Assembly: GCF_039654945.1 (NCBI RefSeq)
Contig: NW_027361731.1
Location: 558,001-622,000, forward strand
Source: Dendrobates tinctorius
Lineage: Eukaryota
Direction: 5' to 3'
DNA length: 64,000 bases
Shown: positions 1-64,000 of the stretch, in pieces
Position numbering within the stretch: position 1 is the first letter of the stretch
How the letters are laid out: each line of letters starts with the position of its first letter
Translations under genes and position numbers: made by a program
Notes under the pieces: generated by a model
Database searches by the model: none
Told to the model about the DNA's origin: nothing
Seen by the model: the letters and a program-made list of their open reading frames with translations, nothing else

Positions 1-3000
1 TTCTCTATGTGGAGTGCGACTCTGCGGGTGGAGGTCGGTGCTGGAGGCTCCATTATTCTCTGTGGAGTGCGGCTCTGCGGGTGGAGGTCGGTGCCGGAGA
101 CTCCATTATTCTCTATGTGGAGTGCGGCTCTGCGGGTGGAGGTCGGTGCTGGAGGCTCCATTATTCTCTATGTGGAGTGCGGCTCTGCGGGTGGAGGTCA
201 GTGCTGGAGGCTCCATTATTCTCTATGTGGGGTGGAGGTCGGTGCTGGAGGCTCCATTATTCTCTATGTGGAGTGTGGCTCTGCGGGTGGAGGTCAGTGC
301 TGGAGGCTCCATTATTCTCTATGTGGAGTGCGGCTCTGCGAGTGAAGGTCGGTGCTAGAGGCTCCATTATTCTCTATGTGGAGTGTGGCTCTGCGGGTGG
401 AGGTCAGTGCTGGAGGCTCCATTATTCTCTATGTGGGGTGGAGGTCGGTGCTGGAGGCTCCATTATTCTCTATGTGGGGTGGAGGTCGGTGCCGGAGGCT
501 CCATCATTCTCTATTGCTGGAGGCTCCATTATTCTCTATGTGGAGTGCGGCTCTGCGGGTGGAGGTCGGTGCCGGAGACTCCATTATTCTCTATGTGGAG
601 TGCGGCTCTGCGGGTGGAGGTCGGTGCTGGAGGCTCCATTTTTCTCTATGTGGAGTGCGGCTCTGCGGGTGGAGGTCGGTGCTGGAGGCTCCATTATTCT
701 CTATGTGGAGTGCGACTCTGCGGGTGGAGGTCGGTGCTGGAGGCTCCATTATTCTCTATGTGGAGTGCGGCTCTGCGGGTGGAGGTCAGTGCTGGAGGCT
801 CCATTATTCTCTATGTGGGGTGGAGGTCGGTGCTGGAGGCTCCATTATTCTCTATGTGGAGTGTGGCTCTGCGGGTGGAGGTCAGTGCTGGAGGCTCCAT
901 TATTCTCTATGTGGAGTGCGGCTCTGCGAGTGAAGGTCGGTGCTGGAGGCTCCATTATTCTCTATGTGGAGTGTGGCTCTGCGGGTGGAGGTCGGTGCTG
1001 GAGGCTCCATTATTCTCTATGTGGAGTGCGGCTCTGCGGGTGGAGGTCGGTGCTGGAGGCTCCATTATTCTCTATGTGGAGTGCGGCTCTGCGGGTGGAG
1101 GTCGGTGCCGGAGGCTCCATTATTCTCTATTGCTGGAGGCTCCATTATTCTCTATGTGGAGTGCGGCTCTGCGGGTGGAGGTCGGTGCTGGAGGCTCCAT
1201 TATTCTCTATGTGGGGTGGAGGTCGGTGCCGGAGGCTCCATTATTCTCTATGTGGAGTGTGGCTCTGCGGGTGGAGGTCAGTGCTGGAGGCTCCATTATT
1301 CTCTATGTGGGGTGGAGGTCGGTGCTGGAGGCTCCATTATTCTCTATGTGGGGTGGAGGTCGGTGCTGGAGGCTCCATTATTCTCTATGTGGGGTGGAGG
1401 TCGGTGCTGGAGGCTCCATTATTCTCTATGTGGGGTGGAGGTCGGTGCTGGAGGCTCCATTATTCTCTATGTGGAGTGCGGCTCTGCGGGTGGAGGTCGG
1501 TGCCGGAGGCTCCATTATTCTCTATTGCTGGAGGCTCCATTATTCTCTATGTGGAGTGCGGCTCTGCGGGTGGAGGTCGGTGCTGGAGGCTCCATTATTC
1601 TCTATGTGGGGTGGAGGTCGGTGCTGGAGGCTCCATTATTCTCTATGTGGAGTGTGGCTCTGCGGGTGGAGGTCGGTGCTGGAGGCTCCATTATTCTCTA
1701 TGTGGGGTGGAGGTCGGTGCCGGAGGCTCCATTATTCTCTATTGCTGGAGGCTCCATTATTCTCTATGTGGAGTGCGGCTCTGCGGGTGGAGGTCGGTGC
1801 TGGAGGCTCCATTATTCTCTATGTGGAGTGTGGCTCTGCGGGTGGAGGTCGGTGCTGGAGGCTCCATTATTCTCTATGTGGGGTGGAGGTCGGTGCCGGA
1901 GGCTCCATTATTCTCTATGTGGAGTGCGGCTCTGCGGGTGGAGGTCGGTGCTGGAGGCTCCATTATGCTCTATGTGGGGTGGAAGTCGGTGCTGGAGGCT
2001 CCATTATTCTCTATGTGGAGTGCGACTCTGCGGGTGGAGGTCGGTGCTGGAGGCTCCATTATTCTCTATGTGGAGTGCGGCTCTGCGGGTGGAGGTCGGT
2101 GCTGGAGGCTCCATTATTCTCTATGTGGAGTGCGGCTCTGCGGGTGGAGGTCGGTGCTGGAGGCTCCATTATTCTCTATGTGGAGTGCGGCTCTTCGGGT
2201 GGAGGTAGGTGCCGGAGGCCCCATTATTCTCTATGTGGAGTGCGGCTCTGCGGGTGGAGGTCGGTGCTGGAGGCTCCATTATTCTCTATGTGGAGTGCGG
2301 CTCTGCGGGTGGAGGTAGGTGCCGGAGGCTCCATTATTCTCTATGTGGAGTGCGGCTCTGCGGGTGGAGGTCGGTGCTGGAGGCTCCATTATTCTCTATG
2401 TGGAGTGCGGCTCTGCGGGTGGAGGTCGGTGCTGGAGGCCCCATTATTCTCTATGTGGAGTGCGGCTCTGCGGGTGGAGGTCGGTGCCGGAGGCTCCATT
2501 ATTCTCTATGTGGAGTGTGGCTCTGCGGGTGGAGGTCAGTGCTGGAGGCTCCATTATTCTCTATGTGGGGTGGAGGTCGGTGCTGGAGGCTCCATTATTC
2601 TCTATGTGGGGTGGAGGTCGGTGCTGGAGGCTCCATTATTCTCTATGTGGGGTGGAGGTCGGTGCTGGAGGCTCCATTATTCTCTATGTGGGGTGGAGGT
2701 CGGTGCTGGAGGCTCCATTATTCTCTATGTGGAGTGCGGCTCTGCGGGTGGAGGTCGGTGCCGGAGGCTCCATTATTCTCTATTGCTGGAGGCTCCATTA
2801 TTCTCTATGTGGAGTGCGGCTCTGCGGGTGGAGGTCGGTGCTGGAGGCTCCATTATTCTCTATGTGGGGTGGAGGTCGGTGCTGGAGGCTCCATTATTCT
2901 CTATGTGGAGTGTGGCTCTGCGGGTGGAGGTCGGTGCTGGAGGCTCCATTATTCTCTATGTGGGGTGGAGGTCGGTGCCGGAGGCTCCATTATTCTCTAT

Positions 3001-5115
3001 TGCTGGAGGCTCCATTATTCTCTATGTGGAGTGCGGCTCTGCGGGTGGAGGTCGGTGCTGGAGGCTCCATTATTCTCTATGTGGAGTGTGGCTCTGCGGG
3101 TGGAGGTCGGTGCTGGAGGCTCCATTATTCTCTATGTGGGGTGGAGGTCGGTGCCGGAGGCTCCATTATTCTCTATGTGGAGTGCGGCTCTGCGGGTGGA
3201 GGTCGGTGCTGGAGGCTCCATTATGCTCTATGTGGGGTGGAAGTCGGTGCTGGAGGCTCCATTATTCTCTATGTGGAGTGCGACTCTGCGGGTGGAGGTC
3301 GGTGCTGGAGGCTCCATTATTCTCTATGTGGAGTGCGGCTCTGCGGGTGGAGGTCGGTGCTGGAGGCTCCATTATTCTCTATGTGGAGTGCGGCTCTGCG
3401 GGTGGAGGTCGGTGCTGGAGGCTCCATTATTCTCTATGTGGAGTGCGGCTCTTCGGGTGGAGGTAGGTGCCGGAGGCCCCATTATTCTCTATGTGGAGTG
3501 CGGCTCTGCGGGTGGAGGTCGGTGCTGGAGGCTCCATTATTCTCTATGTGGAGTGCGGCTCTGCGGGTGGAGGTAGGTGCCGGAGGCTCCATTATTCTCT
3601 ATGTGGAGTGCGGCTCTGCGGGTGGAGGTCGGTGCTGGAGGCTCCATTATTCTCTATGTGGAGTGCGGCTCTGCGGGTGGAGGTCGGTGCTGGAGGCCCC
3701 ATTATTCTCTATGTGGAGTGCGGCTCTGCGGGTGGAGGTCGGTGCTGGAGGCTCCATTATTCTCTATGTGGGGTGGAAGTCGGTGCTGGAGGCTCCATTA
3801 TTCTCTATGTGGAGTGCGACTCTGCGGGTGGAGGTCGGTGCTGGAGGCTCCATTATTCTCTATGTGGAGTGCGGCTCTGCGGGTGGAGGTCGGTGCTGGA
3901 GGCTCCATTATTCTCTATGTGGAGTGCGGCTCTGCGGGTGGAGGTCGGTGCTGGAGGCTCCATTATTCTCTATGTGGAGTGCGGCTCTTCGGGTGGAGGT
4001 AGGTGCCGGAGGCCCCATTATTCTCTATGTGGAGTGCGGCTCTGCGGGTGGAGGTCGGTGCTGGAGGCTCCATTATTCTCTATGTGGAGTGCGGCTCTGC
4101 GGGTGGAGGTAGGTGCCGGAGGCTCCATTATTCTCTATGTGGAGTGCGGCTCTGCGGGTGGAGGTCGGTGCTGGAGGCTCCATTATTCTCTATGTGGAGT
4201 GCGGCTCTGCGGGTGGAGGTCGGTGCTGGAGGCCCCATTATTCTCTATGTGGAGTGCGGCTCTGCGGGTGGAGGTCGGTGCTGGAGGCTCCATTATTCTC
4301 TATGTGGAGTGCGGCTCTGTGGGTGGAGGTCGGTGCTGGAGGCTCCATTATTCTCTATGTGGAGTGCGGCTCTGCGGGTGGAGGTAGGTGCCGGAGGCCC
4401 CATTATTCTCTATGTGGAGTGCGGCTCTGTGGGTGGAGGTCGGTGCTGGAGGCTCCATTATTCTCTATGTGGAGTGCGGCTCTGCGGGTGGAGGTAGGTG
4501 CCGGAGGCCCCATTATTCTCTATGTGGAGTGCGGCTCTGCAGGTGGAGGTCGGTCCCGGAGGCTCCATTATTCTCTATGTGGAGTGTGGCTCTGCGGGTG
4601 GAGGTCGGTGCTGGAGGCTCCATTATTCTCTATGTGGAGTGCGGCTCTGCGGGTGGAGGTAGGTGCCGGAGGCTCCATTATTCTCTATGTGGAGTGCGGC
4701 TCTGCGGGTGGAGGTCGGTGCTGGAGGCTCCATTATTCTCTATGTGGAGTGCGGCTCTGCGGGTGGAGGTCGGTGCTGGAGGCCCCATTATTCTCTATGT
4801 GGAGTGCGGCTCTGCGGGTGGAGGTCGGTGCTGGAGGCTCCATTATTCTCTATGTGGAGTGCGGCTCTGTGGGTGGAGGTCGGTGCTGGAGGCTCCATTA
4901 TTCTCTATGTGGAGTGCGGCTCTGCGGGTGGAGGTAGGTGCCGGAGGCCCCATTATTCTCTATGTGGAGTGCGGCTCTGTGGGTGGAGGTCGGTGCTGGA
5001 GGCTCCATTATTCTCTATGTGGAGTGCGGCTCTGCGGGTGGAGGTAGGTGCCGGAGGCCCCATTATTCTCTATGTGGAGTGCGGCTCTGCAGGTGGAGGT
5101 CGGTCCCGGAGGCTC
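1..5115. repeat. GC-rich minisatellite with a 55-bp unit plus 41-bp and 25-bp deletion variants and higher-order duplications; runs off the left edge
   Basis: Unit TATGTGGAGTGCGGCTCTGCGGGTGGAGGTCGGTGCTGGAGGCTCCATTATTCTC; variants TATGTGGGGTGGAGGTC... (41 bp) and TATTGCTGGAGGCTCCATTATTCTC (25 bp). Rare variant stops recur at offsets 588 (345/933), 1258 (2208/3466), 536 and 550. Confidence 0.98.
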
Positions 5116-5329
5116 CTCACCAGAACTGTAGCAGGTATAGACCCCAATATCCACAGGTGTCCCTTCTAATTGGGGAAACTATCACCTCTAATAATCCTCG
5201 GACAGTTCTGGGAAACAGGGAAAGTGCCTCTTTATGGAGGGGACAGAAAGTCTGTTTAGTGTCTTTAGCTTCATAGTATCAGCTCTAATCCAATGGTGAG
5301 AGAGCGATTTACCCTGAAGAGTCACAAAT

Positions 5330-5930
5330 TGTGGGTTTGTTATAAAATGTTATATTTAGAGGGTTTTGTGTTGTCTCCTTATAATGGTGGGCACTGTACT
5401 GAATAAGGAGAGTGCCACTGACTGTGGTGCCTTTCCTCCCCTTCCATTATGAGTAATGGAGCTTGCCCACCCACGTTGTGGTGGGGCGGGGTTTTAATGT
5501 TATGGGGCCAATGGGATCAGGAAGGGGTTAGCACAGCCCCTTCCTGTGGCTATATATCACCGGATCTGAGGCCGGCCTCCCTCTTTCCTCCTGAGATCAG
5601 ATCCTGGAAGTGCTTGTCCCACCTCCCTCCCTTTTTGTTATGCTTGTTTACTAATGTTCATTCTGTTCTGTGTATTGTAGTGTCACAGCGGTGAAAGAAG
5701 GAATGGCACTAAGTTTCGGCTTGCTGGCTGACTTGCCTGCGAATTCAGAGCAGGGCATTTGGCGGCAAGTGCGTTTTAAAAGAAGTTAAGTGCCTCTAAA
5801 TGGTTGTTTAAGAAAACATTCAATAAAGCTGTGACCGACCTTCACCCATCATTTGGTTTCTGAGTTTGATTTATTATGGTTAAGTGGAGCAGACGAAATG
5901 CTATTGGGGTTTAACCCTGGGTCACAACAG
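5330..5930 (+). mobile_element. Possible 3' terminal fragment of a tyrosine-recombinase (Ngaro/DIRS-like) retroelement
   Basis: TATATA followed by a CCCACCTCCCTCCC tract and an AATAAAGCTGTGACCG...CACCC ending, recalled as resembling frog Ngaro-type termini. No coding evidence. Confidence 0.3.
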
Positions 5931-6737
5931 TCGAATCACAATGATGGATTCAAACGACCCAACTATGAAAGGCGGGAACCAAGTATACATGTATTACTCT
6001 CATAGTACGGGGTCCCCATACTCAGTGTAATGTTCCCACAGTGCTGTGTTATTTTGGTGTTTATCATGTAATATACGGAAGCCTTCAGGAAAATGCTTAA
6101 AAAACCCCGTACATAGAGATATTATCATCAAATATGTCCAGTCTTGTTCTTACAAACAATCTTTTATAAAAGCCGCAAACTTCTGTGTGTGAATCAGACC
6201 TGAGATCTAACGTGATAGAAGATTACAGTGCGGGGAAGACGGGAAACCTTCATATAGACGGCCGGTGGGGATGGAGTCAGTGACGGACTCTGGACAAATA
6301 TGTTTCTAGAGCCGTAGTAGAAGATGAAGATGTCGTCCTCATCATGAAGTAGTTATTTCTCCTGTCCCGTGTAATGAATATCTCCTGCAGTATTGCTAAT
6401 GCCGATTCCAGTGTCGGTAAATGAGACAAGAATTAGCGTTATGGAAGATGAGTCTATGAGGAACGTATTCAGCTGCCGACTCCGAGGGAGAAACTGCTTG
6501 TTGTCTGTGGCCTAAATATATAGGTTTTATTAGTAGATGTAAAGAAGGAAACTAAATACTGTAAAATAATAAATCTCCTCATATGTTTCCCGTATTATCT
6601 CCAGTAATTGTATTATTACACAGGATTTTTATGATGTTACATCGGCTCATCTTCTTCTCATTCAGGTGTCTACAATATCGGATCCTCTCAGTGAAGATCT
6701 TCTACAAAAGAGAATTTTCCTGATTTACCCATCAAGG

Positions 6738-9700
6738 ATGGATATGGACAGAGACAAGATGGTGGAGAGGATATTACACCTCACCCTAGAGATCCTCTTC
6801 CATCTTACTGGAGAGGTGAGAGATTCTGATGACGTCACATTACATCATTCTTATGTATGGGAATAACAGATGGACAGAACTGGAGAGGTGAGGACTCTGG
6901 AAATGTCTGTAGTGAGATTTATTAATGTCTCTCTCCATAACCAGGATTACACAGTAGTGAAGAAGACCTCTAGTGAGCGCTGTCAGGACCCTGTGTCTGA
7001 GGGATGGGGAAGACCCCAGAGCGCAATCACGGGGCCTCCACCTCACCCCCTGATACATGAGGACATCAATGACCAAAAGATCCTAGAACTCACCTACAAG
7101 ATGATTGAGCTGCTGACTGGAGAGGTGACACTGCTGGGAATGCTGGGACATTATACTGTAACGCTATGAAGGGATCGGGGGATGACGGTATCATTGTATG
7201 TGTCAGGTTCCTATAAGGTGTCAGGATGTCGCAGTCTATTTCTCCATGGAGGAGTGGGAGTATTTAGAAGGACACAAAGATGTGTACAAGGACATCATGA
7301 TGGAGGTTCCCCAGCCCCTCACATCACCAGGTAATAGACAGGACTAAATACACACGGCCTATAATTATCTGTATGTAAAGAATGAATTCAGTCCCTGTAT
7401 GTGTTTCCTCCAGATCTATCCAGTAAGAGGACAACACCAGAGGGATGTCCCCATCCTCTTCTTCCACAGGACTGTAAGCAAGAAGATCCCAATGTTCCTC
7501 AGGATCACCAGGTAGATGGAGAGAAGGTGTCATGAGATCTCCCCTATGATGTGTAGACGGCTGTGAAGGTCTTGTGCTCAGTCTTGTTTTATCCACCAGT
7601 ATTATATGTTTTATACTTGTGTAATGAGAACGGTGGAGATGGCAGGATTATTGCTGATCATAGATGTGACTTCTCCATCTGTCTGTGACTTTTACAATAT
7701 TTGTTTCAGGGTGAAGATCTGACTCATAATAATACTACAGAGACATATGTGAGGGGTGATGAGCCGTGTAAAGAGGAGATTACTACTTATAAACGGTCAG
7801 GTGAGTTGTAACCACAAAATATAAAGAAGTCAGATATTTTTTTTGGCGGCTTTTTCGATGGTGTAGTCCGATGTTAGCACCATGCCGGGTTCCCGGCTTG
7901 TCAGCTCACTCACTCGTGCTGCAGTTGGTTCCTCTCTTCCTCATGCTCCCAGCAGCACTTCCACCTGGGTCTCTGGCCATGTTCTGAGGGCACACGCGCG
8001 CTCCCGCCCTCTTAAAGGGTCAACGCGTGCACTTGCTATTTCCTCCCCAGCCAATGGTTTTGAGGCATTATGTGTATATTGCTTCCTCTCCACTGGGTAG
8101 GTGCCTGAGCAACCTTCCTGTTTCAGTCTATGTTGTGTAAGGTCGCATACCAGTACAAATCCCGCTTGCTGCACTGTGAAGCTAATCCCGCTTGCTGCAC
8201 TGTGAAGCTAATCCCGCTTGCTGCACTGTGGAGCTAATCCCGCTTGCTGCACTGCGGAGCTAATCCTGCCTGCTGCACTGTGAAGCAAATCCTGCCTGCT
8301 GCACTCTGAAGCAAATCCTGTTTGCTGCACTCTGAAGCAAAACTTGCTTACTGCACTCTGGCACAAACTCTTTCAGCTGCACTCAGATACAAGCTCTGCC
8401 TGCTGCTGTATCCAGTCCGCCCTTCGGGTCCAGCTGCTGCGCGACAGATAGTCTGCCCTGGAGTGGCACCTGGCATTCATCGGGAGCCAAGTCTAATCTC
8501 ACCATGCTCTAGTGAATAGTCAGGTGATCGCTTAGTCATGTCCCTCCAGGCTCTCCGCAGTTTGTGGCACAGTGGTTCCACAAACCACAACTGTGACAGT
8601 TTTCTCAGGCCATGGATCCCGCTGGACCCCGGACCCTGCCCGTACGGACCATGTACCAGGAGCTTTGCCGACAGAAGATTGCACAGGAAGAGCTGTCCAC
8701 ACAGTTGCAGGCCTTAAACATCCCTCCAGGGTTCCAGCATCTCGAAGCAGCCGTGTCTCCTCCAGAGACTTCCCAGACAATTTGCTTAGTTCAAGATCTT
8801 GGCCACTGACTCGCAGCCCCACCATGTTTTGACGGCAATCCGAAGCTCTGCCGTGTGTTCATCAACCAGGATCGGCTACATTTTGAACTTCTTCTGCACC
8901 ACTTCCTGCTGGATCGAGCCAAGGTGGTGTTTCCAATGTTGCACCTTGGAGGTGAGGCTCTGGCATGGTTGAACACATTGTGGAAGAGCGAGGATCTGAT
9001 CATCTCCAATTTGCCTGCATTCTTGGAAGCTTTTTGCAAAGTGTTCGATGAACCCGGGTGAACCGCCTCTGCAGCTTCTGCTTTGCTCCGTTTACAACAG
9101 ACCAATTCTTCTGTGGGGGCAATATGCGGTACGCTTTCGCACTCTGGCGTCCTCGTATGGAACAATGAAGCTTTGCTGGCGACATTCTGGGAGGTTTCCG
9201 GAGATATTAAGGATGAGCTAGCCGGTCGAGACCTACCAACCACCCTCAACGACCTGATCACTCTTGCTATCTGTATAGGCCTCCACTTCCATGAGCGTGC
9301 TAGTGAGGTGGCATGAGAAAGAAAACCGCAGCACCTGGCTCCGGTTCTTTTTTCAAGGACCGGAGAAGCTCCGGCATCTTCGGGCAGTAGGGGAAGTCTC
9401 CCTAAACGGAAAGAACGTCTCTCAACCCCTGATTCTTGCTGTGGCTGTGACAGCCAGTGAATCTCGGTTTGTTGAGTCAGCATATTTGGATTCCGGGGCA
9501 GCCAGAAATTTCATCCTTTCAGGCTGTAGTGAATCGATTCCAAATCCCAGTTCAGCCACTTCAGAACCCCATGGCAATAACATCTGTCGATGGGCGAACT
9601 CTTCTGGAGACGGTTCGTTTGGCTACTGAGCTGCGTGAGATCCGAATTGGGATGCTCCATACAGAGAAAATGGTCGTCTTTGTCATCTCCAACATGTCTC

Positions 9701-12700
9701 ACGCCTTTCTCTTGGGCCTACCATGGCTGCGTCAGCACGAACCTGTGTTGAACTCTAGAGGTGCTCCGCTGGGGACATTTCTGTCATGAGAGATGTCTGG
9801 CTCCTGTACGCCTGGCTAAGGTCCTGTGTAGTACGGCATCGATGCCCGGTTTGCCGTCTGCCTATTGGTCCTTTACCGACGTATCTGACAAGAAGGAGGC
9901 AGAGACTTTGCTGCCTCACAGGCAGTATGACTTCCCTATTGACTTGATTCCCAGGTCTACACCCCCTAGAGGCCGAGATTACCCTCTGTCCCCAGCTGAG
10001 ACTCAAGCTATGTCGGACTACATCCAGGAGAATTTGGCCAGGAGTTTCATTCAGAAATCCTCCTCTCCTACTGGGGCCCGGTTTTTCTTCATCAAGAAGA
10101 AGGATGGATCTCTACGACCCTGTATAGACTATCGAGGTCTCAACCAGATCATGGTGAAAAATAAATATCCTATCCCACTGATTAAGAGGTGCCTGGATCT
10201 TTACCAAATTAGATTTAAGAGGCGCCTACAATCTAATCCGCATTCGCCGGGGACGCTAATGGAAGACGGCTTTAAACACCAGGGACGGACATTATGAATA
10301 TCAAGTGATACCCTTTGGTCTTAGTAATGCATCAGCCGTTTCCAAGAGTTCGTCAACAATATCTTCTGGGACCTGCTTTATACCTGTGTTGTGGTGTACC
10401 TGGACGATATTCTGGTATTTTCCCTGGATCTGGCCTCTCACAGATGAACAGTTTGGCAAGTTCTTCTCTGTCTTAGGTAGAATCGTCTCTACGCCAATTA
10501 TGAGAAGTGCGTTTTCGAACAGTCCTCTCTTTCTTTCTTGGGATACATTGTCTCAGATACCGGACTCAGGATGGATCCTGAATAGGTCTCTTCCATCCTT
10601 AAGTGACCACTGCCTGTGGGAGTCAAAGCGATCCAAAAATTGGCTTTGCTAACTATTATCGGTAATTTATTCTGCACTTCTCTACTCTGACTGCTCCCAT
10701 CTCTGCCATTACCCGAAAGGGAGCGAATCCAAACTGGTCCCCTGAGGCTGAAGAGGCCTTCCACTCTCTCAAATGGTTCTTTTCCACCGCACCCATTCTG
10801 CATTGTCCGGATGTGAATAAACACTTCTTTCTTGAGGTGGATGCATCCACATTAGGGGACAATGCTTAACCAGAAGTTTTCCTCGGGTCGCCGTGTGTCC
10901 TACAGCTTCTTCTCCAAGGCCTTCTCTGCTCCAGAACGTAAATACTCCATTGGGGACCGTGAGTTGGTCGCCATTGAGATGGCTTTGGGGGAGTGGCGAT
11001 ATCTGCTGGAGGGCGCAGTTTATCCAGTAGTGATCTACACAGACCATAAGAACCTGGCATATCTCCAGTCCGCTCAGAGACTTAATCCTCGCCAAGCCAG
11101 GTGGTCTTTGTTTTTTGCCCGCTTAACTTTCTTTAGCATTTCAGATCCGGTGACAAGAATGTCAGAGTTGATGCCCTCTCTCGCTCATTTCTGTCTGGGG
11201 AGCAAGAGGAGGATCCTCAATTCATCATTGAACCCTCTAAGATGGTTTTGGTCACCCCTATCTGCCTGTCGTGAATTCCTCCAGAAAAGAATAAAGAATT
11301 ACAATTGATCTCTTGTCATTACTGGTGGCCATGCATGAGGAGGGAAATCTATGCTTATGTGGCTGCCTGTCCGACTTGTGCCCGCAATAAAGTTCCTAGA
11401 CAACTTCGTACCGGTTCTCTCCTGCCGTTACCCATACCATCTGTTCCTTGGCAGCATATAGCAATGGACTTCATTACGGATTTGCCAGTTTCCAAGGGTT
11501 GCACCGTCATCTGGGTAGTTGTGGATTGCTTCTCTAAAATGGCGCATTTTACCCTGTTGTCTGCTCTCCCATCCACTCCTGAATTGGCAGACAAGCTTCA
11601 TCAAGCATATTTTCCGTCTGCATGGATTTCCTTGCCACATCGTATCCGGTCGAGGTTTGCAGTTTACTTCCAGATTCTGGTGAGCGCTCTGTAAACATCT
11701 GGATATCGTCTTGGATTTCTCCTCGGCCCATCACCTTCAGTCCAATGGACAAGTGGAGCGTGTCAACCAGGTCCTGGGAAACTACCTGCGACACTTCGTC
11801 AATGCCCATCATAATGATTGGGTGAAATTACTTCCCTGGAATGATCTCTCATATAATAATCACGTTGGTGAAGCCTCGGGAGAGTTGCCATTCTACACTG
11901 TTCGGTCGGCAACCTGAGGTTCCCCTTCCAGTGACGGTTCCTTCTGATATGTCGCTGCGGCAGATGTCCTTTCCAATGATTTTGTGAAGTTGTGGGAGGA
12001 CACCAGAGTCACGTTCGGAGCATCCTCGGTTCGTGTTAAGAGACATGCGGACAGTAGCCGCCTGGATCCTCCATGCTTCTGTCCTGGAGACAAGGTATGG
12101 CTTTTGTCCAGGTACATCCGGCTGAAGGTCCCCTCTTATCGGGCCTTTCGAGGTGCTGAAGTGAGTCGACGAGGTCCCCTGTAAATTGAAGCTACTTCCT
12201 TCTCTGTGGATTCCAAATTGCTTTCATGTATCCCTACTGAAGCCAGTCATCCTGAGTCCCTTCTTCAAGGATCCCAATACCGCGCCCATGCCAACAGCCT
12301 TGGATAATGTTTTTGAAGTGGAGAGCATCTTGGCCTTCAAGAGGGTGAGAGGCAAGACCTTCTGCCTCGTTGACTGGAAGGGATTTGGTCATGAAGAGAG
12401 GTCCTGGTAGCCCAAGGAGAATATTCACGCTCTGAATCTTCTCCGGAACTTCCTCGGTGGCCTGAAGAGGTTGGGGCGTAAAGGGGGGGATACTGTTTGC
12501 GCCACGCTCGGTTCCCGTCGTGTCTCCTCACTCACATGCACTGCAGTTGGTTCCTCTCTTCCTCATTCTCTGCTTGCTCCCAGCAGCACTTCCAGCTGGG
12601 TTTCTGGCCATGTTCTAAGGGCACGTGCTTGTTCCATCCCTCTTAAAGGGCCAGCACGTGCACTTGCTATTTCTCTTGTCACCTTCCACGACAGCCACAT

Positions 12701-15700
12701 CGGAGGTTGTCTTCCCCGCCCTGATGGGGGACAGGAACACAAGAGGTTAAATACCCCTCCTCTTCCTGCAACCACCCGTGTTTTCCTGTCCCCTATGGAG
12801 CATGAAGAGGTCTACGATGGTGCTGCCGTTGCCGGCGATCGGAAGCACCCTACGTCTTTCACTTGTACATGCTGGGCAGCCGAGGCCGGGGGCCCTGCTC
12901 TCCAGTGGCTGCTCCCATCTCCTCCTGCTCGGTGGACTCGTGTCCCTCCCGCCTCTCCTGCGCCTCCTCGGGAGGTAAAGCGGGGCGGTGACGTGTGCGT
13001 CGGTGGGCCAAAGGGGGGAGGAGGAGCACAGATGACGCTGGACCCACGATTTTTAAAGATCCGGGTGGGGAGCACCAGGTAAGACAACCTGTATGACGCT
13101 GACTACAGACGGACATGGATGGTGATAAACCCTCTCTCTCTGCTTCTGCGGAGCCCAGCGTACCCCCCTCCTACTGTAAGTAGCAGATGTCGGCCCTGGC
13201 TATCCTACCTTTATTCCCTCCAGTGGCTTAGCTTACCTTCTCTCTCTCTCTTATAGGGAGAAAAGGTCTCTGACCCTAAGAGGACCAGCTGCAAATGTAA
13301 AATGTGTGCTGCTAGACTCCCCTCTTCATCTGGAAAAAGCTCTGCCAATCCTGTACAGAGGAGGTCCTATGTTCTGAACAGCCCTCTCTTCTGGATAGCA
13401 TTAAATCCCTCATAAAACAGGAGCTTCAGGCCTCCATGGCCACTTTATTCCAGATCCCGGTGCCACAACCACCTCTCTCTAAGAAGAGGAAGAAAGCTCC
13501 GATAGAATCTGACCCAGACTCGGGTGACATTCAGTCCTCTGGTTCGGAGGACACTTGGGAGAATGAGGGTTCTACTTCCACTTCCACTCCTAAATCGGTG
13601 AACAAACAATGTTACTTTTAGTTCCAAGGATATGGGTGAACAAATCAGTATGGTTAGGGGCACCATGGGGGTGGAGTTGGAAGAAGTTAAATACACGGTA
13701 CAGGATGAGATGTTTGGGGGTCTGAAGCCCAAAGATCAAAAGGGGTTTCCTGTACACGAGAACGTACAAAATCTGATCCTCCATGAATGTGGCCTCTCTG
13801 AAAATGGCCTCAGCGTGCCCTCTGAGCTGAAAAACTGTTTCTGCCTGGATGGTGATAATTCCTTATCGGAGACCCCAAAGGTAGTCGTGCAGGTGTCCAG
13901 GGTATCTAAGAAAACAGCCCTTCCCTTTGAGGACTCTTCCCAGCTCAAAGATCCTATGGATCAAAAAATTGAGAGTTTATTAAAGAAGTCGTGGGACACC
14001 TCTACAAATCTGCTAAATGCTAATATAGCTTCCACATGTGTGGCCAGGTCCCTGTTTCTATAGCTATATTTTGAACTTCTTCCACGCCACTTCCTGCTGG
14101 ATCGAGCAAAGGTGGCGTTTTTAATGTTGCACTTTGGAGGTGAGGCTCTGGCATGGTTGAACCCATTGTGGAAGAGCGAGTATTCGATCAGCTCCAATTT
14201 GCCTGCATTCTTGGAAGCTTTTCGCAAAGTGTTCGATCAACCTGGGTGAACCACCTCTGCAGCTTCCTTCCTCACCATCGGAGTCTATAGTGAGAAGTCA
14301 GGTGATCGCTTAGTCACACCCCTCCAGGCTCTCCGTGGTTCGTGGCACAGTGGTTCCACAAACCTCGACCGTGACATCTGGCCATATCACAATCATCTCA
14401 TCATTGTTTTGCCGCTAGACCACAACATGTTCCTCCACCCAAAACGGTTCAAATGACGTTGGTCATTGGAAGTCCTTTCCTATAGAAGTTACAACCTGAA
14501 GGAGCCACCTATGACTTGGGATAAGAAGACACTGATAATTACCTACCCAGTTCTGTAAACTGGAAAGTCAAATGACCGCGTATGTAGAATGTGCTGACAA
14601 GTTAGAAAATCACTTGAAGAAAAATATTAAGATGTGTATTGTAATGATGCTGTTGGCTTCCTAGATCCCTGATATCTTATTGGATGAATCTACCTCTGTA
14701 TAATAACAACAGAGTTTCCTCTTATCCTGACTTTTCAATTTAATATTGACTAACTTGAAACGGGGTCGTGAGAAACTACGTAAAACCATTACACCTGTGC
14801 GATGATATATCTCTAAGCTGTGTGTGGCTGATGGCTGTAATATTCATGCCTGCAGGGGATGTGTTGGAATGACTCGAGCCCTGATTTCCTGAATTCACTC
14901 TACGTCATAAATTCCATTATGTTTTCAATCCTAAGGAATTCAGATTACTGCACAATCTCTCCTGAAATGGGGAGACTAATACTTTCTCTACCCTTCTGGT
15001 CAGGACTCACAGTAGGTCCAATGGTCCACCATAAATGAGTGCAAGTCCTGTTTAGTATTGGATCTTGCCCCTCATGCATATGTTGTTGAGGATGTAACAT
15101 GTGTTTTTTTTCTCTGTCTATTTTTTTTTACAGTTTTTCATATTGTATGAGTTGTGCTGGAATTGGCCTGCCTCACTTATGTGAGCCTGTAACTTCATGG
15201 TAGTCTTTAAAAAAAAAAAAAAAAAAAAAAAAGGTTGCCTTTGCCTCTTCCAAAGGCCCAAGATCTTAATTTTAAAACACCACATCCCTGCAATATTATA
15301 AAAAGTCCTCCTTGAATGTCTAATACTTTTTAAAGAAACTCATTTAATGGAAAATATTGCCTGAGCTCTAAATTTATTTGCTGTTCTGTGATGTGACATG
15401 GCAAGAAGAATAGTTAGATAGCCGGGTCACAAACAGGAGAGCAGAGGAAATACAAAAGCAGAAGATGCTAGTGTAGTCAGTAAACGGGCCGGGGTGACAA
15501 CAATCGGGAGCTGAGCACAGGACTGAACCAGAGGAGAACAAGGCTGTGCCTGGCAGCTTCCGACAATATGCTTCTAGTTTTAGTAGGGCGTGGTGCTTTC
15601 CTGTTGGCTGAAGCAGGAAGCCGATTACTTCAGTTGGACACCACACAATCCCATACTGCTAGACTGGATGGTACTACAGGTCCCAGGCAACCTAATCTTT

Positions 15701-18362
15701 TTGGAAGGACAGAACCTGTGCCATCCAGAGTTTCTGGTTGCTATGTCTCCTCCATCACCAGCGCCACCTGCAGAATGAATAAGGTGGCGCCTGATGGCAG
15801 AAACAGACGTTGCAGGAGCAGATACCAGAAAAAATGTGACACACCATTTTCAGAAGTCCTAATATGACAAAATACAAAACCAGAGCAGTAGAAATCCCAA
15901 TAAAGTGTCTCAATTTTGGAAATTATAACCCTCAGGGAATTAATCTATAGGAGTAGTGACTTCTTTGATTTCACGGCCACTTTCTGGAAACTAGAACTGA
16001 GTGGATGTTGGAGAGTGAAAATTGCACATTTGCCATTTTATTACCCAACACAGAGTGTTCAGATTGTGCTTCAGGAGACACACACCTATATTAAGTGGGT
16101 TCTTCTCAATATAGTAATGCCAAATACCTGGATGTTGAATGTGGTTTGGGCGCACTGAAAGGCTCACAAGTGAGGGAAAGATTTGACTTTGGGAGAGCAG
16201 ATATTGCTGGATTGGTTTATGGAAGTCATGTTGCTTTTCAAGAGCCTTTGAGCCACTAATAATGTGGAAACCTCTGTTTTTCCTCTGGCACATGATGTAC
16301 CTGAGTGAGGCTTGTTCTTTGTGAGATGAGTAGAAGTTTTTATTGTTATTTTCACCTACATTTGGGAGGCAGAATGAACAAACAGTCGAACACCACTCTA
16401 CTGGTTCATCCTATGAGGTTTTCTATCAGACTGTGAAATGTCATTGTCTTGGTTTATAATTAAACTTTTTCAACATTGTTTAAGTAAAAATGTTTGAATG
16501 TCTGTCCAGCCTCTGTCCAGCCTCTGTTAAAAAGTATAAATTTCAAGGATGTTATTCAAAAATAATAATTGGATTTTTTCTTGGCAGATGACTGTACCAA
16601 GAGATCAGAGGGACAGCTGACATCTTCAATTTTTAAACCAGATGATCTTGAGAGTACACAGGAGACAATTGAAGTGAATGTCATTACTCCAGATATACCA
16701 TCATTCATTTGCAGCAAAGATCTACCATCTGATCCTTTGAAACAGGTCCTGCCTTCTGATTCATTACCGACCCCTGAGGAAAATCAAAGTCACAAAATAA
16801 GCATTAAAAAACAAACTGATAAAGCAAAGAAGCCATTTTCACGTTCAGAATATGTAAATCGTTTTCCCCTCCAAAAGTCTTTTCTTAAATTTCAAAAAAT
16901 TCACACAGCGGAGAATAGATTTTCTTGTTCCAAGTGTGGGAATTGTTTTAATCATAAATCACATCTTGTTAAGCACCAGAGAACCCACACAGGGGCAAAG
17001 CCATTTTCATGTTCAGAATGTGGGAAATGTTTTAACAAGAAATCAGATTTTGTTAGGCACCAGAGAATTCACACAGGGGAGAAGCCTTTTTCATGTTCAG
17101 AATGTGGAAAATGTTTTACAGTGAAAGCAAATCTGATCAAACATCAGCGAACTCACATGGGAGAGAAGCCATTTTCATGTTCAGAATGTGGAAAATATTT
17201 TAACCAGAAATCAAATCTTATCACACATCAGAGAACTCACACAAGTGAGAAGCCTTTTTCATGTTCAGAATGTGGGAAATGTTTTAATCATAAATCACAT
17301 CTTGTTAAGCACCAGAGAACCCACACAGGGGAAAAGCCATTTTCATGTTCAGAATGTGGGAAATGTTTTAACAAGAAATCAGATTTTGTTAGGCACCAGA
17401 GAATTCACACAGGGGAGAAGCCTTTTTCATGTTCAGAATGTGGAAAATGTTTTACAGTGAAAGCAAATCTGATCAAACATCAGCGAACTCACATGGGAGA
17501 GAAGCCATTTTCATGTTCAGAATGTGGAAAATATTTTAACCAGAAATCAAATCTTATCACACATCAGAGAACTCACACAAGTGAGAAGCCATTTTCATGT
17601 TCAGAATGTGGGAAATGTTTTAACCAGAAATCAAATCTTACTGTACATCAGAGATCTCACACAGGGGAGAAGCCTTTTTCATGTTCAGAGTGTGGGAAAG
17701 GTTTTAACGGGAAATCAAATCTTATCACACATCTGAGAACCCATATAGGGGAGAAGCCTTTTTCCTGTTCAGAATGTGGAAACTGTTTTAACCAGAAATC
17801 AAGTCTTATCACACATCTGAAAACTCACACAGGGGAGAAGCCATTTTCATGTTCAGAATGTGGAAAATGTTTTATCCAGAAATCAAGTCTTATCATACAC
17901 CAGAGAAATCACACAAGTGAGAAGCCATTTTCATGTTCAGAATGTGGAAAATGTTTTAACCAAAAATCAAGTCTAATCACACATCAGAGAATTCACACAG
18001 GGGAGAAGCCATTTTCCTGTTCAGAATGTGGGAAATGTTTTAACCAGAAATCAAGTCTTATCACACACCAGAGAAATCACACAAGTGAGAAGCCATTTTC
18101 ATGTTCAGTATGTGGAAAATGTTTTAACCAGAAATCAAGTCTTATCACACATCAGAGAACTCACACAGAGGAGAAGCCATTTTCCTGTTTAGAATGTGGG
18201 AAATGTTTTAACAGTAAAGCAGGTCTTGATAGCCACCATAGAACCCACACAGGGGAGAAACCTTTTTCATGTTCAGAATGTGGAAAATGTTTTGAGAATA
18301 AATCATCTCTTCTTCGCCATCAGAGCAGTCACACGGGGGAGAAGCTTTTTTCATGTGCTTAA
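6738..18362 (+). CDS. Amphibian FAX/KRAB-like C2H2 zinc-finger protein (XlCOF/XlCGF-like), ~781 aa, 17 intact fingers. Coding exons: 6738-6815, 6945-7124, 7207-7330, 7414-7511, 7710-7800, 16588-18362
   Basis: All introns are GT-AG with compatible phases (0,0,1,0,1), giving 2346 nt without internal stops. N-terminus [33 protein letters not shown]...[16 protein letters not shown] (finger-associated boxes). KRAB-A-like exon [33 protein letters not shown]. Last exon has 17 CxxC-x12-HxxxH fingers with TGEKP linkers. First coding exon acceptor is at 6665/6666. Confidence 0.93.
8158..8360. repeat. 26-bp tandem repeat inside the 5' LTR
   Basis: AATCCCGCTTGCTGCACTGTGAAGCT repeated ~7-8 times, degenerating toward the 3' end. 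Confidence 0.9.
12679..14063 (+). mobile_element. 5' part of a DIRS1-like retrotransposon (terminal region plus broken ORF1/gag, LAP2alpha-like)
   Basis: Local inverted motif GGGGACAGGAA...TTCCTGTCCCC. ORF1 pieces include CKMCAARLP...CQSC and [40 protein letters not shown], typical of vertebrate DIRS1 ORF1. Confidence 0.75.
16020..16350 (-). mobile_element. Old fragment related to the internal repeat of the piggyBac-type element at 24751-29484
   Basis: GTCATGTTGCTTTTCAAGAGCC...GTGGAAACC is a diverged reverse complement of GGTTTCCACTG...GGCTCTCCAAATGCAACATGGC (26319-26365). Confidence 0.55.
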
Positions 18363-18908
18363 AGGGAATCTTTCACCTCGTTTTTGACATATAAGCTGCG
18401 GCCACCGCCATTAGGGGCTTATCTACAGCATTCTATAATGCTATAGGTAAGCCCCCGATGTAACCTGAAAATAAGAAAACAAGTTAGATTATACTCACCC
18501 AGGGGCGGTCGGGTGCGGTCCGGTTCCGATGGGTGTCGCAGGTCCAGGTCCAACACCTCCCATCTTCATGCAATGACGTCCTCTTCCTTGCTTCTGTCAC
18601 AGCTCCTGCGCAAACATACTACTCTGCTTTGTTGAGGGCAGAGCAAATTACTGCAGTACGCAGGCGCCGGGAAAGGTCAGAGAGGCCTGGCGCTTGCGCA
18701 CTGCAGCACTTTACTCTGCCCTCAACAGGGCAAATTAATACGCCTGCGCAGGAGCCGCGACAGAATCAAGGAAGAGGACGTCATCACATGAAGTTGGGAG
18801 GTGTCAGACCCGGACCTGAGACACCCATCGGACTGGACCACCCCCCCCAGGTGAGTACAATCTAACTTGTTTTTCTTATCTTTCAGGTTACATCTGGGGC
18901 TTATCTAC
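18363..18908. mobile_element. T2/Kolobok-type palindromic MITE, right end truncated
   Basis: Begins TTAA|AGGGAATC. Long inverted arms at ~18447-18505 and ~18845-18908 (GTAAGCCCCCGATGTAACCTGAAAATAAGAAAACAAGTTAGATT vs AATCTAACTTGTTTTTCTTATCTTTCAGGTTACATCTGGGGCTTA). Confidence 0.8.
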
Positions 18909-19006
18909 CGGAAATGTTTTACATGCAAATTAACTCTTAATAAACTTCAGAGACGTCACACAGCGGAGTAGCCTTTTTCATCTTCAGAATGTTGTTTTAA
19001 CTGAAA
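18909..19006 (+). pseudogene. Degenerate zinc-finger codons separated from the ZNF ORF by the MITE
   Basis: Translates RKCFTCKLTLNKLQRRHTAE*PFSSSECCFN*K, continuing the FSC... left at the ORF end. Confidence 0.8.
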
Positions 19007-19379
19007 ATTGTACTTTCTCATTTCTCATGTTTGTTCTCTTTAAAATAAAAACACTCATACTCTCCTTCCTTGCCGGTGCTGATCCATTGATGTTGCAATT
19101 TGCGTTCCCACATTTCTTATCAAAGGTCTCATCTTTCCACTCTGGTGACATTTCTGCCTCAGCTTGGAAAAAGTAGCACTCTTAGCCCTCATAATGCAAG
19201 ACAGCTCAAGCCTATCAGTCCTGCAATTTCTCCTTTCTTAATGTCGGTCGCACAAGAAAACAGCTCCACAAATCTCCTTGTGTTCTCCCTGAAGCCCACA
19301 TACTGAGCAATGTTTGCATCACAGGGGAATTTACCTCCCCTCCTCCCAAGCTACAGGGGATTCTGATATGGGAACACCA

Positions 19380-20990
19380 TAATTGGTTTGTATATCATAT
19401 TGCGTCAATCCCTACTAAACAAGACATGGAGAAACATATACAAAGTCTGAAGACCACATACAAAACTGAAATATGTTCCCTCACTTCAAGCCTGTCACAG
19501 CTTTCTGACAAGGTACAGAGATTAGAGAATGATGATGTACAAGTTTTCGACCTTGAAAATGCTCATAAACAAACACTGGGTCTTCACAGCCAGCAAATAA
19601 ACAGTCAATTTAATATGGTTGATGACCTAGAAAGTTACAATAATATCTGGATAAGGGGTATACCTGAAAGCACCAATACACAAGCGATTAAGCAAACACT
19701 GCTCACGTTATTCAAAATATCCTTTGTGATCCTATTGATAAGGAGCTGGAGATCGATAGGACGCACGATACAGTAGACCAGGGGTCTCAAACTCGACAGA
19801 GTAAATGGGCCACACATAAAAAAAAAAATTTAAGCTGACGGGCTGCATTCCATTCAAACTTAGTACAGAACAAAATCATTGTACCTCATACACACGTGGC
19901 TCCGTACACCTCGTACTCGCACATCTCCACTCCGCACACCTCATACACGCACGGCTCCTCTCCGTACCCTTCGTACACACGCGGCTCCGCTCCGTATACT
20001 TCATACACATGCGGCTCCGCTCTGTACACTTCGTACACACGCGACTCAGCTCCGTACACCTCGTACACATGCGGCTCCGCTCCGTACACCTCATACACAC
20101 ACGGCTCCTCCGTACACCTTGTACACACGGCTCCTCTCCGTACACCTCGTACACACGGCTCCTCTCTGTACACCTTATACACATGCGGCTCTGTACACCC
20201 TACTCTCCGTACACTTCATACACACGGCTGCGGTCCATACACTTCGTACACACACGGCTTTGCTCCATCCACCTTGTACACACGGCTCTGCTACACCCAC
20301 CCTGTAAACCCCTCCTGACCCCACACATAAACTTACCCTCATCCACCAGCATGACAACCAGCACAGACAGCTGCTTCCTACATACACTGAGGCCCCTGAT
20401 CATGTGATGTCTGACTCCTCCCCTCCTGTGACCTCATCCCAGGTCCTGTGCACACAGAACAGCCATCGCGCGCTCCTGAATGTGCACCTTCCACCTTCTA
20501 CCTGCCTCAGGGAGTGAGAAATGTGCACTGCGGGCCGCGTGATTGAGACCTCTGTACTAGACAATCATGGATCAGATTCTGAGAGTCCAATAGACATTAT
20601 CTATCACATTTTTTCAATGTAAATGAGCCTATTATGAGGAAAACAAGAGAGTTGGATCTTGTTGATTTCAATGTAAAACACATAAATTGCTCACAGATCC
20701 TTTCTGAATGATACTTTCTAAAAGAACGGTATTGAAACCACTGCTTAATACCCTCCAGGAAAATGGCCTGATGTACTCCTCAGGCTTCACATTCCAGCTG
20801 TATATTTTCAAACATCCAAGCGACACGAGAACATTCTGTGATGCCCTGGACATTCCCAGAATCCATACATCTGACTGGCCACTTGCTCCGCCATTGCCAC
20901 AGAGAGTTCCAGCACATTGTAGAAGACTTCCAATTGTTCAGGAACTTGATGGTGATGCACCCAGATGGGAAAGGAACCTGCCAATCATAT
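19380..20990 (+). mobile_element. L1-clade ORF1 remnant, interrupted by a hAT MITE
   Basis: Coiled coil, then NNIWIRGIPES...ELEIDRTH, and after the insertion SKRTVLKPLLNTLQENGLMYSSGFTFQL, matching L1 ORF1p RRM/CTD motifs. Confidence 0.8.
19779..20554. mobile_element. Non-autonomous hAT (Charlie-like) element with an internal ~30-bp minisatellite (19880-20300)
   Basis: TIRs CAGGGGTCTCAA / TTGAGACCTCTG; 8-bp TSD CAGTAGAC/TACTAGAC (6/8); internal unit ~CGTACACCTCGTACACACGCGGCTCCGCTC. Confidence 0.8.
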
Positions 20991-21119
20991 GAGCTCCTGA
21001 AATGAAACTTGTCTCCCCTGATGAGAGAGACAGTTTACAGATGTATGGTTGTTCCTTTAAGAATATAATTACATATAGCTTAATAGAGCTTTATGTTCCT
21101 CTCTCCCATTATATAGAAT

Positions 21120-21620
21120 ATCTCAGTTCATATCTTGCAAATAAAGTCTGTGGGAATAGCCAGATCTTTCTCCAGGGAAGGACCCAGCCAAGGAGTGGCT
21201 CCTTTCGGAAACCACCATTACCACCATATTAAGTGGCCCTTTCAGTCAATATCCAGCTCTCTACATGTTTACAGATATGACAAGGGAAATACCAAGGCCA
21301 GGTATCCATCCACAGACAGCTGTTTTGGGGTGTTGCCCTTCATCAGTGTGGAGTAGGATTCTGGCTAGGTGGGAGCAATGCCTAGAAAACCAACATCACG
21401 AAACAATCACTGACCTCAGGGAGACCAGTCAAAGAAAACACTGCGGCAGCCAGCAAAGGCACTCAATCAGTGAAATCCTAGATGCATTGCTCCCTGGGAA
21501 ATACGAATATGCAAATAAAGTCCGTGGAGCCTCATTTAAGAGTCTCAAACACGAGAATAGCTGGCTTCACACGCGGAGACACCGGCACGCTATGGGGGAC
21601 AGGTGCCAGTGTTGCTGCTG
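21120..21620 (-). mobile_element. Penelope-like element terminal-repeat fragment
   Basis: Contains a minimal type-I hammerhead motif (21309-21352) and an internal direct repeat (ATATCTTGCAAATAAAGTC / ATATGCAAATAAAGTC). Confidence 0.6.
21309..21352 (-). ncRNA. Minimal type-I hammerhead ribozyme motif, probably inactivated
   Basis: Minus strand reads TCCACA-CTGATGA-AGGG CAACA CCCC-AAAAC-AGCT-GTC-TGTGGA: 6-bp stem I, palindromic stem III, and GAAA changed to AAAA (CpG decay). Confidence 0.8.
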
Positions 21621-21639
21621 GCTCAGGACCAAGCACCTG

Positions 21640-22141
21640 AGATATTCACCTGTCCCCGGTCCATCGCTGCTGTCTGCCGCGTCCTGTGTCAGTGACGTTC
21701 AGACAGCAGAGGGCGCGGCGCACCCTAACCACGTCACCACGCCCTCTGCTGGCTAAACATCACTGACAGAGGACGCAGCAGCAAACAGCAATGGACCGGG
21801 GACAGGTGAATATGGAATATACTTACCCCCTCCTGGTACGGTCTCTGCAGCCTCCCCCCGCTTCCACGGTCTCCCTTCCTTCAGCGGTCACGCGGTACTC
21901 ATTAAACTCATGAATATGCGCATATTCATGAGTTTAATGAGCGGTACCACGTGACCACTGAAGGAAGGAATGGAGACCATGGAGAAGCAGGGGGGCTGCA
22001 GAGATGTGTCAGGGGGGTCTGTATGATCTCTGACACCCCCGCTCCCCCCCAGGTATATGACTCATGTATAAGCTGAGAGAGGGGCTTTCAGCCCAAAAAA
22101 ATGGGCTGAAAATCTCGGCTTATACATGAGTATATACGGTA
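21640..22141. mobile_element. Right half of a Tc1/mariner-superfamily (Tc2/pogo-like) non-autonomous element with internal hairpins
   Basis: Ends CTCGGCTTATACATGAGTATATACGG|TA. Internal inverted repeats ATATTCACCTGTCCCCGGTCCAT / ATGGACCGGGGACAGGTGAATAT and ATTAAACTCATGAATATG/CATATTCATGAGTTTAAT. Confidence 0.6.
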
Positions 22142-22164
22142 TACGTATTATAGACATAATACAC

Positions 22165-24365
22165 GTCCATTGAAATTGACCCCCAAGGATGAGAGGGGAC
22201 GGGTAGTAGTTGAAGCAGTCCTATAGGTGTTACACGAGGCATCTTAAAGCGTGCACATACCTCACTAGAGAGAATGTAGATCTTGTCTTTCAGACAGGTA
22301 GGCTACCAAAAAAATAGCTCAGGAACTCCTGTGTCTTCTGTCCCCCCTGATGACCCACCAACTTGGAATCATGGACAAACTTGAGGACCTGCAGCTTTAC
22401 GGCCTCAGGAATGTATAAATGTTGATCCCGGACCCACATACCGTTCTTGAGAACTAAGTTCACGCCAGCAGTCGGATTGGCGAGAAATGGGTCTGCATCA
22501 TAGGTGTCACGATCCCACTGCTGACATCGGTATGTCACGGACGGAGGGATGCAACGCACTGCCGACACACTACTATCACAGGTGCAGGGGGGCTTATCTT
22601 AGTTATCCCACCGCTAGCACCATGTGACAAAAAACAGCAAGCTAATCTTGCCCTAACAATTTATCACAGGGGGGGTTATTTTGGATGCCTCACCACTGCT
22701 AACAATCTTCCATGAACTGCTGGGATTTATGTATATCCCACTTTCTCAGTTCCACTTTGGAACTCGCAGCTTTCCGGTGCCCCCTTACCCTCAGGTCAGT
22801 CAGGGAACTACACCTGGGATAATTGGTTACCGGCCGGCTGCTTCAATGAGGTCTGGCCACCCTGCATGGTGCAGTGAGGGAATTATGAATGCTCTGGCCG
22901 CAGCCACCCAATTAGCTTATCAAATCCCTTTTCGTCACAGCCAGCAGTACCAAGGGGCCCAAATCACATTTCGCTGCCACCAGCTACGATTCACTTAATG
23001 AGTTAATTAAGAAGGTCCGTAGCAAACCCCCAAATTAGTAGCAATTATCTAAAAGGCGCATAAGTTCGTTTCTTAGAGCATGAAGACAGACTAATAAATT
23101 TACCATCTATTCCCAAAAAGATGGGCAGTGATTACACAGGTAAGAATGTTACAAAGTTGAGACATTGGATATGTACAATACAAATATAAAATAAAAGGGA
23201 TTAACAGCAGAAATTAAACTTACAGTTGCTTAGATGGTCTGTAGGCTACCATGTGGAGAGGGGGATGGGCAGCAAGTCACACATCTCCCTGCATCTGGGG
23301 GTTCTTTTTGGCATCAAAACCTCCAGCTAGACTGACTGTTTTTTTCAAGGGAATGCCTTATAACCTCTGCTGTGTGACATCACGAAAGGGGTAGTCTGGA
23401 GATGTTCCTCCCCCTGCTCTAAGTACAGATGTGGGTCTGGAAAACTTAGAACCATCATATCTGGACTTGGGAACCTAGCAGAGTATCGGCAGAACCATCA
23501 TTCATCTTGTATTGAAATTAGCTTTGTAATGACACCTAGCACTAGCTGCTTATTCCACTCTGTATAGGAGAACTCTGTTTCTCTGGTACTGTCAGCGCTA
23601 GAACCATGAAAATTATGGGTCAGAACATCGGTTTCGTGCCCTACGCAGAGATGTGATTTTTACATCTCTGTCGTGTATGGTTTTCACGATATGGCTTCTA
23701 ATATTTCCCATACCGGTATCCAGCCGCATGACAGGGAACAAAAGAACTCCTTTTCCTGGCTGTGCAGAGAGGGGGGAAGTGAAGGGGGAGAGAGAGCTGC
23801 TGGGACAGGAAATGTCTGGTGTCCTATTACCAGCGGGTAGAGGAGAAACACACACATCTGCTAAGGAGGGGGGAAGGGGGATCACATCTGCAGCATGTGA
23901 CAGGCAAAAGTCTGTTCTGTAGTGTACCAAGGGGGTTTCTGGAATGTACCAGCAAAATCATATCTTACTTAACATTACAATAGGCCTCCTTAATGGTCTT
24001 CCATAGGTCCTTATTCTGAATGACTATGACAAAGATGGCATCAGACAAGACGGTCTTAGACGGTGTCCCAGGTACGGAATCCGTGGCGTGGATTCGGGAC
24101 AAAGCATCCGCTTTCCCATTACGTGAACCTGGGCGGTACAAAATGACAAAATTAAATTGGTTCAAAAATAGACTCCATCGAACCTGACGTGGAGAAAAGA
24201 CATCTCGCAGATCTAAGGAATTCCAGGTTGTGATGATCCATGAGCACAATAATTTGTTGTGCTGCCCCGTGCAGATGGTGCCTCCATTCCTTAAATGCAG
24301 CGATAATGGCTAGAATCTCCTTATCTCCCACATCGTAGTTCTTCTCTGCAGCAGAGAGTCTGAGA
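22165..24365 (-). mobile_element. Gypsy pol fragment (RNase H to integrase zinc finger), inverted relative to the rest of its element
   Basis: [29 protein letters not shown]...[15 protein letters not shown]...TIKEAY|DADPFLANP...LYIPEAVKLQVLKFVHDSKLVGHQG, split by a solo LTR. Confidence 0.88.
22505..23979. mobile_element. Solo LTR (1475 bp)
   Basis: TGTCAC...TTACA termini; exact 5-bp TSD ATAGG (22500-22504 / 23980-23984); the pol frame rejoins across it. Confidence 0.88.
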
Positions 24366-26207
24366 GTTTCGGACAAAATCATCTCCGAAAGGGGAGTGCA
24401 CTTTACGCCCAGGTTCTGGAAGGGATTCTGCTCTGCGCTTTGTTATTAATGTTTGTCTGTCTTCTGCATATCATCCTCAGACTAATGGACAGATGGAGCG
24501 GACTAATCAGTGGCGTAGCAACTGTTTGTGGCGCCCGGGGCGGTCGAAAAATTTGCCGCCCCTTTGGTCGTTGATAATCCGGAAGCATCCGAAGAGCCCA
24601 CACTACACTCAAAGATCTAATTTTTAGTCTGCTACTAACTCTGCTGTTATTATTTCTACATTTCTAGACTTTCATCTTCTTGCAGTTCTCTTTATATATA
24701 TGTATGTATTAGCTTGATGATGCTGGATGAAGACCTAATGGCTTTTTTAACCCCTTCCTGACATCAGACATACTATCCCGTGCATGGGACCCGGGCCCCT
24801 ATGCCCATGGACGGGATAGTACGTCTACCGCGATCAGCGGCGCCCACATGGTGAGCGCCGCTGATCGCGGCCGGGTGTCAGCTAATTATCACAGCTGACA
24901 CCCGGCACAATGTGTCAGGGGCGGTCACGGACCGCCCCCGACACGTTAACCCCTTGCACACCACGATCAAACATGATCGCGGTGTATCGGGGGTTAAAGG
25001 GAAGCATCGGCAGGGAGGGGGCTCCCTCCGTGCTTCCCTGAGCCCCCCACGGCAGCGCAATGTGCAGCGCTGCTGCCGGGGGCTCCTTTCCTACAGGCCC
25101 CCGAATCCAAGATGGCGACGGGGGCCTTCGGGGGCCTGCAGGAAGCTGGCTTCCTCAGTGCCTGCAAAGCGCAGGCATGAGGAAGCCTTCTGCACTGCCT
25201 GTGACAGATCGCTGATCTGTCACAGTGATCTGTGATGTGACAGATCAGCGATCTGTCACAGGACAGTGATGTCCCACCTGGGACTATTTAATAAAGTAAA
25301 AAAAAAATAAAAAAAAGTGTTAAAATAATTTAAAAAAAATCGCCAAATAAATTACAAAAAAAAAAAAATATTCCCCCAAATAAATCCATTTTTTGAAAAT
25401 AAAAAAAAAACAATAAAAGTACACATATTAGGTTTCGCCGCGTCTGTAACGACCCGCCCTATAAAAATGTCCCAATAGTTAACCCCTTTAGCGAACCCCT
25501 TAAAAAATAAAAATAAAAAACGAAGCAAAAAAGAATGATTTATTATCATACCGCCAAACAAAAAGTGTAATAACGCGCAATCAAAAAGACGCATATAAAT
25601 ATCCATGGTACCGCTGAAAACGTCATCTTGTCCCGCAAAAAACGAGCCACCACACAGCATCATCAGCGAAAAAATAAAAAAGTTATAGCTCGCAGAATAA
25701 AGCGATGCAAAAATAATTATTTTTTATATAAAATAGTTTTCATTGCATAAAACCGACAAAACATAAAAAAAGACCTAAATGAGGTATCGCTGTAACCGTA
25801 CTGACCCGAAGAATAAAACCGCTTTATCAATTTTACCGCACGCGGAACGGTGTAAACGCACCCCCCCAAAAGAAATTCATGAAACGCTGGTTTTTGCTCA
25901 TTCTGCGTCCCAAAAATCGGAATAAAAAGCGATCAAAAAATGTCACGTGCCCGAAAATGGTACCAATAAAAACGTCAACTCGTCCCGCAAAAAATAAGAC
26001 CTCACATGACTCAGTGGGTCAAAATACGGAAAAATTATAGCTCTCAATATGTGGTGATGCAAAAACTATTTTTACAATAAAAAGCGTGCGACAGCTGCCA
26101 AAAATAAAAACCGCCATAAATAGTAAATCAAACCCCCCCGGTATCACCCCCTTAGTTAGGGAAAAATAATAAAATAAAAAAAATGTATTTATTTCCATTT
26201 TTCCACT

Positions 26208-26310
26208 ACGGTTAGGGTTAGGGTTAGGGTTAGGGCTAGGGTTAGGGCTAGGGTTAGGGCTAGGGCTGAGATTAGGGTTAGGGGTGTGTTGGGGTTCGGG
26301 TTGGAGTTAG
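26208..26310 (+). repeat. Interstitial telomere-like (TTAGGG/CTAGGG)n tract
   Basis: GGTTAGGGTTAGGGTTAGGGTTAGGGCTAGGG... read directly. Confidence 0.9.
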
Positions 26311-26314
26311 AATT

Positions 26315-28860
26315 GGGGGTTTCCACTGTTTGGGCACATCAGGGGCTCTCCAAATGCAACATGGCGTCTGATTTCAATTCCAGCCAATTCTGAGTTGAAA
26401 AAGTCAAATGGTGCTCCTTCCCTTCCAAGCTCTGACATGCGCCCAAACAGTGTTTTACCCCCACATGTAGGGTATCAGCCTACTCAGGACAAATTGCAAA
26501 ACAATTTTTGGGGTCCAATTTCTCCTGTTACCCATAGGAAAATAAAAAATTGGGGGCAAAAATATCATTTTTGTGGAAAAAAATTATTTTTTTATTTTCA
26601 CGTCCAAGCGTTATAAACTTCTGTGAAGCACTTGGGGGTTCAAAGTGCTCACCACACATCTAGATAAGTTCCGTGGGGGGTCTAGTGTCCAAAATGGGGT
26701 CACTTGTGGGGAGTTTCAATAGTTTAGGTACATCAGGGGCTCTCCAAACGCACATGACACCCGCAGACCATTCCATCAAAGTCTGCATTCCAAAATGTCA
26801 CTGCTTCCCTTCCGAGCCCCGACGTGTGTCCATACAGTAGTTTTCTCCCACATATGGGGTGTCAGCGTACTCAGGCCAAATTGGACAACAACCTTTGGGG
26901 TTCAATTTCTCCTGTTATCCTTGGGAAAATAAAAAAATTGGGGACTAATTGATCATGTTTGTGGAAAAAATACGATTTTTTTATTTTCATGCCCGAGCAT
27001 TATAAACTTCTGTGAAGCCCTTGGGGGTTCAAAGTGCTCACCACACATCTAGATAAGTTCCTTAGGGGGACTAGTTTTCAAAATGGGGTCATTTGTGGGG
27101 GGTTTCCACTGTTTAGGTACATTAGGGGCTCTCCAAAGGCAACATGACACCCGCAGACCATTCCATCAAAGTCTGCATTCCAAAACATCACTACTTCCCT
27201 TCCGAGCCCCGACGTGTGCCCATACAGTAGTTTTCTCCCACATATGGGGTATCAGTTTACTCAGGACAAATTGGACAACAACTTTTGGGGTCCAATTTCT
27301 CCTGGTACCCTTGGGAAAATAAAAAAATGGTGACTAAAATATCATGTTTGTGGAAAAAATATGATTTTTTTTATTTTCACGCCCGGGCGTTATAAACTTC
27401 TGTGAAGCACTGGGGGGTTCAAAGTGCTCACCACACATCTAGATAAGTTCCTTGGGGGTCTAGTTTACAAAATGGTGTCATTTGTGGGGGGTTTCCACTG
27501 TTTAGGTACATCAGGGGTTTTCCAATCGCAACATGGTGTCCGATTTCAATTCCAGCCAAAAACGTCAAATGGCGCTGCTTCCCTTCCGAGCTCTGCCATG
27601 CGCCCAAATAGTGGTTTACCCCCACATGTGGGGTATCAGCGTACTCAGGACAAATTGCACAATAACTTTTAGGGTCCTGTTACCCTTGGAAAAATAAGAA
27701 TTGAGGGTGAAAAGATCATTTTTGTGGAAAAAATATGATTTTTTAATTGTACGGCTTTATGTTATAAACTTCTGTGAAGCCCTTGGGGGTTCAAAGTTCT
27801 CACCACACATCTAGATAAGTTCCTTAGGGGGTCTAGTTTCCAAAATGGTGTCATTTGTGGGGGGTTTCCACTGTTTTGGTACATCAGGGGTTTTCCAATC
27901 GCAACATGATGTCCGATCTCAATTCCAGCCAAAAACGTCAAATGGCGCTGCTTCCCTTCCGAGCTCTGCCATGCGCCCAAATAGTGGTTTACCCCCACAT
28001 GTGGGGTATCAGCGTACTCAGGACAAATTGCACAATAACTTTTAGGGTCCTGTTACCCTTGGAAAAATAAGAATTGAGGGTGAAAAGATCATTTTTGTGG
28101 AAAAAATATGATTTTTTAATTGTACGGCTTTATGTTATAAACTTCTGTGAAGCCCTTGGGGGTTCAAAGTTCTCACCACACATCTAGATAAGTTCCTTAG
28201 GGGGTCTAGTTTCCAAAATGGTGTCATTTGTGGGGGGTTTCCACTGTTTTGGTACATCAGGGGTTTTCCAATCGCGACATGATGTCCGATCTCAATTCCA
28301 GCCAAAAACGTCAAATGGCGCTGCTTCCCTTCCGAGCTCTGCCATGCACCCAAATAGTGGTTTACCCCCACATGTGGGGTATCAGCGTACTCAGGACAAA
28401 TTGCACAATAACTTTTAGGTTCCTGTTACCCTTGGGAAAATAAAAATTGGGGTGAAAAGGTCATTTTTGTGGAAAAAATATGATTTTTTAATTGTACCGC
28501 TGTACGTTATGAACTTCTGTAAAGCCCTTGTGGGTTCAAAGTTCTCACCACATATCTACATAAGTTCCTTGGGGGGGTCTAGTTTCCAAAATGGGGTCAC
28601 TTGTAGGGGGTTTCCACTGTTTAGGTACATCAGGGACTCTCCAAACGTGACATGGCGTCCGATCTGAATTCCAGACAATTTTGCATTGAAAAAGTCAAAC
28701 GGCGCTCCTTCCATTCTGAGCTCTGCCATGCGCCGAAACAGTCGTTCCCCCCCCCACATATCAGGTATCAGCGTACTCAGGACAAATTGCACAATAACTT
28801 TTGCAGTCCAATTTCTCCTGTTACCCTTGGTAAAATAAAAAAAATTGAACCTGAAGTATT
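26315..28860. repeat. ~373-390-bp tandem repeat (~6-7 units) inside the piggyBac-type element
   Basis: Identical ORFs recur at offset 373 (27762/28135; 27845/28218); recurring motif CTCACCACACATCTAGATAAGTTCC. Confidence 0.92.
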
Positions 28861-29981
28861 TTTTTTGTGAAAAAAAGTTAGATGTTCATTTTTTTTTAAA
28901 TATTCAAAAAAATTCCTGTGACGCACCTAAAGGGTTAATAAACTTCTTGAATGTGGTTTTGAGCACCTTAAGGGGTGCAGTTTTTAGAATGGTGTCACTT
29001 TTGGGTATTTTCTATCATATAGACCCCTCAAAGTGGCTTCAAATGTGATGTAGTCCGTAAAAATAAAATGGTGTTGTAAAAATGAGAAATCGCTGGTCAA
29101 CTTTTAACCCTTATAACTTCCTAACAAAAAAAAATTTAGTTTCCAATATTGTGCTGATGTAAAGTAAACATGTGGGAAATGCTAGTTATCAAGTTTTTTG
29201 GGTGCCATATCTCTGTGATTTAAGGGCATAAAAATTCAAAGTTGGAAAATTGCAAAATTTTCCAAATTTTCGCCAAATTTCCGTTTTTCTCACAAATAAA
29301 CGCAAGTTATTTGAATTAAATTTTACCACTAACATGAAGTACAATATGTCACGAGAAAACAATGTCAGAATAACCGGGATCCATGGAAGCGTTCCAGGGT
29401 TATGACCTCATAAAGGTACAGTGGTCAGAATTGTAAAAATTGGCCCGGTCATGAAAGTGCAAACCACCCTTGGGGGTGAAGGGGTTAATAATAATTTTTA
29501 ATAATGTGACAGAAAAAAAAAGAAAGTACAAATTATTTTCGAAACTTGGGTAAAGTTCAGCGGTGTTCGCCGGGCCGGAAGTGCGCTGCCACCCCCACGG
29601 TGGAGACACACAGGCAGGTCCTGCTGGCTGCTGCACTGTGCCTCCGTGCTTCTCCCACAGAGAGGAATTGCTGCTGCTGCTGCGCCGCCCCCACACACGT
29701 GCCGCCTGGGGCGGACCGCCCCCCCACGCTACGCCACTGGGCACTGCTGAGGTGTTATGGAAGCCCAGGTTGCTTTGATAGCAGCCTTCAGCTCGTCTTA
29801 AGAGATCTGGTTGCTCATAATATTAGCCAACGTGTTGCGCAGAGATAGACAGGGAGCGCTCTACTGGTTCAAAATGAAAATGGAAGTGAAGCTCCCTGAA
29901 CTGACATAGAAATCAGGACACTTTGAGGATAAGAAAGTTTAATTTCTTTGTGCTTTGCAACACTTTGGGCAATCCCTTTAA

Positions 29982-30387
29982 GGCTGGGGTCACACTAGCG
30001 TATGGCATCCGATGCGAGAGCACTGCTGCGAGTGTGAGTTGAGTGTCCTGCTACTGCACTCCCATTCTCTCACAAAGAGCTGATCAGAGCACAGCTGCGG
30101 AGGAGGCGGAGAAAGTAGTTTCTCCATCTTCTCCGTTGCCGGCGTCACCGTATATCGCACCGCACTCAGATGATATCCGAGTGATGTGCGTTGTGTCACT
30201 CGCACCCATAGATGCAAGTGAGCCGAGACTCGGCCAAGTCTCATTGCCAATCGCAGCATGCTGCGACCGATTCAGCTTGAGAAAATTGCAGATATGATCT
30301 GCCCCAAAGAATAACACTGGAACGAGTGCTATGCAATGTTTTCTCGCATAGCACTCGTCCGTATTCCACGGTAGTGTGACGCCGGCC
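29982..30387. mobile_element. Harbinger/PIF-type MITE in the captured STK25 intron
   Basis: TIRs GGCTGGGGTCACACTA / TAGTGTGACGCCGGCC; TAA TSD on both sides. Confidence 0.8.
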
Positions 30388-30451
30388 TAAGTCTCCCATC
30401 GAGACTCAGTTTCCTAGTACAGAGCGCATTAATAAAGGTTTAGGATGTTAC

Positions 30452-31298
30452 CTTCAGGTAGGAGCCATAATAGCGAGTGATATAAGGACTGTCACACTGG
30501 CTCAGAACAGTGATCTCTTGTTGAATGTCCTCAATCTCATCTTCTGCCTCTTCCAGGTCTATGATCTTGATGGCCACCACTTCTTTGCTGCGATTCTCTA
30601 TACCTTTGTACACTTCTCCAAATGATCCCCTCCCAATGCGCTCCAGCTTGGTGAAGAGGTGTTCTGGGTCCATTCTCGATCCCTACAGAGGAAGAAATAA
30701 TCAGAAAGCCACAATACCTAGTGCCTTTACCATTTACTTTCTAGATGAGCCGTCACATTACGGCAGCTGCTTCCCTCCCCCCTGTCCCATTTCCTTTACT
30801 GAATTCCGTATACAAAGCCCGGGGCAAGTGGCGGCGTAATGCAGGCTGCACCGGGCAGTTATACCGGTCACAGTCCTCCTCGTGTAGCAATAACCAGTGG
30901 TGGATTCCGTGTACAGACAGCAGTCACTTTGATATTAAATCACAATCAGTTTTGTTTTTCTGAAATCAGCCACAAACTGTCTTCACTTTCCAATCTGCAT
31001 GGTAAAAATAATGACATTCTTTCAGCTGATCCCTGAGGTTCATTCTGTACTGCTGTATGTGGATGTGCGCAACTCTGGAGCTGGTTAGTGCAGGTGCAGC
31101 TCATGAGAAGCGAGACGAGACCCTGACTAGTGCACAGCAGACACGATGCAACGAAAACAGACCCGTGAAGAAGCCACGTTACCCATAAGACCTGCAGGCT
31201 GGCTGAGTTAGCGCGGCCTCTTGGTGGGCGACCCAATAGCGGTGTACTGCAATAAGAGTGAGGATTACCTGTGATGGGAAGTCCCGTAGGTGCGCCAT
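30452..31298 (-). pseudogene. STK25: Truncated copy of serine/threonine kinase 25 (GCKIII): coding exons 31298-31269 and 30682-30452
   Basis: MAHLRDFPSQ|gt...ag|[77 protein letters not shown]|gt. The MAHLR start, EVYKG, KEVVAIK and PYITRY favour STK25 over STK24/STK26. The 30-nt and 231-nt exons are in phase 0 with no stops; no downstream kinase exons are seen. Confidence 0.9.
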
Positions 31299-31669
31299 TC
31301 TGGAGCAATCTGATTCCGCTCAGTGACCCATAGACTGGGGGTGGCGGCACAGCGCACACAACTTGCCCCACTTCGCTCGCCCCTCTATAATCTGCACAGC
31401 CCTGAATGCAACACACTGACAAGAAGCAGCAGCTGTGAGACTGTTCTGCTACCAATAGTCATAGGCAGTGGCTGCAATGTGCAGAGATAACATGTCCCTA
31501 CTGCTGGGATGTATGGAGCCCAGCACACTACATCCGCAGCTCCCTCCTATACTAAGCTATGGCAGCCCATAGCACTGAGCCATAGCCACTCAGCACAGCA
31601 ATCCACAGGGTTCTAACAGCTGGCCTGCTCTATACAGAGAACAAAACAGTCCTCCCTGATGCCACACAC

Positions 31670-31990
31670 GTACTTACGTCATCCCCGCCCAGGATCCTGG
31701 GACATGTAGTTCTTTTGGAAGCCGTTGTCTATTGTCCTGATGGCACCCAGAACTACAAATCCCACAAGCTAAAGGCGCGGGGTGTTCTGGGAGTTGTAGA
31801 AGCTAGGCATGAACGTAAACAGGAGACATTTAAGTCATGTGACTGGAGTTAGGCGTTACGTCACGCCTATGGAAACCGCTCCGGGATAGTGGGAGGGAAT
31901 AAGGGGAACTGGTATCACGTGACTACAAGTAACCCATGCACTGCTGATATACTGTGGTGGTGGCCGTGTGCGCCCGCGTGTGCTCCGCCC
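31670..31990 (-). promoter_or_regulatory. Probable STK25 non-coding first exon and housekeeping-type promoter
   Basis: Minus-strand donor GAC|GTAAGT at 31677; GC box; three ZNF143/THAP11-type ACTACAnnTCCCA motifs (CTGGGACATGTAGT ~31697, ACTACAAATCCCA 31752, CTGGGAGTTGTAG ~31788); E-box TCACGTGA at ~31915; CpG-rich. Confidence 0.7.
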
Positions 31991-33222
31991 GTGGTTGTCA
32001 CAGACCATAGAAAATAAAATGTATTCCCTGCTCTGCGCTTCTCCCACAGAGGAGAGGAATTGCTGCTGCTGTCGCGCCGCCCCCACACACGTGCCGCCTG
32101 GGACGGACCGCCCCCCCACGCTACGCCACTGGGACTAATCAGACTCTGGAACAGTATCTTCGATGCTATATCAGCCATTCGCAGGATGACTGGTTGGAGT
32201 TGCTTCCACTAGCAGAATTTTGTTACAACTCTCAGAGTTCATCTACTAAGGTAACACTCTTCTTTGCCAACCTGGGTTATCATCCCAATATTCTTCCCAG
32301 ATCCCCTATCGATGCACCGGTGCCTGCAGTACATGAGAGGTTGACAGCACTGAGACACAATCTGGAAACCCTGAAGGAATCGCTGTCTACTGAACAGGAT
32401 AGATATAAGAGATCTGCCGATAGGTGCAGGCCTCCCAGATCTATGTTCGAGGTAGGAGACTCTGTGTGGTTATCTACTAAAAACTTGAGATTGAACATTC
32501 CATCACAGAAACTGGGACAATAATTCAAGATCAAGATCTCTGGGATCTTGAGTTCTGTTGCCTGTTGTCTGAAGTTGCCGAGGACCTTGAAGGTACATCC
32601 TGTGTTTCATGTCTCCCTGTTAAAACCAGTGTCTCCAAATACTTTTCGGAGTTGTATTACACCTCCTCAGCCTGTGATAGTGTAAGGACAAGTACAGTTT
32701 GTTGTAGAGAAGATTCTGGATTCTAGAATCCGCAGGAATCAACTGCATTACCTAATCAAATGGCAAGGATATCCATCTGAGGAGAACTCTTGGGAGCTGG
32801 TGGGCAATATCTGTGCTCCTCAAAAAATTACTCTGTTCCATGAGAAATATCCTGACAAGCCTGGTCCTGGATCGTCCTGAGGCCGCTTCTGAGGTGGGAG
32901 TAATGTAAGAATTCTGCACTTTCTTTGTGACTGTTCGCCTTGATCCAAGATGGAGTCTGGGATCTCACCCTGTCATGGAATCTCCTGTCTGTCCTGATTA
33001 TTTAAGTCCGGGTCATGTGTTCTCCTGTGCCTGAGTATTTTGTTGCTGTCTTGCTCCTGCCCAGGCTGGGATCAGAACCAGAGCGCTGAGTGGATTTGCC
33101 CTAAATTCCATACCAATGATCCCTTTAAGAGACCCTGGGGTCAGAACCACAGAGCTGAGTGAAACTGTCTTAACTTCCATACTAGCGATCCCTTTAAGAG
33201 AGGCCTGTGGTCAAAACCAAAG

Positions 33223-36200
33223 TAACATAGTAACATAGTAACATAGTTATTAAGGTTGAAGGGAGACTTTAAGTCCATCTAGTTCAACCCATATCCTATC
33301 CTAACTTGCCCTAACATGTTGATCCAGAGGAAGGCAAAAAAAACCCCATGTGGCAAACAGTAAGCTTCACATTGGGGAAAAAAATTCCTTCCCGACTCCA
33401 CATACGGCAATCAGACTAGCTCCCTGGATCAACGCAATATTAAGGAAACTAGTGTATATACCCTGTAATATTATACTTTTCAAGAAAGGCATCCAGTCCC
33501 TTCTTAAATTTTAGTAGGGAATCACTCATTACAACATCATATGGCAGAGAGTTCCATAGTCTCACTGCTCTTACAGTAAAGAATCCACGTCTGTGAGTAT
33601 GCTTAAACCTTCTCTCCTCCAGACGTAGAGGATGCCCCCTTGTCCCCATCACAGGTCTAAGAGTAAAAAGATCATTAGAAAGCTCTTGGTATTGTCGCCG
33701 CATATATTTATACATTGTAATAAGATCACCCCTAAGCCTTCGATTCTCCAAACTAAATAACCCCAAAGCCCCTTGCGGTAGCGACACGCGTCGGGCACGT
33801 CCACAGGCTCCCCCTTGTTTGGGTATAGTATGCTGTTTTAGCATCTAGTGCATATTGTATGCACTCTTTGGGAGGTTACTTATTGGGCTCTGAATGTATT
33901 ATTTCAGGGCACAAACATATGTTCTTATTTATTATTTTTTCCTCCATACCATGTCCTTCTCTGATTTAGGGGGTTGTTTTGACATCTGGTGCATGCTTTA
34001 GCACATTTGCATTTTCATGGTTTTGGTCCCATAGTGCATTTTTCAATGTTTCATAAATTACTGTGATATTGTTAATACATTAATGCACTGTGTATATTTT
34101 TAGCGAGCATAGTGGTTTTTGTTTGATAGTGCTCCAATTGGGTTCTCTAATATCTGTTTAATTGTACCAGATGCTTGATATAACATGGTCCATTTATCAG
34201 CTTCTATCATTACCTCAGATGAGAGGGGAGTCTGTTAGGGTTATATTATTAACCCATAATGGTTTAATTGTCATTTTGTGACTTTTTAAATGTTTTTATA
34301 TTGTCCATTTGTCTGAGTGATTCAATAAAATTTACATGTTGAGTTTTGATAGAGGTGATCCCAGTTCTTGGTCAGTATCTTTCTCTCTTCTTTTTCAAAT
34401 AACCCCAAATGTAATAACCTGTCTTGGTATTGCAGACCCCCTAGTTCCCTAATAACCTTGGTCGCTCTTCTCTGCACCCGCTCCAGTTCAGCTATGTCTT
34501 TCTTATACACCGGAGACCAGAACTGTACACAGTATTCTAAGTGTGGTCGCACTAGTGACTTATATAGAGGTAAAATTATGTTCTCCTCATGAGCATCTAT
34601 GCCTCTTTTAATGCATCCCATTATTTTATTTGCCTTTGCAGCAGCTGCCTGACACTGGCCGCTAAATGTGAGTTTGTCGTCCACCCATACACCCAGGTCT
34701 TTTTCAGTGACTGTTTTGCCCAGTGTTTTACAATTAAGCACATAATTATACATCGTGTTCGTTCTACCCAAGTGCATGACCTTACATTTATCCCCATTAA
34801 AGCTCATTTGCCATTTATCAGCCCAAGCTTCTAGTTTACATAAATCCTCCTGTAATATAAAATTGTCCTCCTCTGTATTGATTACCCTGCAGAGTTTAGT
34901 GTCATCTGCAAATATTGAAATTCTACTCTCTATGCCCCCTACAAGGTCATTAATAAATATGTTAAAAAGAAGCGGGCCCAAAACTGACCCCTGTGGTACC
35001 CCACTGCTAACCGTGACCCAGTCCGAGTGTGCTCCATTAATAATCACCCTTTGTTTCCTATCCCTGAGCCATCTCTTAACCCACCTACACATATTTTCCC
35101 CTATCCCCATTGTTCTCATTTTATGTATCAACCTTTTGTGTGGCACCGTATCAAAAGCTTTTGAAAAGTCCATGTACACCACGTCCACTGCATTCCCTTG
35201 GTCCAGTCCGGAACTTACCTCTTCATAAAAGCTTATCAGATTAGTCTGACAGGAACGGTCCCTTGTAAACCCATGTTGATATTGGGTCATGAGGTTATTC
35301 TTCTCCAGATACTCCAGTATAGTATCTCTTAGGAAACCCTCCAGGATCTTACCCACAGTTGAGGTTAAACTTACTGGCCTATAATTTCCAAGTTCAGTTT
35401 TTGTCCCCTTTTTGAATATTGGCACCACATTTGCTATACGCCAGTCCTGTGGTACAGACCCTGTTATTATGGAATCCTTAAAGATTAAAAATAATGGTCT
35501 ATCTATGACTGTACTTAATTCCTGCAGTACTCGGGGGTGTATCCCATCCGGGCCCGGGGATTTGTCAATTTTAGTGATTTTTAGACGCCGCCGTACTTCC
35601 TGCTGGGTTAAGCAGGTGACATTTAATGGAGAATTTTTATCCCTGATCATGTTATCCGTCATGGGATTTTCTTGTGTAAATACTGCTGAAAAAAAGTCAT
35701 TTAGCATATTGGCTTTTTCCTCATCCTCCTCCACCATTTCACCCAGACTATTTTTAAGGGGGCCAACACTATCATTTTTTAGTTTCTTACTATTTATGTA
35801 GTTAAAGAATATTTTGGGATTATTTTTACTTTTTCTGGCAATGAGTCTCTCTGTCTCAATCTTTGCTGTCTTGATTTGCTTTTTACAGAATTTATTTAAT
35901 CTTCTGTATTTAGTTAATGCCTCATCACTACCTACTTGCTTTAATTCTCTAAATGCTTTATGTTTGTCCCTTATTGTGCCCCTTACAGCTCTATTTAGCC
36001 ATAGTGGTTTCTTCCTATTTCTCGCATGTTTATTCCCATACGGTATATATTGGGCACAGCTCCTATTCAGGATGCTAATAAACGTCTCCCATTTTCTTTG
36101 TGTATTTTTATGTCTCAGGATATCGTCCCAGTTAATTGCACCAAGATCATCTCTCATCCGTTGGAAATTTGCTTTCCTGAAGTTTAGTGTCCTTGTAACC

Positions 36201-38062
36201 CCTCTACTACACATCTTATTAAAGGATACATGAAAACTTATTAATCTGTGATCACTATTACCCAAGTGACCCCCAACCCTTACATTTGATATGCGGTCTG
36301 GCCTGTTGGTTAATATTAGGTCTAGCAGTGCCCCCCCCCTCTTGTTGGGTCCTGAACCAGTTGTGAAAGGTAATTGTCTCTCATAGTAGTCAAAAACCTA
36401 TTACCTTTGCTGGAACTGCAGATTTCGGTTCCCCAATGTATTTCAGGGTAGTTGAAGTCCCCCATAATAATGACTTCTCCTTGAGTCGCAGCTTCATCTA
36501 TTTGCTTTATGAGGATATTCTCTGTTGCTTCCATTATTTTTGGAGACTTATAACAAACCCCTATCAGTAATTTATTATTTTTCCCCCCTCCCCTTATCTC
36601 TACCCACAGGGACTCTACATTTTAATTAGATTCATATATATTATCACGAAGGATGGGTTTTAAGGATGATTTTACATATAAACACACACCTCCCCCTCGC
36701 TTATTTGTACGGTCATTTCTGAACAGACTATAGCCCTGTAAATTAACTGCCCAGTCATGGCTCTCGTCCAGCCATGTCTCAGATATCCCCACCATGTCAT
36801 AATTATGTTCCAACAACATTAACTCCAATTCCTCCATCTTGTTGGCGAGACTTCTGGCATTAGTATACATGCACTTTATGTATCTCTCTGTACCTCTATT
36901 CTTTCTTAAATTATTAACTGTTCTAACCCCACCCCCCGTGCCTTCCCCACCCCCAATTTCATTATTTGTGCCCAGGTCTCTAACTGCACTGTTTTCCCCT
37001 CCTATAAAAGGAATACCCTCCCCCCCCCGTCCCTAGTTTAAACACTCCTCCAACCTTCTAGCCATTTTCTCCCCCAGCACAGCTGCACCCTCCCCATTGA
37101 GGTGCAACCCGTCCCTAGCGTAGAACCTGTAGCCAACTGAGAAGTCAGCCCAGTTCTGCAGGAACCCAAACCCCTCCTTCCTACACCAATTCCTGAGCCA
37201 CTTATTAACCTCCCTAATCTCCCGTTGCCTCTCTGGCGTGGCACGTGGTACAGGAAGTATTTCCGAAAATACCACCTTGGAGGTCCTTGCTTTAAGCTTA
37301 CAGCCTAATTCCCTGAAATCATCTTTAAGGACCTTCCACCTACCTCTAACTTTGTCATTTGTGCCAATGTGCACCATGACCGCTGGATCCTCACCAGCCC
37401 CTCCCAGTAATCTGTCAACCAGATCAGCGATGTGTCGGACTCGAGCGCCAGGTAGGCAGCACACCGTTCGACGATCCCTGTCTTTGTGACAGATTGCCCT
37501 ATCTGTTCCCCTAATAATTGAGTCTCCCACTACCAGAACCTGTCTAGCCTGCCCTGCTCTCCTATTTCCCCCCTTACTGGAGCAGACACTCCTCCGGCTT
37601 TCAGAGGACATGCCTTGCTGCAGCGGTGCTACTCCTGCACTAACACTCCCCTCATCTGCCAACTTAGCAAACTTATTGGGGTGTGCCAGATCAGGACTAG
37701 CCTCCCTGGTGCTCTTCCCTCTACCCCGCCTTCTAACTGTCACCCAGCTAGCTGCTTCATTGTCCTGCAGCTCCAACCTAGCATCCCCCCCTCATCTATC
37801 ATTGAGAGTCTGCTCAGTGAGCAGAAGACTCCTTTCCATATTGTCTATGGATCTCAGTGTTGCCAGCTGCACATTTAGATCCAGTATCTGGGCTTCCAAA
37901 TGCACAACGTGCTCACATCTCACACAGCAGTATGCACCCTCGACCGGCTGTTCAAGGATTTCATACATGCGGCAAGACGTGCACTGGATGGCATTGGCAA
38001 TAGTGGAGCACATCCTAATGGGGATTGCACCAGACAATAAGATAAGCAGAAATAAATTTAAA
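33223..38062 (-). mobile_element. Near full-length CR1 LINE
   Basis: 3' (ACTATGTT)n octamer tail. ORF2 has an APE endonuclease (MYTNARSL, GDFNYP, SDH) and RT (PGPDGIHPRVL, GVPQGSVLGP, FADD) at ~36900-33449 with two frameshifts. ORF1 has a CxxC zinc finger/coiled coil and an SGNH esterase (VVGDSII, HIGTND, DGLHLN) at ~38010-37033. AAAGT on both flanks. Confidence 0.95.
33768..34396 (+). mobile_element. 629-bp insertion in CR1 ORF2, probably a Penelope-like terminal repeat
   Basis: Exact 13-bp TSD AAATAACCCCAAA (33755-33767 / 34397-34409). Begins with the 3' half of a hammerhead-like motif (GCGACACGCGTCGGG); AT-rich body with AATAAA near the end. Confidence 0.65.
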
Positions 38063-38544
38063 AAAGTGCTGGATGGATTTGCTCTGACTTCCATACCAAT
38101 GATCCCTTTAAGAGAGAAGATGTATCTATGGGATGGAGGATGTGTGATGGGGATATGGGCAGGGAGGGGGGGATTCATTTCTGTCATGTGCTCTGTGCTC
38201 CTTTCAGGGGGCAGACAATGGCTGGGAGATTATGTTCCCAGGGATGCTAGATTTCTCCCACCATGTCAGTGTCTGCTGAGGTGTTGTCAAGTTGGAAAAC
38301 TGTTGGTCATAGCAACCAATCACAGCTCAGCTTCTTTTGAACAGCTTTGGTGAAATGAAAGATGCTTCGTGATTGGTTGGTGATACACACACACATTCAT
38401 TTTTATATATAGAGGTACTTATTTGCATCAACTTTGGTCTCAGTCTCATATTGTCCCTTGCCATCAGATTCCATAGTACCCATATAATTATTACACTGAT
38501 ACTGCCCTCCCTCGCAGCCTAAACTGTGATGAACTCTGGAGGGT

Positions 38545-38952
38545 GGGAAAATGTACAGTTGCCTATGTTGTTACATGATCTGCCATGGTCTCTGTGAATT
38601 CACCCTTAATTCTACAGGTGAAATTTTCCCGATCAAAAGTCCCATGTCGTGTTCCACAAGTTATGTTATATACCGTACATTATTAGATGCTGATTCCAGA
38701 ATTTATATGTGGAAAGGACTACCCAACCCCTCCACAAAAGGCTGAACTCACATCATTCCAATATTCGAAAGGGTTTTCTCAAACATGGGCTTTCACGCCA
38801 CTCCACCACCAAACACAATAAAGATTATACACAACTGAAAATATTCCCCATAGAGGAGATTCCCCCACAGGTTCAGAATCGCATTGGACAACTAAATCGG
38901 AAAGAAATCTTTTGGATTTATAAACTAAACACCCTTACTCCAAATGGACTAC
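38545..38952 (+). mobile_element. Penelope-like GIY-YIG endonuclease remnant
   Basis: FPIKSPMSCSTSYVIY...RTTQPLHKRLNSHHSNIRKG...LSRH...LNRKEIFWIYKLNTLTPNGL. Confidence 0.88.
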
Positions 38953-41900
38953 AGCACTATTTAGCATAACAAAGAAAAAAATACAGGCCACATATTTGTC
39001 AGTGAGGTATCTCCATGCCAGCTCATATATCTGCGTGCTCTAAGTTTGGCCATTTCAGGACGGTATTCCAGTGTTTTCCTGTGTGTCACTCAAGTTATAT
39101 ACAGCACTATTTTGTATTTTTTCCAAAAACAGGCCACATATTTGTCAGTGTGGTTTCTCCGTGCCAGCTCATATATCTGGGTGCTCCAAGTTTGGCCATT
39201 TCAGGCCGGTATTCCAGTGTTTTCCTGTTTCACTCTACTTATATACAGCACTATTTAGCATAACAAAGAAAAAAATACAGGCCACATATTTGGCAGTGTG
39301 GTATCTCCGTAACAGGCCTCATTTATCTGTGCAAAAAATTTGGCCATTTTAGGCCTACATAATTCTAGTGGTTTTGCAGTCTGTTACCGTACTTATTGAC
39401 ACCAATTTGATAAGCAAAAAAACAATTTTAACTACTGTCCAGATAGGTTAAAGTGTGGTTTTCCAGCACAGATATCACAAACAAGTTCGCTTCCAATTCA
39501 GCCATTTGTAGTGAACGTGTATAATATTCTAGTCCATTTACAATGGGCAAGGCGCGTGGCAAAGGACGGGGAAGTGGACGTGATGGTGATGGTGCATGCC
39601 GAGGCCATGGGCAAGCTGAAATTGGGCCACCAAAAACACCCACATCTTCTCGCTGGACCTTAGTGTCCGAAGTCCTAGGGGACCGCACCAAGACAGCATT
39701 ATTGAAGCCTGAGCAGTGTGAAAAGGTTGTTGGTTGGATAGCAGATAATACTTCCAGTTACTTATCCACCACAACCAGCACCCTGTCTTCCACACGGTCA
39801 AGTCAGAGTAGACGTGAATCTGGATGCATATTCCTCATCCTGATCCTCTTTCCTCCCACCATGCTGAGTGCCCTGAGACAACTGATCCCACACTCGGACA
39901 CTCCGAAGAGCTGTTCAGTTTTCCGTTTGTAGATTCGTGCTTCTCGCCTGGTCCACTTGAAGCAGGGCAAGATGAGATTCCATGTAGCGATGCACAAATA
40001 TATGAGCACCACGGTCACAAGAGGTGGACAATGATGAGACACAATTGCCAGAAAGTCAGTGGGAGGACCGGGGTGTGGAAGCTGAAGATGAGGTGATTGA
40101 TGATATAGTAACTGACCCAGCTTGGCAGGAGGAGATGCAGAGTGACGACAGCAGCACACAGAGAGAGGGAGGCTTAGCACCTCTTCAGGCATGAAGAAGT
40201 AGTGTGGTGGCTGCAGACAGAAGGTGGTCAACCGTTCCCCTTAACACCTACATGACGGAAGTTGCCAGTCCAACTGTTAGGTCTTCCTGAGTCTGGTTAT
40301 TTTTTAAAGACTCTGCCGATAACCCAAACAGGCCATTTGCAAAGCCTGTCATGCCAGCATCACCTGGGGTAGCAAAACTACCAGCCTTACCACCACCAGC
40401 ATGATCAGGCACACAGCAGCAAAGCAGCCGATTTTGTGGGCCCAACCCCAGGCTCCAGGAACAATGTCTGCGGGTGACACCACTGCTTCTTTCACTGTTA
40501 TGCGTGCAAGCCAATCCCCTGTCCACAGTGCATGCGAAGATGCCTCCTGCCCTGCACCTGCCGTTGCCCACAGTCAAATAGCACCATCATCAAGCACGTC
40601 CACGTCCTAGTCCAAGCACAGCCTTCAGTTGTCCATACCAGTCATTTAGACGTAAGCGGAAATACGCAGCCAACGCCCCACAGGCCACAGTACTAAATTT
40701 TCACATTTCTTGTCTGCTTGCACTCGAAATGTTGCCTTTTACGCTCGTGGAGATGAAAGCTTTCCGCAACCTGATGGCGGCCGCCATCCCAACGTACTCA
40801 TTCCCGCCACTATTTCTCCCGCTGTGCCATCCTGGCATTACACAAGCACATTACCCGTGCCCTCAACAATGCAGTTACTGGGAAAGTACACCTAACCATG
40901 GACATGTGGACAAGTGCTTGTGGCAAGGGGTTGTACATCTCACTGACGGCACACTGGGTTAACATAGTGGAAGCCGGGACCCAGTCAGACCTTGGGATGG
41001 AACACATTCTCCCGACGCCAAGGATTGCGGGCCCTACGTCAATCAGGGTTGCCCCCACTGTGTACAGCTCCTGCACCTACTCCTCCTCCTCTTCAGCCTC
41101 CATCTCCGAAATGAGCACATCAGTCACAAGCTGGAAGCACTGTGGCACTGCCAAAGCCAAGCGGCAACAGGCTGTGCTGAAGCTAATTTGCTTAGGTGAC
41201 AAACCACACAATGCTGAAGAGTTGTTGACAGCTCTGAAAGAGCAGTCCAATGTGTGGCTGACACCGCTGAATCTCCAACCAGGCATGGTTATGTGTGACA
41301 ATGGCAGGAACCTGGTGGTGGCTCTGAGGCGAAGCGAACTGATACACATACCATGCCTGGCCCATGTGCTTAACTTAGTTGTTCAATGTTTTCTAAAAAG
41401 CTACCTGAAGCCACCGCATCTGCTGGTGAAAGTACGCCGCCTGTGTGCCCTTTTTAGAAAGTCAGTTACATCTTCAGCCGCCCTTGTCATGTTTCAGTAG
41501 CGATCGCAGATTACGCCTCACCGACTGGTGTGTGATGTCCCCACGCTTTGGAACTCTACACTGCATATGTTGGAAAGGATTTGTGAGCAGAAGAGGGCAG
41601 TTGTTGAATACAACATCAACAAGGCCATCGTTATTAGACTTTGACTCCACACATAAGACCTCTGGAGTGGACATGAATATCAGACATATGTAACATCCTC
41701 CAAAACTTTGAGGAGTCCACCAAGATGGTGAACGGCGATGAAGCCATAATTAGAGTCACTATCCCGCTCATCTGCATTCTGAAAATCTCTCTGCTCACAA
41801 TGAAAGAGTATGCATTGCAGGTGGAGCACGAGGACATGGAGCAAGAAACCATACAGGATGATTACACACAGCCCAGCCTCATATCATCCCAACGTAGATT

Positions 41901-42437
41901 GGTTGACAATGAGGAGGAGGAAGAACAGGAGCTACTTTCATGCGCTATAGACAGTATTACAAGCACAACTGTCATACCGTCTGTTCAGCATGGATGGCCT
42001 GAGGACAGGGAGGAGGAGGAGGACACCTTGGTCAGTCGTCCTGTTGGTGAGGACACGGAAGGCTTGCCTGCTACCAGTCTGGCACGCATGGCTGACTTTA
42101 TGTTGCGCTGCCTTTCCCGTGACCCTCGTACTGTAAAAAAAACTTGGGCAACAGTCATTACTGGGTAGTGACACTTTTAGTCCCATGCTACAAGGAGAAC
42201 TTTCAATCTCTTGTTCCAGAGGCAGACAGGTGTACTAAAATGGTGCAGTACAGGAGTGCCATTGCTACAGAATTATTTAAAAAATTCCCATCTCAAAACA
42301 CTGGCGACAGACATAACAGTTCGTTAGACAACCAAGGAGGACAGGCATGAGAGACACAACTCCAATCCAGCAGAGGCAGGGGAACACTGGCAAAGTTCTG
42401 GGAGTTTTCTCAGACCCTTCCATTGCCCTGGCTCTGA

Positions 42438-43532
42438 GGCTGGTTTCACATTTGCGTTTTTTTTTCGCGGTAATTTAGCACTAAATAGCGCATGCGTTTT
42501 TTTTTCCTATACTTTGCATGGGATGCGCTTATGTGCGCATACACATGCGTTTGTACGCGTTTTACCGCGCATGCGTTTTTTTGCGGTATGCGCTCGGGCG
42601 CACAAAATGCAACCTGTTGCATTTTTTGTGCGTCCGATTTGCCTCAAAAAACGCATGCGCGCGCAATGCGTTTTTTTTACAGCAAGACACCCAATATAAG
42701 TCTATGGGTGCGCATATGTGCGCATTGGCATGCTTATGTATGCGTTTTTTTGCACATGCGTTTTTTTTTGTTAACCATGGAATTTAGGGGTTTGGGTTAG
42801 AGTTAGGGTTAGTTAAGGGGGTTTAGGGTTAGGGTTAGGGTCAGGGTCAGGGTTGGGGTTAGGGTCAGGGTCAGGGTTAGTTAGGGTTTAGGGTTTGGGT
42901 TAGGGTTAGGGTTAANNNNNNNNNNNNNNNNNNNNNNNNNNNNNNNNNNNNNNNNNNNNNNNNNNNNNNNNNNNNNNNNNNNNNNNNNNNNNNNNNNNNN
43001 NNNNNNNNNNNNNNNNNNNNNNNNNNNNNNNNNNNNNNNNNNNNNNNNNNNNNNNNNNNNNNNNNNNNNNNNNNNNNNNNNNNNNNNNNNNNNNNNNNNN
43101 NNNNNNNNNNNNNNNNNNNNNNNNNNNNNNNNNNNNNNNNNNNNNNNNNNNNNNNNNNNNAAGGTTTAGGGTCAGGGTTAGGGTTAGGGTTAAGGTTAGT
43201 TAGGGTTTGGGTTAGGGTTAAGTATGGTTTGGTTAAGGGTTAGGGTCAGGGTTAGGGTTAGGGTCAGGGTTAGGGTTAGGGTCAGGGTTAGGGTTAGTAA
43301 AGTCATGGTTTGGGTTAGTGTGAGGGGCCACCTAATGTTGGAAAAAACCGCAAACGCGGTAAAAACGCACTAAAAACGCATACAAACGCATAAAAACGCT
43401 GCGTTTTTTTCATGCATGCTCATAAAAATGCTTGAAAAAAACGCAGCAGTTGTATGCTTTTGTATGCGTTTTTTCAATGCGTTTTTTTGCGGGAAAAACG
43501 CGCTGCAAAAAAAAGCAAGTGTGAAACTAGCC
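42438..43532. mobile_element. Harbinger-type MITE with a central telomere-like array spanning the assembly gap
   Basis: TIRs GGCTGGTTTCACATTTGC / GCAAGTGTGAAACTAGCC; TGA TSD; degenerate (TTAGGG)n at ~42783-43318. Confidence 0.82.
42916..43160. other. Assembly gap (245 N)
   Basis: Run of N between TTAGGG-like repeats. Confidence 1.
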
Positions 43533-43635
43533 TGAGGCGCAGGGTAATGTCACAAGGAATGCAATGCTTTCTAAGATGCTGAGGGAGTACCTTGCTGACC
43601 ATACCAAAGGCTGAGGTGTACCCCACAGGGGAAAT

Positions 43636-44317
43636 TGTTGTGAACTCCCTTGCTCGGATTTCTGTGCCGAAGCTCCCTCTGCTCCCTCTGGTGGTTACTG
43701 AGAGTAGTGGAGCTGGCCAGGTGGATGGAGGTTCTCCACCTGACGATGATAATTGTGAATCTGGGATTGCTGGCTGGGAGCATATAATGGAGCTGGCTGC
43801 TCTTGGAGGTTGCTGGTGATTTTTTAGTCTGTGTGCATTTGGATCTTTTTGCTTGCTGCCAGTTTACACCAGATTGTTGATATAGCGGGGGGTGAGATCG
43901 TGTGATCTGGTTTTTTGTATATCAGAAGTGTTGGACTTTTTCAGGGTTTTGTGCATGATTGCAGATAGTATCTTTTTCTGTCCTGTCCTGTCTAGACAGC
44001 TTGGGACCCACCGTCAGTCAGTCTGTTCTCTGCCTGTGTTTGTGTCTCATCTTGTCTCACCAACAATATATGTTTGGGGGCTGTCTATTCCTTTGGGGAT
44101 CTGCTCCAGGGCAGTTTAGATTTCATCTGTCCGTCTTTAGGCTTAGTTAGTCCTCCGGCTGTGACGAAGCATCTAGGGCATCGTAGGAACGCTCCACGGC
44201 TACTGCTAGTTGTGCGGATAGGATCAGGGGTCTGCAATCCGCTTAGTTACCAACCTCTCTGGTCTTCTGGTGGCTTAGCCTGTTCCTGCCATCCTCCTTG
44301 GTGACCCATTCATAACA
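43636..44317 (+). mobile_element. Solo LTR
   Basis: TGTTGTGA...TCATAACA termini; GGAAAT duplicated on both sides; shares its 3' region with 49712-50515. Confidence 0.85.
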
Positions 44318-44693
44318 GGAAATGTTTGCCAGCCCATACACTTAGTGTATGGGCATTACAAGTCTAGGAGACCCGCTCCTTTACATTGGGCATAGTGTTT
44401 AATTAGGCCTTCCTCCGCGTGTCATCATCCACTGCCACTAGATGACCAGGGTTAACGTGTTCCGTGCTGCTACAGCCAGTGTCGAATTCCTAACAAGGGT
44501 GGGTGGTTATGCTGAGCATAAAATACTTGTTATGGAAAAGGTTGAGGTGTACCCCACTGGAGAAAATGTTTGCCAACCCATACATTAAGTGTATGGGCAT
44601 TCCAAGTCGAGGAGACCCGCTCCTTTGCAATTTGTCATTTTTTTCATGAGGCCCTCCTCCATGTTTCTTCCAAAGGGTGATTGGGGTTATTGG

Positions 44694-47600
44694 TGATACG
44701 GCGGCGGAGCACACTTAAAAAAATATAAATAAACGTGTTCGCCGCCCGGGGTCCACTGTGCGGCAGATGGAAAAACCGCAGCTAGAAGACACAGAGCACT
44801 GTGGCGGTAATGTGCACGGGGTTCTATATCACCCAGGTGCAGTCAAGCAGTCTCTGTTAAGTGCACAGAGCTGCTACAAGAAAAATAGCAAAGTAACGCT
44901 GAGCCTGTTAGTAACACAGGAACTCAGCGACACACATGCGGTAGGCAAAAACCAGAGTAGTTAAAACGTCACCACATCCGACACCTACCGTAGTAACAAG
45001 TGTGCTGGCGTCGCAACCGCGGACGCACAAATAAGCTGCAACTGCAGCGCGGCGTGAACAGAGCCACAAGCAAGGCGCTGCAAGGACGCTGGCGCAATGC
45101 AGGATGCTTAGCTGCTGCACAAGGTATGGCTGGAGCGCGCTGGCGCTAGCGCTGCTACTGGCGGCTGCCCAATCACTCACTCAATCGTAATGTCAGAGGG
45201 AAGGGGTTTCATAATAAGTCATCCACCTGTCCAAGCATACAAAACCATACACACAGCAGCAGTATGAAAATACTAGCGCATGGCGGAACAGCCATGCGCA
45301 CTTTTTATAGTGTACGGGACCTTCCGGAAGTCTCCATAACCCTGAGCTGGACCAATGGAATCAGGAGCAGGACCTGAGCACCTGACTCCTGAACTCCAAT
45401 GGGAGGTTGTCCCAGGAGCATGCTCAGAGTATGGGGTGAAGGACTTAGCCTCCGGAGAGAGTTGCTGAAAAGCAAACTCTTCTGCAATCTCTCCTGCAGT
45501 GGACGGATAGCAGGAGACTGCAGGATGTAAGGGTCTAGATCTCTGCATAGCCAGGGCAGAAATCTGACTCCTAACATTACCCCCCCTCCTAGGGCCCCCC
45601 TCCATGAACCTTCCGATCCGCCAGCCTGTGCCTGACAGTGGCACAGGCCTCAGACTCGTCAAAAGGCGAGTCTGAAGTGCCGGTAGGTGAAACCGAAAAC
45701 CGGGATATACGGATGGAATCAGCGGAGGCCAGGTCGCCAGGTCTCAGGAGGGACACCCGGGAGATAATGGGAGTGGGAGTTTTAGTAGGACGCCGCCGTG
45801 TATCGACGGCCGTCGCCACACTCCATTCGGGAAAGCTATCCCGGGCACATAAAGTGCATGCCCGAATGAATTTTTTTACGTCCCGAGCCCTGTGCGGCCA
45901 CCAATACGATCCGGCCAGAGACTTCATGGTCTGCATATAGCCACGGTGGTCGTCCGCATTAGGTGTGTGTGCCCACGCGAGAATTTTAGGCCGCTGGCGA
46001 GGGGGAACAAAAGTCTCGCCTACCGACTCACACTCAGACCATTGCGGGGGGCTGTCTTCCTGGGAAGCAGCATGTAGGTGGTGGCAACCGCATATGGACC
46101 CGTGAGCCGGAGGTGTCTCTGAAATGGTACGAGACACTTCCATGGGCTCGGGAGGTAGAACCTCTGGCTCGGGCAGCTCCAGAGGCACAAAAAGGTTGGG
46201 AGCCGGGGTACCTCTCCGCTTGGAGTCAGCTCGCTCCATACCGCGCTCCGAAAAACGGAGATCGATACGGGAGGAGATAGAAATTAGCTCCTCCAGAGAG
46301 GTAGGGATCTCTCTAGTGGAGAGAGCATCCTTAACATGCCCCGCTAATCCTCTCCAAAAAACAGGGATCAGTGCCTTGTCGGACCACTCCAACTCGGATG
46401 CCAGTGTCCGAAAACGGACGGCGTACTGGCTAACCGAGAGAGACCCCTGAGACAAGGCAAGCAACTGTAGAGAGGTGTCATGGGTGACCCGGGGACTGAG
46501 AAAAACTTGCCTGATGGCTGTCAGCAAGTGGGCAGCGGTCCGAATCTCGGGATCCCCCCACTCCCATAAAGGCGTAGCCCATTCCAGCGCCTTGCCAGAC
46601 AGTAAGGATATAATAAAGGCCACCTTGGCCCGTTCTGTAGGGAATTGCGCAGCCAGCAGCTCCAGGTGGATCGAGCACTGGCTGATAAACCCCCTGCAGG
46701 AGGCGCCATCCCCAGAATATTTATCGGGCAACGGGAGACGGGTAACTGTCGGCGCAAGGGTGGACATGGACATCCACGCGACCGCATCAGTAAGTGCCTT
46801 TACAGCAGCATCCGTGGCCTGCGAAGCTGCGAGAGCTCTCTCAAGGGTGGTCAAGCGAGTCTCGAGCTGTCGCACACACTGGAGGAGTTGCTGCTATTCT
46901 GTCATCTCTAGCCAGACCCTGGCGCTAGTATTATGTTACGGCGGCGGAACATGCTTAAAAAATATAAATAAACGTGTTCGCCGCCCGGGGTCCACCGTGC
47001 GGCAGATGGAAAAACCGCAGCTAGAAGACACAGAGCATTGTGGCGGTAATGTGCATGGGGTTCTATATCACCCAGGTGCAGTCAAGCAGTCTCTGTTAAG
47101 TGCACAGAGCTGCTACAAGAAAAATAGCAAAGTAACGCTGAGCCTGTTAGTAACACAGGGACTCAGCGACACACATGCGGTAGGCAAATACCGGAGTAGT
47201 TAAAATGTCACTACATCCGACACCTACCGTAGTAACAAGTGTGCTGGCGTCACAACCGCGGACACACAAATAAGCTGCAACTGCAGCGCGGCGTGACCAG
47301 AGCTGCAAGCAAGGCGCTGCAAGGACGCTGGCGCAATGCAGGACGCTTAGCTGCTGCACAAGGTATGGCTGGAGCGCGCTGGCGCTAGCGCTGCTACTGG
47401 CGGCTGCCCAATCACTCACTCAATCGTAATGTCAGAGAGAAGGGGTTTCATAATAAGTCATCCACCTGTCCAAGCATACAAAACCATACACACAGCAGCA
47501 GTATGAAAATACTAGCGCATGGCGGAACAACCATGCGCACTTTTTATAGTGTACGGGACCTTCCGGAAGGCTCCATAACCCTGAGTTGGACGAATGGAAT

Positions 47601-47813
47601 CAGGAGCAGGACCTGAGCACCTGACTCCTGAACTCCAATGGGAGGTTGTCCCAGGAGCATGCTCAGAGTATGGGGTGAAAGACAGCCTCCGGAGAGAGTT
47701 GCTGAAAAGCAAACTCTTCTGCAATCTCTCCTGCAGTGGACGGATAGCAGGAGACTGCAGGATGTAAGGGTCTAGATCTCTGCATAGCCAGGGCAGAAAT
47801 CTAACTCCTAACA
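44694..47813 (-). mobile_element. Compact non-autonomous LTR retrotransposon (3.1 kb) encoding only a Gag + integrase-H2C2 fusion
   Basis: Highly similar LTRs at 46934-47813 and 44694-45576; exact TSD ATTGG; PPT GGGGGGCCCTAGGAGGGGGG; 1357-bp interior filled by one ORF. Confidence 0.95.
45589..46905 (-). CDS. Sushi/PEG10-like Gag fused to an integrase zinc-binding (H2C2) domain; TAG at codon 4 in this copy
   Basis: LPLPDKYSGDGASCRGFISQC...AKVAFIISLLSGKALEWATPLWE...[14 protein letters not shown]; FVPPRQRPKILAWAH...HRG...YWWPHRARDVKKFIRACTLCAR. Start reads ATG ACA GAA TAG CAG, then open to the stop at 45589. Confidence 0.8.
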
Positions 47814-49086
47814 ATTGGGGTGCATATGACTTGGAAGCAGGGCAGGCCTTGCAGTCAATGCATAAGAAAACAGAATGGGTGTACAAAATTAATAATGTGA
47901 AGTACCTGGTTTCAAATTGTTAGGCTGGTTTCACATTTGCGTCTGTTTGCGCAGAGTTTCATCTGCAGCAATCCTTGTGCATCATATTTCCCTATCTTTA
48001 ACATGGTGTATGCAGGGGCATGCGTTTGCATTAGTTCGCATGCATCAGCGTATGTATGGGTTGTTTTTCGGTGTGCGTCGGGGTCCGGTGAACGCATCAT
48101 GTTGGATTTTTGGAAGCGGCAAAAATCCGTCAAATATGCGCAGTCATGTGCATGCTGATTTGTGCGTCAAAAAATGCATTACTGTCTATGGGAATGCATG
48201 CATACACAAGGAAATGCATACACACATGCGTTCTATATGCATGCATTTTTTTAATTAGTTGGTCCAGGAAGTGATTCAACCACCTGATAATTGAGAGCTC
48301 TATAAATAGAAGTGTGGACACAGCAAGGCCATAACTCTTTGGACTCTGGACGATACCACAACACTCGCTATGTAAGTATAGAACCTTAGAAAATGTCATC
48401 CTCCCTCACTGCTGTTTGCACTTTGTATTACATTTTTTTTCTGTTTACTTTTAGACGTGTCGAGTGGCCTGGTACAGTGGTTGTCTCCTGGTGCAGCGGG
48501 TTTCTCCAGTTCCTTTCCTGGTGCTGCTTTCTGTCGTGGTGAGGACAACACTATGTAAGAACAGAAACTTTGGAAATGTCTGTCTCTCTGAATGCTTTTT
48601 CTGTTCCTTGTAGACTAGCTGATTCTATCTGGCGCAGTGGGTGTTTCCTGGTGCAGTGGTTTTCTCCATTTCATTTCCTGGTGCTGCTTTCTGTCGTGGT
48701 GAGGACAACACTGTCACGCCCCCGGATGAAGCTAAAGGGCGAAACGGGCATTGGGGCGAGGGGGACACCATCGGACCACCAACACTTGTTTATGATCAAC
48801 TGAATTCAGGTAAAATACCTTGACTGGATATGTATTTAGCGATACTTTCTATATAGGACTACCAGCTCCACCTAAGGATTAAGGCTTCCTCTTTTTGATT
48901 CCTTTGGAAAATATATGGATTGCCATTAGATAAATAAGTACATCTGGATTCTTCCCAGGGTCGTCGGGCTCATGTGTCTCAGGAGGAAAGACGGGGTGTA
49001 AGTATTCCTTTCATCAGAGTTGTAATACAATTTTTTTTCAGTTTTACTTAAAATTCTTTTTTTCTATTTTATCCATAGGTTTCACA

Positions 49087-51372
49087 ATGGGAAGAAGCCA
49101 CACTCGACATAGACAACGAGCAACTTATTCATCTTGTGCAAGAGTGGGTACCGTTGTGGGACACCCGTGACCGTCAGCACTCCAACAATGTGGTGATTTG
49201 ACAGCTCTGGGAAGAAGTGGCAACATCACTGCTGCCTGATTGGGACCGTGCCGCGCAGCGAGCCAGAACTGATTTTGGTAAATATTGCAATGTGGTCTGG
49301 ATCGGCAGTGAACCTGTGGACGGATGTGCATTGTTTTCTAATTTTTTTTTTTCTTCACAGTGAAGCGAATCAAAATCCATTGGCGCTCATTGAAGGACCG
49401 CTTCAACAAGGACATGGGACATGAGAGAGGAGCTTCGGGTTCGAAGTAGTTCTGCTGCAAGGTTCCGCAAATACAAGTACCACCGGGACCATGCCTTTCA
49501 GAGGCCTGTGCTTGCTCAGTGAACGTAAGTTATTTTTCTTTTTACTAATGTTTAATTTTTTTCCACACACAGAACCGGGAGCAGCACAACACAACCTTGA
49601 TTTTTACACTAATGATTTTATCTTTTCCACACAGAACCTGGTGCAGCGCCACACAACCCGGATCATCTTCGGTTGAAGCGGCCCCTCATCTACCAGCCAC
49701 TGAACAGACGCTGTTGTGAGTTCATTTTCCCCTTCGTCACTGAGGTCTGGTGAACTCCCTATTCTGGTGAAGGAAGGTAATGAGCCTGATTATCAGGCAC
49801 CTGAACCTGATGAGGATGACTGGCTGAGTGGAGTCACGGACTGGATATAAGGCTGCCGACGCCCTTCTGCCCTGCGGGTGATTTCTCTGTGGACTTCTAG
49901 GAAACCAGTCTGATTCCTGCTCCTCTAAGCTAAGTTTTTCTGCTTTGCCTGTTTGCATTAGTGTTTTGTTTTTGTTTTCCTTGCTTTTCTGGATTCTGCA
50001 ATTCCCTGCTGGGGTGAGCTGAATCTCCTTTTGCCTGTAGCTCTGTCTTCAGTATATTCCTGAGTACTGACATAGCTTTTTTGAAGCCTAGCGTCTTCAG
50101 GGCCTTTTTCACTGTCTGTCTGTTGGCTCTTATTTTCATAGGGTTTTTCACGGATTGCAGACAGCAGCCTTCCTGTCCTTTTCTATCTAGCTAGATTGGG
50201 CCCCGTCTTTGCTCAGTCTATCTTTCTGCCTGTGTTGGTGTTTTCATCTTGCTTCACCATCATTATATGTTGGGGGCTGCCTATTGCTTTGGCGTCTGCT
50301 CTGGGGCAGTTTAGTTTTCCCCTTTCTTTCTTTAGGCCTAGCTATTTCTCCGGCTGTGATCGAGGGGTCTAGGGCATCGTAGGAACCCCCCACGGCTACT
50401 GCTAGTTGTGTTGATAGGTTCAGGGGTCTGCAATCCGATAGCTGCCAACTTCTCTGGTTTTCTGGACTTAGCTAGCATTTCTGTTTTTGCCTCCTACGGT
50501 GACTCGATCATAACAAGACGCAGTCCCAGTCATCCACCAGCGATGGAGCAACCTTGCAGGCTTCACAGGCTGGGGAAGAGGCAACCGGTCCATCAGGTTT
50601 TCCCCACACCCAGCCCTCTGCCGCTGCTTTTGCTGGGTCTTCTCGTCAGTTACAGAGGACCTGGGAGAGGTCAAGCATGCCCGAGTTTCTGCAATTAAGA
50701 TTGGTCTTCCAGGATGGGATTAGGTTGATTGCTGCCAGAGTGATGAGTGGGTTCGATAAAGTCAACTAAAGCCTTGATTGCCTGGAAGCTGACCTTAAGA
50801 AACCGGCGCAACCTTTTTTTTCTACAATTCAGCGGAGCGTGTCGGAAAACCTTACGCCTCAACTCCCGCTGAACGTCATGCAGGCCTGCCCGGTTGCATA
50901 CAGCCATGCATTACAACAGCAGCAGCAGTCCCAGCAGCAGTCACAATCCTACAATAAACAGGCCGGCAGATATTACCAGCAGCCAATCTACTTTCCAGCT
51001 CCCACAGCACCGAACTATCTGCCACCACCACTGCCTCCAGTTCACCGAGCGACCACGCTGCCAAGTCCTTCAACCCTGCAGCCGGCAGCATCCACCATGC
51101 TCCAGATTTCAGCACCCATGCAGCCAGCAGGATCAACGATGCTGCCCAGTCCAGCACCCCTGCCCAGTCCAGCACCCCTGCCCATTCCAGCACCCCTGCC
51201 CAGTACAGCACCCCTGCAGCCAGAAGTATCCACAATGCAGCCCAGTCCAGCACCATGCCAGATGACTGCTACAGAGCCCAGCACTCCCACTCGGCCAAGA
51301 AAAGCGAGGTCCAAAAAAAAAATCTTGGCATCAGTACCAAAACCAGGAGCCAAAAAAATCTGCCCACCTTGA
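49087..51372 (+). pseudogene. Harbinger Myb/SANT-like (MADF) DNA-binding protein gene, intron-containing and disrupted
   Basis: IDNEQLIHLVQEWVPLWDTRDRQHSNNVVI*QLWEEVA...|VKRIKIHWRSLKDRFNK...KYKYH; BESS-like and Pro/Gln-rich C-terminus; interrupted by a solo LTR. Confidence 0.8.
49712..50515 (+). mobile_element. Solo LTR
   Basis: TGTTGTGA...TCATAACA termini; AGACGC duplicated on both sides; TATA at ~49845. Confidence 0.87.
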
Positions 51373-51494
51373 ACCCACCACCTCCACCCTCTCCTACCAA
51401 TTTGTCACTACCTTCCCTTGTGTCTCTGTCTGTTCCTTCCAGTTTGTCTATCGATTCCCATGATTCCACTTTGTCATCTATCCCCAATGTCTCC

Positions 51495-52339
51495 TGTTAG
51501 GAACGGCAGAACGCACTAATTAAAATAAATAATAAAGTGCGTTCGCCACTCGGGGTCCACCGTGCAGAAGGTGTTATAACTGCTGCTAAGTAATGGTAGA
51601 CGTGCTATATGGCGGTATAATGTGCACGGGGTTAAACGTCACCCAGATGCGCAGAGCAATCACTGTTTAATCACAGAGATGCCAGTAAGGGAAAACACAA
51701 AAAGGCTGAGCCTGTTAGCGTCACAGGTCTCAGATATATGCACACACGGTATCAGGTCACAGATGCAGGACCCAAGGCAGAAGGAACTGCGTCCGTCTAG
51801 ACCTACCGTGTGTGCGGTGTCACTACAGCAGGCGCCAGAGAGAGCTGCAACTGCAGCGCGGCGTAGGACACTGCCATGAGACGATAGTGCCGTGAGGAGT
51901 AGCACAAGCGGACGCTAGTGGAGAGGCGCGATGTGCACAGTGGCCTAAGAAGTGCCACTGACTGGCGCTGACTGCTGAACTAATTCCCTATCCACATGCA
52001 TAATATCAGGAAAGGGGTTTCAAATGAGTCAGTCACCAGAATCATATATCCGTCACCGTTCACACATCTAGCAAGTAATGTCTATACTAGCGCATGGTCG
52101 AACAGCCATGCGGCCCTTTTATAGCCGTGCGCTGCCGGGACCTTCCAGATCTCTGAGATGGACCAATGAGATCAGGAGAAGGACCTGAGCACGTGAATCC
52201 CGACCTACAATGGGAGATCGTCTCATGAGCATGCTCAGAGGAGCGGCAGAGGGACTTAGCCTCAGGAGTAACTTGCTGCGATACAGTATGTGAGGCTCTG
52301 GACTCCTGCTGTGTAGCCGCAGGAATCCGACGCCTAACA
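51495..52339 (-). mobile_element. Solo LTR related to the 44694-47813 LTRs
   Basis: TGTTAGG...CCTAACA termini; GTCTCC duplicated on both sides; shares GTTCGCC..GGGGTCCACCGTGC and ATACTAGCGCATGG...TTTTATAG motifs. Confidence 0.88.
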
Positions 52340-52860
52340 GTCTCCACTGCTATCCCTGATCCAATCCTTCAATTTGTTGCCCCTTTCCTTGTAGACCCTT
52401 CCCCTGTAACCCCTTCCTCATCAAATACCACCCAGTCCTCACAGCTCCACACCCCCCAAGGTCCTCCCCATTTCACCCTTACGTAAACCACGAAGAAAAA
52501 ATCAAATTACCCCAACCTTAATCATTTTTTTTACAGTAAGTGTTGAAACTAAAAGTTGTAAAAGTGTTTAAAATAAAAGTTGCATTTTGTTAGCAGTATA
52601 TCTTGTTTTTTTATCTTTATACGCTGCCGCCTACACAAACACACTTGATTTTTGAGGTAAGGTATGACACAAACACACTTTTTTTTGAGGAAAGGTAGTT
52701 TATATTTAACTCAGCAAACATCAGGGGTAAATTTTTACATTACATGTACATGTTAACATAACAGGTACATTTAAACATAACAGGTATGTAATATTTGACA
52801 TTACAGGTATGTTTTAAACAAAACAGGTACAAAACATAACAGGACATTTAACTTAGCGGC

Positions 52861-54220
52861 TTAAATAATTTCGTCTTGCCATGCCACACGTCCATTATCT
52901 GAAACAAAGTAAGCGGCAAACTTATACTTCTTCTGGGCAACTTCCACTGTGGTTCTCAGAGAGTGAAATTGGTAATCATGCAATGTAACAGGTTCCTCAG
53001 GTTGTAAGCTTGGTCGCTCTTTTACCATGATATAGTTGTGCAGAACAACACACGCTTTCACAACCTCATCAATACTGTCAATTTTTAGATTAATGGATGT
53101 GCGATACCAGCAATCCAAATGCACACTCCACGGTTCTTCGTGCCCTTGTCAGTCTGTAGTTGAAATTTTTTTTGTGTGTGATTTAAGTTTCTACTAGAGT
53201 ATGGTTTAATGAGGTTGGCACACATTTGGAACGCCTCATCTCCAACAATAACAAAAGCATTGGCGGTCCATCAGTGTCGCGCAGAGGTCGTGGTGGCGGA
53301 AAATTAAAATCATTCCCATACACATATTGGCCCATGTCTGAGTTTTTGAACGTCTGTGAGTCATTGCCCACGGCAACAAATCTACAATCGGCATCCGCAA
53401 TAGCCATTAGAACAATGGAAAAATATTTTTTATTATTGAAGCACTCTGTTCCACTTCCAGCTGGTTTCATAATCCTAATGTGTTTGCCATCCACAGCCCC
53501 TACACAGTTAGGAAAATTGCAAATTTCCTGGAAACATTTTCAATCCAGAGTTCACGTGTGGGTTGGGGAGGAATTCTTGCTGCAGAATGCCAGCTAAAGC
53601 ATGACAAGTGTCTACAATAATCACAGAAAGGGTGGATACCCCAATCCGGAATTGGAAATGTAATGATGACAATGTCTTTCCAGAAGCCAGGAATCTGCGG
53701 AAAAGAAAATGAAAAACAAAAATCAGTACACTGCTTAGGGATAGGGTAGGGAGAGGGATAGGGTTATTTGTGACAGGTGTTTCTTTTTCAACACTACATA
53801 CCTCAGGGTGACCAAGAGACATTCTTCAGCAGGAATAGCTTGACGGAGCTGTGTGTCCTGCCTGGGAATGGATCCTTGGACACGTAGCAGCAAGTCATGG
53901 AAGCTCTGATGCGATATCCTTGTGTAGTCAAAAAGCTTCTCCGGGTTTTGCTGCAGTTCTCTGTACAAAGAGTGGTAGGCTCCACGGCTCTCTCGGAGTT
54001 CAAGGATGCGGTGTTGCCAATAGCGATGATGACGTCTTCTCAGTCTTTCTCTTCTTCTGTCTTCTTGACAAGCAAAAGCAAAGGCAGCAGCCAACTTCAG
54101 TTGTAAATCCAGATCTTCTTGGAAGCTGTCCAGGTCAAGATCCTTCCTGCAGGTAGATACAACAGCCAAAGACGAGGATTTTCTCAGTGCAGTGTGTCTA
54201 TATATATATAGAAATCCCAT
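52861..54220 (-). pseudogene. Harbinger DDE transposase (HARBI1-like), disrupted, with an intron at ~53696-53800
   Basis: RYWQHRILELRESRGAYHSLYREL...AIPAEECLLVTLR|FLASG...FPNCVGAVDGKHIRIMKPAGSG...KKYFSIVLMAIADAD...VVKACVVLHNYI. Confidence 0.9.
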
Positions 54221-55083
54221 GAGATATGCCTACTGGGTGTCTGATGTCAAGGAAAAGCTACTGGAAAAAATTTTACATTTCTAACGAATGCACATAAAAA
54301 ACGCAAACACATGCAAAAACGCACACACGCATGTAAACGCAGCGTTTTTTTTACGTCATGTGTAAGATGATGCGGATAAAAAACGCTGTGTAAACATGCA
54401 TTGGATGCGTTTTTGCATGCGTTTGGGAATGCGGATGATACGCTGCGGAATCAAATGCAAATGTGAACCTAGCCTTATTGGGGTGCATATGACTTGGTAG
54501 CAGGGCAGGCCTTGCAGTCAATGCATAAGACAAGAGTTTGGGAGTACGAAATGAATAATGTGAAGTGGATTTTCCTGTGCCCTTCCAGTAGGTGGCTTGC
54601 AAAGCTTACTGGGGTGCATGTAAATTTGGGGCAGGCCAGGCCTTGAATTCAATGCAACATTTTTTCAGGAAGCATTTCTGTACCTCTCGTGAAAGGGGTG
54701 TTGGGGTGCGTCATAATTCTTGACAGCCCATCCACTCACTGCATAGGCAATAACAGCATAGGAGACCCACTGCTTAATAATGGCCATTTAAGAAGATTAA
54801 TGCTGCCTGATGCCTCTGTAAAAATAAGCTCTGTGACTTTAAGAGTCCCTCCTTCATCAATGAAACAAGATGTGTCTGCTTATGTGTCACACACCACATG
54901 GACAGCTAGGGTTGTTAAATGTTACAATGACATTTCCCAGTGAATGCATTTATATTGGTTGAAAGCAATGCTGAAGTTGCAAAACGCCTCAAAAACGCTG
55001 TGTGAGCGTCATGATCCAAGGTGGATCTGACAAGTAAATGGACAAAGTGAACTTTTTTTTCCTTTGGCTTGGTGCCAAAGTGG

Positions 55084-56169
55084 TGTGATTGCCCCCGGTG
55101 GCCATTAGAATTATTACACGTGGTGTCGTTCATTCTAAGTCGCCCCGGTGGTGGTGAGCGGTAGTGCACTTTAGTTTCTTTGGTTTAATGTGCACGTAAT
55201 TATAAATCAGGTGTGAGGCTCTATAAAAGAGAGTCAGGTGTGTTCAATCACTGTTGGTGATATTGTGAGTTAGTCATTCTGAAGGAAGCCTGAGTGAAAG
55301 AAGGAGCTGAATGAGAGTCCTGGGCAGCCAAGCCAGAGGGGTTGAGTCAGCTATGGAGTCTGCATGGAGGGCTGGCATGGCGTGGTGGAATCGCAGTTTA
55401 TGGTGTCAGCAGGAGGTGCTTGCATGGCTTGGTGGAGTGGCGACGATGGTGAGAGTTGCACTCAGCATGCTGGACTTGGTTGCAGAAAACTGGACTCAAG
55501 CATGCTGGACTTTTTGGCAGAAGCTGGACTCATCTTTGGGACTCTGTTTACTGGGCAGCTGCAACTGGTGGTAGACTCTGCTCCAAGGCTGCACTATGGT
55601 GATGGATCCGGTTATGGTGATGGATCTGGGTGGAGAAGATGCACGCAGGTGGTGGGCTCTGTTGCTAGGAGCGTACGCAACAGAGCAAAGCTAAGTTTTG
55701 TTCCCCCTGTATTGTCATTTTCCCTTGTGTGTGTTTAGTGCAGTGGTGGGATTAGTTTCCGCACCGGCCAATTCCCTAGTGAGGGTTTAGGGTCAGGGCG
55801 AGTCAAGGTTTTAAGGTTCCTGTGCATCGCCTGGTGCGGAACCGGCATAGGGAAAGTTAGGAGTGCAGGGACTCTGGCTCAGGGGAGTGCAGGAGGTCTC
55901 CACGTCCCTATTCCCTATCGCAGGGCCCACCATTGCTAATGTTACCCAGGTTCCCCTTTATTATTTAAATTCGCCTAACTGGAGGTGGGGTTTCCAGACT
56001 ATTGTATAAATACGTGTAATACCTAAATTCGCCAGTTGGAGGCGGTGTATCCAGCTGCACATCTTATTATTTAAATTCGCCCAACTGGAGGCGGTGTATC
56101 CAGGGTCACGTGTGTCATATGGGTTCGCCTTATGGTACTCGCTGCGTCCAGACACACGTGACCGTGACA
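55084..56169 (+). mobile_element. Probable solo LTR
   Basis: TGTGA...TGACA termini; TATAAAA at ~55222; triplicated TAAATTCGCC..CTGGAGG motif near the 3' end; TSD imperfect (GTGG/GTGA). Confidence 0.6.
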
Positions 56170-56659
56170 GTGAGAACATAGCCCAAATGGTGGAGAAACC
56201 TTTTTGTTTTCAGTTAATAATTTTGGCTTAGATAAAAGTCATTAACCTGGAAAGGATGTTCCTTAACATATTTCCCAGCAAAATACATTTTGCTTTCGTT
56301 TTTGTAGGTTTTTTTGGTGCGACTGTAAAAAGGGCGTGAAACTCTGACAACATTGTTTAGAGCTGTGACCTAGGAGTGAGAAATGCTTCCAGGGGCAGTT
56401 GCCATGATGTTCCCGTGGCATTTTTGCAGTGTTTCCATCATTTTCTGATGTTTTTAGACCTTGAAAGGATACCCGGGAGGGATCGCAGTAAAAATGCTTG
56501 GGTCTCCCATAGACTTACATTGGGCTCGTTGTTCTGTCTGAGAACCCGAGTATTCCAATTGGCTCGACCCGAGCAACAAGCACCCAAGCATTTTAGTGCT
56601 CGCTCATCACTAGTTTATAACTGTTCGGTCGAACCCCAAACATCCAGGGGTTCACTCAT

Positions 56660-57585
56660 CAAAACTCATGAGAGATTGCTAAACCAATTTTAAGGTTCAT
56701 TTTCTCCTGTTAACCTTGTAAAAATAAAAAAATAGGGACCAAAAAGATTATTTTGGTTGGGAAAATGTGATTTTTTTATTTTCATTCCTCAATATTATGA
56801 ACTTCTATGAAGCACCTGGGGGTTTAAGGTGCGCACCATACATCTAGATGAATCCCTTGAGAGGTCTAGTTTCCAAAATGGGGTCACTTGATGGGGTTTC
56901 CACTCTTTGGGCACTTCAGGGGCTCTCCAAATGTGGCACAGTGTCTGTTAATGACTCCAGCAATTTTTTGGGATACACAAAGTAAAATCGCGCTCCTTCC
57001 CTTCCGAAGCCTGCCATGCGCCCAAATAGTACTTTTGCTCAACATATGGGATAACAAATTTTGCAGTTCGTTTTCTCCTGGTACCCTTGTGAAAGTTAAA
57101 AAATTGTGTCTAATGTAAAATATTTGTGAAAAAAGTTAAATGTTCATTTTTTTCTTCCACTTGAAACACCTGAAGGGTTAATAAACTTCTTGAATGTGGT
57201 TTTGAGAACCTTGAGGGGTGCAGTTTTGGGGTATTTTCTGTCATATAGGCCCCTCAAAGTCATTTCCAATGTGATGTGGTCCCTAAAAAAAGGGTTTTAT
57301 AAATTTGTGGGTAAAATATAAGGTCGCTGGTCAACTTAGAACCCTTATAACTTCCTAACAAAAACAATGATATTTCAAAAATTGTGCTGATGTAAAGTAG
57401 ACATGTGGGAAATGTTATTTATTAACTATTTTGTGTGACACGACTCTATGATTTAAGGGCATAAAAGAGAAACATTTCATAACTTCAACATTTTCATAAA
57501 ATTTCTGATTTTCTCATAAATAAGCACAAGTCATAGCAAAGAAATGTTACCACTATCATAAAGTACAATAAGTCCCGAGAAATAT
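56660..57585 (+). mobile_element. Fragment of the same piggyBac-type family as 24751-29484
   Basis: Colinear similarity with 28400-29360 (e.g. AAGGGTTAATAAACTTCTTGAATGTGGTTTTGAG, CCCTTATAACTTCCTAACAAAA). Confidence 0.85.
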
Positions 57586-57689
57586 GCCGCCATATAGTAG
57601 TCGTCCGGTCACTGGTGATAATTCCCTCATGTGTGGGGTCTATTTGTCTCCAGAGAAATCACACGTTACATTCCACACACAACACTGTG

Positions 57690-57884
57690 TAGAAAAGGCG
57701 GCGCGGGGTAATTGTGCCAGTAGTGAGGGGGAATAATGGCGGGAAGGTCACTGACTGAGGAGAAGTCTCCATGTCTGCACTCCGGAGATCATGTGACCCC
57801 TGACTCCTCCCCTCCTGTGACCTCATCACAGGTCCTGTGCGCACAGAGCAGCCATATATGTGGAGTGCAGCTGTGCAGGTTAGT
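57690..57884 (+). promoter_or_regulatory. Putative promoter/first non-coding exon of a further (ZNF-type) gene
   Basis: GC-rich; CATGTGAC and TGTGACCTCATCAC motifs; ends GCAG|GTTAGT (donor-like); 57857-57880 matches the satellite unit upstream of the ZNF gene at 22/24. Confidence 0.45.
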
Positions 57885-60800
57885 GATGGGCAGTCTGGGG
57901 CTTCTTGCTCCTTTCCCCTCTTTTCTCCCTCCTGTCCCTTCACTATAAAGCCTGGGCCTCATTATACAGCTGTACAGGGGTCTAGTGATGGGCAGTCCGG
58001 CTCTTCTTGCTCCTTTCCCCTCTTTTCTCCCTCCAGTCCCTTCACTATAAAGCCTGGGCCTCATTATACAGCTGTACAGGGGTCTAGTGATGTGCAGTCC
58101 GGTTCTTCTTGCTCCTTTACCCTCTTTTCTCCCTCCAGTTCCTTCACTATAAAGCCTGGGCCTCATTATACAGCTGTATGGGGTCTAGTGATGGGCAGTC
58201 CGGCTCTTCTTGCTCTTTCCCCTCTTTTCTCCCTCCAGTCCCTTCACTATAAAGCCTGGGCCTCATTATACAGCTGTACAGGGGTCTAGTGATGGGCAGT
58301 CCAGCTCTTCTTGCTCCTTTCCCCTCTTTTCTCCCTCCTGTCCCTTCACTATAAAGCCTGGGCCTCATTATACAGCTGTACAGGGGTCTAGTGATGGGCA
58401 GTCCGGCTCTTCTTGCTACTTTCCCCTCTTTTCTCTCTCCAGTCCCTTCACTATAAAGCCTGGGCCTCATTATACAGCTGCACAGGGGTCTAGTGATGGG
58501 CAGCCCGGCTATTCTTGCTCCTTTCCCTCTTTTCTCCCTCCAGTCCCTACACTATAAAGCCTGGGCCTCATTATACAGCTGTACAGGGGTCTAGTGATGG
58601 GCAGTCCGGCTCTTCTTGCTCCTTTCCCCTCTTTTCTCCCTCCTGTCTCTTCACTATAAAGCCTGGGCCTCATTATACAGCTGTACAGGGCTCTAGTGGT
58701 GGGCAGTCTGGCTCTTCTTGCTACTTTCCCCTCTTTTCTCCCTCCAGTCCCTTCACTATAAAGCCTGGGCCTCATTATACAGCTGTACAGGGGTCTAGTG
58801 ATGTGCAGTCCGGCTCTTCTTGCTCCTTTCCCCTCTTTTCTCCCTCCAGTCCCTTCACTATAAAGCCTGGGCCTCATTATACAGCTGTACAGGGGTCTAG
58901 TGATGGGCAGTCCGGCTCTTCTTGCTCCTTTCCCCTCTTTTCTCCCTCCAGTCCCTTCACTATAAAGCCTGGGCCTCATTATACAGCTGTACAGGGGTCT
59001 AGTGATGGGCAGTCCGGCTCTTCTTGCTCCTTTTCCCTCTTTTCTCCCTCCAGTCCCTTCACTATGAAGCCTGGGCCTCATTATACAGCTGTACAGGGGT
59101 CTAGTGATGGGCAGTCCAGCTCTTCTTGTTCCTTTCCCCTCTTTTCTCCCTCCTGTCCCTTCACTATAAAGCCTGGGCCTCATTATACAGCTGTACAGGG
59201 GTCTAGTGATGGGCAGTCCGGCTCTTCTTGCTCCTTTCCCCTCTTTTCTCTCTCCAGTCCCTTCACTATAAAGCCTGGGCCTCATTATACAGCTGTACAG
59301 GGGTCTAGTGATGGGCAGTCCAGCTCTTCTTGCTCCTTTCCCCTCTTTTCTCCCTCCTGTCCCTTCACTATAAAGCCTGGGCCTCATTATACAGCTGTAC
59401 AGGGGTCTAGTGATGGGCAGTCCGGCTCTTCTTGCTCCTTTCCCCTCTTTTCTCCCTCCAGTCCCTTCACTATGAAGCCTGGGCCTCATTATACAGCTGT
59501 ACAGGGGTCTAGTGATGTGCAGTCCGGTTCTTCTTGCTCCTTTACCCTCTTTTCTCCCTCCAGTTCCTTCACTATAAAGCCTGGGCCTCATTATACAGCT
59601 GTACAGGGGTCTAGTGATGGGCAGTCCGGCTCTTCTTGCTCCTTTCCCCTCTTTTCTCCCTCCTGTCTCTTCACTATAAAGCCTGGGCCTCATTATACAG
59701 CTGTACAGGGCTCTAGTGGTGGGCAGTCTGGCTCTTCTTGCTACTTTCCCCTCTTTTCTCCCTCCAGTCCCTTCACTATAAAGCCTGGGCCTCATTATAC
59801 AGCTGTACAGGGGTCTAGTGATGTGCAGTCCGGCTCTTCTTGCTCCTTTCCCCTCTTTTCTCCCTCCAGTCCCTTCACTATAAAGCCTGGGCCTCATTAT
59901 ACAGCTGTACAGGGGTCTAGTGATGGGCAGTCCGGCTCTTCTTGCTCCTTTCCCCTCTTTTCTCCCTCCAGTCCCTTCACTATAAAGCCTGGGCCTCATT
60001 ATACAGCTGTACAGGGGTCTAGTGATGGGCAGTCCGGCTCTTCTTGCTCCTTTTCCCTCTTTTCTCCCTCCAGTCCCTTCACTATGAAGCCTGGGCCTCA
60101 TTATACAGCTGTACAGGGGTCTAGTGATGGGCAGTCCAGCTCTTCTTGTTCCTTTCCCCTCTTTTCTCCCTCCTGTCCCTTCACTATAAAGCCTGGGCCT
60201 CATTATACAGCTGTACAGGGGTCTAGTGATGGGCAGTCCGGCTCTTCTTGCTCCTTTCCCCTCTTTTCTCTCTCCAGTCCCTTCACTATAAAGCCTGGGC
60301 CTCATTATACAGCTGTACAGGGGTCTAGTGATGGGCAGTCCAGCTCTTCTTGCTCCTTTCCCCTCTTTTCTCCCTCCTGTCCCTTCACTATAAAGCCTGG
60401 GCCTCATTATACAGCTGTACAGGGGTCTAGTGATGGGCAGTCCGGCTCTTCTTGCTCCTTTCCCCTCTTTTCTCCCTCCAGTCCCTTCACTATGAAGCCT
60501 GGGCCTCATTATACAGCTGTACAGGGGTCTAGTGATGTGCAGTCCGGTTCTTCTTGCTCCTTTACCCTCTTTTCTCCCTCCAGTTCCTTCACTATAAAGC
60601 CTGGGCCTCATTATACAGCTGTATGGGGTCTAGTGATGGGCAGTCCGGCTCTTCTTGCTCTTTCCCCTCTTTTCTCCCTCCAGTCCCTTCACTATGAAGC
60701 CTGGGCCTCATTATACAGCTGTACAGGGGTCTAGTGATGTGCAGTCCGGCTCTTCTTGCTACTTTCCCCTCTTTTCTCTCTCCAGTCCCTTCACTATAAA

Positions 60801-63800
60801 GCCTGGGCCTCATTATACAGCTGCACAGGGGTCTAGTGATGGGCAGCCCGGCTATTCTTGCTCCTTTCCCTCTTTTCTCCCTCCAGTCCCTACACTATAA
60901 AGCCTGGGCCTCATTATACAGCTGTACAGGGGTCTAGTGATGGGCAGTCCGGCTCTTCTTGCTCCTTTCCCCTCTTTTCTCCCTCCTGTCTCTTCACTAT
61001 AAAGCCTGGGCCTCATTATACAGCTGTACAGGGCTCTAGTGGTGGGCAGTCTGGCTCTTCTTGCTACTTTCCCCTCTTTTCTCCCTCCAGTCCCTTCACT
61101 ATAAAGCCTGGGCCTCATTATACAGCTGTACAGGGGTCTAGTGATGTGCAGTCCGGCTCTTCTTGCTCCTTTCCCCTCTTTTCTCCCTCCAGTCCCTTCA
61201 CTATAAAGCCTGGGCCTCATTATACAGCTGTACAGGGGTCTAGTGATGGGCAGTCCGGCTCTTCTTGCTCCTTTCCCCTCTTTTCTCCCTCCAGTCCCTT
61301 CACTATAAAGCCTGGGCCTCATTATACAGCTGTACAGGGGTCTAGTGATGGGCAGTCCGGCTCTTCTTGCTCCTTTTCCCTCTTTTCTCCCTCCAGTCCC
61401 TTCACTATGAAGCCTGGGCCTCATTATACAGCTGTACAGGGGTCTAGTGATGGGCAGTCCAGCTCTTCTTGTTCCTTTCCCCTCTTTTCTCCCTCCTGTC
61501 CCTTCACTATAAAGCCTGGGCCTCATTATACAGCTGTACAGGGGTCTAGTGATGGGCAGTCCGGCTCTTCTTGCTCCTTTCCCCTCTTTTCTCTCTCCAG
61601 TCCCTTCACTATAAAGCCTGGGCCTCATTATACAGCTGTACAGGGGTCTAGTGATGGGCAGTCCAGCTCTTCTTGTTCCTTTCCCCTCTTTTCTCCCTCC
61701 AGTCCGTTCACTATAAAGCCTGGGCCTCATTATACAGCTGTACAGGGGTCTAGTGATGAGCAGTCCGGCTCTTCTTGCTCCTTTCCCCTCTTTTCTCTCT
61801 CCAGTCCCTTCACTATAAAGCCTGGGCCTCATTATACAGCTGTACAGGGGTCTAGTGATGGGCAGTCCGGCTCTTCTTGCTCCTTTCCCCTCTTTTCTCT
61901 CTCCAGTCCCTTCACTATAAAGCCTGGGCCTCATTATACAGCTGAACAGGGGTCTAGTTATGGGCAGTCCGGCTCTTCTTGCTCCTTTCCCCTCTTTTCT
62001 CTCTCCAGTCCCTTCACTATAAAGCCTGGGCCTCATTATACAGCTGTACAGGGGTCTAGTGATGGGCAGTCCGGCTCTTCTTGCTCCTTTTCCCTCTTTT
62101 CTCCCTCCAGTCCCTTCACTATGAAGCCTGGGCCTCATTATACAGCTGTACAGGGGTCTAGTGATGGGCAGTCCAGCTCTTCTTGTTCCTTTCCCCTCTT
62201 TTCTCCCTCCTGTCCCTTCACTATAAAGCCTGGGCCTCATTATACAGCTGTACAGGGGTCTAGTGATGGGCAGTCCGGCTCTTCTTGCTCCTTTCCCCTC
62301 TTTTCTCTCTCCAGTCCCTTCACTATAAAGCCTGGGCCTCATTATACAGCTGTACAGGGGTCTAGTGATGGGCAGTCCGGCTCTTGTTGCTCCTTTTCCC
62401 TCTTTTCTCCCTCCAGTCCCTTCACTATGAAGCCTGGGCCTCATTATACAGCTGTGCAGGGGTCTAGTGATGGGCAGTCCAGCTCTTCTTGTTCCTTTCC
62501 CCTCTTTTCTCCCTCCAGTCCGTTCACTATAAAGCCTGGGGCTCATTATACAGCTGTACAGGGGTCTAGTGATGGGCAGTCCGGCTCTTCTTGCTCCTTT
62601 CCCCTCTTTTCTCTCTCCAGTCCCTTCACTATAAAGCCTGGGCCTCATTATACAGCTGTACAGGGGTCTAGTGATGGGCAGTCCAGCTCTTCTTGTTCCT
62701 TTCCCCTCTTTTCTCCCTCCAGTCCGTTCACTATAAAGCCTGGGCCTCATTATACAGCTGTACAGGGGTCTAGTGATGAGCAGTCCGGCTCTTCTTGCTC
62801 CTTTCCCCTCTTTTCTCTCTCCAGTCCCTTCACTATAAAGCCTGGGCCTCATTATACAGCTGTACAGGGGTCTAGTGATGGGCAGTCCGGCTCTTCTTGC
62901 TCCTTTCCCCTCTTTTCTCTCTCCAGTCCCTTCACTATAAAGCCTGGGCCTCATTATACAGCTGTACAGGGGTCTAGTTATGGGCAGTCCGGCTCTTCTT
63001 GCTCCTTTCCCCTCTTTTCTCTCTCCAGTCCCTTCACTATAAAGCCTGGGCCTCATTATACAGCTGTACAGGGGTCTAGTGATGGGCAGTCCGGCTCTTC
63101 TTGCTCCTTTTCCCTCTTTTCTCCCTCCAGTCCCTTCACTATGAAGCCTGGGCCTCATTATACAGCTGTACAGGGGTCTAGTGATGGGCAGTCCAGCTCT
63201 TCTTGTTCCTTTCCCCTCTTTTCTCCCTCCTGTCCCTTCACTATAAAGCCTGGGCCTCATTATACAGCTGTACAGGGGTCTAGTGATGGGCAGTCCGGCT
63301 CTTCTTGCTCCTTTCCCCTCTTTTCTCTCTCCAGTCCCTTCACTATAAAGCCTGGGCCTCATTATACAGCTGTACAGGGGTCTAGTGATGGGCAGTCCGG
63401 CTCTTCTTGCTCCTTTCCCCTCTTTTCTCTCTCCAGTCCCTTCACTATAAAGCCTGGGCCTCATTATACAGCTGTACAGGGGTCTAGTGATGGGCAGTCC
63501 AGCTCTTCTTGTTCCTTTTCCCTCTTTTCTCCCTCCAGTCCGGTCACTATAAAGCCTGGGCCTCATTATACAGCTGTACAGGGGTCTAGTGATGAGCAGT
63601 CCGGCTCTTCTTGCTCCTTTCCCCTCTTTTCTCTCTCCAGTCCCTTCACTATAAAGCCTGGGCCTCATTATACAGCTGTACAGGGGTCTAGTGATGGGCA
63701 GTCCGGCTCTTCTTGCTCCTTTCCCCTCTTTTCTCTCTCCAGTCCCTTCACTATAAAACCTGGGCCTCATTATACAGCTGTACAGGGGTCTAGTTATGGG

Positions 63801-64000
63801 CAGTCCGGCTCTTGTTGCTCCTTTCCCCTCTTTTCTCCCTCCAGTCCCTTCACTATAAAGCCTGGGCCTCATTATACAGCTGTACAGGGGTCTAGTGATG
63901 GGCAGTCCGGCTCTTCTTGCTCCTTTTCCCTCTTTTCTCCCTCCAGTCCCTTCACTATGAAGCCTGGGCCTCATTATACAGCTGTACAGGGGTCTAGTGA
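57870..64000. repeat. 102-bp satellite, ~60 units, with 1020-bp higher-order duplications; runs off the right edge
   Basis: Unit CTAGTGATGGGCAGTCCGGCTCTTCTTGCTCCTTTCCCCTCTTTTCTCCCTCCAGTCCCTTCACTATAAAGCCTGGGCCTCATTATACAGCTGTACAGGGGT; variant patterns recur at 58561/59581 and 61561/62581. Confidence 0.98.

Follow-up and report, generated by a model that had tools for sequence, protein, structure and literature searches.

A probable low-copy Pack-hAT of Dendrobates tinctorius that carries the promoter and first exons of STK25

Introduction

Gene capture by hAT elements is known but rare in vertebrates, and a multicopy Pack-hAT has already been described in Xenopus. Few multicopy TIR transposons with gene cargo are on record in vertebrates: a survey of 100 animal genomes found four, of which Xenopus had three, and transcription was reported for a fraction of animal Pack-TIR elements (PMC8277862). 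The multicopy Pack-hAT-N8_XT of Xenopus tropicalis was presented together with template-switch models (Tan et al. 2021, PMC8277862). Work in maize has described single-end abortive insertion and composite elements, among them the Tam3L macrotransposon from which White Cap arose (10.1101/082677; PMC9910405). Composite insertions formed by re-replication provide another precedent (Zhang et al. 2014, PMC4270019; via PMC9910405); this route is known only from experiments in maize (PMC4270019; PMC9910405).

Here we analyse a composite element in a 64,000-nucleotide stretch of D. tinctorius DNA (the window) by comparison with three other loci of the species: L001 and L002, which with the window make up the composite copies, and L003, the full-length STK25 parent. 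The window unit is probably one copy of a low-copy Pack-hAT that moves whole; its birth by aberrant transposition or repair is somewhat more likely than not. Like Pack-hAT-N8_XT, it is a non-autonomous hAT of a frog with a 5′ fragment of a host gene, present at several loci with distinct 8-bp target-site duplications (TSDs), and its parent gene lies elsewhere, with no simple element at the parental locus. Unlike Pack-hAT-N8_XT, it has a cargo about eight times larger (2.2 kb versus 291 bp) that includes a promoter, two coding exons and a full intron; it keeps a complete internal right terminus and a 76-bp spacer, and hence three kinds of junction, and two of its copies are annotated as protein-coding.

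The maize hAT macrotransposons (Ac/Ds, Tam3L) similarly hold host genes between hAT termini as one unit within a single 8-bp TSD, with an inner terminus that lacks a matching TSD, and L002 resembles maize Tam3Lc in its two left termini and sandwiched host fragments. However, the maize donor still has its flanking elements, whereas the STK25 parent has neither, and the second end in D. tinctorius is a 103-bp fragment separated from the gene by foreign DNA. Re-replication composites share with our unit the succession of a terminus, a whole element, donor-flanking DNA, a repair junction, other DNA and a fractured second end, all within one TSD, and the whole can be mobilised again as a macrotransposon; this route requires a reversed end pair at the donor (PMC4270019), and none is visible in the STK25 parent. 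Plant Pack-MULEs and CACTA carriers are also TIR elements that duplicate and mobilise intron-bearing gene fragments, which are often transcribed, but they belong to another superfamily with TSDs of 9-11 bp or 3 bp, live in plant hosts and usually carry their captured DNA between the arms, with no internal complete terminus.

The composite unit and its insertion site

The unit and its surroundings comprise the following features.

24500..24507: first copy of the target-site duplication (GGACTAAT), within the reading frame of the Gypsy integrase
24508-24519: left TIR CAGTGGCGTAGC, 12 bp, with GGACTAAT just before it
24508..24750, + strand: left arm of a non-autonomous hAT-type element (TIR 24508-24519)
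24751..29484: later nested piggyBac-like non-autonomous insert, 4.7 kb, termini CCCCTTC...GAAGGGG
29485..29739, + strand: right arm with the complete inner right terminus (TIR 29728-29739)
32026..32131, + strand: outer right-end fragment (TIR 32120-32131), taken as the end used in transposition
32132..32139: target-site duplication, copy 2 (GGACTAAT), directly after the outer right end
32140..32877, + strand: remainder of the Ty3/Gypsy (chromovirus-type) integrase that the unit interrupts, already decayed, from frame and Pfam
32524-32682, + strand: SH3_Tf2-1 of the Gypsy integrase (Pfam)
32686-32877, + strand: chromodomain of the Gypsy integrase (Pfam)

The perfect 8-bp duplication GGACTAAT stands on both sides of the unit at 24508-32131, and the left TIR at 24508 and the exact TSD after 32131 are both where the original prediction had placed them. 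Exact copies of the 12-mer CAGTGGCGTAGC occur at three sites in the window, which are the left, inner right and outer right ends (chance expectation with at most one mismatch, 0.16 matches). Deletion of 24508-32139 restores one integrase frame, in which ...AYHPQTNGQMERTN is joined to QTLEQYLRCY..., and just downstream of the unit Pfam matches SH3_Tf2-1 (4e-7) and Chromo (8.5e-16). No Pfam matches were obtained for the integrase pieces that flank the junction or for the upstream ORF pieces; the rve motif was identified by eye. The duplication and the rejoined frame bear out the proposal of entry into a Gypsy integrase as one piece, and together these sequence features support the view that the unit is a hAT-type non-autonomous composite, apparently inserted whole. 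No Gypsy paralogue in which the insertion site is uninterrupted was found in a search of the window, and a window-wide repeat scan was dominated by a 102-bp satellite and returned nothing on the hAT element. Junctions were checked against contigs; the Gypsy junctions (24507/24508 and 32131/32132) rest on the assembly, and one contig from a DNA run covers 31905-32083, across the junction of cargo and outer end.

Assignment to the hAT type follows the 8-bp TSDs, perfect in both the window (GGACTAAT) and L001 (TCTCAGGC), and the short TIR of the class that starts with CAG/TAG, seen as CAGTGGCGTAGC at three ends. Over three sites only, the observed 8-mers match at most half of the hAT target preference nTnnnnAn: GGACTAAT has the A only, and TCTCAGGC and the inner junction GGCACTGC have neither position. 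The letters after 29739 are this GGCACTGC, different from the duplication, as anticipated for a first right end without a matching TSD. A second right end does finish at 32131, but it is about 103 bp long (start 32026/32029) and not the 110 bp first estimated. The outer and inner right ends are distinct at positions that are fixed in both the window and L001.

The left arm of the window copy is 97-99.5% identical to the left arms of L001 and L002. The piggyBac-like insert is bordered by TTAA at 24747-24750 and 29485-29488 and holds a tandem array (373 bp × 6.6, 26315-28843). In L001 and in both L002 elements, that is, in all sister MITE arms, this site is a single uninterrupted TTAA; the empty site agrees with the predicted pre-piggyBac form of about 2.9 kb, which the insert would have entered later, in the window copy.

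STK25 cargo

Between the inner right terminus and the outer right end lie the following features.

29740..31949, − strand: captured STK25 DNA, 2.2 kb, ~96% identical by substitutions to L003:9329-11580
29740-29798: Tc1-like fragment in the captured STK25 intron, the cargo end at the inner right terminus
29986..30387: unrelated small MITE within the captured intron
30452..30682, − strand: second coding exon, 231 nt, 77 codons, kinase N-lobe, AG acceptor and GT donor
30683..31268, − strand: complete intron, 586 nt, GT..AG, spliced out in a sister-copy RNA-like contig (joint 30681->31268)
31269..31631, − strand: first exon, coding 31298..31269 (MAHLRDFPSQ), GT donor; 5′UTR contiguous to at least 31631
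31632..31949, − strand: captured STK25 promoter/upstream DNA, ~320 bp beyond the far end of the RNA-like contig (31631)
31950..32025: 76-bp foreign spacer, common to all three composite copies and not in the parental loci of two species

A search of solved structures with the cargo ranked STK25 first (140 bits), followed by STK24 (135) and MST4 (133). The cargo aligns collinearly with D. tinctorius STK25 (XP_073437290.1) through both exons, the whole intron between them and a portion of the following one, and further STK25 exons were looked for in the window and not found. Rather than the marks of a retrocopy, the cargo keeps the 586-nt intron, a partial second intron and promoter-side DNA. 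These introns and promoter DNA argue for capture at the DNA level, as had been proposed, and support the reading that the segment was not acquired by retroposition. Of the three exons originally claimed, the STK25 exons and introns are indeed there but amount to two exons and one complete intron, because the RNA-like contig joins the 5′UTR and the ATG in one exon. Similarly, the host DNA expected after 29739 is STK25 as far as ~31949, whereas 31950-32025 is foreign to the parental locus; the break relative to the parent falls within 31949-31958, at the microhomology ACCAC. The 231-nt exon of the window copy has one private change, Arg18His. The small MITE in the captured intron has high contig depth, contig depths not being taken as copy numbers, and is found in the D. 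tinctorius STK25 parent but not in Ranitomeya imitator.

Sister copies

In L001 (L001:9160-15105) the parts follow each other as in the window copy, the cargo is bounded identically, and a perfect 8-bp TSD of its own, TCTCAGGC, flanks the unit; the composite is therefore a mobile unit, and the expectation that other copies would have different TSDs was correct. This also led us to reject in-situ break repair at the window site alone, since L001 has identical boundaries at another locus. L002, a rearranged third copy, agrees with the others in its cargo, spacer and inner right-end junction; its promoter-side partner is an inverted full MITE that is cut off 29 bp before the terminus, an arrangement that would be explicable only by secondary deletion. 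The composite is present in at least three places in D. tinctorius. Transposable-element sequence lies on both sides of a segment duplicated from a parental gene elsewhere (L003), and the copies occupy a window site and an L001 site with distinct TSDs and a third locus, L002, without one.

Pairwise divergence is 3.0-3.4% among the copies and 3.8-4.3% between copies and parent. When changes are polarised with R. imitator, 4 fall on the shared stem, 18-22 are private to each copy and 18 fall on the parent branch. The shortness of the shared stem thus indicates one capture, followed by quick spread. A contig from a related species has the 76-bp spacer adjoining STK25 promoter DNA, and is probably better read as a composite copy in that relative.

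Parental locus and origin of the composite

The full-length STK25 parent is a separate locus, as predicted: L003 lies on a contig other than that of the window, and its next coding exon is ~0.74 kb past the break. L003 is continuous across the inner junction (…CAGCAGTGCC directly followed by ACAGGCTGATCG…), where the composite has an exact TIR terminus, and this junction sequence is a Tc1-like consensus that appears as loose ends in reads. The L003 intron after the 231-nt exon thus has an empty, footprint-free site with the Tc1-like sequence unbroken. The terminal 11-mer of the element, with one variable position allowed, has no match in 33 kb of L003, and therefore no recognisable element end lies upstream of the STK25 promoter. 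The upstream blocks of STK25 in D. tinctorius and R. imitator are homologous and 92% identical; the 76-bp spacer was sought in the upstream regions of both species and is absent from both. We rejected an ancestral parental source for the 76 bp, given that the DNA upstream of the parental gene is shared with R. imitator and unlike the spacer.

From the anatomy of the junctions, we lean towards an aberrant transposition or repair event that formed the composite once, shortly before its spread. The right terminus would have been joined exactly, in a transposase-like manner, to a site in the STK25 intron; synthesis would have copied 2.2 kb upward through the STK25 promoter, switched template at the microhomology ACCAC to 76 bp from elsewhere and ended in another right end. 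The ancestral form of ~2.9 kb would then have consisted of the left arm and body of a 0.5-kb MITE, the complete inner right terminus, 2.2 kb of STK25, the 76-bp foreign spacer and the last ~103 bp of another element copy. For movement, hAT transposase supplied in trans may cut at the left TIR and the outer right end, bypassing the inner right end, and the whole unit would have been reinserted with an 8-bp duplication at least two times (in the Gypsy integrase and at L001).

The original prediction favoured macrotransposition instead, in which transposase paired the left end of a MITE in the STK25 intron with a solo right end upstream of the STK25 promoter. Its geometry fits the unit: the outer termini lie under one TSD, and no TSD marks the point where the complete inner terminus meets donor DNA. 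Macrotransposons of this superfamily are documented in maize (10.1101/082677; PMC9910405), and a donor allele could since have been lost. However, the reference L003 has neither flanking element: the intron site holds no MITE and no footprint, and the missing 11-mer and the non-parental spacer speak against the supposed upstream right end. The stretch that separates promoter from outer right end is not the upstream DNA of the parent, which is conserved with R. imitator, the microhomology at the parent-to-spacer junction is typical of repair, and a second insertion and a truncation would have to be fitted as extra events into a very short stem. We consider this origin unlikely; aberrant transposition with template-switch repair would fit better than an intronic MITE with an upstream right end.

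It is also doubtful that the L002 type was primary, with cargo between inverted MITEs and two left termini outside as in maize Tam3Lc, and that the window and L001 type derived from it. The spacer boundary is the same in L002, the three copies are about equidistant, and there is precedent for composites that combine two left termini with sandwiched host fragments (10.1101/082677). Yet L002 is missing the last 29 bp of the right end, which are present in the window and L001; these two therefore could not be derived from L002 without a new template. No TSD was found around L002, and its two MITEs (96.6% identical) are no nearer to each other than to the other copies.

Spread by gap repair, in which MITEs at the window and L001 sites were excised and the composite was copied in between their old TSDs, is improbable. 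Repair from an ectopic template is the explanation preferred for the origin of most animal Pack-TIRs (PMC8277862), and its sequence outcome is indistinguishable from transposition; but two independent rare ectopic repairs would be needed, each of the full 2.9 kb with identical boundaries, whereas a unit with two good ends could spread more simply by transposition, and multicopy Pack-TIRs with distinct TSDs are read in the literature as transposition (PMC8277862). That the cargo represents the genuine 5′ end of STK25, or that it is a chimera of the assembly, is scarcely credible despite its intact exons and splice sites, with the full-length gene and its next coding exon on another contig, no more STK25 exons in the window, the same junctions at two other loci of the public assembly and the DNA-run contig bridging the junction of cargo and outer end.

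Transcription and coding fate

L001 and L002 are annotated as 90-aa "STK25-like" genes (RefSeq XP_073442731.1 and XP_073405514.1). RNA-like contigs from run X5 have letters private to L001, the GT..AG joint and read-through of the exon donor. At least one sister copy, L001, is thus transcribed, spliced and read through the donor into a 90-aa kinase N-lobe ORF, expression being shown for L001 only, and it is at L001 that the STK25 promoter in the cargo is seen to be still working. Coding changes across the three copies comprise 3 synonymous and 7 non-synonymous changes, and the 90-aa ORF appears to drift neutrally. By eye, the 8.8 kb downstream of L002 showed no APOBEC-like ORF of at least 70 aa. 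It is a long shot that the composite serves as a mobile cassette of promoter, ATG exon and phase-0 donor that seeds chimeric genes at sites where its orientation is right, or that its 90-aa N-lobe peptides act as dominant-negative or regulatory factors on GCKIII partners.

Significance

The D. tinctorius composite is unusually informative, as it has kept an exact-terminus junction, a microhomology junction and filler, with the parent and an outgroup at hand. It therefore bears on how Packs are born, by macrotransposition or by aberrant transposition plus template switching. Two RefSeq "STK25-like" models are explained as transposon cargo, which is useful for annotation. A working promoter, coding exons and a splice donor have been carried about a large, repeat-rich frog genome.

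Structure of the composite and its insertion site

The unit at 24508-32131 consists of a hAT-type MITE, STK25 cargo (29740 to about 31949), a 76-bp spacer (31950-32025) and a second, outer right end; a reading of 24300-32400, with the ends checked by script, confirmed all of the coordinates that the original prediction had assigned to it. Copies of the 8-bp duplication GGACTAAT lie at 24500-24507 and 32132-32139 (script check), the TIR CAGTGGCGTAGC starts at 24508, and reverse-complement copies of it end at 29739 (the inner right end) and at 32131. These are the only three exact sites of the 12-mer in the 64 kb; with up to one mismatch, the chance expectation in the window is 0.16. The sequence at 13221-13232 (CAGTGGCTTAGC) differs from the TIR at one position and may mark a further member of this hAT family or a relative of it. 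The second right end, predicted to be about 110 bp long, is present and stops at 32131, but its alignment to the inner one covers about 103 bp.

Without 24508-32139, the Gypsy integrase rejoins in a single frame (...AYHPQTNGQMERTN|QTLEQYLRCY...), as had been claimed. Just downstream of the unit are Pfam matches to a Tf2-1-type integrase SH3 domain (32524-32682, 4e-7) and a chromodomain (32686-32877, 8.5e-16), and the host element is therefore a chromovirus-type Ty3/Gypsy copy. It had already decayed and carries frameshifts and stops upstream. The window-specific Gypsy/composite junctions are known from the genome assembly. Long tandem arrays occupy the window ends (230-5116 and 57811-64000): one is a 55/110-bp satellite with about 43 copies of 110 bp and strong G-over-C skew, the other a 102-bp satellite with at least 58 copies, many 97-100% alike, and the opposite skew. 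Both yield long spurious ORFs.

Cargo and transcription

STK25 features in the cargo of the window unit
31298..31269, minus strand: exon with the ATG, coding MAHLRDFPSQ, GT donor
Between the ATG exon and the 231-nt exon, minus strand: intron, 586 nt
30682..30452, minus strand: 231-nt exon, AG/GT

The 231-nt exon encodes a kinase N-lobe (Pfam Pkinase, 6e-15), for which the top match among solved structures is STK25 (140 bits, versus 135 for STK24 and 133 for MST4); no further STK25 exons were found in the window. Read contigs identify 29740-29798 as a fragment of a very high-copy Tc1-like repeat and approximately 29986-30387 as another MITE within the cargo.

We compared 29300-32500 with contigs of four sequencing runs chosen by cargo search. 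In a DNA run, one contig crosses the cargo/outer-end junction (31905-32083), and the DNA sample contains several versions of the cargo. Run X5, a different sample under the same species label, behaves as RNA: in one contig 31268 follows 30681 directly (a GT..AG junction on the minus strand), and no further splice interrupts it up to 31631. A single exon therefore holds both 5'UTR and ATG, which leaves the separate 'exon 1' of the original prediction unsupported. Other X5 contigs extend from the 231-nt exon past its donor and into intron sequence, and the depth of the spliced intron is zero. The X5 contigs contain letters private to L001, one of two further D. tinctorius composite loci, which identifies L001 as the copy whose transcription is seen.

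Sister copies

The exon ORF, used as a protein query, matched a 90-aa RefSeq protein whose cluster includes a second one of this type; the 90 residues correspond to 10 + 77 codons and a read-through of three (VTS*).

RefSeq models at the two sister loci
L001:10001-10882: XP_073442731.1, 90 aa, 'STK25-like'
L002:10001-10867: XP_073405514.1, 90 aa, 'STK25-like'

In L001:9160-15105 the parts are ordered as in the window (outer right end, 76 bp, cargo, inner right end, MITE body, left TIR); this copy has the same cargo boundaries and 76 bp, and its own perfect flanking 8-bp duplication, TCTCAGGC. Its MITE body carries a nested insert unlike that of the window: 3.1 kb of short tandem repeats (L001:11845-14922; units of about 30-45 bp), bordered by (TATG)n, (AT)n and (AG)n microsatellites. 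L001 and both L002 elements lack the piggyBac-like insert of the window (24751-29484, TTAA on both sides) and have one TTAA in its place; the ancestral composite was therefore about 2.9 kb. In that form it reached two sites, the window and L001, as one unit. The TTAA-flanked element includes a (TTAGGG)-like run near 26210-26290 and a 373-bp × 6.6 tandem array, and related sequence (78-86% identity) lies upstream of STK25 in Ranitomeya imitator (L004:2216-7013), so this repeat family is common to dendrobatids.

L002:8808-12083 (3,276 bp) lies between an inverted pair of MITEs and has the cargo, 76 bp and inner right-end junction in common with the other copies. On the promoter side is a full MITE in opposite orientation, truncated 29 bp short of the right terminus, and no TSD was found at this locus. 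One explanation may be that a window-type copy inserted tail-to-tail next to another MITE, with later loss of the palindromic centre; alternatively, by analogy with maize Tam3Lc, this may be a composite with two left termini.

The parental locus

The anuran STK25 cluster was reached by a profile search in which the frog N-terminus had extra weight; the cluster includes D. tinctorius STK25 (XP_073437290.1, locus L003) and the R. imitator locus (L004). As predicted, the full-length parent is separate from the window; it is collinear with the cargo over L003:9329-11580, and its next coding exon lies only about 0.74 kb past the capture break. At the position of the inner right-end junction, L003 has an uninterrupted Tc1-like element (…CAGCAGTGCC|ACAGGCTGATCG…), identical to the Tc1-like repeat consensus seen as loose ends in read contigs. 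The MITE expected in the parental intron is absent, and the site has neither duplication nor footprint. The right end expected upstream of the promoter is likewise missing: the terminal 11-mer, even with one variable position allowed, has no match in 33 kb of L003 or 36 kb of L004.

On the promoter side, homology between composite and parent ends within 31949-31958, at the microhomology ACCAC, and the 76 bp beyond were not found in L003 or L004. The upstream block of the parent is 92% identical to that of R. imitator (local score of 82 versus a shuffle maximum of 27), which makes the parental sequence ancestral and marks the 76 bp as foreign. In run X7, from a related species, one contig has the 76 bp beside the promoter and departs at 32027; it is best read as a composite-derived copy in that species. 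The stretch separating the STK25 promoter block from the conserved upstream block is about 225 bp longer in R. imitator (L004:9150-9390) than in D. tinctorius (L003:9260-9330), owing to an insertion or deletion.

Age and selection

In substitutions, the copies differ from one another by 3.0-3.4% and from the parent by 3.8-4.3%; the divergence to R. imitator is about 13%. With R. imitator used for polarization, 1,521 sites place 4 changes on the stem common to the copies, 18-22 on each individual copy and 18 on the parental branch. The pattern points to a single capture that was soon followed by spread, at about one quarter of the Dendrobates-Ranitomeya split depth. Coding changes over all copies (3 synonymous, 7 non-synonymous; L001 alone has five replacements, one at the last base of the exon) look like neutral drift. 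At 31315-31422 and coding codons 4 and 79, L002 shares derived letters with the window at some sites and with L001 at others, a pattern that suggests either gene conversion between the copies or sorting of variants that arose early. An unexplained local excess occurs in the real STK25 promoter region, where 11 of the 18 parental-branch substitutions, mostly transversions, cluster in 250 bp beside the capture breakpoint (L003:9329-9580, equivalent to window 31702-31949).

Origin and relation to known elements

The composite occurs at at least three loci, two with independent perfect TSDs, and would be mobilized by hAT transposase acting in trans on the left TIR and outer right end. At the inner right end, the element stops at its exact last base and host DNA follows with no microhomology, the outcome expected of transposase strand transfer or of run-off at a cut end. 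The junction of STK25 with the 76 bp shows microhomology, and at that of the 76 bp with the outer end the element is cut about 103 bp from its tip. Fixed differences, seen alike in the window and L001, separate the two right ends, so they derive from different element copies.

We somewhat favour an aberrant event that began with a single-end insertion or with ectopic gap repair and went on through template switches, because it fits the three junction types, the ends from different copies and the empty parental site. Classical two-element macrotransposition from the parental locus, the original prediction, fits the junctions and the empty site less well and is improbable; the remaining probability lies with other routes. 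Structurally the composite is a macrotransposon by definition, but the donor-locus test goes against it. The proposed aberrant origin falls within the gap-filling/FoSTeST family of models (PMC8277862) and recalls the abortive single-end and composite insertions described for maize hAT elements (10.1101/082677; PMC9910405).

The closest known case is Pack-hAT-N8_XT of Xenopus tropicalis, with three copies, distinct TSDs and 291 bp of a 5'UTR (PMC8277862). The D. tinctorius composite is of the same kind but larger; its cargo includes a working promoter along with coding exons and an intron, and an internal terminus is retained. XP_073442731.1 and XP_073405514.1 are transposon cargo ending by splice-donor read-through, not independent kinase genes, and an annotation correction would be useful for these two 'STK25-like' gene models.

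What the first reader, a model, noticed from the sequence alone, without database searches (positions are those of the whole stretch)
30440..31990. Captured STK25 fragment looks expression-competent: intact promoter motifs, splice sites and an open kinase N-lobe
Seen: three ZNF143/THAP11-like motifs, an E-box, intact GT/AG sites and 87 uninterrupted codons covering the Gly-rich loop, VAIK lysine and alphaC region. Read-through of the exon 3 donor adds VTS-stop (30440). Inference: this could yield a ~90-aa catalytically dead N-lobe peptide (GCKIII N-lobes bind MO25, so a decoy role is conceivable), chimeric transcripts spliced into downstream TE sequence, or RNA antisense to the neighbouring + strand ZNF gene. 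ZNF143-type promoters are often bidirectional, so it may also fire toward the Gypsy/CR1 side. Intactness may only reflect recent capture.
Basis: partly seen in the sequence, partly recalled or inferred. Interest (0 to 1): 0.7.

Follow-up and report, generated by a model that had tools for sequence, protein, structure and literature searches.

The report
Transposon-carried copy of stk25 gene start
This stretch is a jumping-element-borne duplicate of the promoter and first two coding exons of a poison frog's stk25 kinase gene; its signals are intact, but intactness fits its young age and nothing shows that this copy is used.

Summary
On the minus strand lie a promoter with ACTACA-TCCCA motifs, GT/AG splice sites, and 87 open codons identical to frog STK25 except one residue (R18H), then VTS-stop at 30440.

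It is a captured fragment. 2.2 kb of the stk25 5' end (31958-29740) sits inside a 7.6-kb composite hAT-type element (24508-32131) with 12-nt inverted ends and an 8-bp target duplication. I found the real gene of Dendrobates tinctorius; it has no such element ends. Two sister copies lie elsewhere, one with its own target duplication, so the composite moved as a unit.

"Expression-competent" is only partly supported.
- The spliced RNA contigs that fit this stretch carry parent-only letters, so they are real stk25 mRNA.
- Copy-specific RNA was seen only for sister copy L001, in one run.
- None was seen for the window's copy.
- Among copies, coding changes are 6 replacement to 2 silent, at the noncoding rate, so the peptide is not under selection.
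- CpGs in the copied promoters decay about sixfold faster than other sites, which suggests germline methylation.

The scan had already noted this family at other places in this genome. It is a new vertebrate example of a known kind, of moderate interest.

The parts
24500..24507 (.). Left copy of the 8-bp target-site duplication, GGACTAAT.
   Evidence: It is identical to 32132-32139. The left flank ends in frame inside a degenerate Ty3/Gypsy integrase motif and the right flank continues it.
24508..24750 (.). L-end half of a roughly 500-bp hAT-type MITE. The 12-nt terminal inverted repeat CAGTGGCGTAGC is at 24508-24519.
   Evidence: It is 99.5% identical to L001 14922-15105 and 94% to L002 11835-12084.
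24751..29484 (.). Later nested insertion at a TTAA site inside the MITE body. It holds a 373-bp satellite and a TTAGGG-like run, and is not part of the capture.
   Evidence: TTAA lies on both sides with ends CCCCTTC.../...GAAGGGG, and L001 and L002 show the empty site.
29485..29739 (-). R-end half of the same MITE. Its terminal inverted repeat is at 29739-29728 and abuts the captured intron.
   Evidence: All three copies share the same junction, ctcagcagtgcc|CAGTGGCG.
29740..30451 (-). First 712 nt of the stk25 intron that follows the N-lobe exon. It includes the read-through codons VTS-stop (30451-30440) and an older 400-bp MITE (about 30385-29985).
   Evidence: One search shows homology to parent L008 up to 11581. 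In the parent the next exon lies at about 12332. ATTAAA is at 29943.
30452..30682 (-). Second exon: 77 codons of the kinase N-lobe.
   Evidence: It has one private change against the parent, at 30660, giving R18H.
30683..31268 (-). 586-nt intron with GT..AG ends.
   Evidence: The joint 30681>31268 is seen in RNA contigs, but those contigs come from the parent gene.
31269..31661 (-). First exon: 5'UTR of about 363 nt with six short upstream ORFs, the ATG at 31298 in an A-3/G+4 context, and 10 codons.
   Evidence: The 5' ends of the parent-mRNA contigs map at 31619-31661.
31662..31958 (-). Copied stk25 promoter. It holds three ACTACA-TCCCA motifs (31710-31698, 31752-31764 and a degenerate one at 31800-31788), the E-box at 31921-31916, and two TGACGTAA-like sites.
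   Evidence: CpG observed/expected is 0.69 here against 0.85 in the parent.
31959..32027 (-). About 69 nt of filler of unknown origin. All three copies share it and the parent locus lacks it.
32028..32131 (-). Outer fragment of about 104 nt of the MITE R-end. The terminal inverted repeat at 32131-32120 is the composite's right terminus.
   Evidence: It is 96% identical to the inner R-end.
32132..32139 (.). Right copy of the target-site duplication, GGACTAAT.

Best explanation
The stretch is passive cargo of a composite, non-autonomous hAT-type transposon.

Origin (inferred). A roughly 500-bp MITE inserted in the intron after the second exon of the frog's stk25 gene. A fractured R-end of the same family lay about 370 bp upstream of the transcription start. 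The transposase then used the outer R tip and the far L tip. This moved everything between them: 297 bp of promoter, exon 1, the 586-nt intron, exon 2 and half of the next intron.

Spread (shown). The composite landed in at least three places. The window's copy split a Gypsy integrase and later received a 4.7-kb nested insertion.

Activity (shown only for a sister copy). Because a complete housekeeping-type promoter, an ATG, and a donor and acceptor were copied, a copy can be transcribed and spliced. With no downstream exon, it runs on into the intron remnant and ends the reading frame after VTS. This is seen for sister copy L001.

Selection (shown). Neither the peptide nor the promoter is maintained. 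The copies drift neutrally, lose CpGs as methylated DNA does, and remain intact because each is only about 1.2-1.6% diverged from their common ancestor.

This copy. It is therefore an intact-looking, probably silent or weakly expressed gene relic with no demonstrated function.
For: Transposon frame
- CAGTGGCGTAGC occurs only at 24508(+), 29739(-) and 32131(-), against 0.16 expected by chance.
- An identical 8-bp GGACTAAT flanks 24508 and 32131.
- The flanks read on as one integrase motif.

Moved as a unit
- L001 carries the same R-fragment, cargo and MITE between its own perfect duplication TCTCAGGC.
- L002 carries the same cargo with the same inner junction.

Parent gene
- The real gene product XP_073437290.1 has an identical 87-aa start except R18H.
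- Its locus L008 aligns to 31958-29740 at 3.7% substitutions.
- L008 has no MITE ends and shows the empty site GCAGTGCC|ACAGG.
- No further kinase exons occur in the window or around L001 and L002.

Neutral drift
- Copy-lineage changes are 8/261 coding (6 replacement, 2 silent) against 93/1893 noncoding, p=0.21.
- L001 alone has five replacements, including K>N at donor position -1.
- Private CpG loss is 6/30 in the promoters against 1.5% per non-CpG site.

RNA
- Spliced contigs carry parent-only letters: T at 31458, G in the 11-nt insert, and a gap sum of 27.
- X5 contigs carry five L001-private letters (29814, 29909, 29932, 30067, 30452). They run from exon 2 into the intron remnant, with zero depth over the spliced intron.
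- The two sister copies fetched here (L001, L002) carry 90-aa RefSeq models; no identical product of this window's copy appeared in the word search.
Against: - The donor haplotype with MITEs flanking stk25 was not found. The present parent locus is clean, so macrotransposition is inferred rather than seen.
- The 69-nt filler and the different left end of L002 are unexplained.
- Logan contigs drop rare variants and can be mosaics. X5 record 20 mixes parent and L001 letters. Absence of this copy's letters therefore does not show that it is silent.
- The CpG argument rests on small counts (1 of 9 privately lost in this copy's promoter) and speaks to the germline only.
- This copy's terminal inverted repeats and coding sequence are the best preserved of the three, which leaves room for activity.
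Confidence: 0.85

Rival explanations
1. The window's copy is itself an active small gene. Its promoter fires and the transcript is spliced. A 90-aa, catalytically dead N-lobe peptide is made and acts on GCKIII partners, for example as an MO25 (CAB39) decoy.
For: - All signals are intact in this copy, with a strong ATG context.
- There is only one amino-acid change from the real kinase.
- The read-through stop lies in the last exon, so nonsense-mediated decay would not be expected (inference).
- A sister copy is transcribed in just this form.
Against: - The replacement-to-silent ratio of 6:2 and the coding rate equal to the noncoding rate show no selection.
- L001 has lost conserved residues and its donor.
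- No contig carries this copy's letters.
- By established kinase structure, the peptide stops after beta4. It lacks beta5 and the C-terminal WxF-type motif that anchors GCKIII kinases to MO25, so stable folding and binding are doubtful.
- A single-sequence AlphaFold2 model gave no confident fold (pLDDT 45), which is uninformative either way.
- Six upstream ATGs lie in the 5'UTR.
Confidence: 0.05
2. The cargo was not moved from a donor locus flanked by two elements. Instead it was copied into a MITE by template switching during gap repair (Pack-type transduplication). The 69-nt filler is a second captured piece.
For: - The present stk25 locus has no MITE ends or excision footprints in 33 kb.
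- A filler of foreign origin lies between the R-end fragment and the cargo.
- In the parent, both ends of the cargo carry TCAGCAGTGC, a possible microhomology.
Against: - The cargo abuts the very first base of a complete terminal inverted repeat. The 8 bp before that base (GCAGTGCC) occur once at exactly that point in the parent. This is what an ordinary MITE insertion with its target duplication looks like.
- A switch back onto base 1 of an element would be a coincidence.
Confidence: 0.25
3. It is the true 5' end of the stk25 gene, with the remaining exons beyond a very large, transposon-filled intron.
For: The promoter, the exons and the splice sites are all intact.
Against: - The real gene lies elsewhere. 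It spans 13.3 kb and its next exon is 1.46 kb after exon 2.
- This stretch is enclosed by a target-site duplication.
- No further kinase exon lies in the 30 kb downstream.
Confidence: 0.01

Closest known systems
Maize Ac/fAc macrotransposons and composite insertions (Huang and Dooner 2008 as cited in PMC4270019; Zhang et al. 2014, PMC4270019; Sharma et al. 2022, PMC9910405)
   Same: - Both involve the hAT superfamily.
- The termini of two separate elements, one of them fractured, enclose host DNA.
- A single 8-bp duplication encloses the whole unit.
- The unit can reinsert elsewhere and increase in copy number, carrying gene and regulatory sequence with it.
   Different: - Here the ends belong to a 500-bp MITE in a vertebrate, and no transposase source was identified.
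- The donor arrangement is not preserved.
- The events are millions of years old rather than observed in pedigrees.
HelibatN3 carrying the NUBPL promoter, 5'UTR, first exon and part of intron 1, and HelibatN211 carrying the SRPK1 promoter and exon (bat Helitrons; PMC4224331)
   Same: - A vertebrate transposon spreads the promoter, the first exon or exons and a partial intron of a housekeeping gene.
- Most copies are neutral, and some are transcribed or feed splice sites into other transcripts.
   Different: - Helitrons capture by rolling-circle read-through and reach about a thousand copies.
- Here the mover is a cut-and-paste hAT composite, and only three copies were fetched here (scan notes may point to one more).
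Pack-MULEs and other Pack-type elements of plants (PMC5861414); Turmoil-1 of C. elegans (PMC2572040)
   Same: A host gene fragment lies between transposon ends, is often transcribed, and is mostly without coding constraint.
   Different: - Pack elements usually hold internal gene pieces acquired by an unknown copying step, often from several genes.
- Here one contiguous genomic block with its own promoter abuts a complete element end.

Membership tests
hAT-superfamily non-autonomous element (MITE) | 8-bp target-site duplication | tested here: met
   GGACTAAT flanks the window copy. An independent TCTCAGGC flanks L001.
hAT-superfamily non-autonomous element (MITE) | Short terminal inverted repeats shared by both ends | tested here: met
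   A perfect 12-nt CAGTGGCGTAGC lies at 24508(+), 29739(-) and 32131(-), and the same ends occur in L001 and L002.
hAT-superfamily non-autonomous element (MITE) | An autonomous partner with the same ends that encodes a hAT transposase (DDE and hAT dimerisation domain) | not tested
   None lies in the window. A look-up by sequence in the scan's notes was blank, which means nothing.
Macrotransposon / composite transposon | Host DNA between termini of two separate elements, with one duplication enclosing all | tested here: met
   An internal complete R tip lies at 29739 and an outer R-end fragment at 32131. The duplication pairs 24508 with 32131, not with 29739.
Macrotransposon / composite transposon | The same composite at more than one site with different duplications | tested here: met
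   The window copy and L001 meet this. L002 has the cargo but a rearranged left end and no duplication.
Macrotransposon / composite transposon | A donor locus in which the two elements flank the host segment | tested here: not met
   The present stk25 locus (33 kb) has no such ends. A lost haplotype cannot be excluded, because the empty site fits an insertion at GCAGTGCC.
STK25 / GCKIII protein kinase gene | STK25-type N-terminus and N-lobe (Gly-rich loop, VAIK, alphaC) | tested here: met
   86 of 87 residues are identical to D. tinctorius STK25. See also Pfam and the solved-structure search.
STK25 / GCKIII protein kinase gene | Complete catalytic domain (HRD, DFG and APE motifs) and C-terminal regulatory region | tested here: not met
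   These are absent from the window and from 10 kb around each sister copy. It is a gene fragment, not a kinase gene.
ZNF143 (SBS/ACTACA)-type promoter | ACTACA box followed by TCCCA, close to the transcription start | tested here: met
   There are two exact motifs and one privately degenerate motif within 110 nt. They lie 40-140 nt upstream of where parent-mRNA contigs begin.
ZNF143 (SBS/ACTACA)-type promoter | Factor binding and promoter activity of this copy | not testable with these tools
   Contigs cannot show starts or levels, and no contig carries this copy's letters.

The most novel reading that the evidence does not exclude
The composite acts as a mobile promoter-plus-splice-donor cassette in poison frogs. 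Wherever it lands it could set up a new housekeeping-type transcription start. Its exon-2 donor could splice into downstream host exons, or its transcripts could feed small-RNA or antisense control of the real stk25. Copies such as this one, with perfect ends and an almost unchanged coding start, might still be mobile and active.
Probability: 0.1. Interest if true: 0.6.

Novelty: new member of a known kind. Interest (0 to 1): 0.4.

Why it matters
Cut-and-paste transposons that duplicate host gene starts are well documented in plants. In vertebrates the documented cases are essentially Helitrons in bats.

This is a clear hAT-type case in a vertebrate, with several well-resolved features:
- the real gene is identified;
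- the cargo boundaries are known to the base;
- two independent insertion sites are known;
- one copy has copy-specific RNA.

It shows that the very large, transposon-rich genomes of poison frogs also spread working promoters and exons. This matters for genome annotation: RefSeq already lists two such copies as 90-aa 'STK25-like' proteins. It also matters for anyone mapping RNA-seq to stk25.

It does not reveal a new function or mechanism.

Tried and rejected
- **Relaxed-constraint 'stem' (wrong).** I compared the exon with two Logan contigs, L003 and L004 (HSRVDPEELF...GKG...). I concluded that six shared amino-acid changes showed relaxed constraint before the copies spread. The real STK25 of D. 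tinctorius, Phyllobates, Ranitomeya, Engystomops and Rhinoderma has exactly those residues. L003 and L004 are therefore another paralogue or lineage.
- **Spliced contigs as copy expression (wrong).** I first read the spliced contigs in four runs as expression of the captured family, and the 1.8-kb contigs of organism C as possible chimeras. Parent-only letters and gap sums show they are the real stk25 mRNA.
- **Exact look-up of the 77-aa ORF:** not on record.
- **Pfam on the short integrase flanks:** no hit. Continuity of the flanks rests on reading the motif.
- **Search for the 69-nt filler** in the window, L001, L002 and the parent locus: only its own copies were found.
- **Big representative search:** no long or chimeric protein carries the fragment. 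It served mainly to reach a full-length query.
- **Single-sequence AlphaFold2 of the 90-aa sister product:** pLDDT 45, uninformative.
- **DNA fold of the MITE:** z = -1.3, nothing notable.
- **Steps not taken.** The joined two-exon model was not sent to any search.
- **Rules.** The N gap at 42916-43160 was left alone.

Full report
**What is there**

Read on the minus strand, 31958-30440 holds, in order:
- a promoter-like stretch;
- a first exon ending in ATG plus 10 codons (ATG 31298-31296, exon end 31269, donor GTAATC);
- a 586-nt intron;
- a 231-nt exon (30682-30452, acceptor TCTGTAG, donor GTAACA);
- the read-through codons VTS-stop (stop at 30442-30440).

The 77-codon exon is the start of a protein kinase domain (Pfam Pkinase positions 1-67, E=6e-15). 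It matches solved STK25 best (residues 13-88, E=1e-40). ACTACANNTCCCA occurs exactly twice within 66 nt of the promoter, and three times in the whole window against 0.04 expected. A third copy of the motif is degenerate only in this copy. One correction applies: there are two exons, not three, because contigs of the real mRNA lie unbroken from about 31661 to 31269.

**It is transposon cargo**

The 12-mer CAGTGGCGTAGC occurs in the window only at 24508 (+), 29739 (-) and 32131 (-). The 8 bp outside 24508 and outside 32131 are both GGACTAAT. The DNA on either side reads on as one degenerate Ty3/Gypsy integrase motif: the left flank ends ...SSAYHPQTNGQMERTN and the right flank goes on QTLEQYLRCY.... 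I describe these flanks only and built no joined sequence.

In gene orientation the unit 24508-32131 consists of:
- a roughly 104-nt fragment of the R-end of a MITE (32131-32028);
- about 69 nt of filler (32027-31959);
- 2.2 kb of stk25 (31958-29740);
- a complete MITE of about 500 bp (R half 29739-29485, L half 24750-24508).

The body of that MITE was later split at a TTAA by a 4.7-kb insertion (24751-29484). An earlier first-stage note of this scan (s1-366784) had proposed these end coordinates. I verified them independently.

**Sister copies show it moved as a unit**

The word search with the exon returned two 90-aa RefSeq proteins of Dendrobates tinctorius named 'serine/threonine-protein kinase 25-like' (XP_073442731.1 and XP_073405514.1). 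Both end in VTS. I fetched their loci as L001 and L002.
- **L001** has the same R-fragment, filler, cargo and MITE, with substitution divergence of about 3%. It is flanked by its own perfect 8-bp duplication, TCTCAGGC.
- **L002** has the same filler, cargo and inner junction. Its left end is a full, independently diverged MITE in inverted orientation that lacks about 29 nt of its tip, and it has no duplication. This is unexplained. L002 is the place noted earlier as s1-364536.

No further kinase exon lies in the window or within 10 kb of either sister copy.

**The parent gene**

The length limit of the word search hid full-length relatives. I therefore took these steps:
- I ran the representative search to obtain a long STK25-type query.
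- I searched with it.
- I listed the anuran cluster.

D. tinctorius STK25 (XP_073437290.1, 413 aa) begins with exactly the copies' ancestral 87 residues. The window's copy differs by R18H, L002 by T78N, and L001 by five replacements.

Its locus (L008) aligns to window 31958-29740 with 3.7% substitutions. The next exon lies 1.46 kb after exon 2, so the cargo stops half-way through that intron.

The parent locus has no MITE ends in 33 kb. At the cargo's downstream boundary it reads GCAGTGCC|ACAGG, which is the empty site expected if the MITE had inserted there with GCAGTGCC as its target. The filler has no match in the parent locus.

I infer a lost donor haplotype in which the intronic MITE and an upstream fractured end were used together, as with Ac/fAc macrotransposons in maize (PMC4270019, PMC9910405). 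Capture by template switching remains possible; I put it at about 0.25.

**Age and selection**

With the parent as outgroup, the site patterns are:

| Pattern | Sites |
|---|---|
| All copies differ from the parent | 44 (none in coding sequence) |
| Private to the window copy | 25 |
| Private to L001 | 27 |
| Private to L002 | 35 |
| Shared by two copies | 14 |

This is a star-like burst after a short stem. Each copy is about 1.2-1.6% diverged from the common ancestor.

On the copy lineages, coding sequence changed at 8 of 261 sites (6 replacement, 2 silent). Noncoding sequence changed at 93 of 1893 sites (Fisher p=0.21). Exon divergence thus equals intron divergence, with a neutral replacement-to-silent ratio. 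At this divergence, an open 87-codon frame is what chance gives.

The copied promoters have lost CpGs. Observed/expected is 0.61-0.70 against 0.85 in the parent. Private loss is 6 of 30 ancestral CpGs against 1.5% per other site, about 6.5-fold per nucleotide, which is at least as fast as in the rest of the copies. This suggests the promoters were not protected from germline methylation. The counts are small.

**RNA**

Twenty runs hold at least part of the stretch. I laid four contig sets on 28850-33200: two of the source species and two of a second species.

All four show the joint 30681>31268. However, these contigs carry letters found only in the parent:
- T at 31458;
- the G inside the 11-nt insert after 31319;
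- a gap sum of 27 that equals the parent's.

They are therefore the real stk25 mRNA. The 1.8-kb contigs of the second species simply continue into exon 3, which starts with G.

Copy-specific RNA exists only for L001, in run X5:
- The contigs carry five L001-private letters (29814, 29909, 29932, 30067 and 30452, the last being K>N at donor position -1).
- They run from exon 2 through the intron remnant to 29757.
- Depth over the spliced intron is zero.

No listed contig carries the window copy's private letters, and no identical product of this copy appeared in the word search. Contigs cannot prove absence.

**Verdict**

The stretch is a structurally intact, transposon-dispersed relic of the stk25 gene start. 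It is expression-competent on paper, and a sister copy is demonstrably transcribed. There is no evidence that this copy is used, and there is clear evidence that the family drifts neutrally.

It is a new vertebrate, hAT-type member of a known kind. The nearest known cases are maize macrotransposons, bat Helitron promoter and exon captures (PMC4224331) and Pack-type elements. The scan had already noted the same family elsewhere in this genome (s1-364536, s1-364491).

Noticed in passing
window 24751-29484: A 4.7-kb insertion lies at a TTAA site inside the MITE body, with ends CCCCTTC.../...GAAGGGG. It holds a TTAGGG-like run (26200-26290) and a 373-bp satellite (26315-28843). L001 and L002 show the empty site, so it is a piggyBac-style nested insertion that happened after the composite landed.
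   Followed up: partly
L002 8808-9276 and junction at 9274: In sister copy L002 the left end is a full MITE in inverted orientation that lacks about 29 nt of its R tip. It is joined to the same filler nucleotide where the window copy and L001 have a forward 104-nt R-end fragment. There is no target duplication (AGTAAGTG / ACTTTATG). The order of events is unknown.
   Followed up: partly
window 31959-32027: About 69 nt lie between the R-end fragment and the stk25-derived DNA. All three copies share this stretch, but it is absent from the parent locus and from the rest of the window. Its origin is unknown.
   Followed up: partly
window about 29985-30385: A roughly 400-bp MITE (ends GGCCGGCGTCACACTA / TAGTGTGACCCCAGCC) lies inside the captured intron. 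It is present in all copies and in the parent. Contig depth over it is very high in the RNA-type runs, so it belongs to an abundant family. The last 58 nt of the cargo (29740-29798) also belong to a very abundant repeat.
   Followed up: no
window 24152-24507 and 32140-32700: The composite split a degenerate Ty3/Gypsy integrase on the + strand. An RT_RNaseH piece on the minus strand (24152-24382, Pfam E=5e-13) abuts that integrase in inverted orientation at about 24360-24375.
   Followed up: partly
window 15673-15685: Another exact ACTACANNTCCCA lies on the + strand about 900 bp upstream of the zinc-finger ORF at 16569-18362. It may mark that gene's promoter.
   Followed up: no
L001 and L002 (GCA_039654945.1): RefSeq lists the two sister copies as protein-coding 'STK25-like' genes of 90 aa. 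They are transposon-borne gene fragments. Multi-mapping reads from the real stk25 mRNA may have helped to create these models.
   Followed up: partly
L003, L004 (Logan contigs SRR13336341, SRR13090005): These are GCKIII (STK25-type) kinase loci whose N-lobe exon (HSRVDPEELF..GKG..IDNRTK) differs at six residues from the anuran STK25 cluster. The two loci show no replacement change between each other at saturated silent sites. They are another paralogue or a non-anuran lineage, and they misled me for a while.
   Followed up: partly

What the first reader, a model, noticed from the sequence alone, without database searches (positions are those of the whole stretch)
44694..47813. Minimal LTR element encoding only Gag fused to an integrase H2C2 finger
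Seen: two ~880-bp near-identical LTRs, an exact 5-bp TSD, PPT and primer site. A single ORF fills the interior, joining a sushi-type capsid in frame to the integrase zinc-binding domain with no protease, RT, RNase H or integrase core. The only visible lesion is TAG at codon 4 (likely CAG>TAG). Inference: in-frame joins across two large deletions suggest a selected non-autonomous family, analogous to plant TR-GAG elements, that makes its own capsid and borrows Pol. The retained H2C2 could help recruit helper integrase. It is also the type of substrate from which RTL/PEG10-like genes were domesticated.
Basis: partly seen in the sequence, partly recalled or inferred. Interest (0 to 1): 0.72.

Follow-up and report, generated by a model that had tools for sequence, protein, structure and literature searches.

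The report
Frog mini-retrotransposon encoding Gag–integrase-finger fusion
This is a 3.1-kb stripped-down jumping gene of poison-frog type that has kept only its shell protein fused to a small zinc-binding piece of integrase. Two more copies with the same internal joins in another frog assembly show that it spreads in this shortened form and that its protein is kept by selection.

Summary
On the minus strand at 44694-47813 lies a 3120-bp LTR element. Its LTRs are 880 and 883 bp and 96.8% identical, with TG..CA ends, an exact 5-bp target duplication (CCAAT) and a polypurine tract. One 438-codon reading frame fills 97% of the interior and is broken only by a stop at codon 4. Pfam, PDB and an AlphaFold model show a coiled coil, a two-lobed Ty3/PEG10-type capsid and an integrase H2C2 domain, with no protease, RT, RNase H or integrase core.

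It is not a one-off deletion. Two more copies in Dendrobates tinctorius share every junction. One has an intact 438-aa ORF. The other has 98.6%-identical LTRs and its own 5-bp duplication. The ORFs differ by about 24% in DNA yet have no indels between the window copy and L001. dN/dS is 0.23-0.27 overall, about 0.1 in the capsid and 0.14-0.20 in H2C2.

An intact autonomous relative in Ranitomeya imitator shares the primer site, polypurine tract and LTR tips. The primer site is of the Tf1/sushi self-priming type. There are three or four in-frame deletions, not two.

Verdict: a real non-autonomous family, a vertebrate Ty3/gypsy counterpart of plant TR-GAG and mouse IAP IΔ1. What the H2C2 domain does is untested.

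The parts
47814..47818 (-). Target-site duplication, 5' side (CCAAT read on the minus strand)
   Evidence: Sequence read. Identical to 44689-44693.
46934..47813 (-). 5' LTR, 880 bp, TG..CA ends
   Evidence: 96.8% identical to the 3' LTR (K2P 0.029).
47542..47548 (-). TATAAAA box in U3 of the 5' LTR (inferred promoter)
   Evidence: The same box at the same spacing is in the LTRs of L006, L001 and the solo LTR. L009 has a variant, TATATAAA.
47508..47518 (-). GCGCTAGTATT, the inferred 5' end of the transcript, complementary to the primer site (self-primer)
   Evidence: It starts 30 nt after the TATA box. The centroid RNA fold pairs it with the PBS. It is conserved in L006, L005, L009 and the solo LTR.
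46922..46932 (-). Primer-binding site AATACTAGCGC, 2 nt after the 5' LTR
   Evidence: The wider block ATACTAGCGCCAGGGTCTGGC differs by 1 nt from the autonomous relatives L005 and L009.
45589..46905 (-). Single ORF of 438 codons plus stop, encoding Gag fused to integrase H2C2 and a tail
   Evidence: It aligns without a single gap to the intact 1317-nt ORF of L001.
46894..46896 (-). Premature stop codon (codon 4), the only lesion of the ORF
   Evidence: The other two copies have a sense codon at this position.
46771..46890 (-). N-terminal long helix (coiled-coil-like), residues 2-41 after the stop
   Evidence: AlphaFold model, pLDDT about 90. dN/dS 0.20-0.30.
46216..46707 (-). Capsid, N- and C-terminal lobes (residues 63-226)
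   Evidence: Pfam. PDB PEG10 CA-CTD E 7e-08. Foldseek matches PEG10 CA-CTD at TM 0.92, Ty3 capsid at 0.68 and the dArc capsids. dN/dS 0.09-0.12.
46036..46095 (-). Degenerate remnant of the nucleocapsid CCHC knuckle; junction 1 lies at its 3' edge, about 46030-46040
   Evidence: It aligns to the CHLCQQTGHLASRC knuckle of P0006 but lacks the full set of ligands in all three copies. Homology switches from gag to integrase within about 2 codons.
45841..46008 (-). Integrase N-terminal H2C2 zinc-binding domain (residues 296-351; ligands H309, H316, C346, C349)
   Evidence: Pfam 1.7e-12. PFV integrase NTD E 9e-04. pLDDT above 90. Ligands invariant in the three copies. dN/dS 0.14-0.20 with dS 1.0-1.6.
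45592..45840 (-). Tail of 83 residues: leftovers of the integrase C-terminal region (ADTxRRP, VSLLRP, SRFS..GTS..DE.E, first residues of the chromodomain) running to the native pol stop
   Evidence: Predicted disordered. dN/dS 0.50-0.70.
45580..45590 (-). Polypurine tract AGGAGGGGGGG, overlapping the stop codon
   Evidence: The window, L006 and L005 have the same tract; L001 has one G fewer and L009 a longer G run.
44694..45576 (-). 3' LTR, 883 bp
44689..44693 (-). Target-site duplication, 3' side (CCAAT)
   Evidence: Sequence read.

Best explanation
This is one copy of a non-autonomous Ty3/gypsy LTR retrotransposon family of the Tf1/sushi-like, chromodomain-bearing lineage, found in dendrobatid-type frogs. 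The family arose from an autonomous element by three or four in-frame internal deletions and has since propagated in that shortened form.

Shown:
- The element keeps every cis-acting signal: LTRs with a TATA box, a self-priming PBS complementary to the start of R, a PPT and TG..CA tips.
- It keeps one ORF running from the gag start codon to the native pol stop codon.
- That ORF encodes a coiled coil, a complete two-lobed capsid, a degenerate zinc knuckle, the integrase N-terminal H2C2 domain and a disordered tail.
- At least three independent insertions of different ages share this structure.
- The capsid and the H2C2 domain evolved under purifying selection after the deletions.

Inferred:
- Protease, reverse transcriptase/RNase H and integrase come in trans from an autonomous partner that recognises the same primer site, PPT and LTR tips. 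The 5-bp duplications match those of the autonomous relative.
- The element's own Gag-H2C2 protein is needed for its success. Most likely it coats or packages its own RNA preferentially in cis, as the gag-pol fusion protein of mouse IAP IΔ1 does.
- The H2C2 domain plausibly docks onto the helper integrase or supplies a zinc-dependent nucleic-acid contact. This last step is speculative.

The window copy itself is a fairly young insertion that is already dead, with a stop at codon 4.
For: Structure.

Shared junctions in independent copies: P0001/L001 is 69% identical over 100% of the length with the same Pfam architecture. The L006 element has its own TSD, GGTGG, and LTRs 98.6% identical. The C-terminal 190 residues of the three copies align without any gap at 56-58% identity.

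Coding constraint:
- The window and L001 ORFs are both 1317 nt and have no indels at 76% identity. Their LTRs need more than 100 gap columns at 69-80% identity.
- dN/dS is 0.23-0.27 overall, 0.09-0.12 in the capsid and 0.14-0.20 in H2C2.
- Differences by codon position are 89/59/166.
- Branch-specific pN/pS is 0.18-0.26. Branch pS of 0.08-0.12 is far above half the LTR divergence (0.005-0.034), so most divergence predates each insertion.

Single origin: the Gag tree puts the three minimal copies in one clade (SH-aLRT 94), sister to the R. imitator autonomous clade (97); together they score 100.

Helper-type relative: L009 is 5.9 kb with 98% LTRs and TSD ATGTG. It has a gag-PR ORF and a pol ORF in the -1 frame. 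Its PBS differs by 1 nt, and its PPT and U3 start match.

Self-priming; mechanism as described in PMC4600332.

Fold.

Precedent for a cis-acting gag-pol fusion in a deleted element: PMC6466679.
Against: - Only three copies could be collected, because no eukaryotic genome DNA search was available. Copy number and the share of intact ORFs are therefore unknown.
- A word search for ORF fragments of the H2C2-plus-tail region found nothing.
- The only autonomous relatives found are in another species (R. imitator). They are 60% identical in Gag and have diverged LTR interiors. No helper is shown in the same genome.
- Trans-mobilisation, expression of the protein and any role of H2C2 are not tested.
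- The CCHC knuckle is also non-canonical in the apparently intact autonomous copy L009. This weakens the idea that H2C2 replaces a lost knuckle.
- The species of the window is not established.
Confidence: 0.8

Rival explanations
1. One-off post-insertion deletion: a full-length element landed here and later lost its pol by chance deletions that happened to stay in frame.
For: The window holds only one full copy. Degraded Ty3/gypsy remains are common in this window.
Against: The same junctions, gap for gap, occur in two copies at other loci in another assembly. One of those has its own TSD and younger LTRs. The three copies form a clade.
Confidence: 0.02
2. A passive passenger, LARD-like. The RNA is mobilised purely through its cis signals. 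The apparent purifying selection is imported by template switching or recombination with co-packaged autonomous elements, so the ORF itself is not needed.
For: Retroelement genomes recombine during reverse transcription (general knowledge). The tail shows only weak constraint, with dN/dS 0.5-0.7. Autonomous elements of D. tinctorius and of the window's genome were not sampled.
Against: - The frame is intact across all junctions and through the tail, with no indels between the window and L001, although the LTRs of the same copies are full of indels.
- The minimal-family Gag is a separate clade from the autonomous Gag.
- H2C2 has low dN with very high dS, so what is conserved is the protein.
- All branches show pN/pS of 0.18-0.26.
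Confidence: 0.08
3. Host-domesticated gene or genes. The selection signal comes from exaptation of a Gag-H2C2 protein, an RTL/PEG10-like neogene in the making, rather than from transposition.
For: - L001 keeps an intact 438-aa ORF although its 5' LTR has lost U3 and the TATA box.
- Its LTR pair has K2P 0.068 with 3 indels in 360 bp, yet the ORF has none.
- RefSeq annotates it as a protein.
- L006 is incorporated in MFAP2 gene models.
Against: - All three copies keep LTRs, PBS and PPT. Two have TSDs and young LTRs.
- They are at unrelated loci, and two of the three have a broken ORF.
- Selection is seen on every branch, including those leading to dead copies. That fits replication-level selection.
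Confidence: 0.07
4. An interfering parasite or restriction-like factor. The Gag-H2C2 protein co-assembles with the partner's Gag or integrase and poisons it, in the manner of dominant-negative Gag proteins. It is kept because that helps the minimal element or the host.
For: A complete capsid plus an integrase oligomerisation domain without catalytic parts is what a dominant-negative would look like. Truncated Gag inhibitors are known from other systems (general knowledge).
Against: Nothing in the sequence distinguishes interference from cis-help. The family clearly kept transposing, which needs a working helper.
Confidence: 0.1

Closest known systems
Plant TR-GAG elements (terminal-repeat retrotransposons with a GAG domain) and other gag-retaining non-autonomous LTR families
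   Same: Short (under 4 kb) LTR element with PBS and PPT and a single ORF that keeps Gag and lacks the enzymes. It forms families that are presumably mobilised by an autonomous partner (PMC13570524).
   Different: - Host and lineage: a vertebrate Ty3/gypsy of the sushi/chromovirus type, whereas every TR-GAG paper found was on plants.
- The ORF also keeps an intact integrase H2C2 domain fused in frame and under purifying selection. In sugar beet the extra pol pieces are described as partly decayed remnants.
- The primer site is self-priming.
Mouse IAP IΔ1 proviruses
   Same: An internal deletion creates an in-frame gag-pol fusion ORF. The element is non-autonomous and needs Gag and Pol in trans, yet it outcompetes the full-length form. 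The fusion protein acts in cis to promote retrotransposition (PMC6466679).
   Different: IAP is an endogenous retrovirus, not a Ty3/gypsy element. It has one 1.9-kb deletion rather than three or four. A cis effect is not shown here.
Tf1/sushi group of Ty3/gypsy elements (Tf1, Tj1, sushi-ichi) and their mammalian derivatives PEG10/RTL
   Same: Capsid related to PEG10/RTL: Pfam RTL1-8_LDOC/DUF4939 and the PEG10 CA-CTD structure. The PBS is complementary to the 5' end of the transcript, the self-priming hallmark of Tf1/Tj1, which has been 'implicated ... from fungi to vertebrates' (PMC4600332). Autonomous relatives carry a chromodomain.
   Different: Those elements are autonomous, and PEG10/RTL are LTR-less single-copy host genes. 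This element is non-autonomous and still has LTRs and target duplications.
LARD and TRIM non-autonomous LTR elements
   Same: LTR-PBS-interior-PPT-LTR architecture, dependent on a helper.
   Different: LARDs and TRIMs have no conserved coding capacity. Here 97% of the interior is one selected ORF.

Membership tests
LTR retrotransposon (structural definition) | Two direct long terminal repeats with TG..CA ends | tested here: met
   880 and 883 bp, 96.8% identical, TGTTAGG...CA
LTR retrotransposon (structural definition) | Target-site duplication flanking the element | tested here: met
   CCAAT on both sides. L006 has GGTGG and the autonomous L009 has ATGTG.
LTR retrotransposon (structural definition) | Primer-binding site after the 5' LTR and polypurine tract before the 3' LTR | tested here: met
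   PBS 46932-46922 and PPT 45590-45580, conserved in all copies and in the autonomous relatives
Ty3/gypsy, Tf1/sushi-like chromovirus lineage | Gag capsid homologous to Ty3/PEG10/RTL capsids | tested here: met
   Pfam Ty3_capsid, Retrotrans_gag, DUF4939. PEG10 CA-CTD 7lga E 7e-08. Foldseek PEG10 TM 0.92, Ty3 6r24 TM 0.68.
Ty3/gypsy, Tf1/sushi-like chromovirus lineage | Self-priming: PBS complementary to the first bases of the transcript | tested here: met
   11-nt complementarity, starting 30 nt after the TATA box. It is present in the window, L006, L005, L009 and the solo LTR, with 1 mismatch in L001, and is paired in the centroid fold. Priming itself was not tested.
Ty3/gypsy, Tf1/sushi-like chromovirus lineage | Pol order PR-RT-RNase H-IN with a C-terminal chromodomain | tested here: not met
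   Met in the autonomous relatives L009, L005 and L004. This element keeps only IN H2C2 and about 14 residues of the chromodomain start. It descends from the lineage and is not an autonomous member.
TR-GAG (plant-defined non-autonomous class) | Short LTR element with PBS and PPT whose only ORF encodes Gag, with no pol domain | tested here: not met
   Size (3.12 kb), LTRs, PBS, PPT and Gag all fit. But the ORF also carries a well-conserved Integrase_H2C2 domain. It works like a TR-GAG but falls outside the strict definition.
TR-GAG (plant-defined non-autonomous class) | Multi-copy family with a conserved deleted structure | tested here: met
   Three copies with identical junctions. The total copy number could not be measured.
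TR-GAG (plant-defined non-autonomous class) | Plant host | tested here: not met
   The nearest relatives are all from dendrobatid frogs. The literature hits for TR-GAG are all on plants.
IAP IΔ1-type deleted provirus | Internal deletion giving an in-frame gag-pol fusion ORF | tested here: met
   Gag start to native pol stop in one frame. In the relatives L002, L004 and L009, pol is in the -1 frame.
IAP IΔ1-type deleted provirus | Needs helper proteins in trans; the fusion protein promotes retrotransposition in cis | not testable with these tools
   Inferred from the missing enzymes and the selection on the ORF. Precedent in PMC6466679.
Domesticated Gag genes (RTL/SIRH/PEG10-like) | Loss of LTRs and of mobility; a single syntenic locus conserved across species | tested here: not met
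   LTRs, PBS, PPT and TSDs are present, and the copies are at unrelated loci. Synteny across species could not be tested.
LARD/TRIM | Interior without conserved coding capacity | tested here: not met
   97% of the interior is an ORF with dN/dS 0.23-0.27

The most novel reading that the evidence does not exclude
The Gag-integrase-NTD fusion could be an evolved hijacking device. The capsid part would wrap the minimal element's own RNA. The H2C2 domain normally contacts the catalytic core of a neighbouring integrase subunit. Here it would tether the helper's integrase to that particle, so the parasite's cDNA is integrated in preference to the helper's. A side branch of the same idea: the old copy L001 has an intact ORF but no promoter-bearing U3. 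It may be caught in the first step of becoming an RTL/PEG10-like host gene.
Probability: 0.25. Interest if true: 0.8.

Novelty: new variant of a known kind. Interest (0 to 1): 0.6.

Why it matters
Non-autonomous LTR elements that keep their own Gag are documented in plants (TR-GAG). The best animal case is an endogenous retrovirus (IAP IΔ1). I found no description of a vertebrate Ty3/gypsy family of this kind, nor of one that keeps an integrase zinc domain under purifying selection.

It offers a compact natural system of 438 codons, with a natural intact allele in D. tinctorius. With it one could ask what a parasite of a retrotransposon must encode itself and what it can borrow, and whether the integrase N-terminal domain can work as a stand-alone recruitment module.

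Frog genomes of this group are dominated by Ty3-type elements (PMC11152451). Families like this may therefore contribute to genome size, and they mislead gene annotation, as the MFAP2 isoforms that start inside the element show. The element is also the kind of Gag-only intermediate from which the mammalian RTL/PEG10 genes are thought to derive.

Tried and rejected
- Word search with an alignment of the H2C2-plus-tail halves, to fish for ORF fragments of further copies: 3305 candidates, none significant. The copy census therefore stays at three.
- Fish proteins that looked like independent Gag-H2C2 fusions. P0013 (Salvelinus alpinus) is a 589-aa model spliced over 5.3 kb, about the span of a full-length element's interior, so probably an annotation artefact. 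P0114 (Menidia menidia) has Gag only. This gives no evidence for recurrence outside frogs.
- P0036 (axolotl, 1822 aa) is a tandem array of gag fragments and is unrelated in architecture.
- tRNA primer: no tRNA gene in the window. The site does not begin with TGG, so a tRNA PBS was rejected in favour of self-priming.
- The idea that H2C2 replaces a lost CCHC knuckle was weakened, because the apparently intact autonomous L009 also lacks a canonical knuckle.
- The exact position of the join inside the SH3 region stays ambiguous. VSLLRP and PGDL overlap in the window copy and cannot both be colinear with the reference.
- P0002 could not be located directly. Its longer isoform P0183 gave the locus.
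- P0184, a Logan member of the P0002 cluster, is plain MFAP2 and not the element.
- The species of the window was not identified. Shared repeats with D. tinctorius and R. imitator loci are 78-91% identical.
- No contig was taken for human, and the N run at 42916-43160 was left alone.
L006 was read through with X at its breaks.
Full report
**1. What is in the window**

The feature lies on the minus strand.

- A self-comparison finds two direct repeats about 2.24 kb apart. Aligned, they are 880 bp (46934-47813) and 883 bp (44694-45576). They differ by 25 substitutions and 3 gap columns, giving K2P 0.029.
- Both begin TGTTAGG and end in CA.
- Read on the minus strand, the five bases before the first LTR (47818-47814) and after the second (44693-44689) are both CCAAT.
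- An 11-nt purine run, AGGAGGGGGGG (45590-45580), sits 3 nt before the 3' LTR.
- The interior is 1357 nt. One reading frame runs from ATG at 46905 to TAG at 45589 and occupies 1317 nt of it. Its only defect is a stop at codon 4, 46896-46894.
- Pfam finds Retrotrans_gag (1.4e-10), Ty3_capsid (1.3e-08), DUF4939/RTL1-8_LDOC (2.7e-08) and Integrase_H2C2 (1.7e-12). It finds no protease, RT, RNase H or integrase core.

**2. Protein anatomy**

An AlphaFold2 model built on a 17-row alignment gives confident structure (pLDDT about 90 or more) for three parts: a long N-terminal helix (residues 2-41 after the stop), eight capsid helices (63-226) and the H2C2 domain (about 290-355). The linker 245-287 and the last 80 residues are predicted disordered.

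- Foldseek matches the capsid to the PEG10 CA C-terminal domain (TM 0.92), the Ty3 capsid (0.68) and the dArc capsids.
- By sequence, the PDB hits are PEG10 CA-CTD (7e-08), the PFV integrase N-terminal domain (9e-04) and, more weakly, Ty3 Gag-Pol.
- The position of the nucleocapsid CCHC knuckle can be recognised by alignment to relatives such as P0006 (CHLCQQTGHLASRC). The ligand set is incomplete in this copy and in both sister copies.

**3. It is a family, not an accident**

The word-based protein search returned XP_073425377.1 of Dendrobates tinctorius (P0001). It is 438 aa, 69% identical over 100% of the query, and has the same four Pfam domains. It also returned MFAP2 'isoform X2' of the same frog (P0002), whose first 216 residues are the C-terminal half of this protein.

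- L001, the locus of P0001, is a roughly 2.9-kb LTR element lying antisense in a large VWA gene. Its ORF is intact. Its 5' LTR lacks the first 415 bp or so, and its LTR pair has K2P 0.068.
- L006, the MFAP2 locus, holds a complete 2932-bp element (16508-19439). Its LTRs are 98.6% identical and it has its own 5-bp duplication, GGTGG. The ORF has two 6-nt in-frame deletions, a 2-nt frameshifting deletion near codon 141 and a 2-nt insertion just before the stop codon.
- The three copies share the gag-to-integrase join, the H2C2-to-tail join and the stop in the PPT region. Over the C-terminal 190 residues they align without any gap at only 56-58% identity.
- The window and L001 ORFs are each 1317 nt and align without an indel at 76% identity. 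The LTRs of the same copies need more than 100 gap columns at 69-80% identity. This is an internal control showing that the frame has been protected.

**4. Selection**

Nei-Gojobori dN/dS between the copies, by region:

| Region | dN/dS |
|---|---|
| Whole ORF | 0.23-0.27 (bootstrap 95% CIs 0.17-0.35) |
| Capsid | 0.09-0.12 |
| H2C2 | 0.14-0.20 (upper CI at most 0.47) |
| Linker | 0.29-0.46 |
| Tail | 0.50-0.70 |

- In H2C2, dS is 1.0-1.6, so the protein is conserved and not a nucleotide signal.
- Differences fall 89/59/166 on codon positions 1/2/3.
- Changes unique to each copy give pN/pS of 0.18-0.26. Branch pS is 0.08-0.12, several times half the LTR divergence of the same copy (0.005-0.034). 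Most of the divergence therefore accumulated before each insertion, in replicating lineages that already had the deleted structure.
- In a Gag tree the three minimal copies form one clade (SH-aLRT 94). That clade is sister to the autonomous copies of Ranitomeya imitator (97), inside a strongly supported frog-specific group (100).

**5. Where it came from and what it borrows**

The exhaustive HMMER search found one close long relative, P0035 of R. imitator: 1405 aa, 60% identical in Gag, with RT, RNase H, H2C2, rve and a chromodomain. A further search found P0185.

L009, the locus of P0185, holds an apparently intact 5.9-kb element. Its LTRs are 98% identical and its TSD is ATGTG. It has a gag-protease ORF of 547 aa and a pol ORF of 957 aa in the -1 frame.

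Mapping the minimal family onto L009 and L005 gives four retained blocks:
- gag up to the end of the knuckle;
- about 70 codons of the integrase N-terminal domain;
- short pieces of the integrase C-terminal region (ADTxRRP, VSLLRP, SRFS...GTS...DE.E and the first residues of the chromodomain);
- the last few codons, the stop and the PPT.

The missing parts are:
- about 1.95 kb holding protease, the frameshift site, RT and RNase H;
- about 0.64 kb holding the integrase core;
- most of the SH3 domain, about 0.17 kb, where the exact join is ambiguous;
- about 0.11 kb of the chromodomain.

That makes three or four deletions, all in frame, which also merge two reading frames into one.

The cis signals are shared with the autonomous lineage almost base for base. 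The U5 end is GCGTTCCGCC...TAACA. The block ATACTAGCGCCAGG(G/A)TCTGGC follows the LTR. The PPT and the U3 start, TGTTAGGAGTCG, also match. The LTR interiors, by contrast, share only islands such as the TATA/start region.

**6. The primer site**

No tRNA matches, and the site does not start with TGG. Instead, every LTR of the family and of its autonomous relatives carries GCGCTAGTAT about 30 nt downstream of a TATA-type box (TATAAAA in the window, L006, L001 and the solo LTR; TATATAAA in L009), with one mismatch in the old copy L001. That sequence is the reverse complement of the site. The centroid RNA fold of R-U5-PBS pairs the two. This is the self-priming arrangement first shown for Tf1 and reported from fungi to vertebrates (PMC4600332). 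It needs the helper's RT/RNase H.

**7. Mechanism, with its status**

Shown:
- the deleted structure is inherited;
- it has inserted at least three times, with integrase-type 5-bp duplications;
- its capsid and H2C2 are under purifying selection;
- its cis signals match an autonomous lineage.

Inferred:
- The enzymes are supplied in trans.
- The element's own Gag-H2C2 protein is required for its spread, most simply by acting on its own RNA in cis. This is documented for the gag-pol fusion of the deleted mouse IAP IΔ1 elements (PMC6466679).

Speculative:
- H2C2 tethers the helper integrase or contributes zinc-dependent nucleic-acid binding. The second idea is weakened because L009 also lacks a canonical knuckle.

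The window copy is a moderately young insertion that has acquired a stop at codon 4.

**8. Comparison with known kinds**

- It works like a plant TR-GAG (PMC13570524). It fails the strict definition because it keeps a functional-looking pol domain, and it is not from a plant.
- It parallels IAP IΔ1 in having an in-frame gag-pol fusion, but it is a Ty3/gypsy element.
- It is not a LARD or TRIM, because it has a selected ORF.
- It is not a domesticated RTL/PEG10-like gene, because LTRs and TSDs are present and the copies lie at several unrelated loci.
- The D. tinctorius genome paper does not mention non-autonomous or gag-only elements.

I rate it a new variant of a known kind.

**9. Limits**

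No tool could search frog genomes by DNA, so copy number, the share of intact ORFs and a helper in the same genome remain open. A fragment search found nothing more. Two fish 'Gag-H2C2' proteins proved to be, respectively, a probable spliced-model artefact and a Gag-only protein. The species of the window is inferred only loosely as a dendrobatid-type frog, from shared repeats at 78-91% identity and from the nearest relatives. No contig looked human, and the N run at 42916-43160 was not touched.

Noticed in passing
window 51495-52338 (-): Solo LTR of a sister subfamily. It is 78% identical to the L001 LTR and 63% to this element's LTR. It has TGTTAGG...AACA ends, the same TATA and self-primer motif, and GGAGAC on both sides.
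   Followed up: partly
L006 8001-26406 (D. tinctorius JAYMGB010000010.1): RefSeq MFAP2 isoforms X1 and X2 begin inside the minimal element's ORF, read through its 3' LTR and splice into MFAP2 exons. This is either an LTR-driven chimeric transcript or an annotation artefact. The element is inserted in a tandem-repeat array.
   Followed up: partly
L001 5613-8114 (D. tinctorius JAYMGB010000027.1): An old copy: LTR K2P is 0.068, with 3 indels in 360 bp, and the 5' LTR lacks U3 and the TATA box. It still has a fully intact 438-codon ORF and lies antisense in a VWA-repeat gene. Possibly an early exaptation.
   Followed up: partly
L009 2637-8556 (R. imitator CAUEEQ010013400.1): An apparently intact, young autonomous relative: 5.9 kb, LTRs 98% identical, TSD ATGTG, both ORFs open. 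Its nucleocapsid knuckle is non-canonical.
   Followed up: partly
window 47541-47511 (-) and the same place in the 3' LTR: Inverted repeat GCGCATGG...CCATGCGC between the TATA box and the self-primer. It is conserved in the sister copies and may be part of the priming structure.
   Followed up: no
window 1-5116 and 57881-64000: Two large satellite arrays: a 55-bp unit (strong G-over-C skew, long spurious ORFs) and a 102-bp unit (60 copies, 95% matches, running off the end of the window).
   Followed up: no
window 26315-28843: Tandem array of a 373-bp unit (6.6 copies). It is also present at the end of the R. imitator locus L005 at 78-84% identity.
   Followed up: no
window 8810-9352 and 11293-11397 (+): Degraded second Ty3/gypsy element. 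Its gag is 36% identical to this one, and an H2C2 remnant lies about 2 kb downstream.
   Followed up: no
window 16569-18362 (+): Open 597-aa array of about 15 C2H2 zinc fingers, a KZFP-type exon and probably a host gene.
   Followed up: no
window 34322-37776 (-): Non-LTR retrotransposon remains: an RT ORF of 647 aa followed by a GDSL-esterase-like ORF.
   Followed up: no
window 42916-43160: Run of 245 N. Left as it is, per the operators' note.
   Followed up: no
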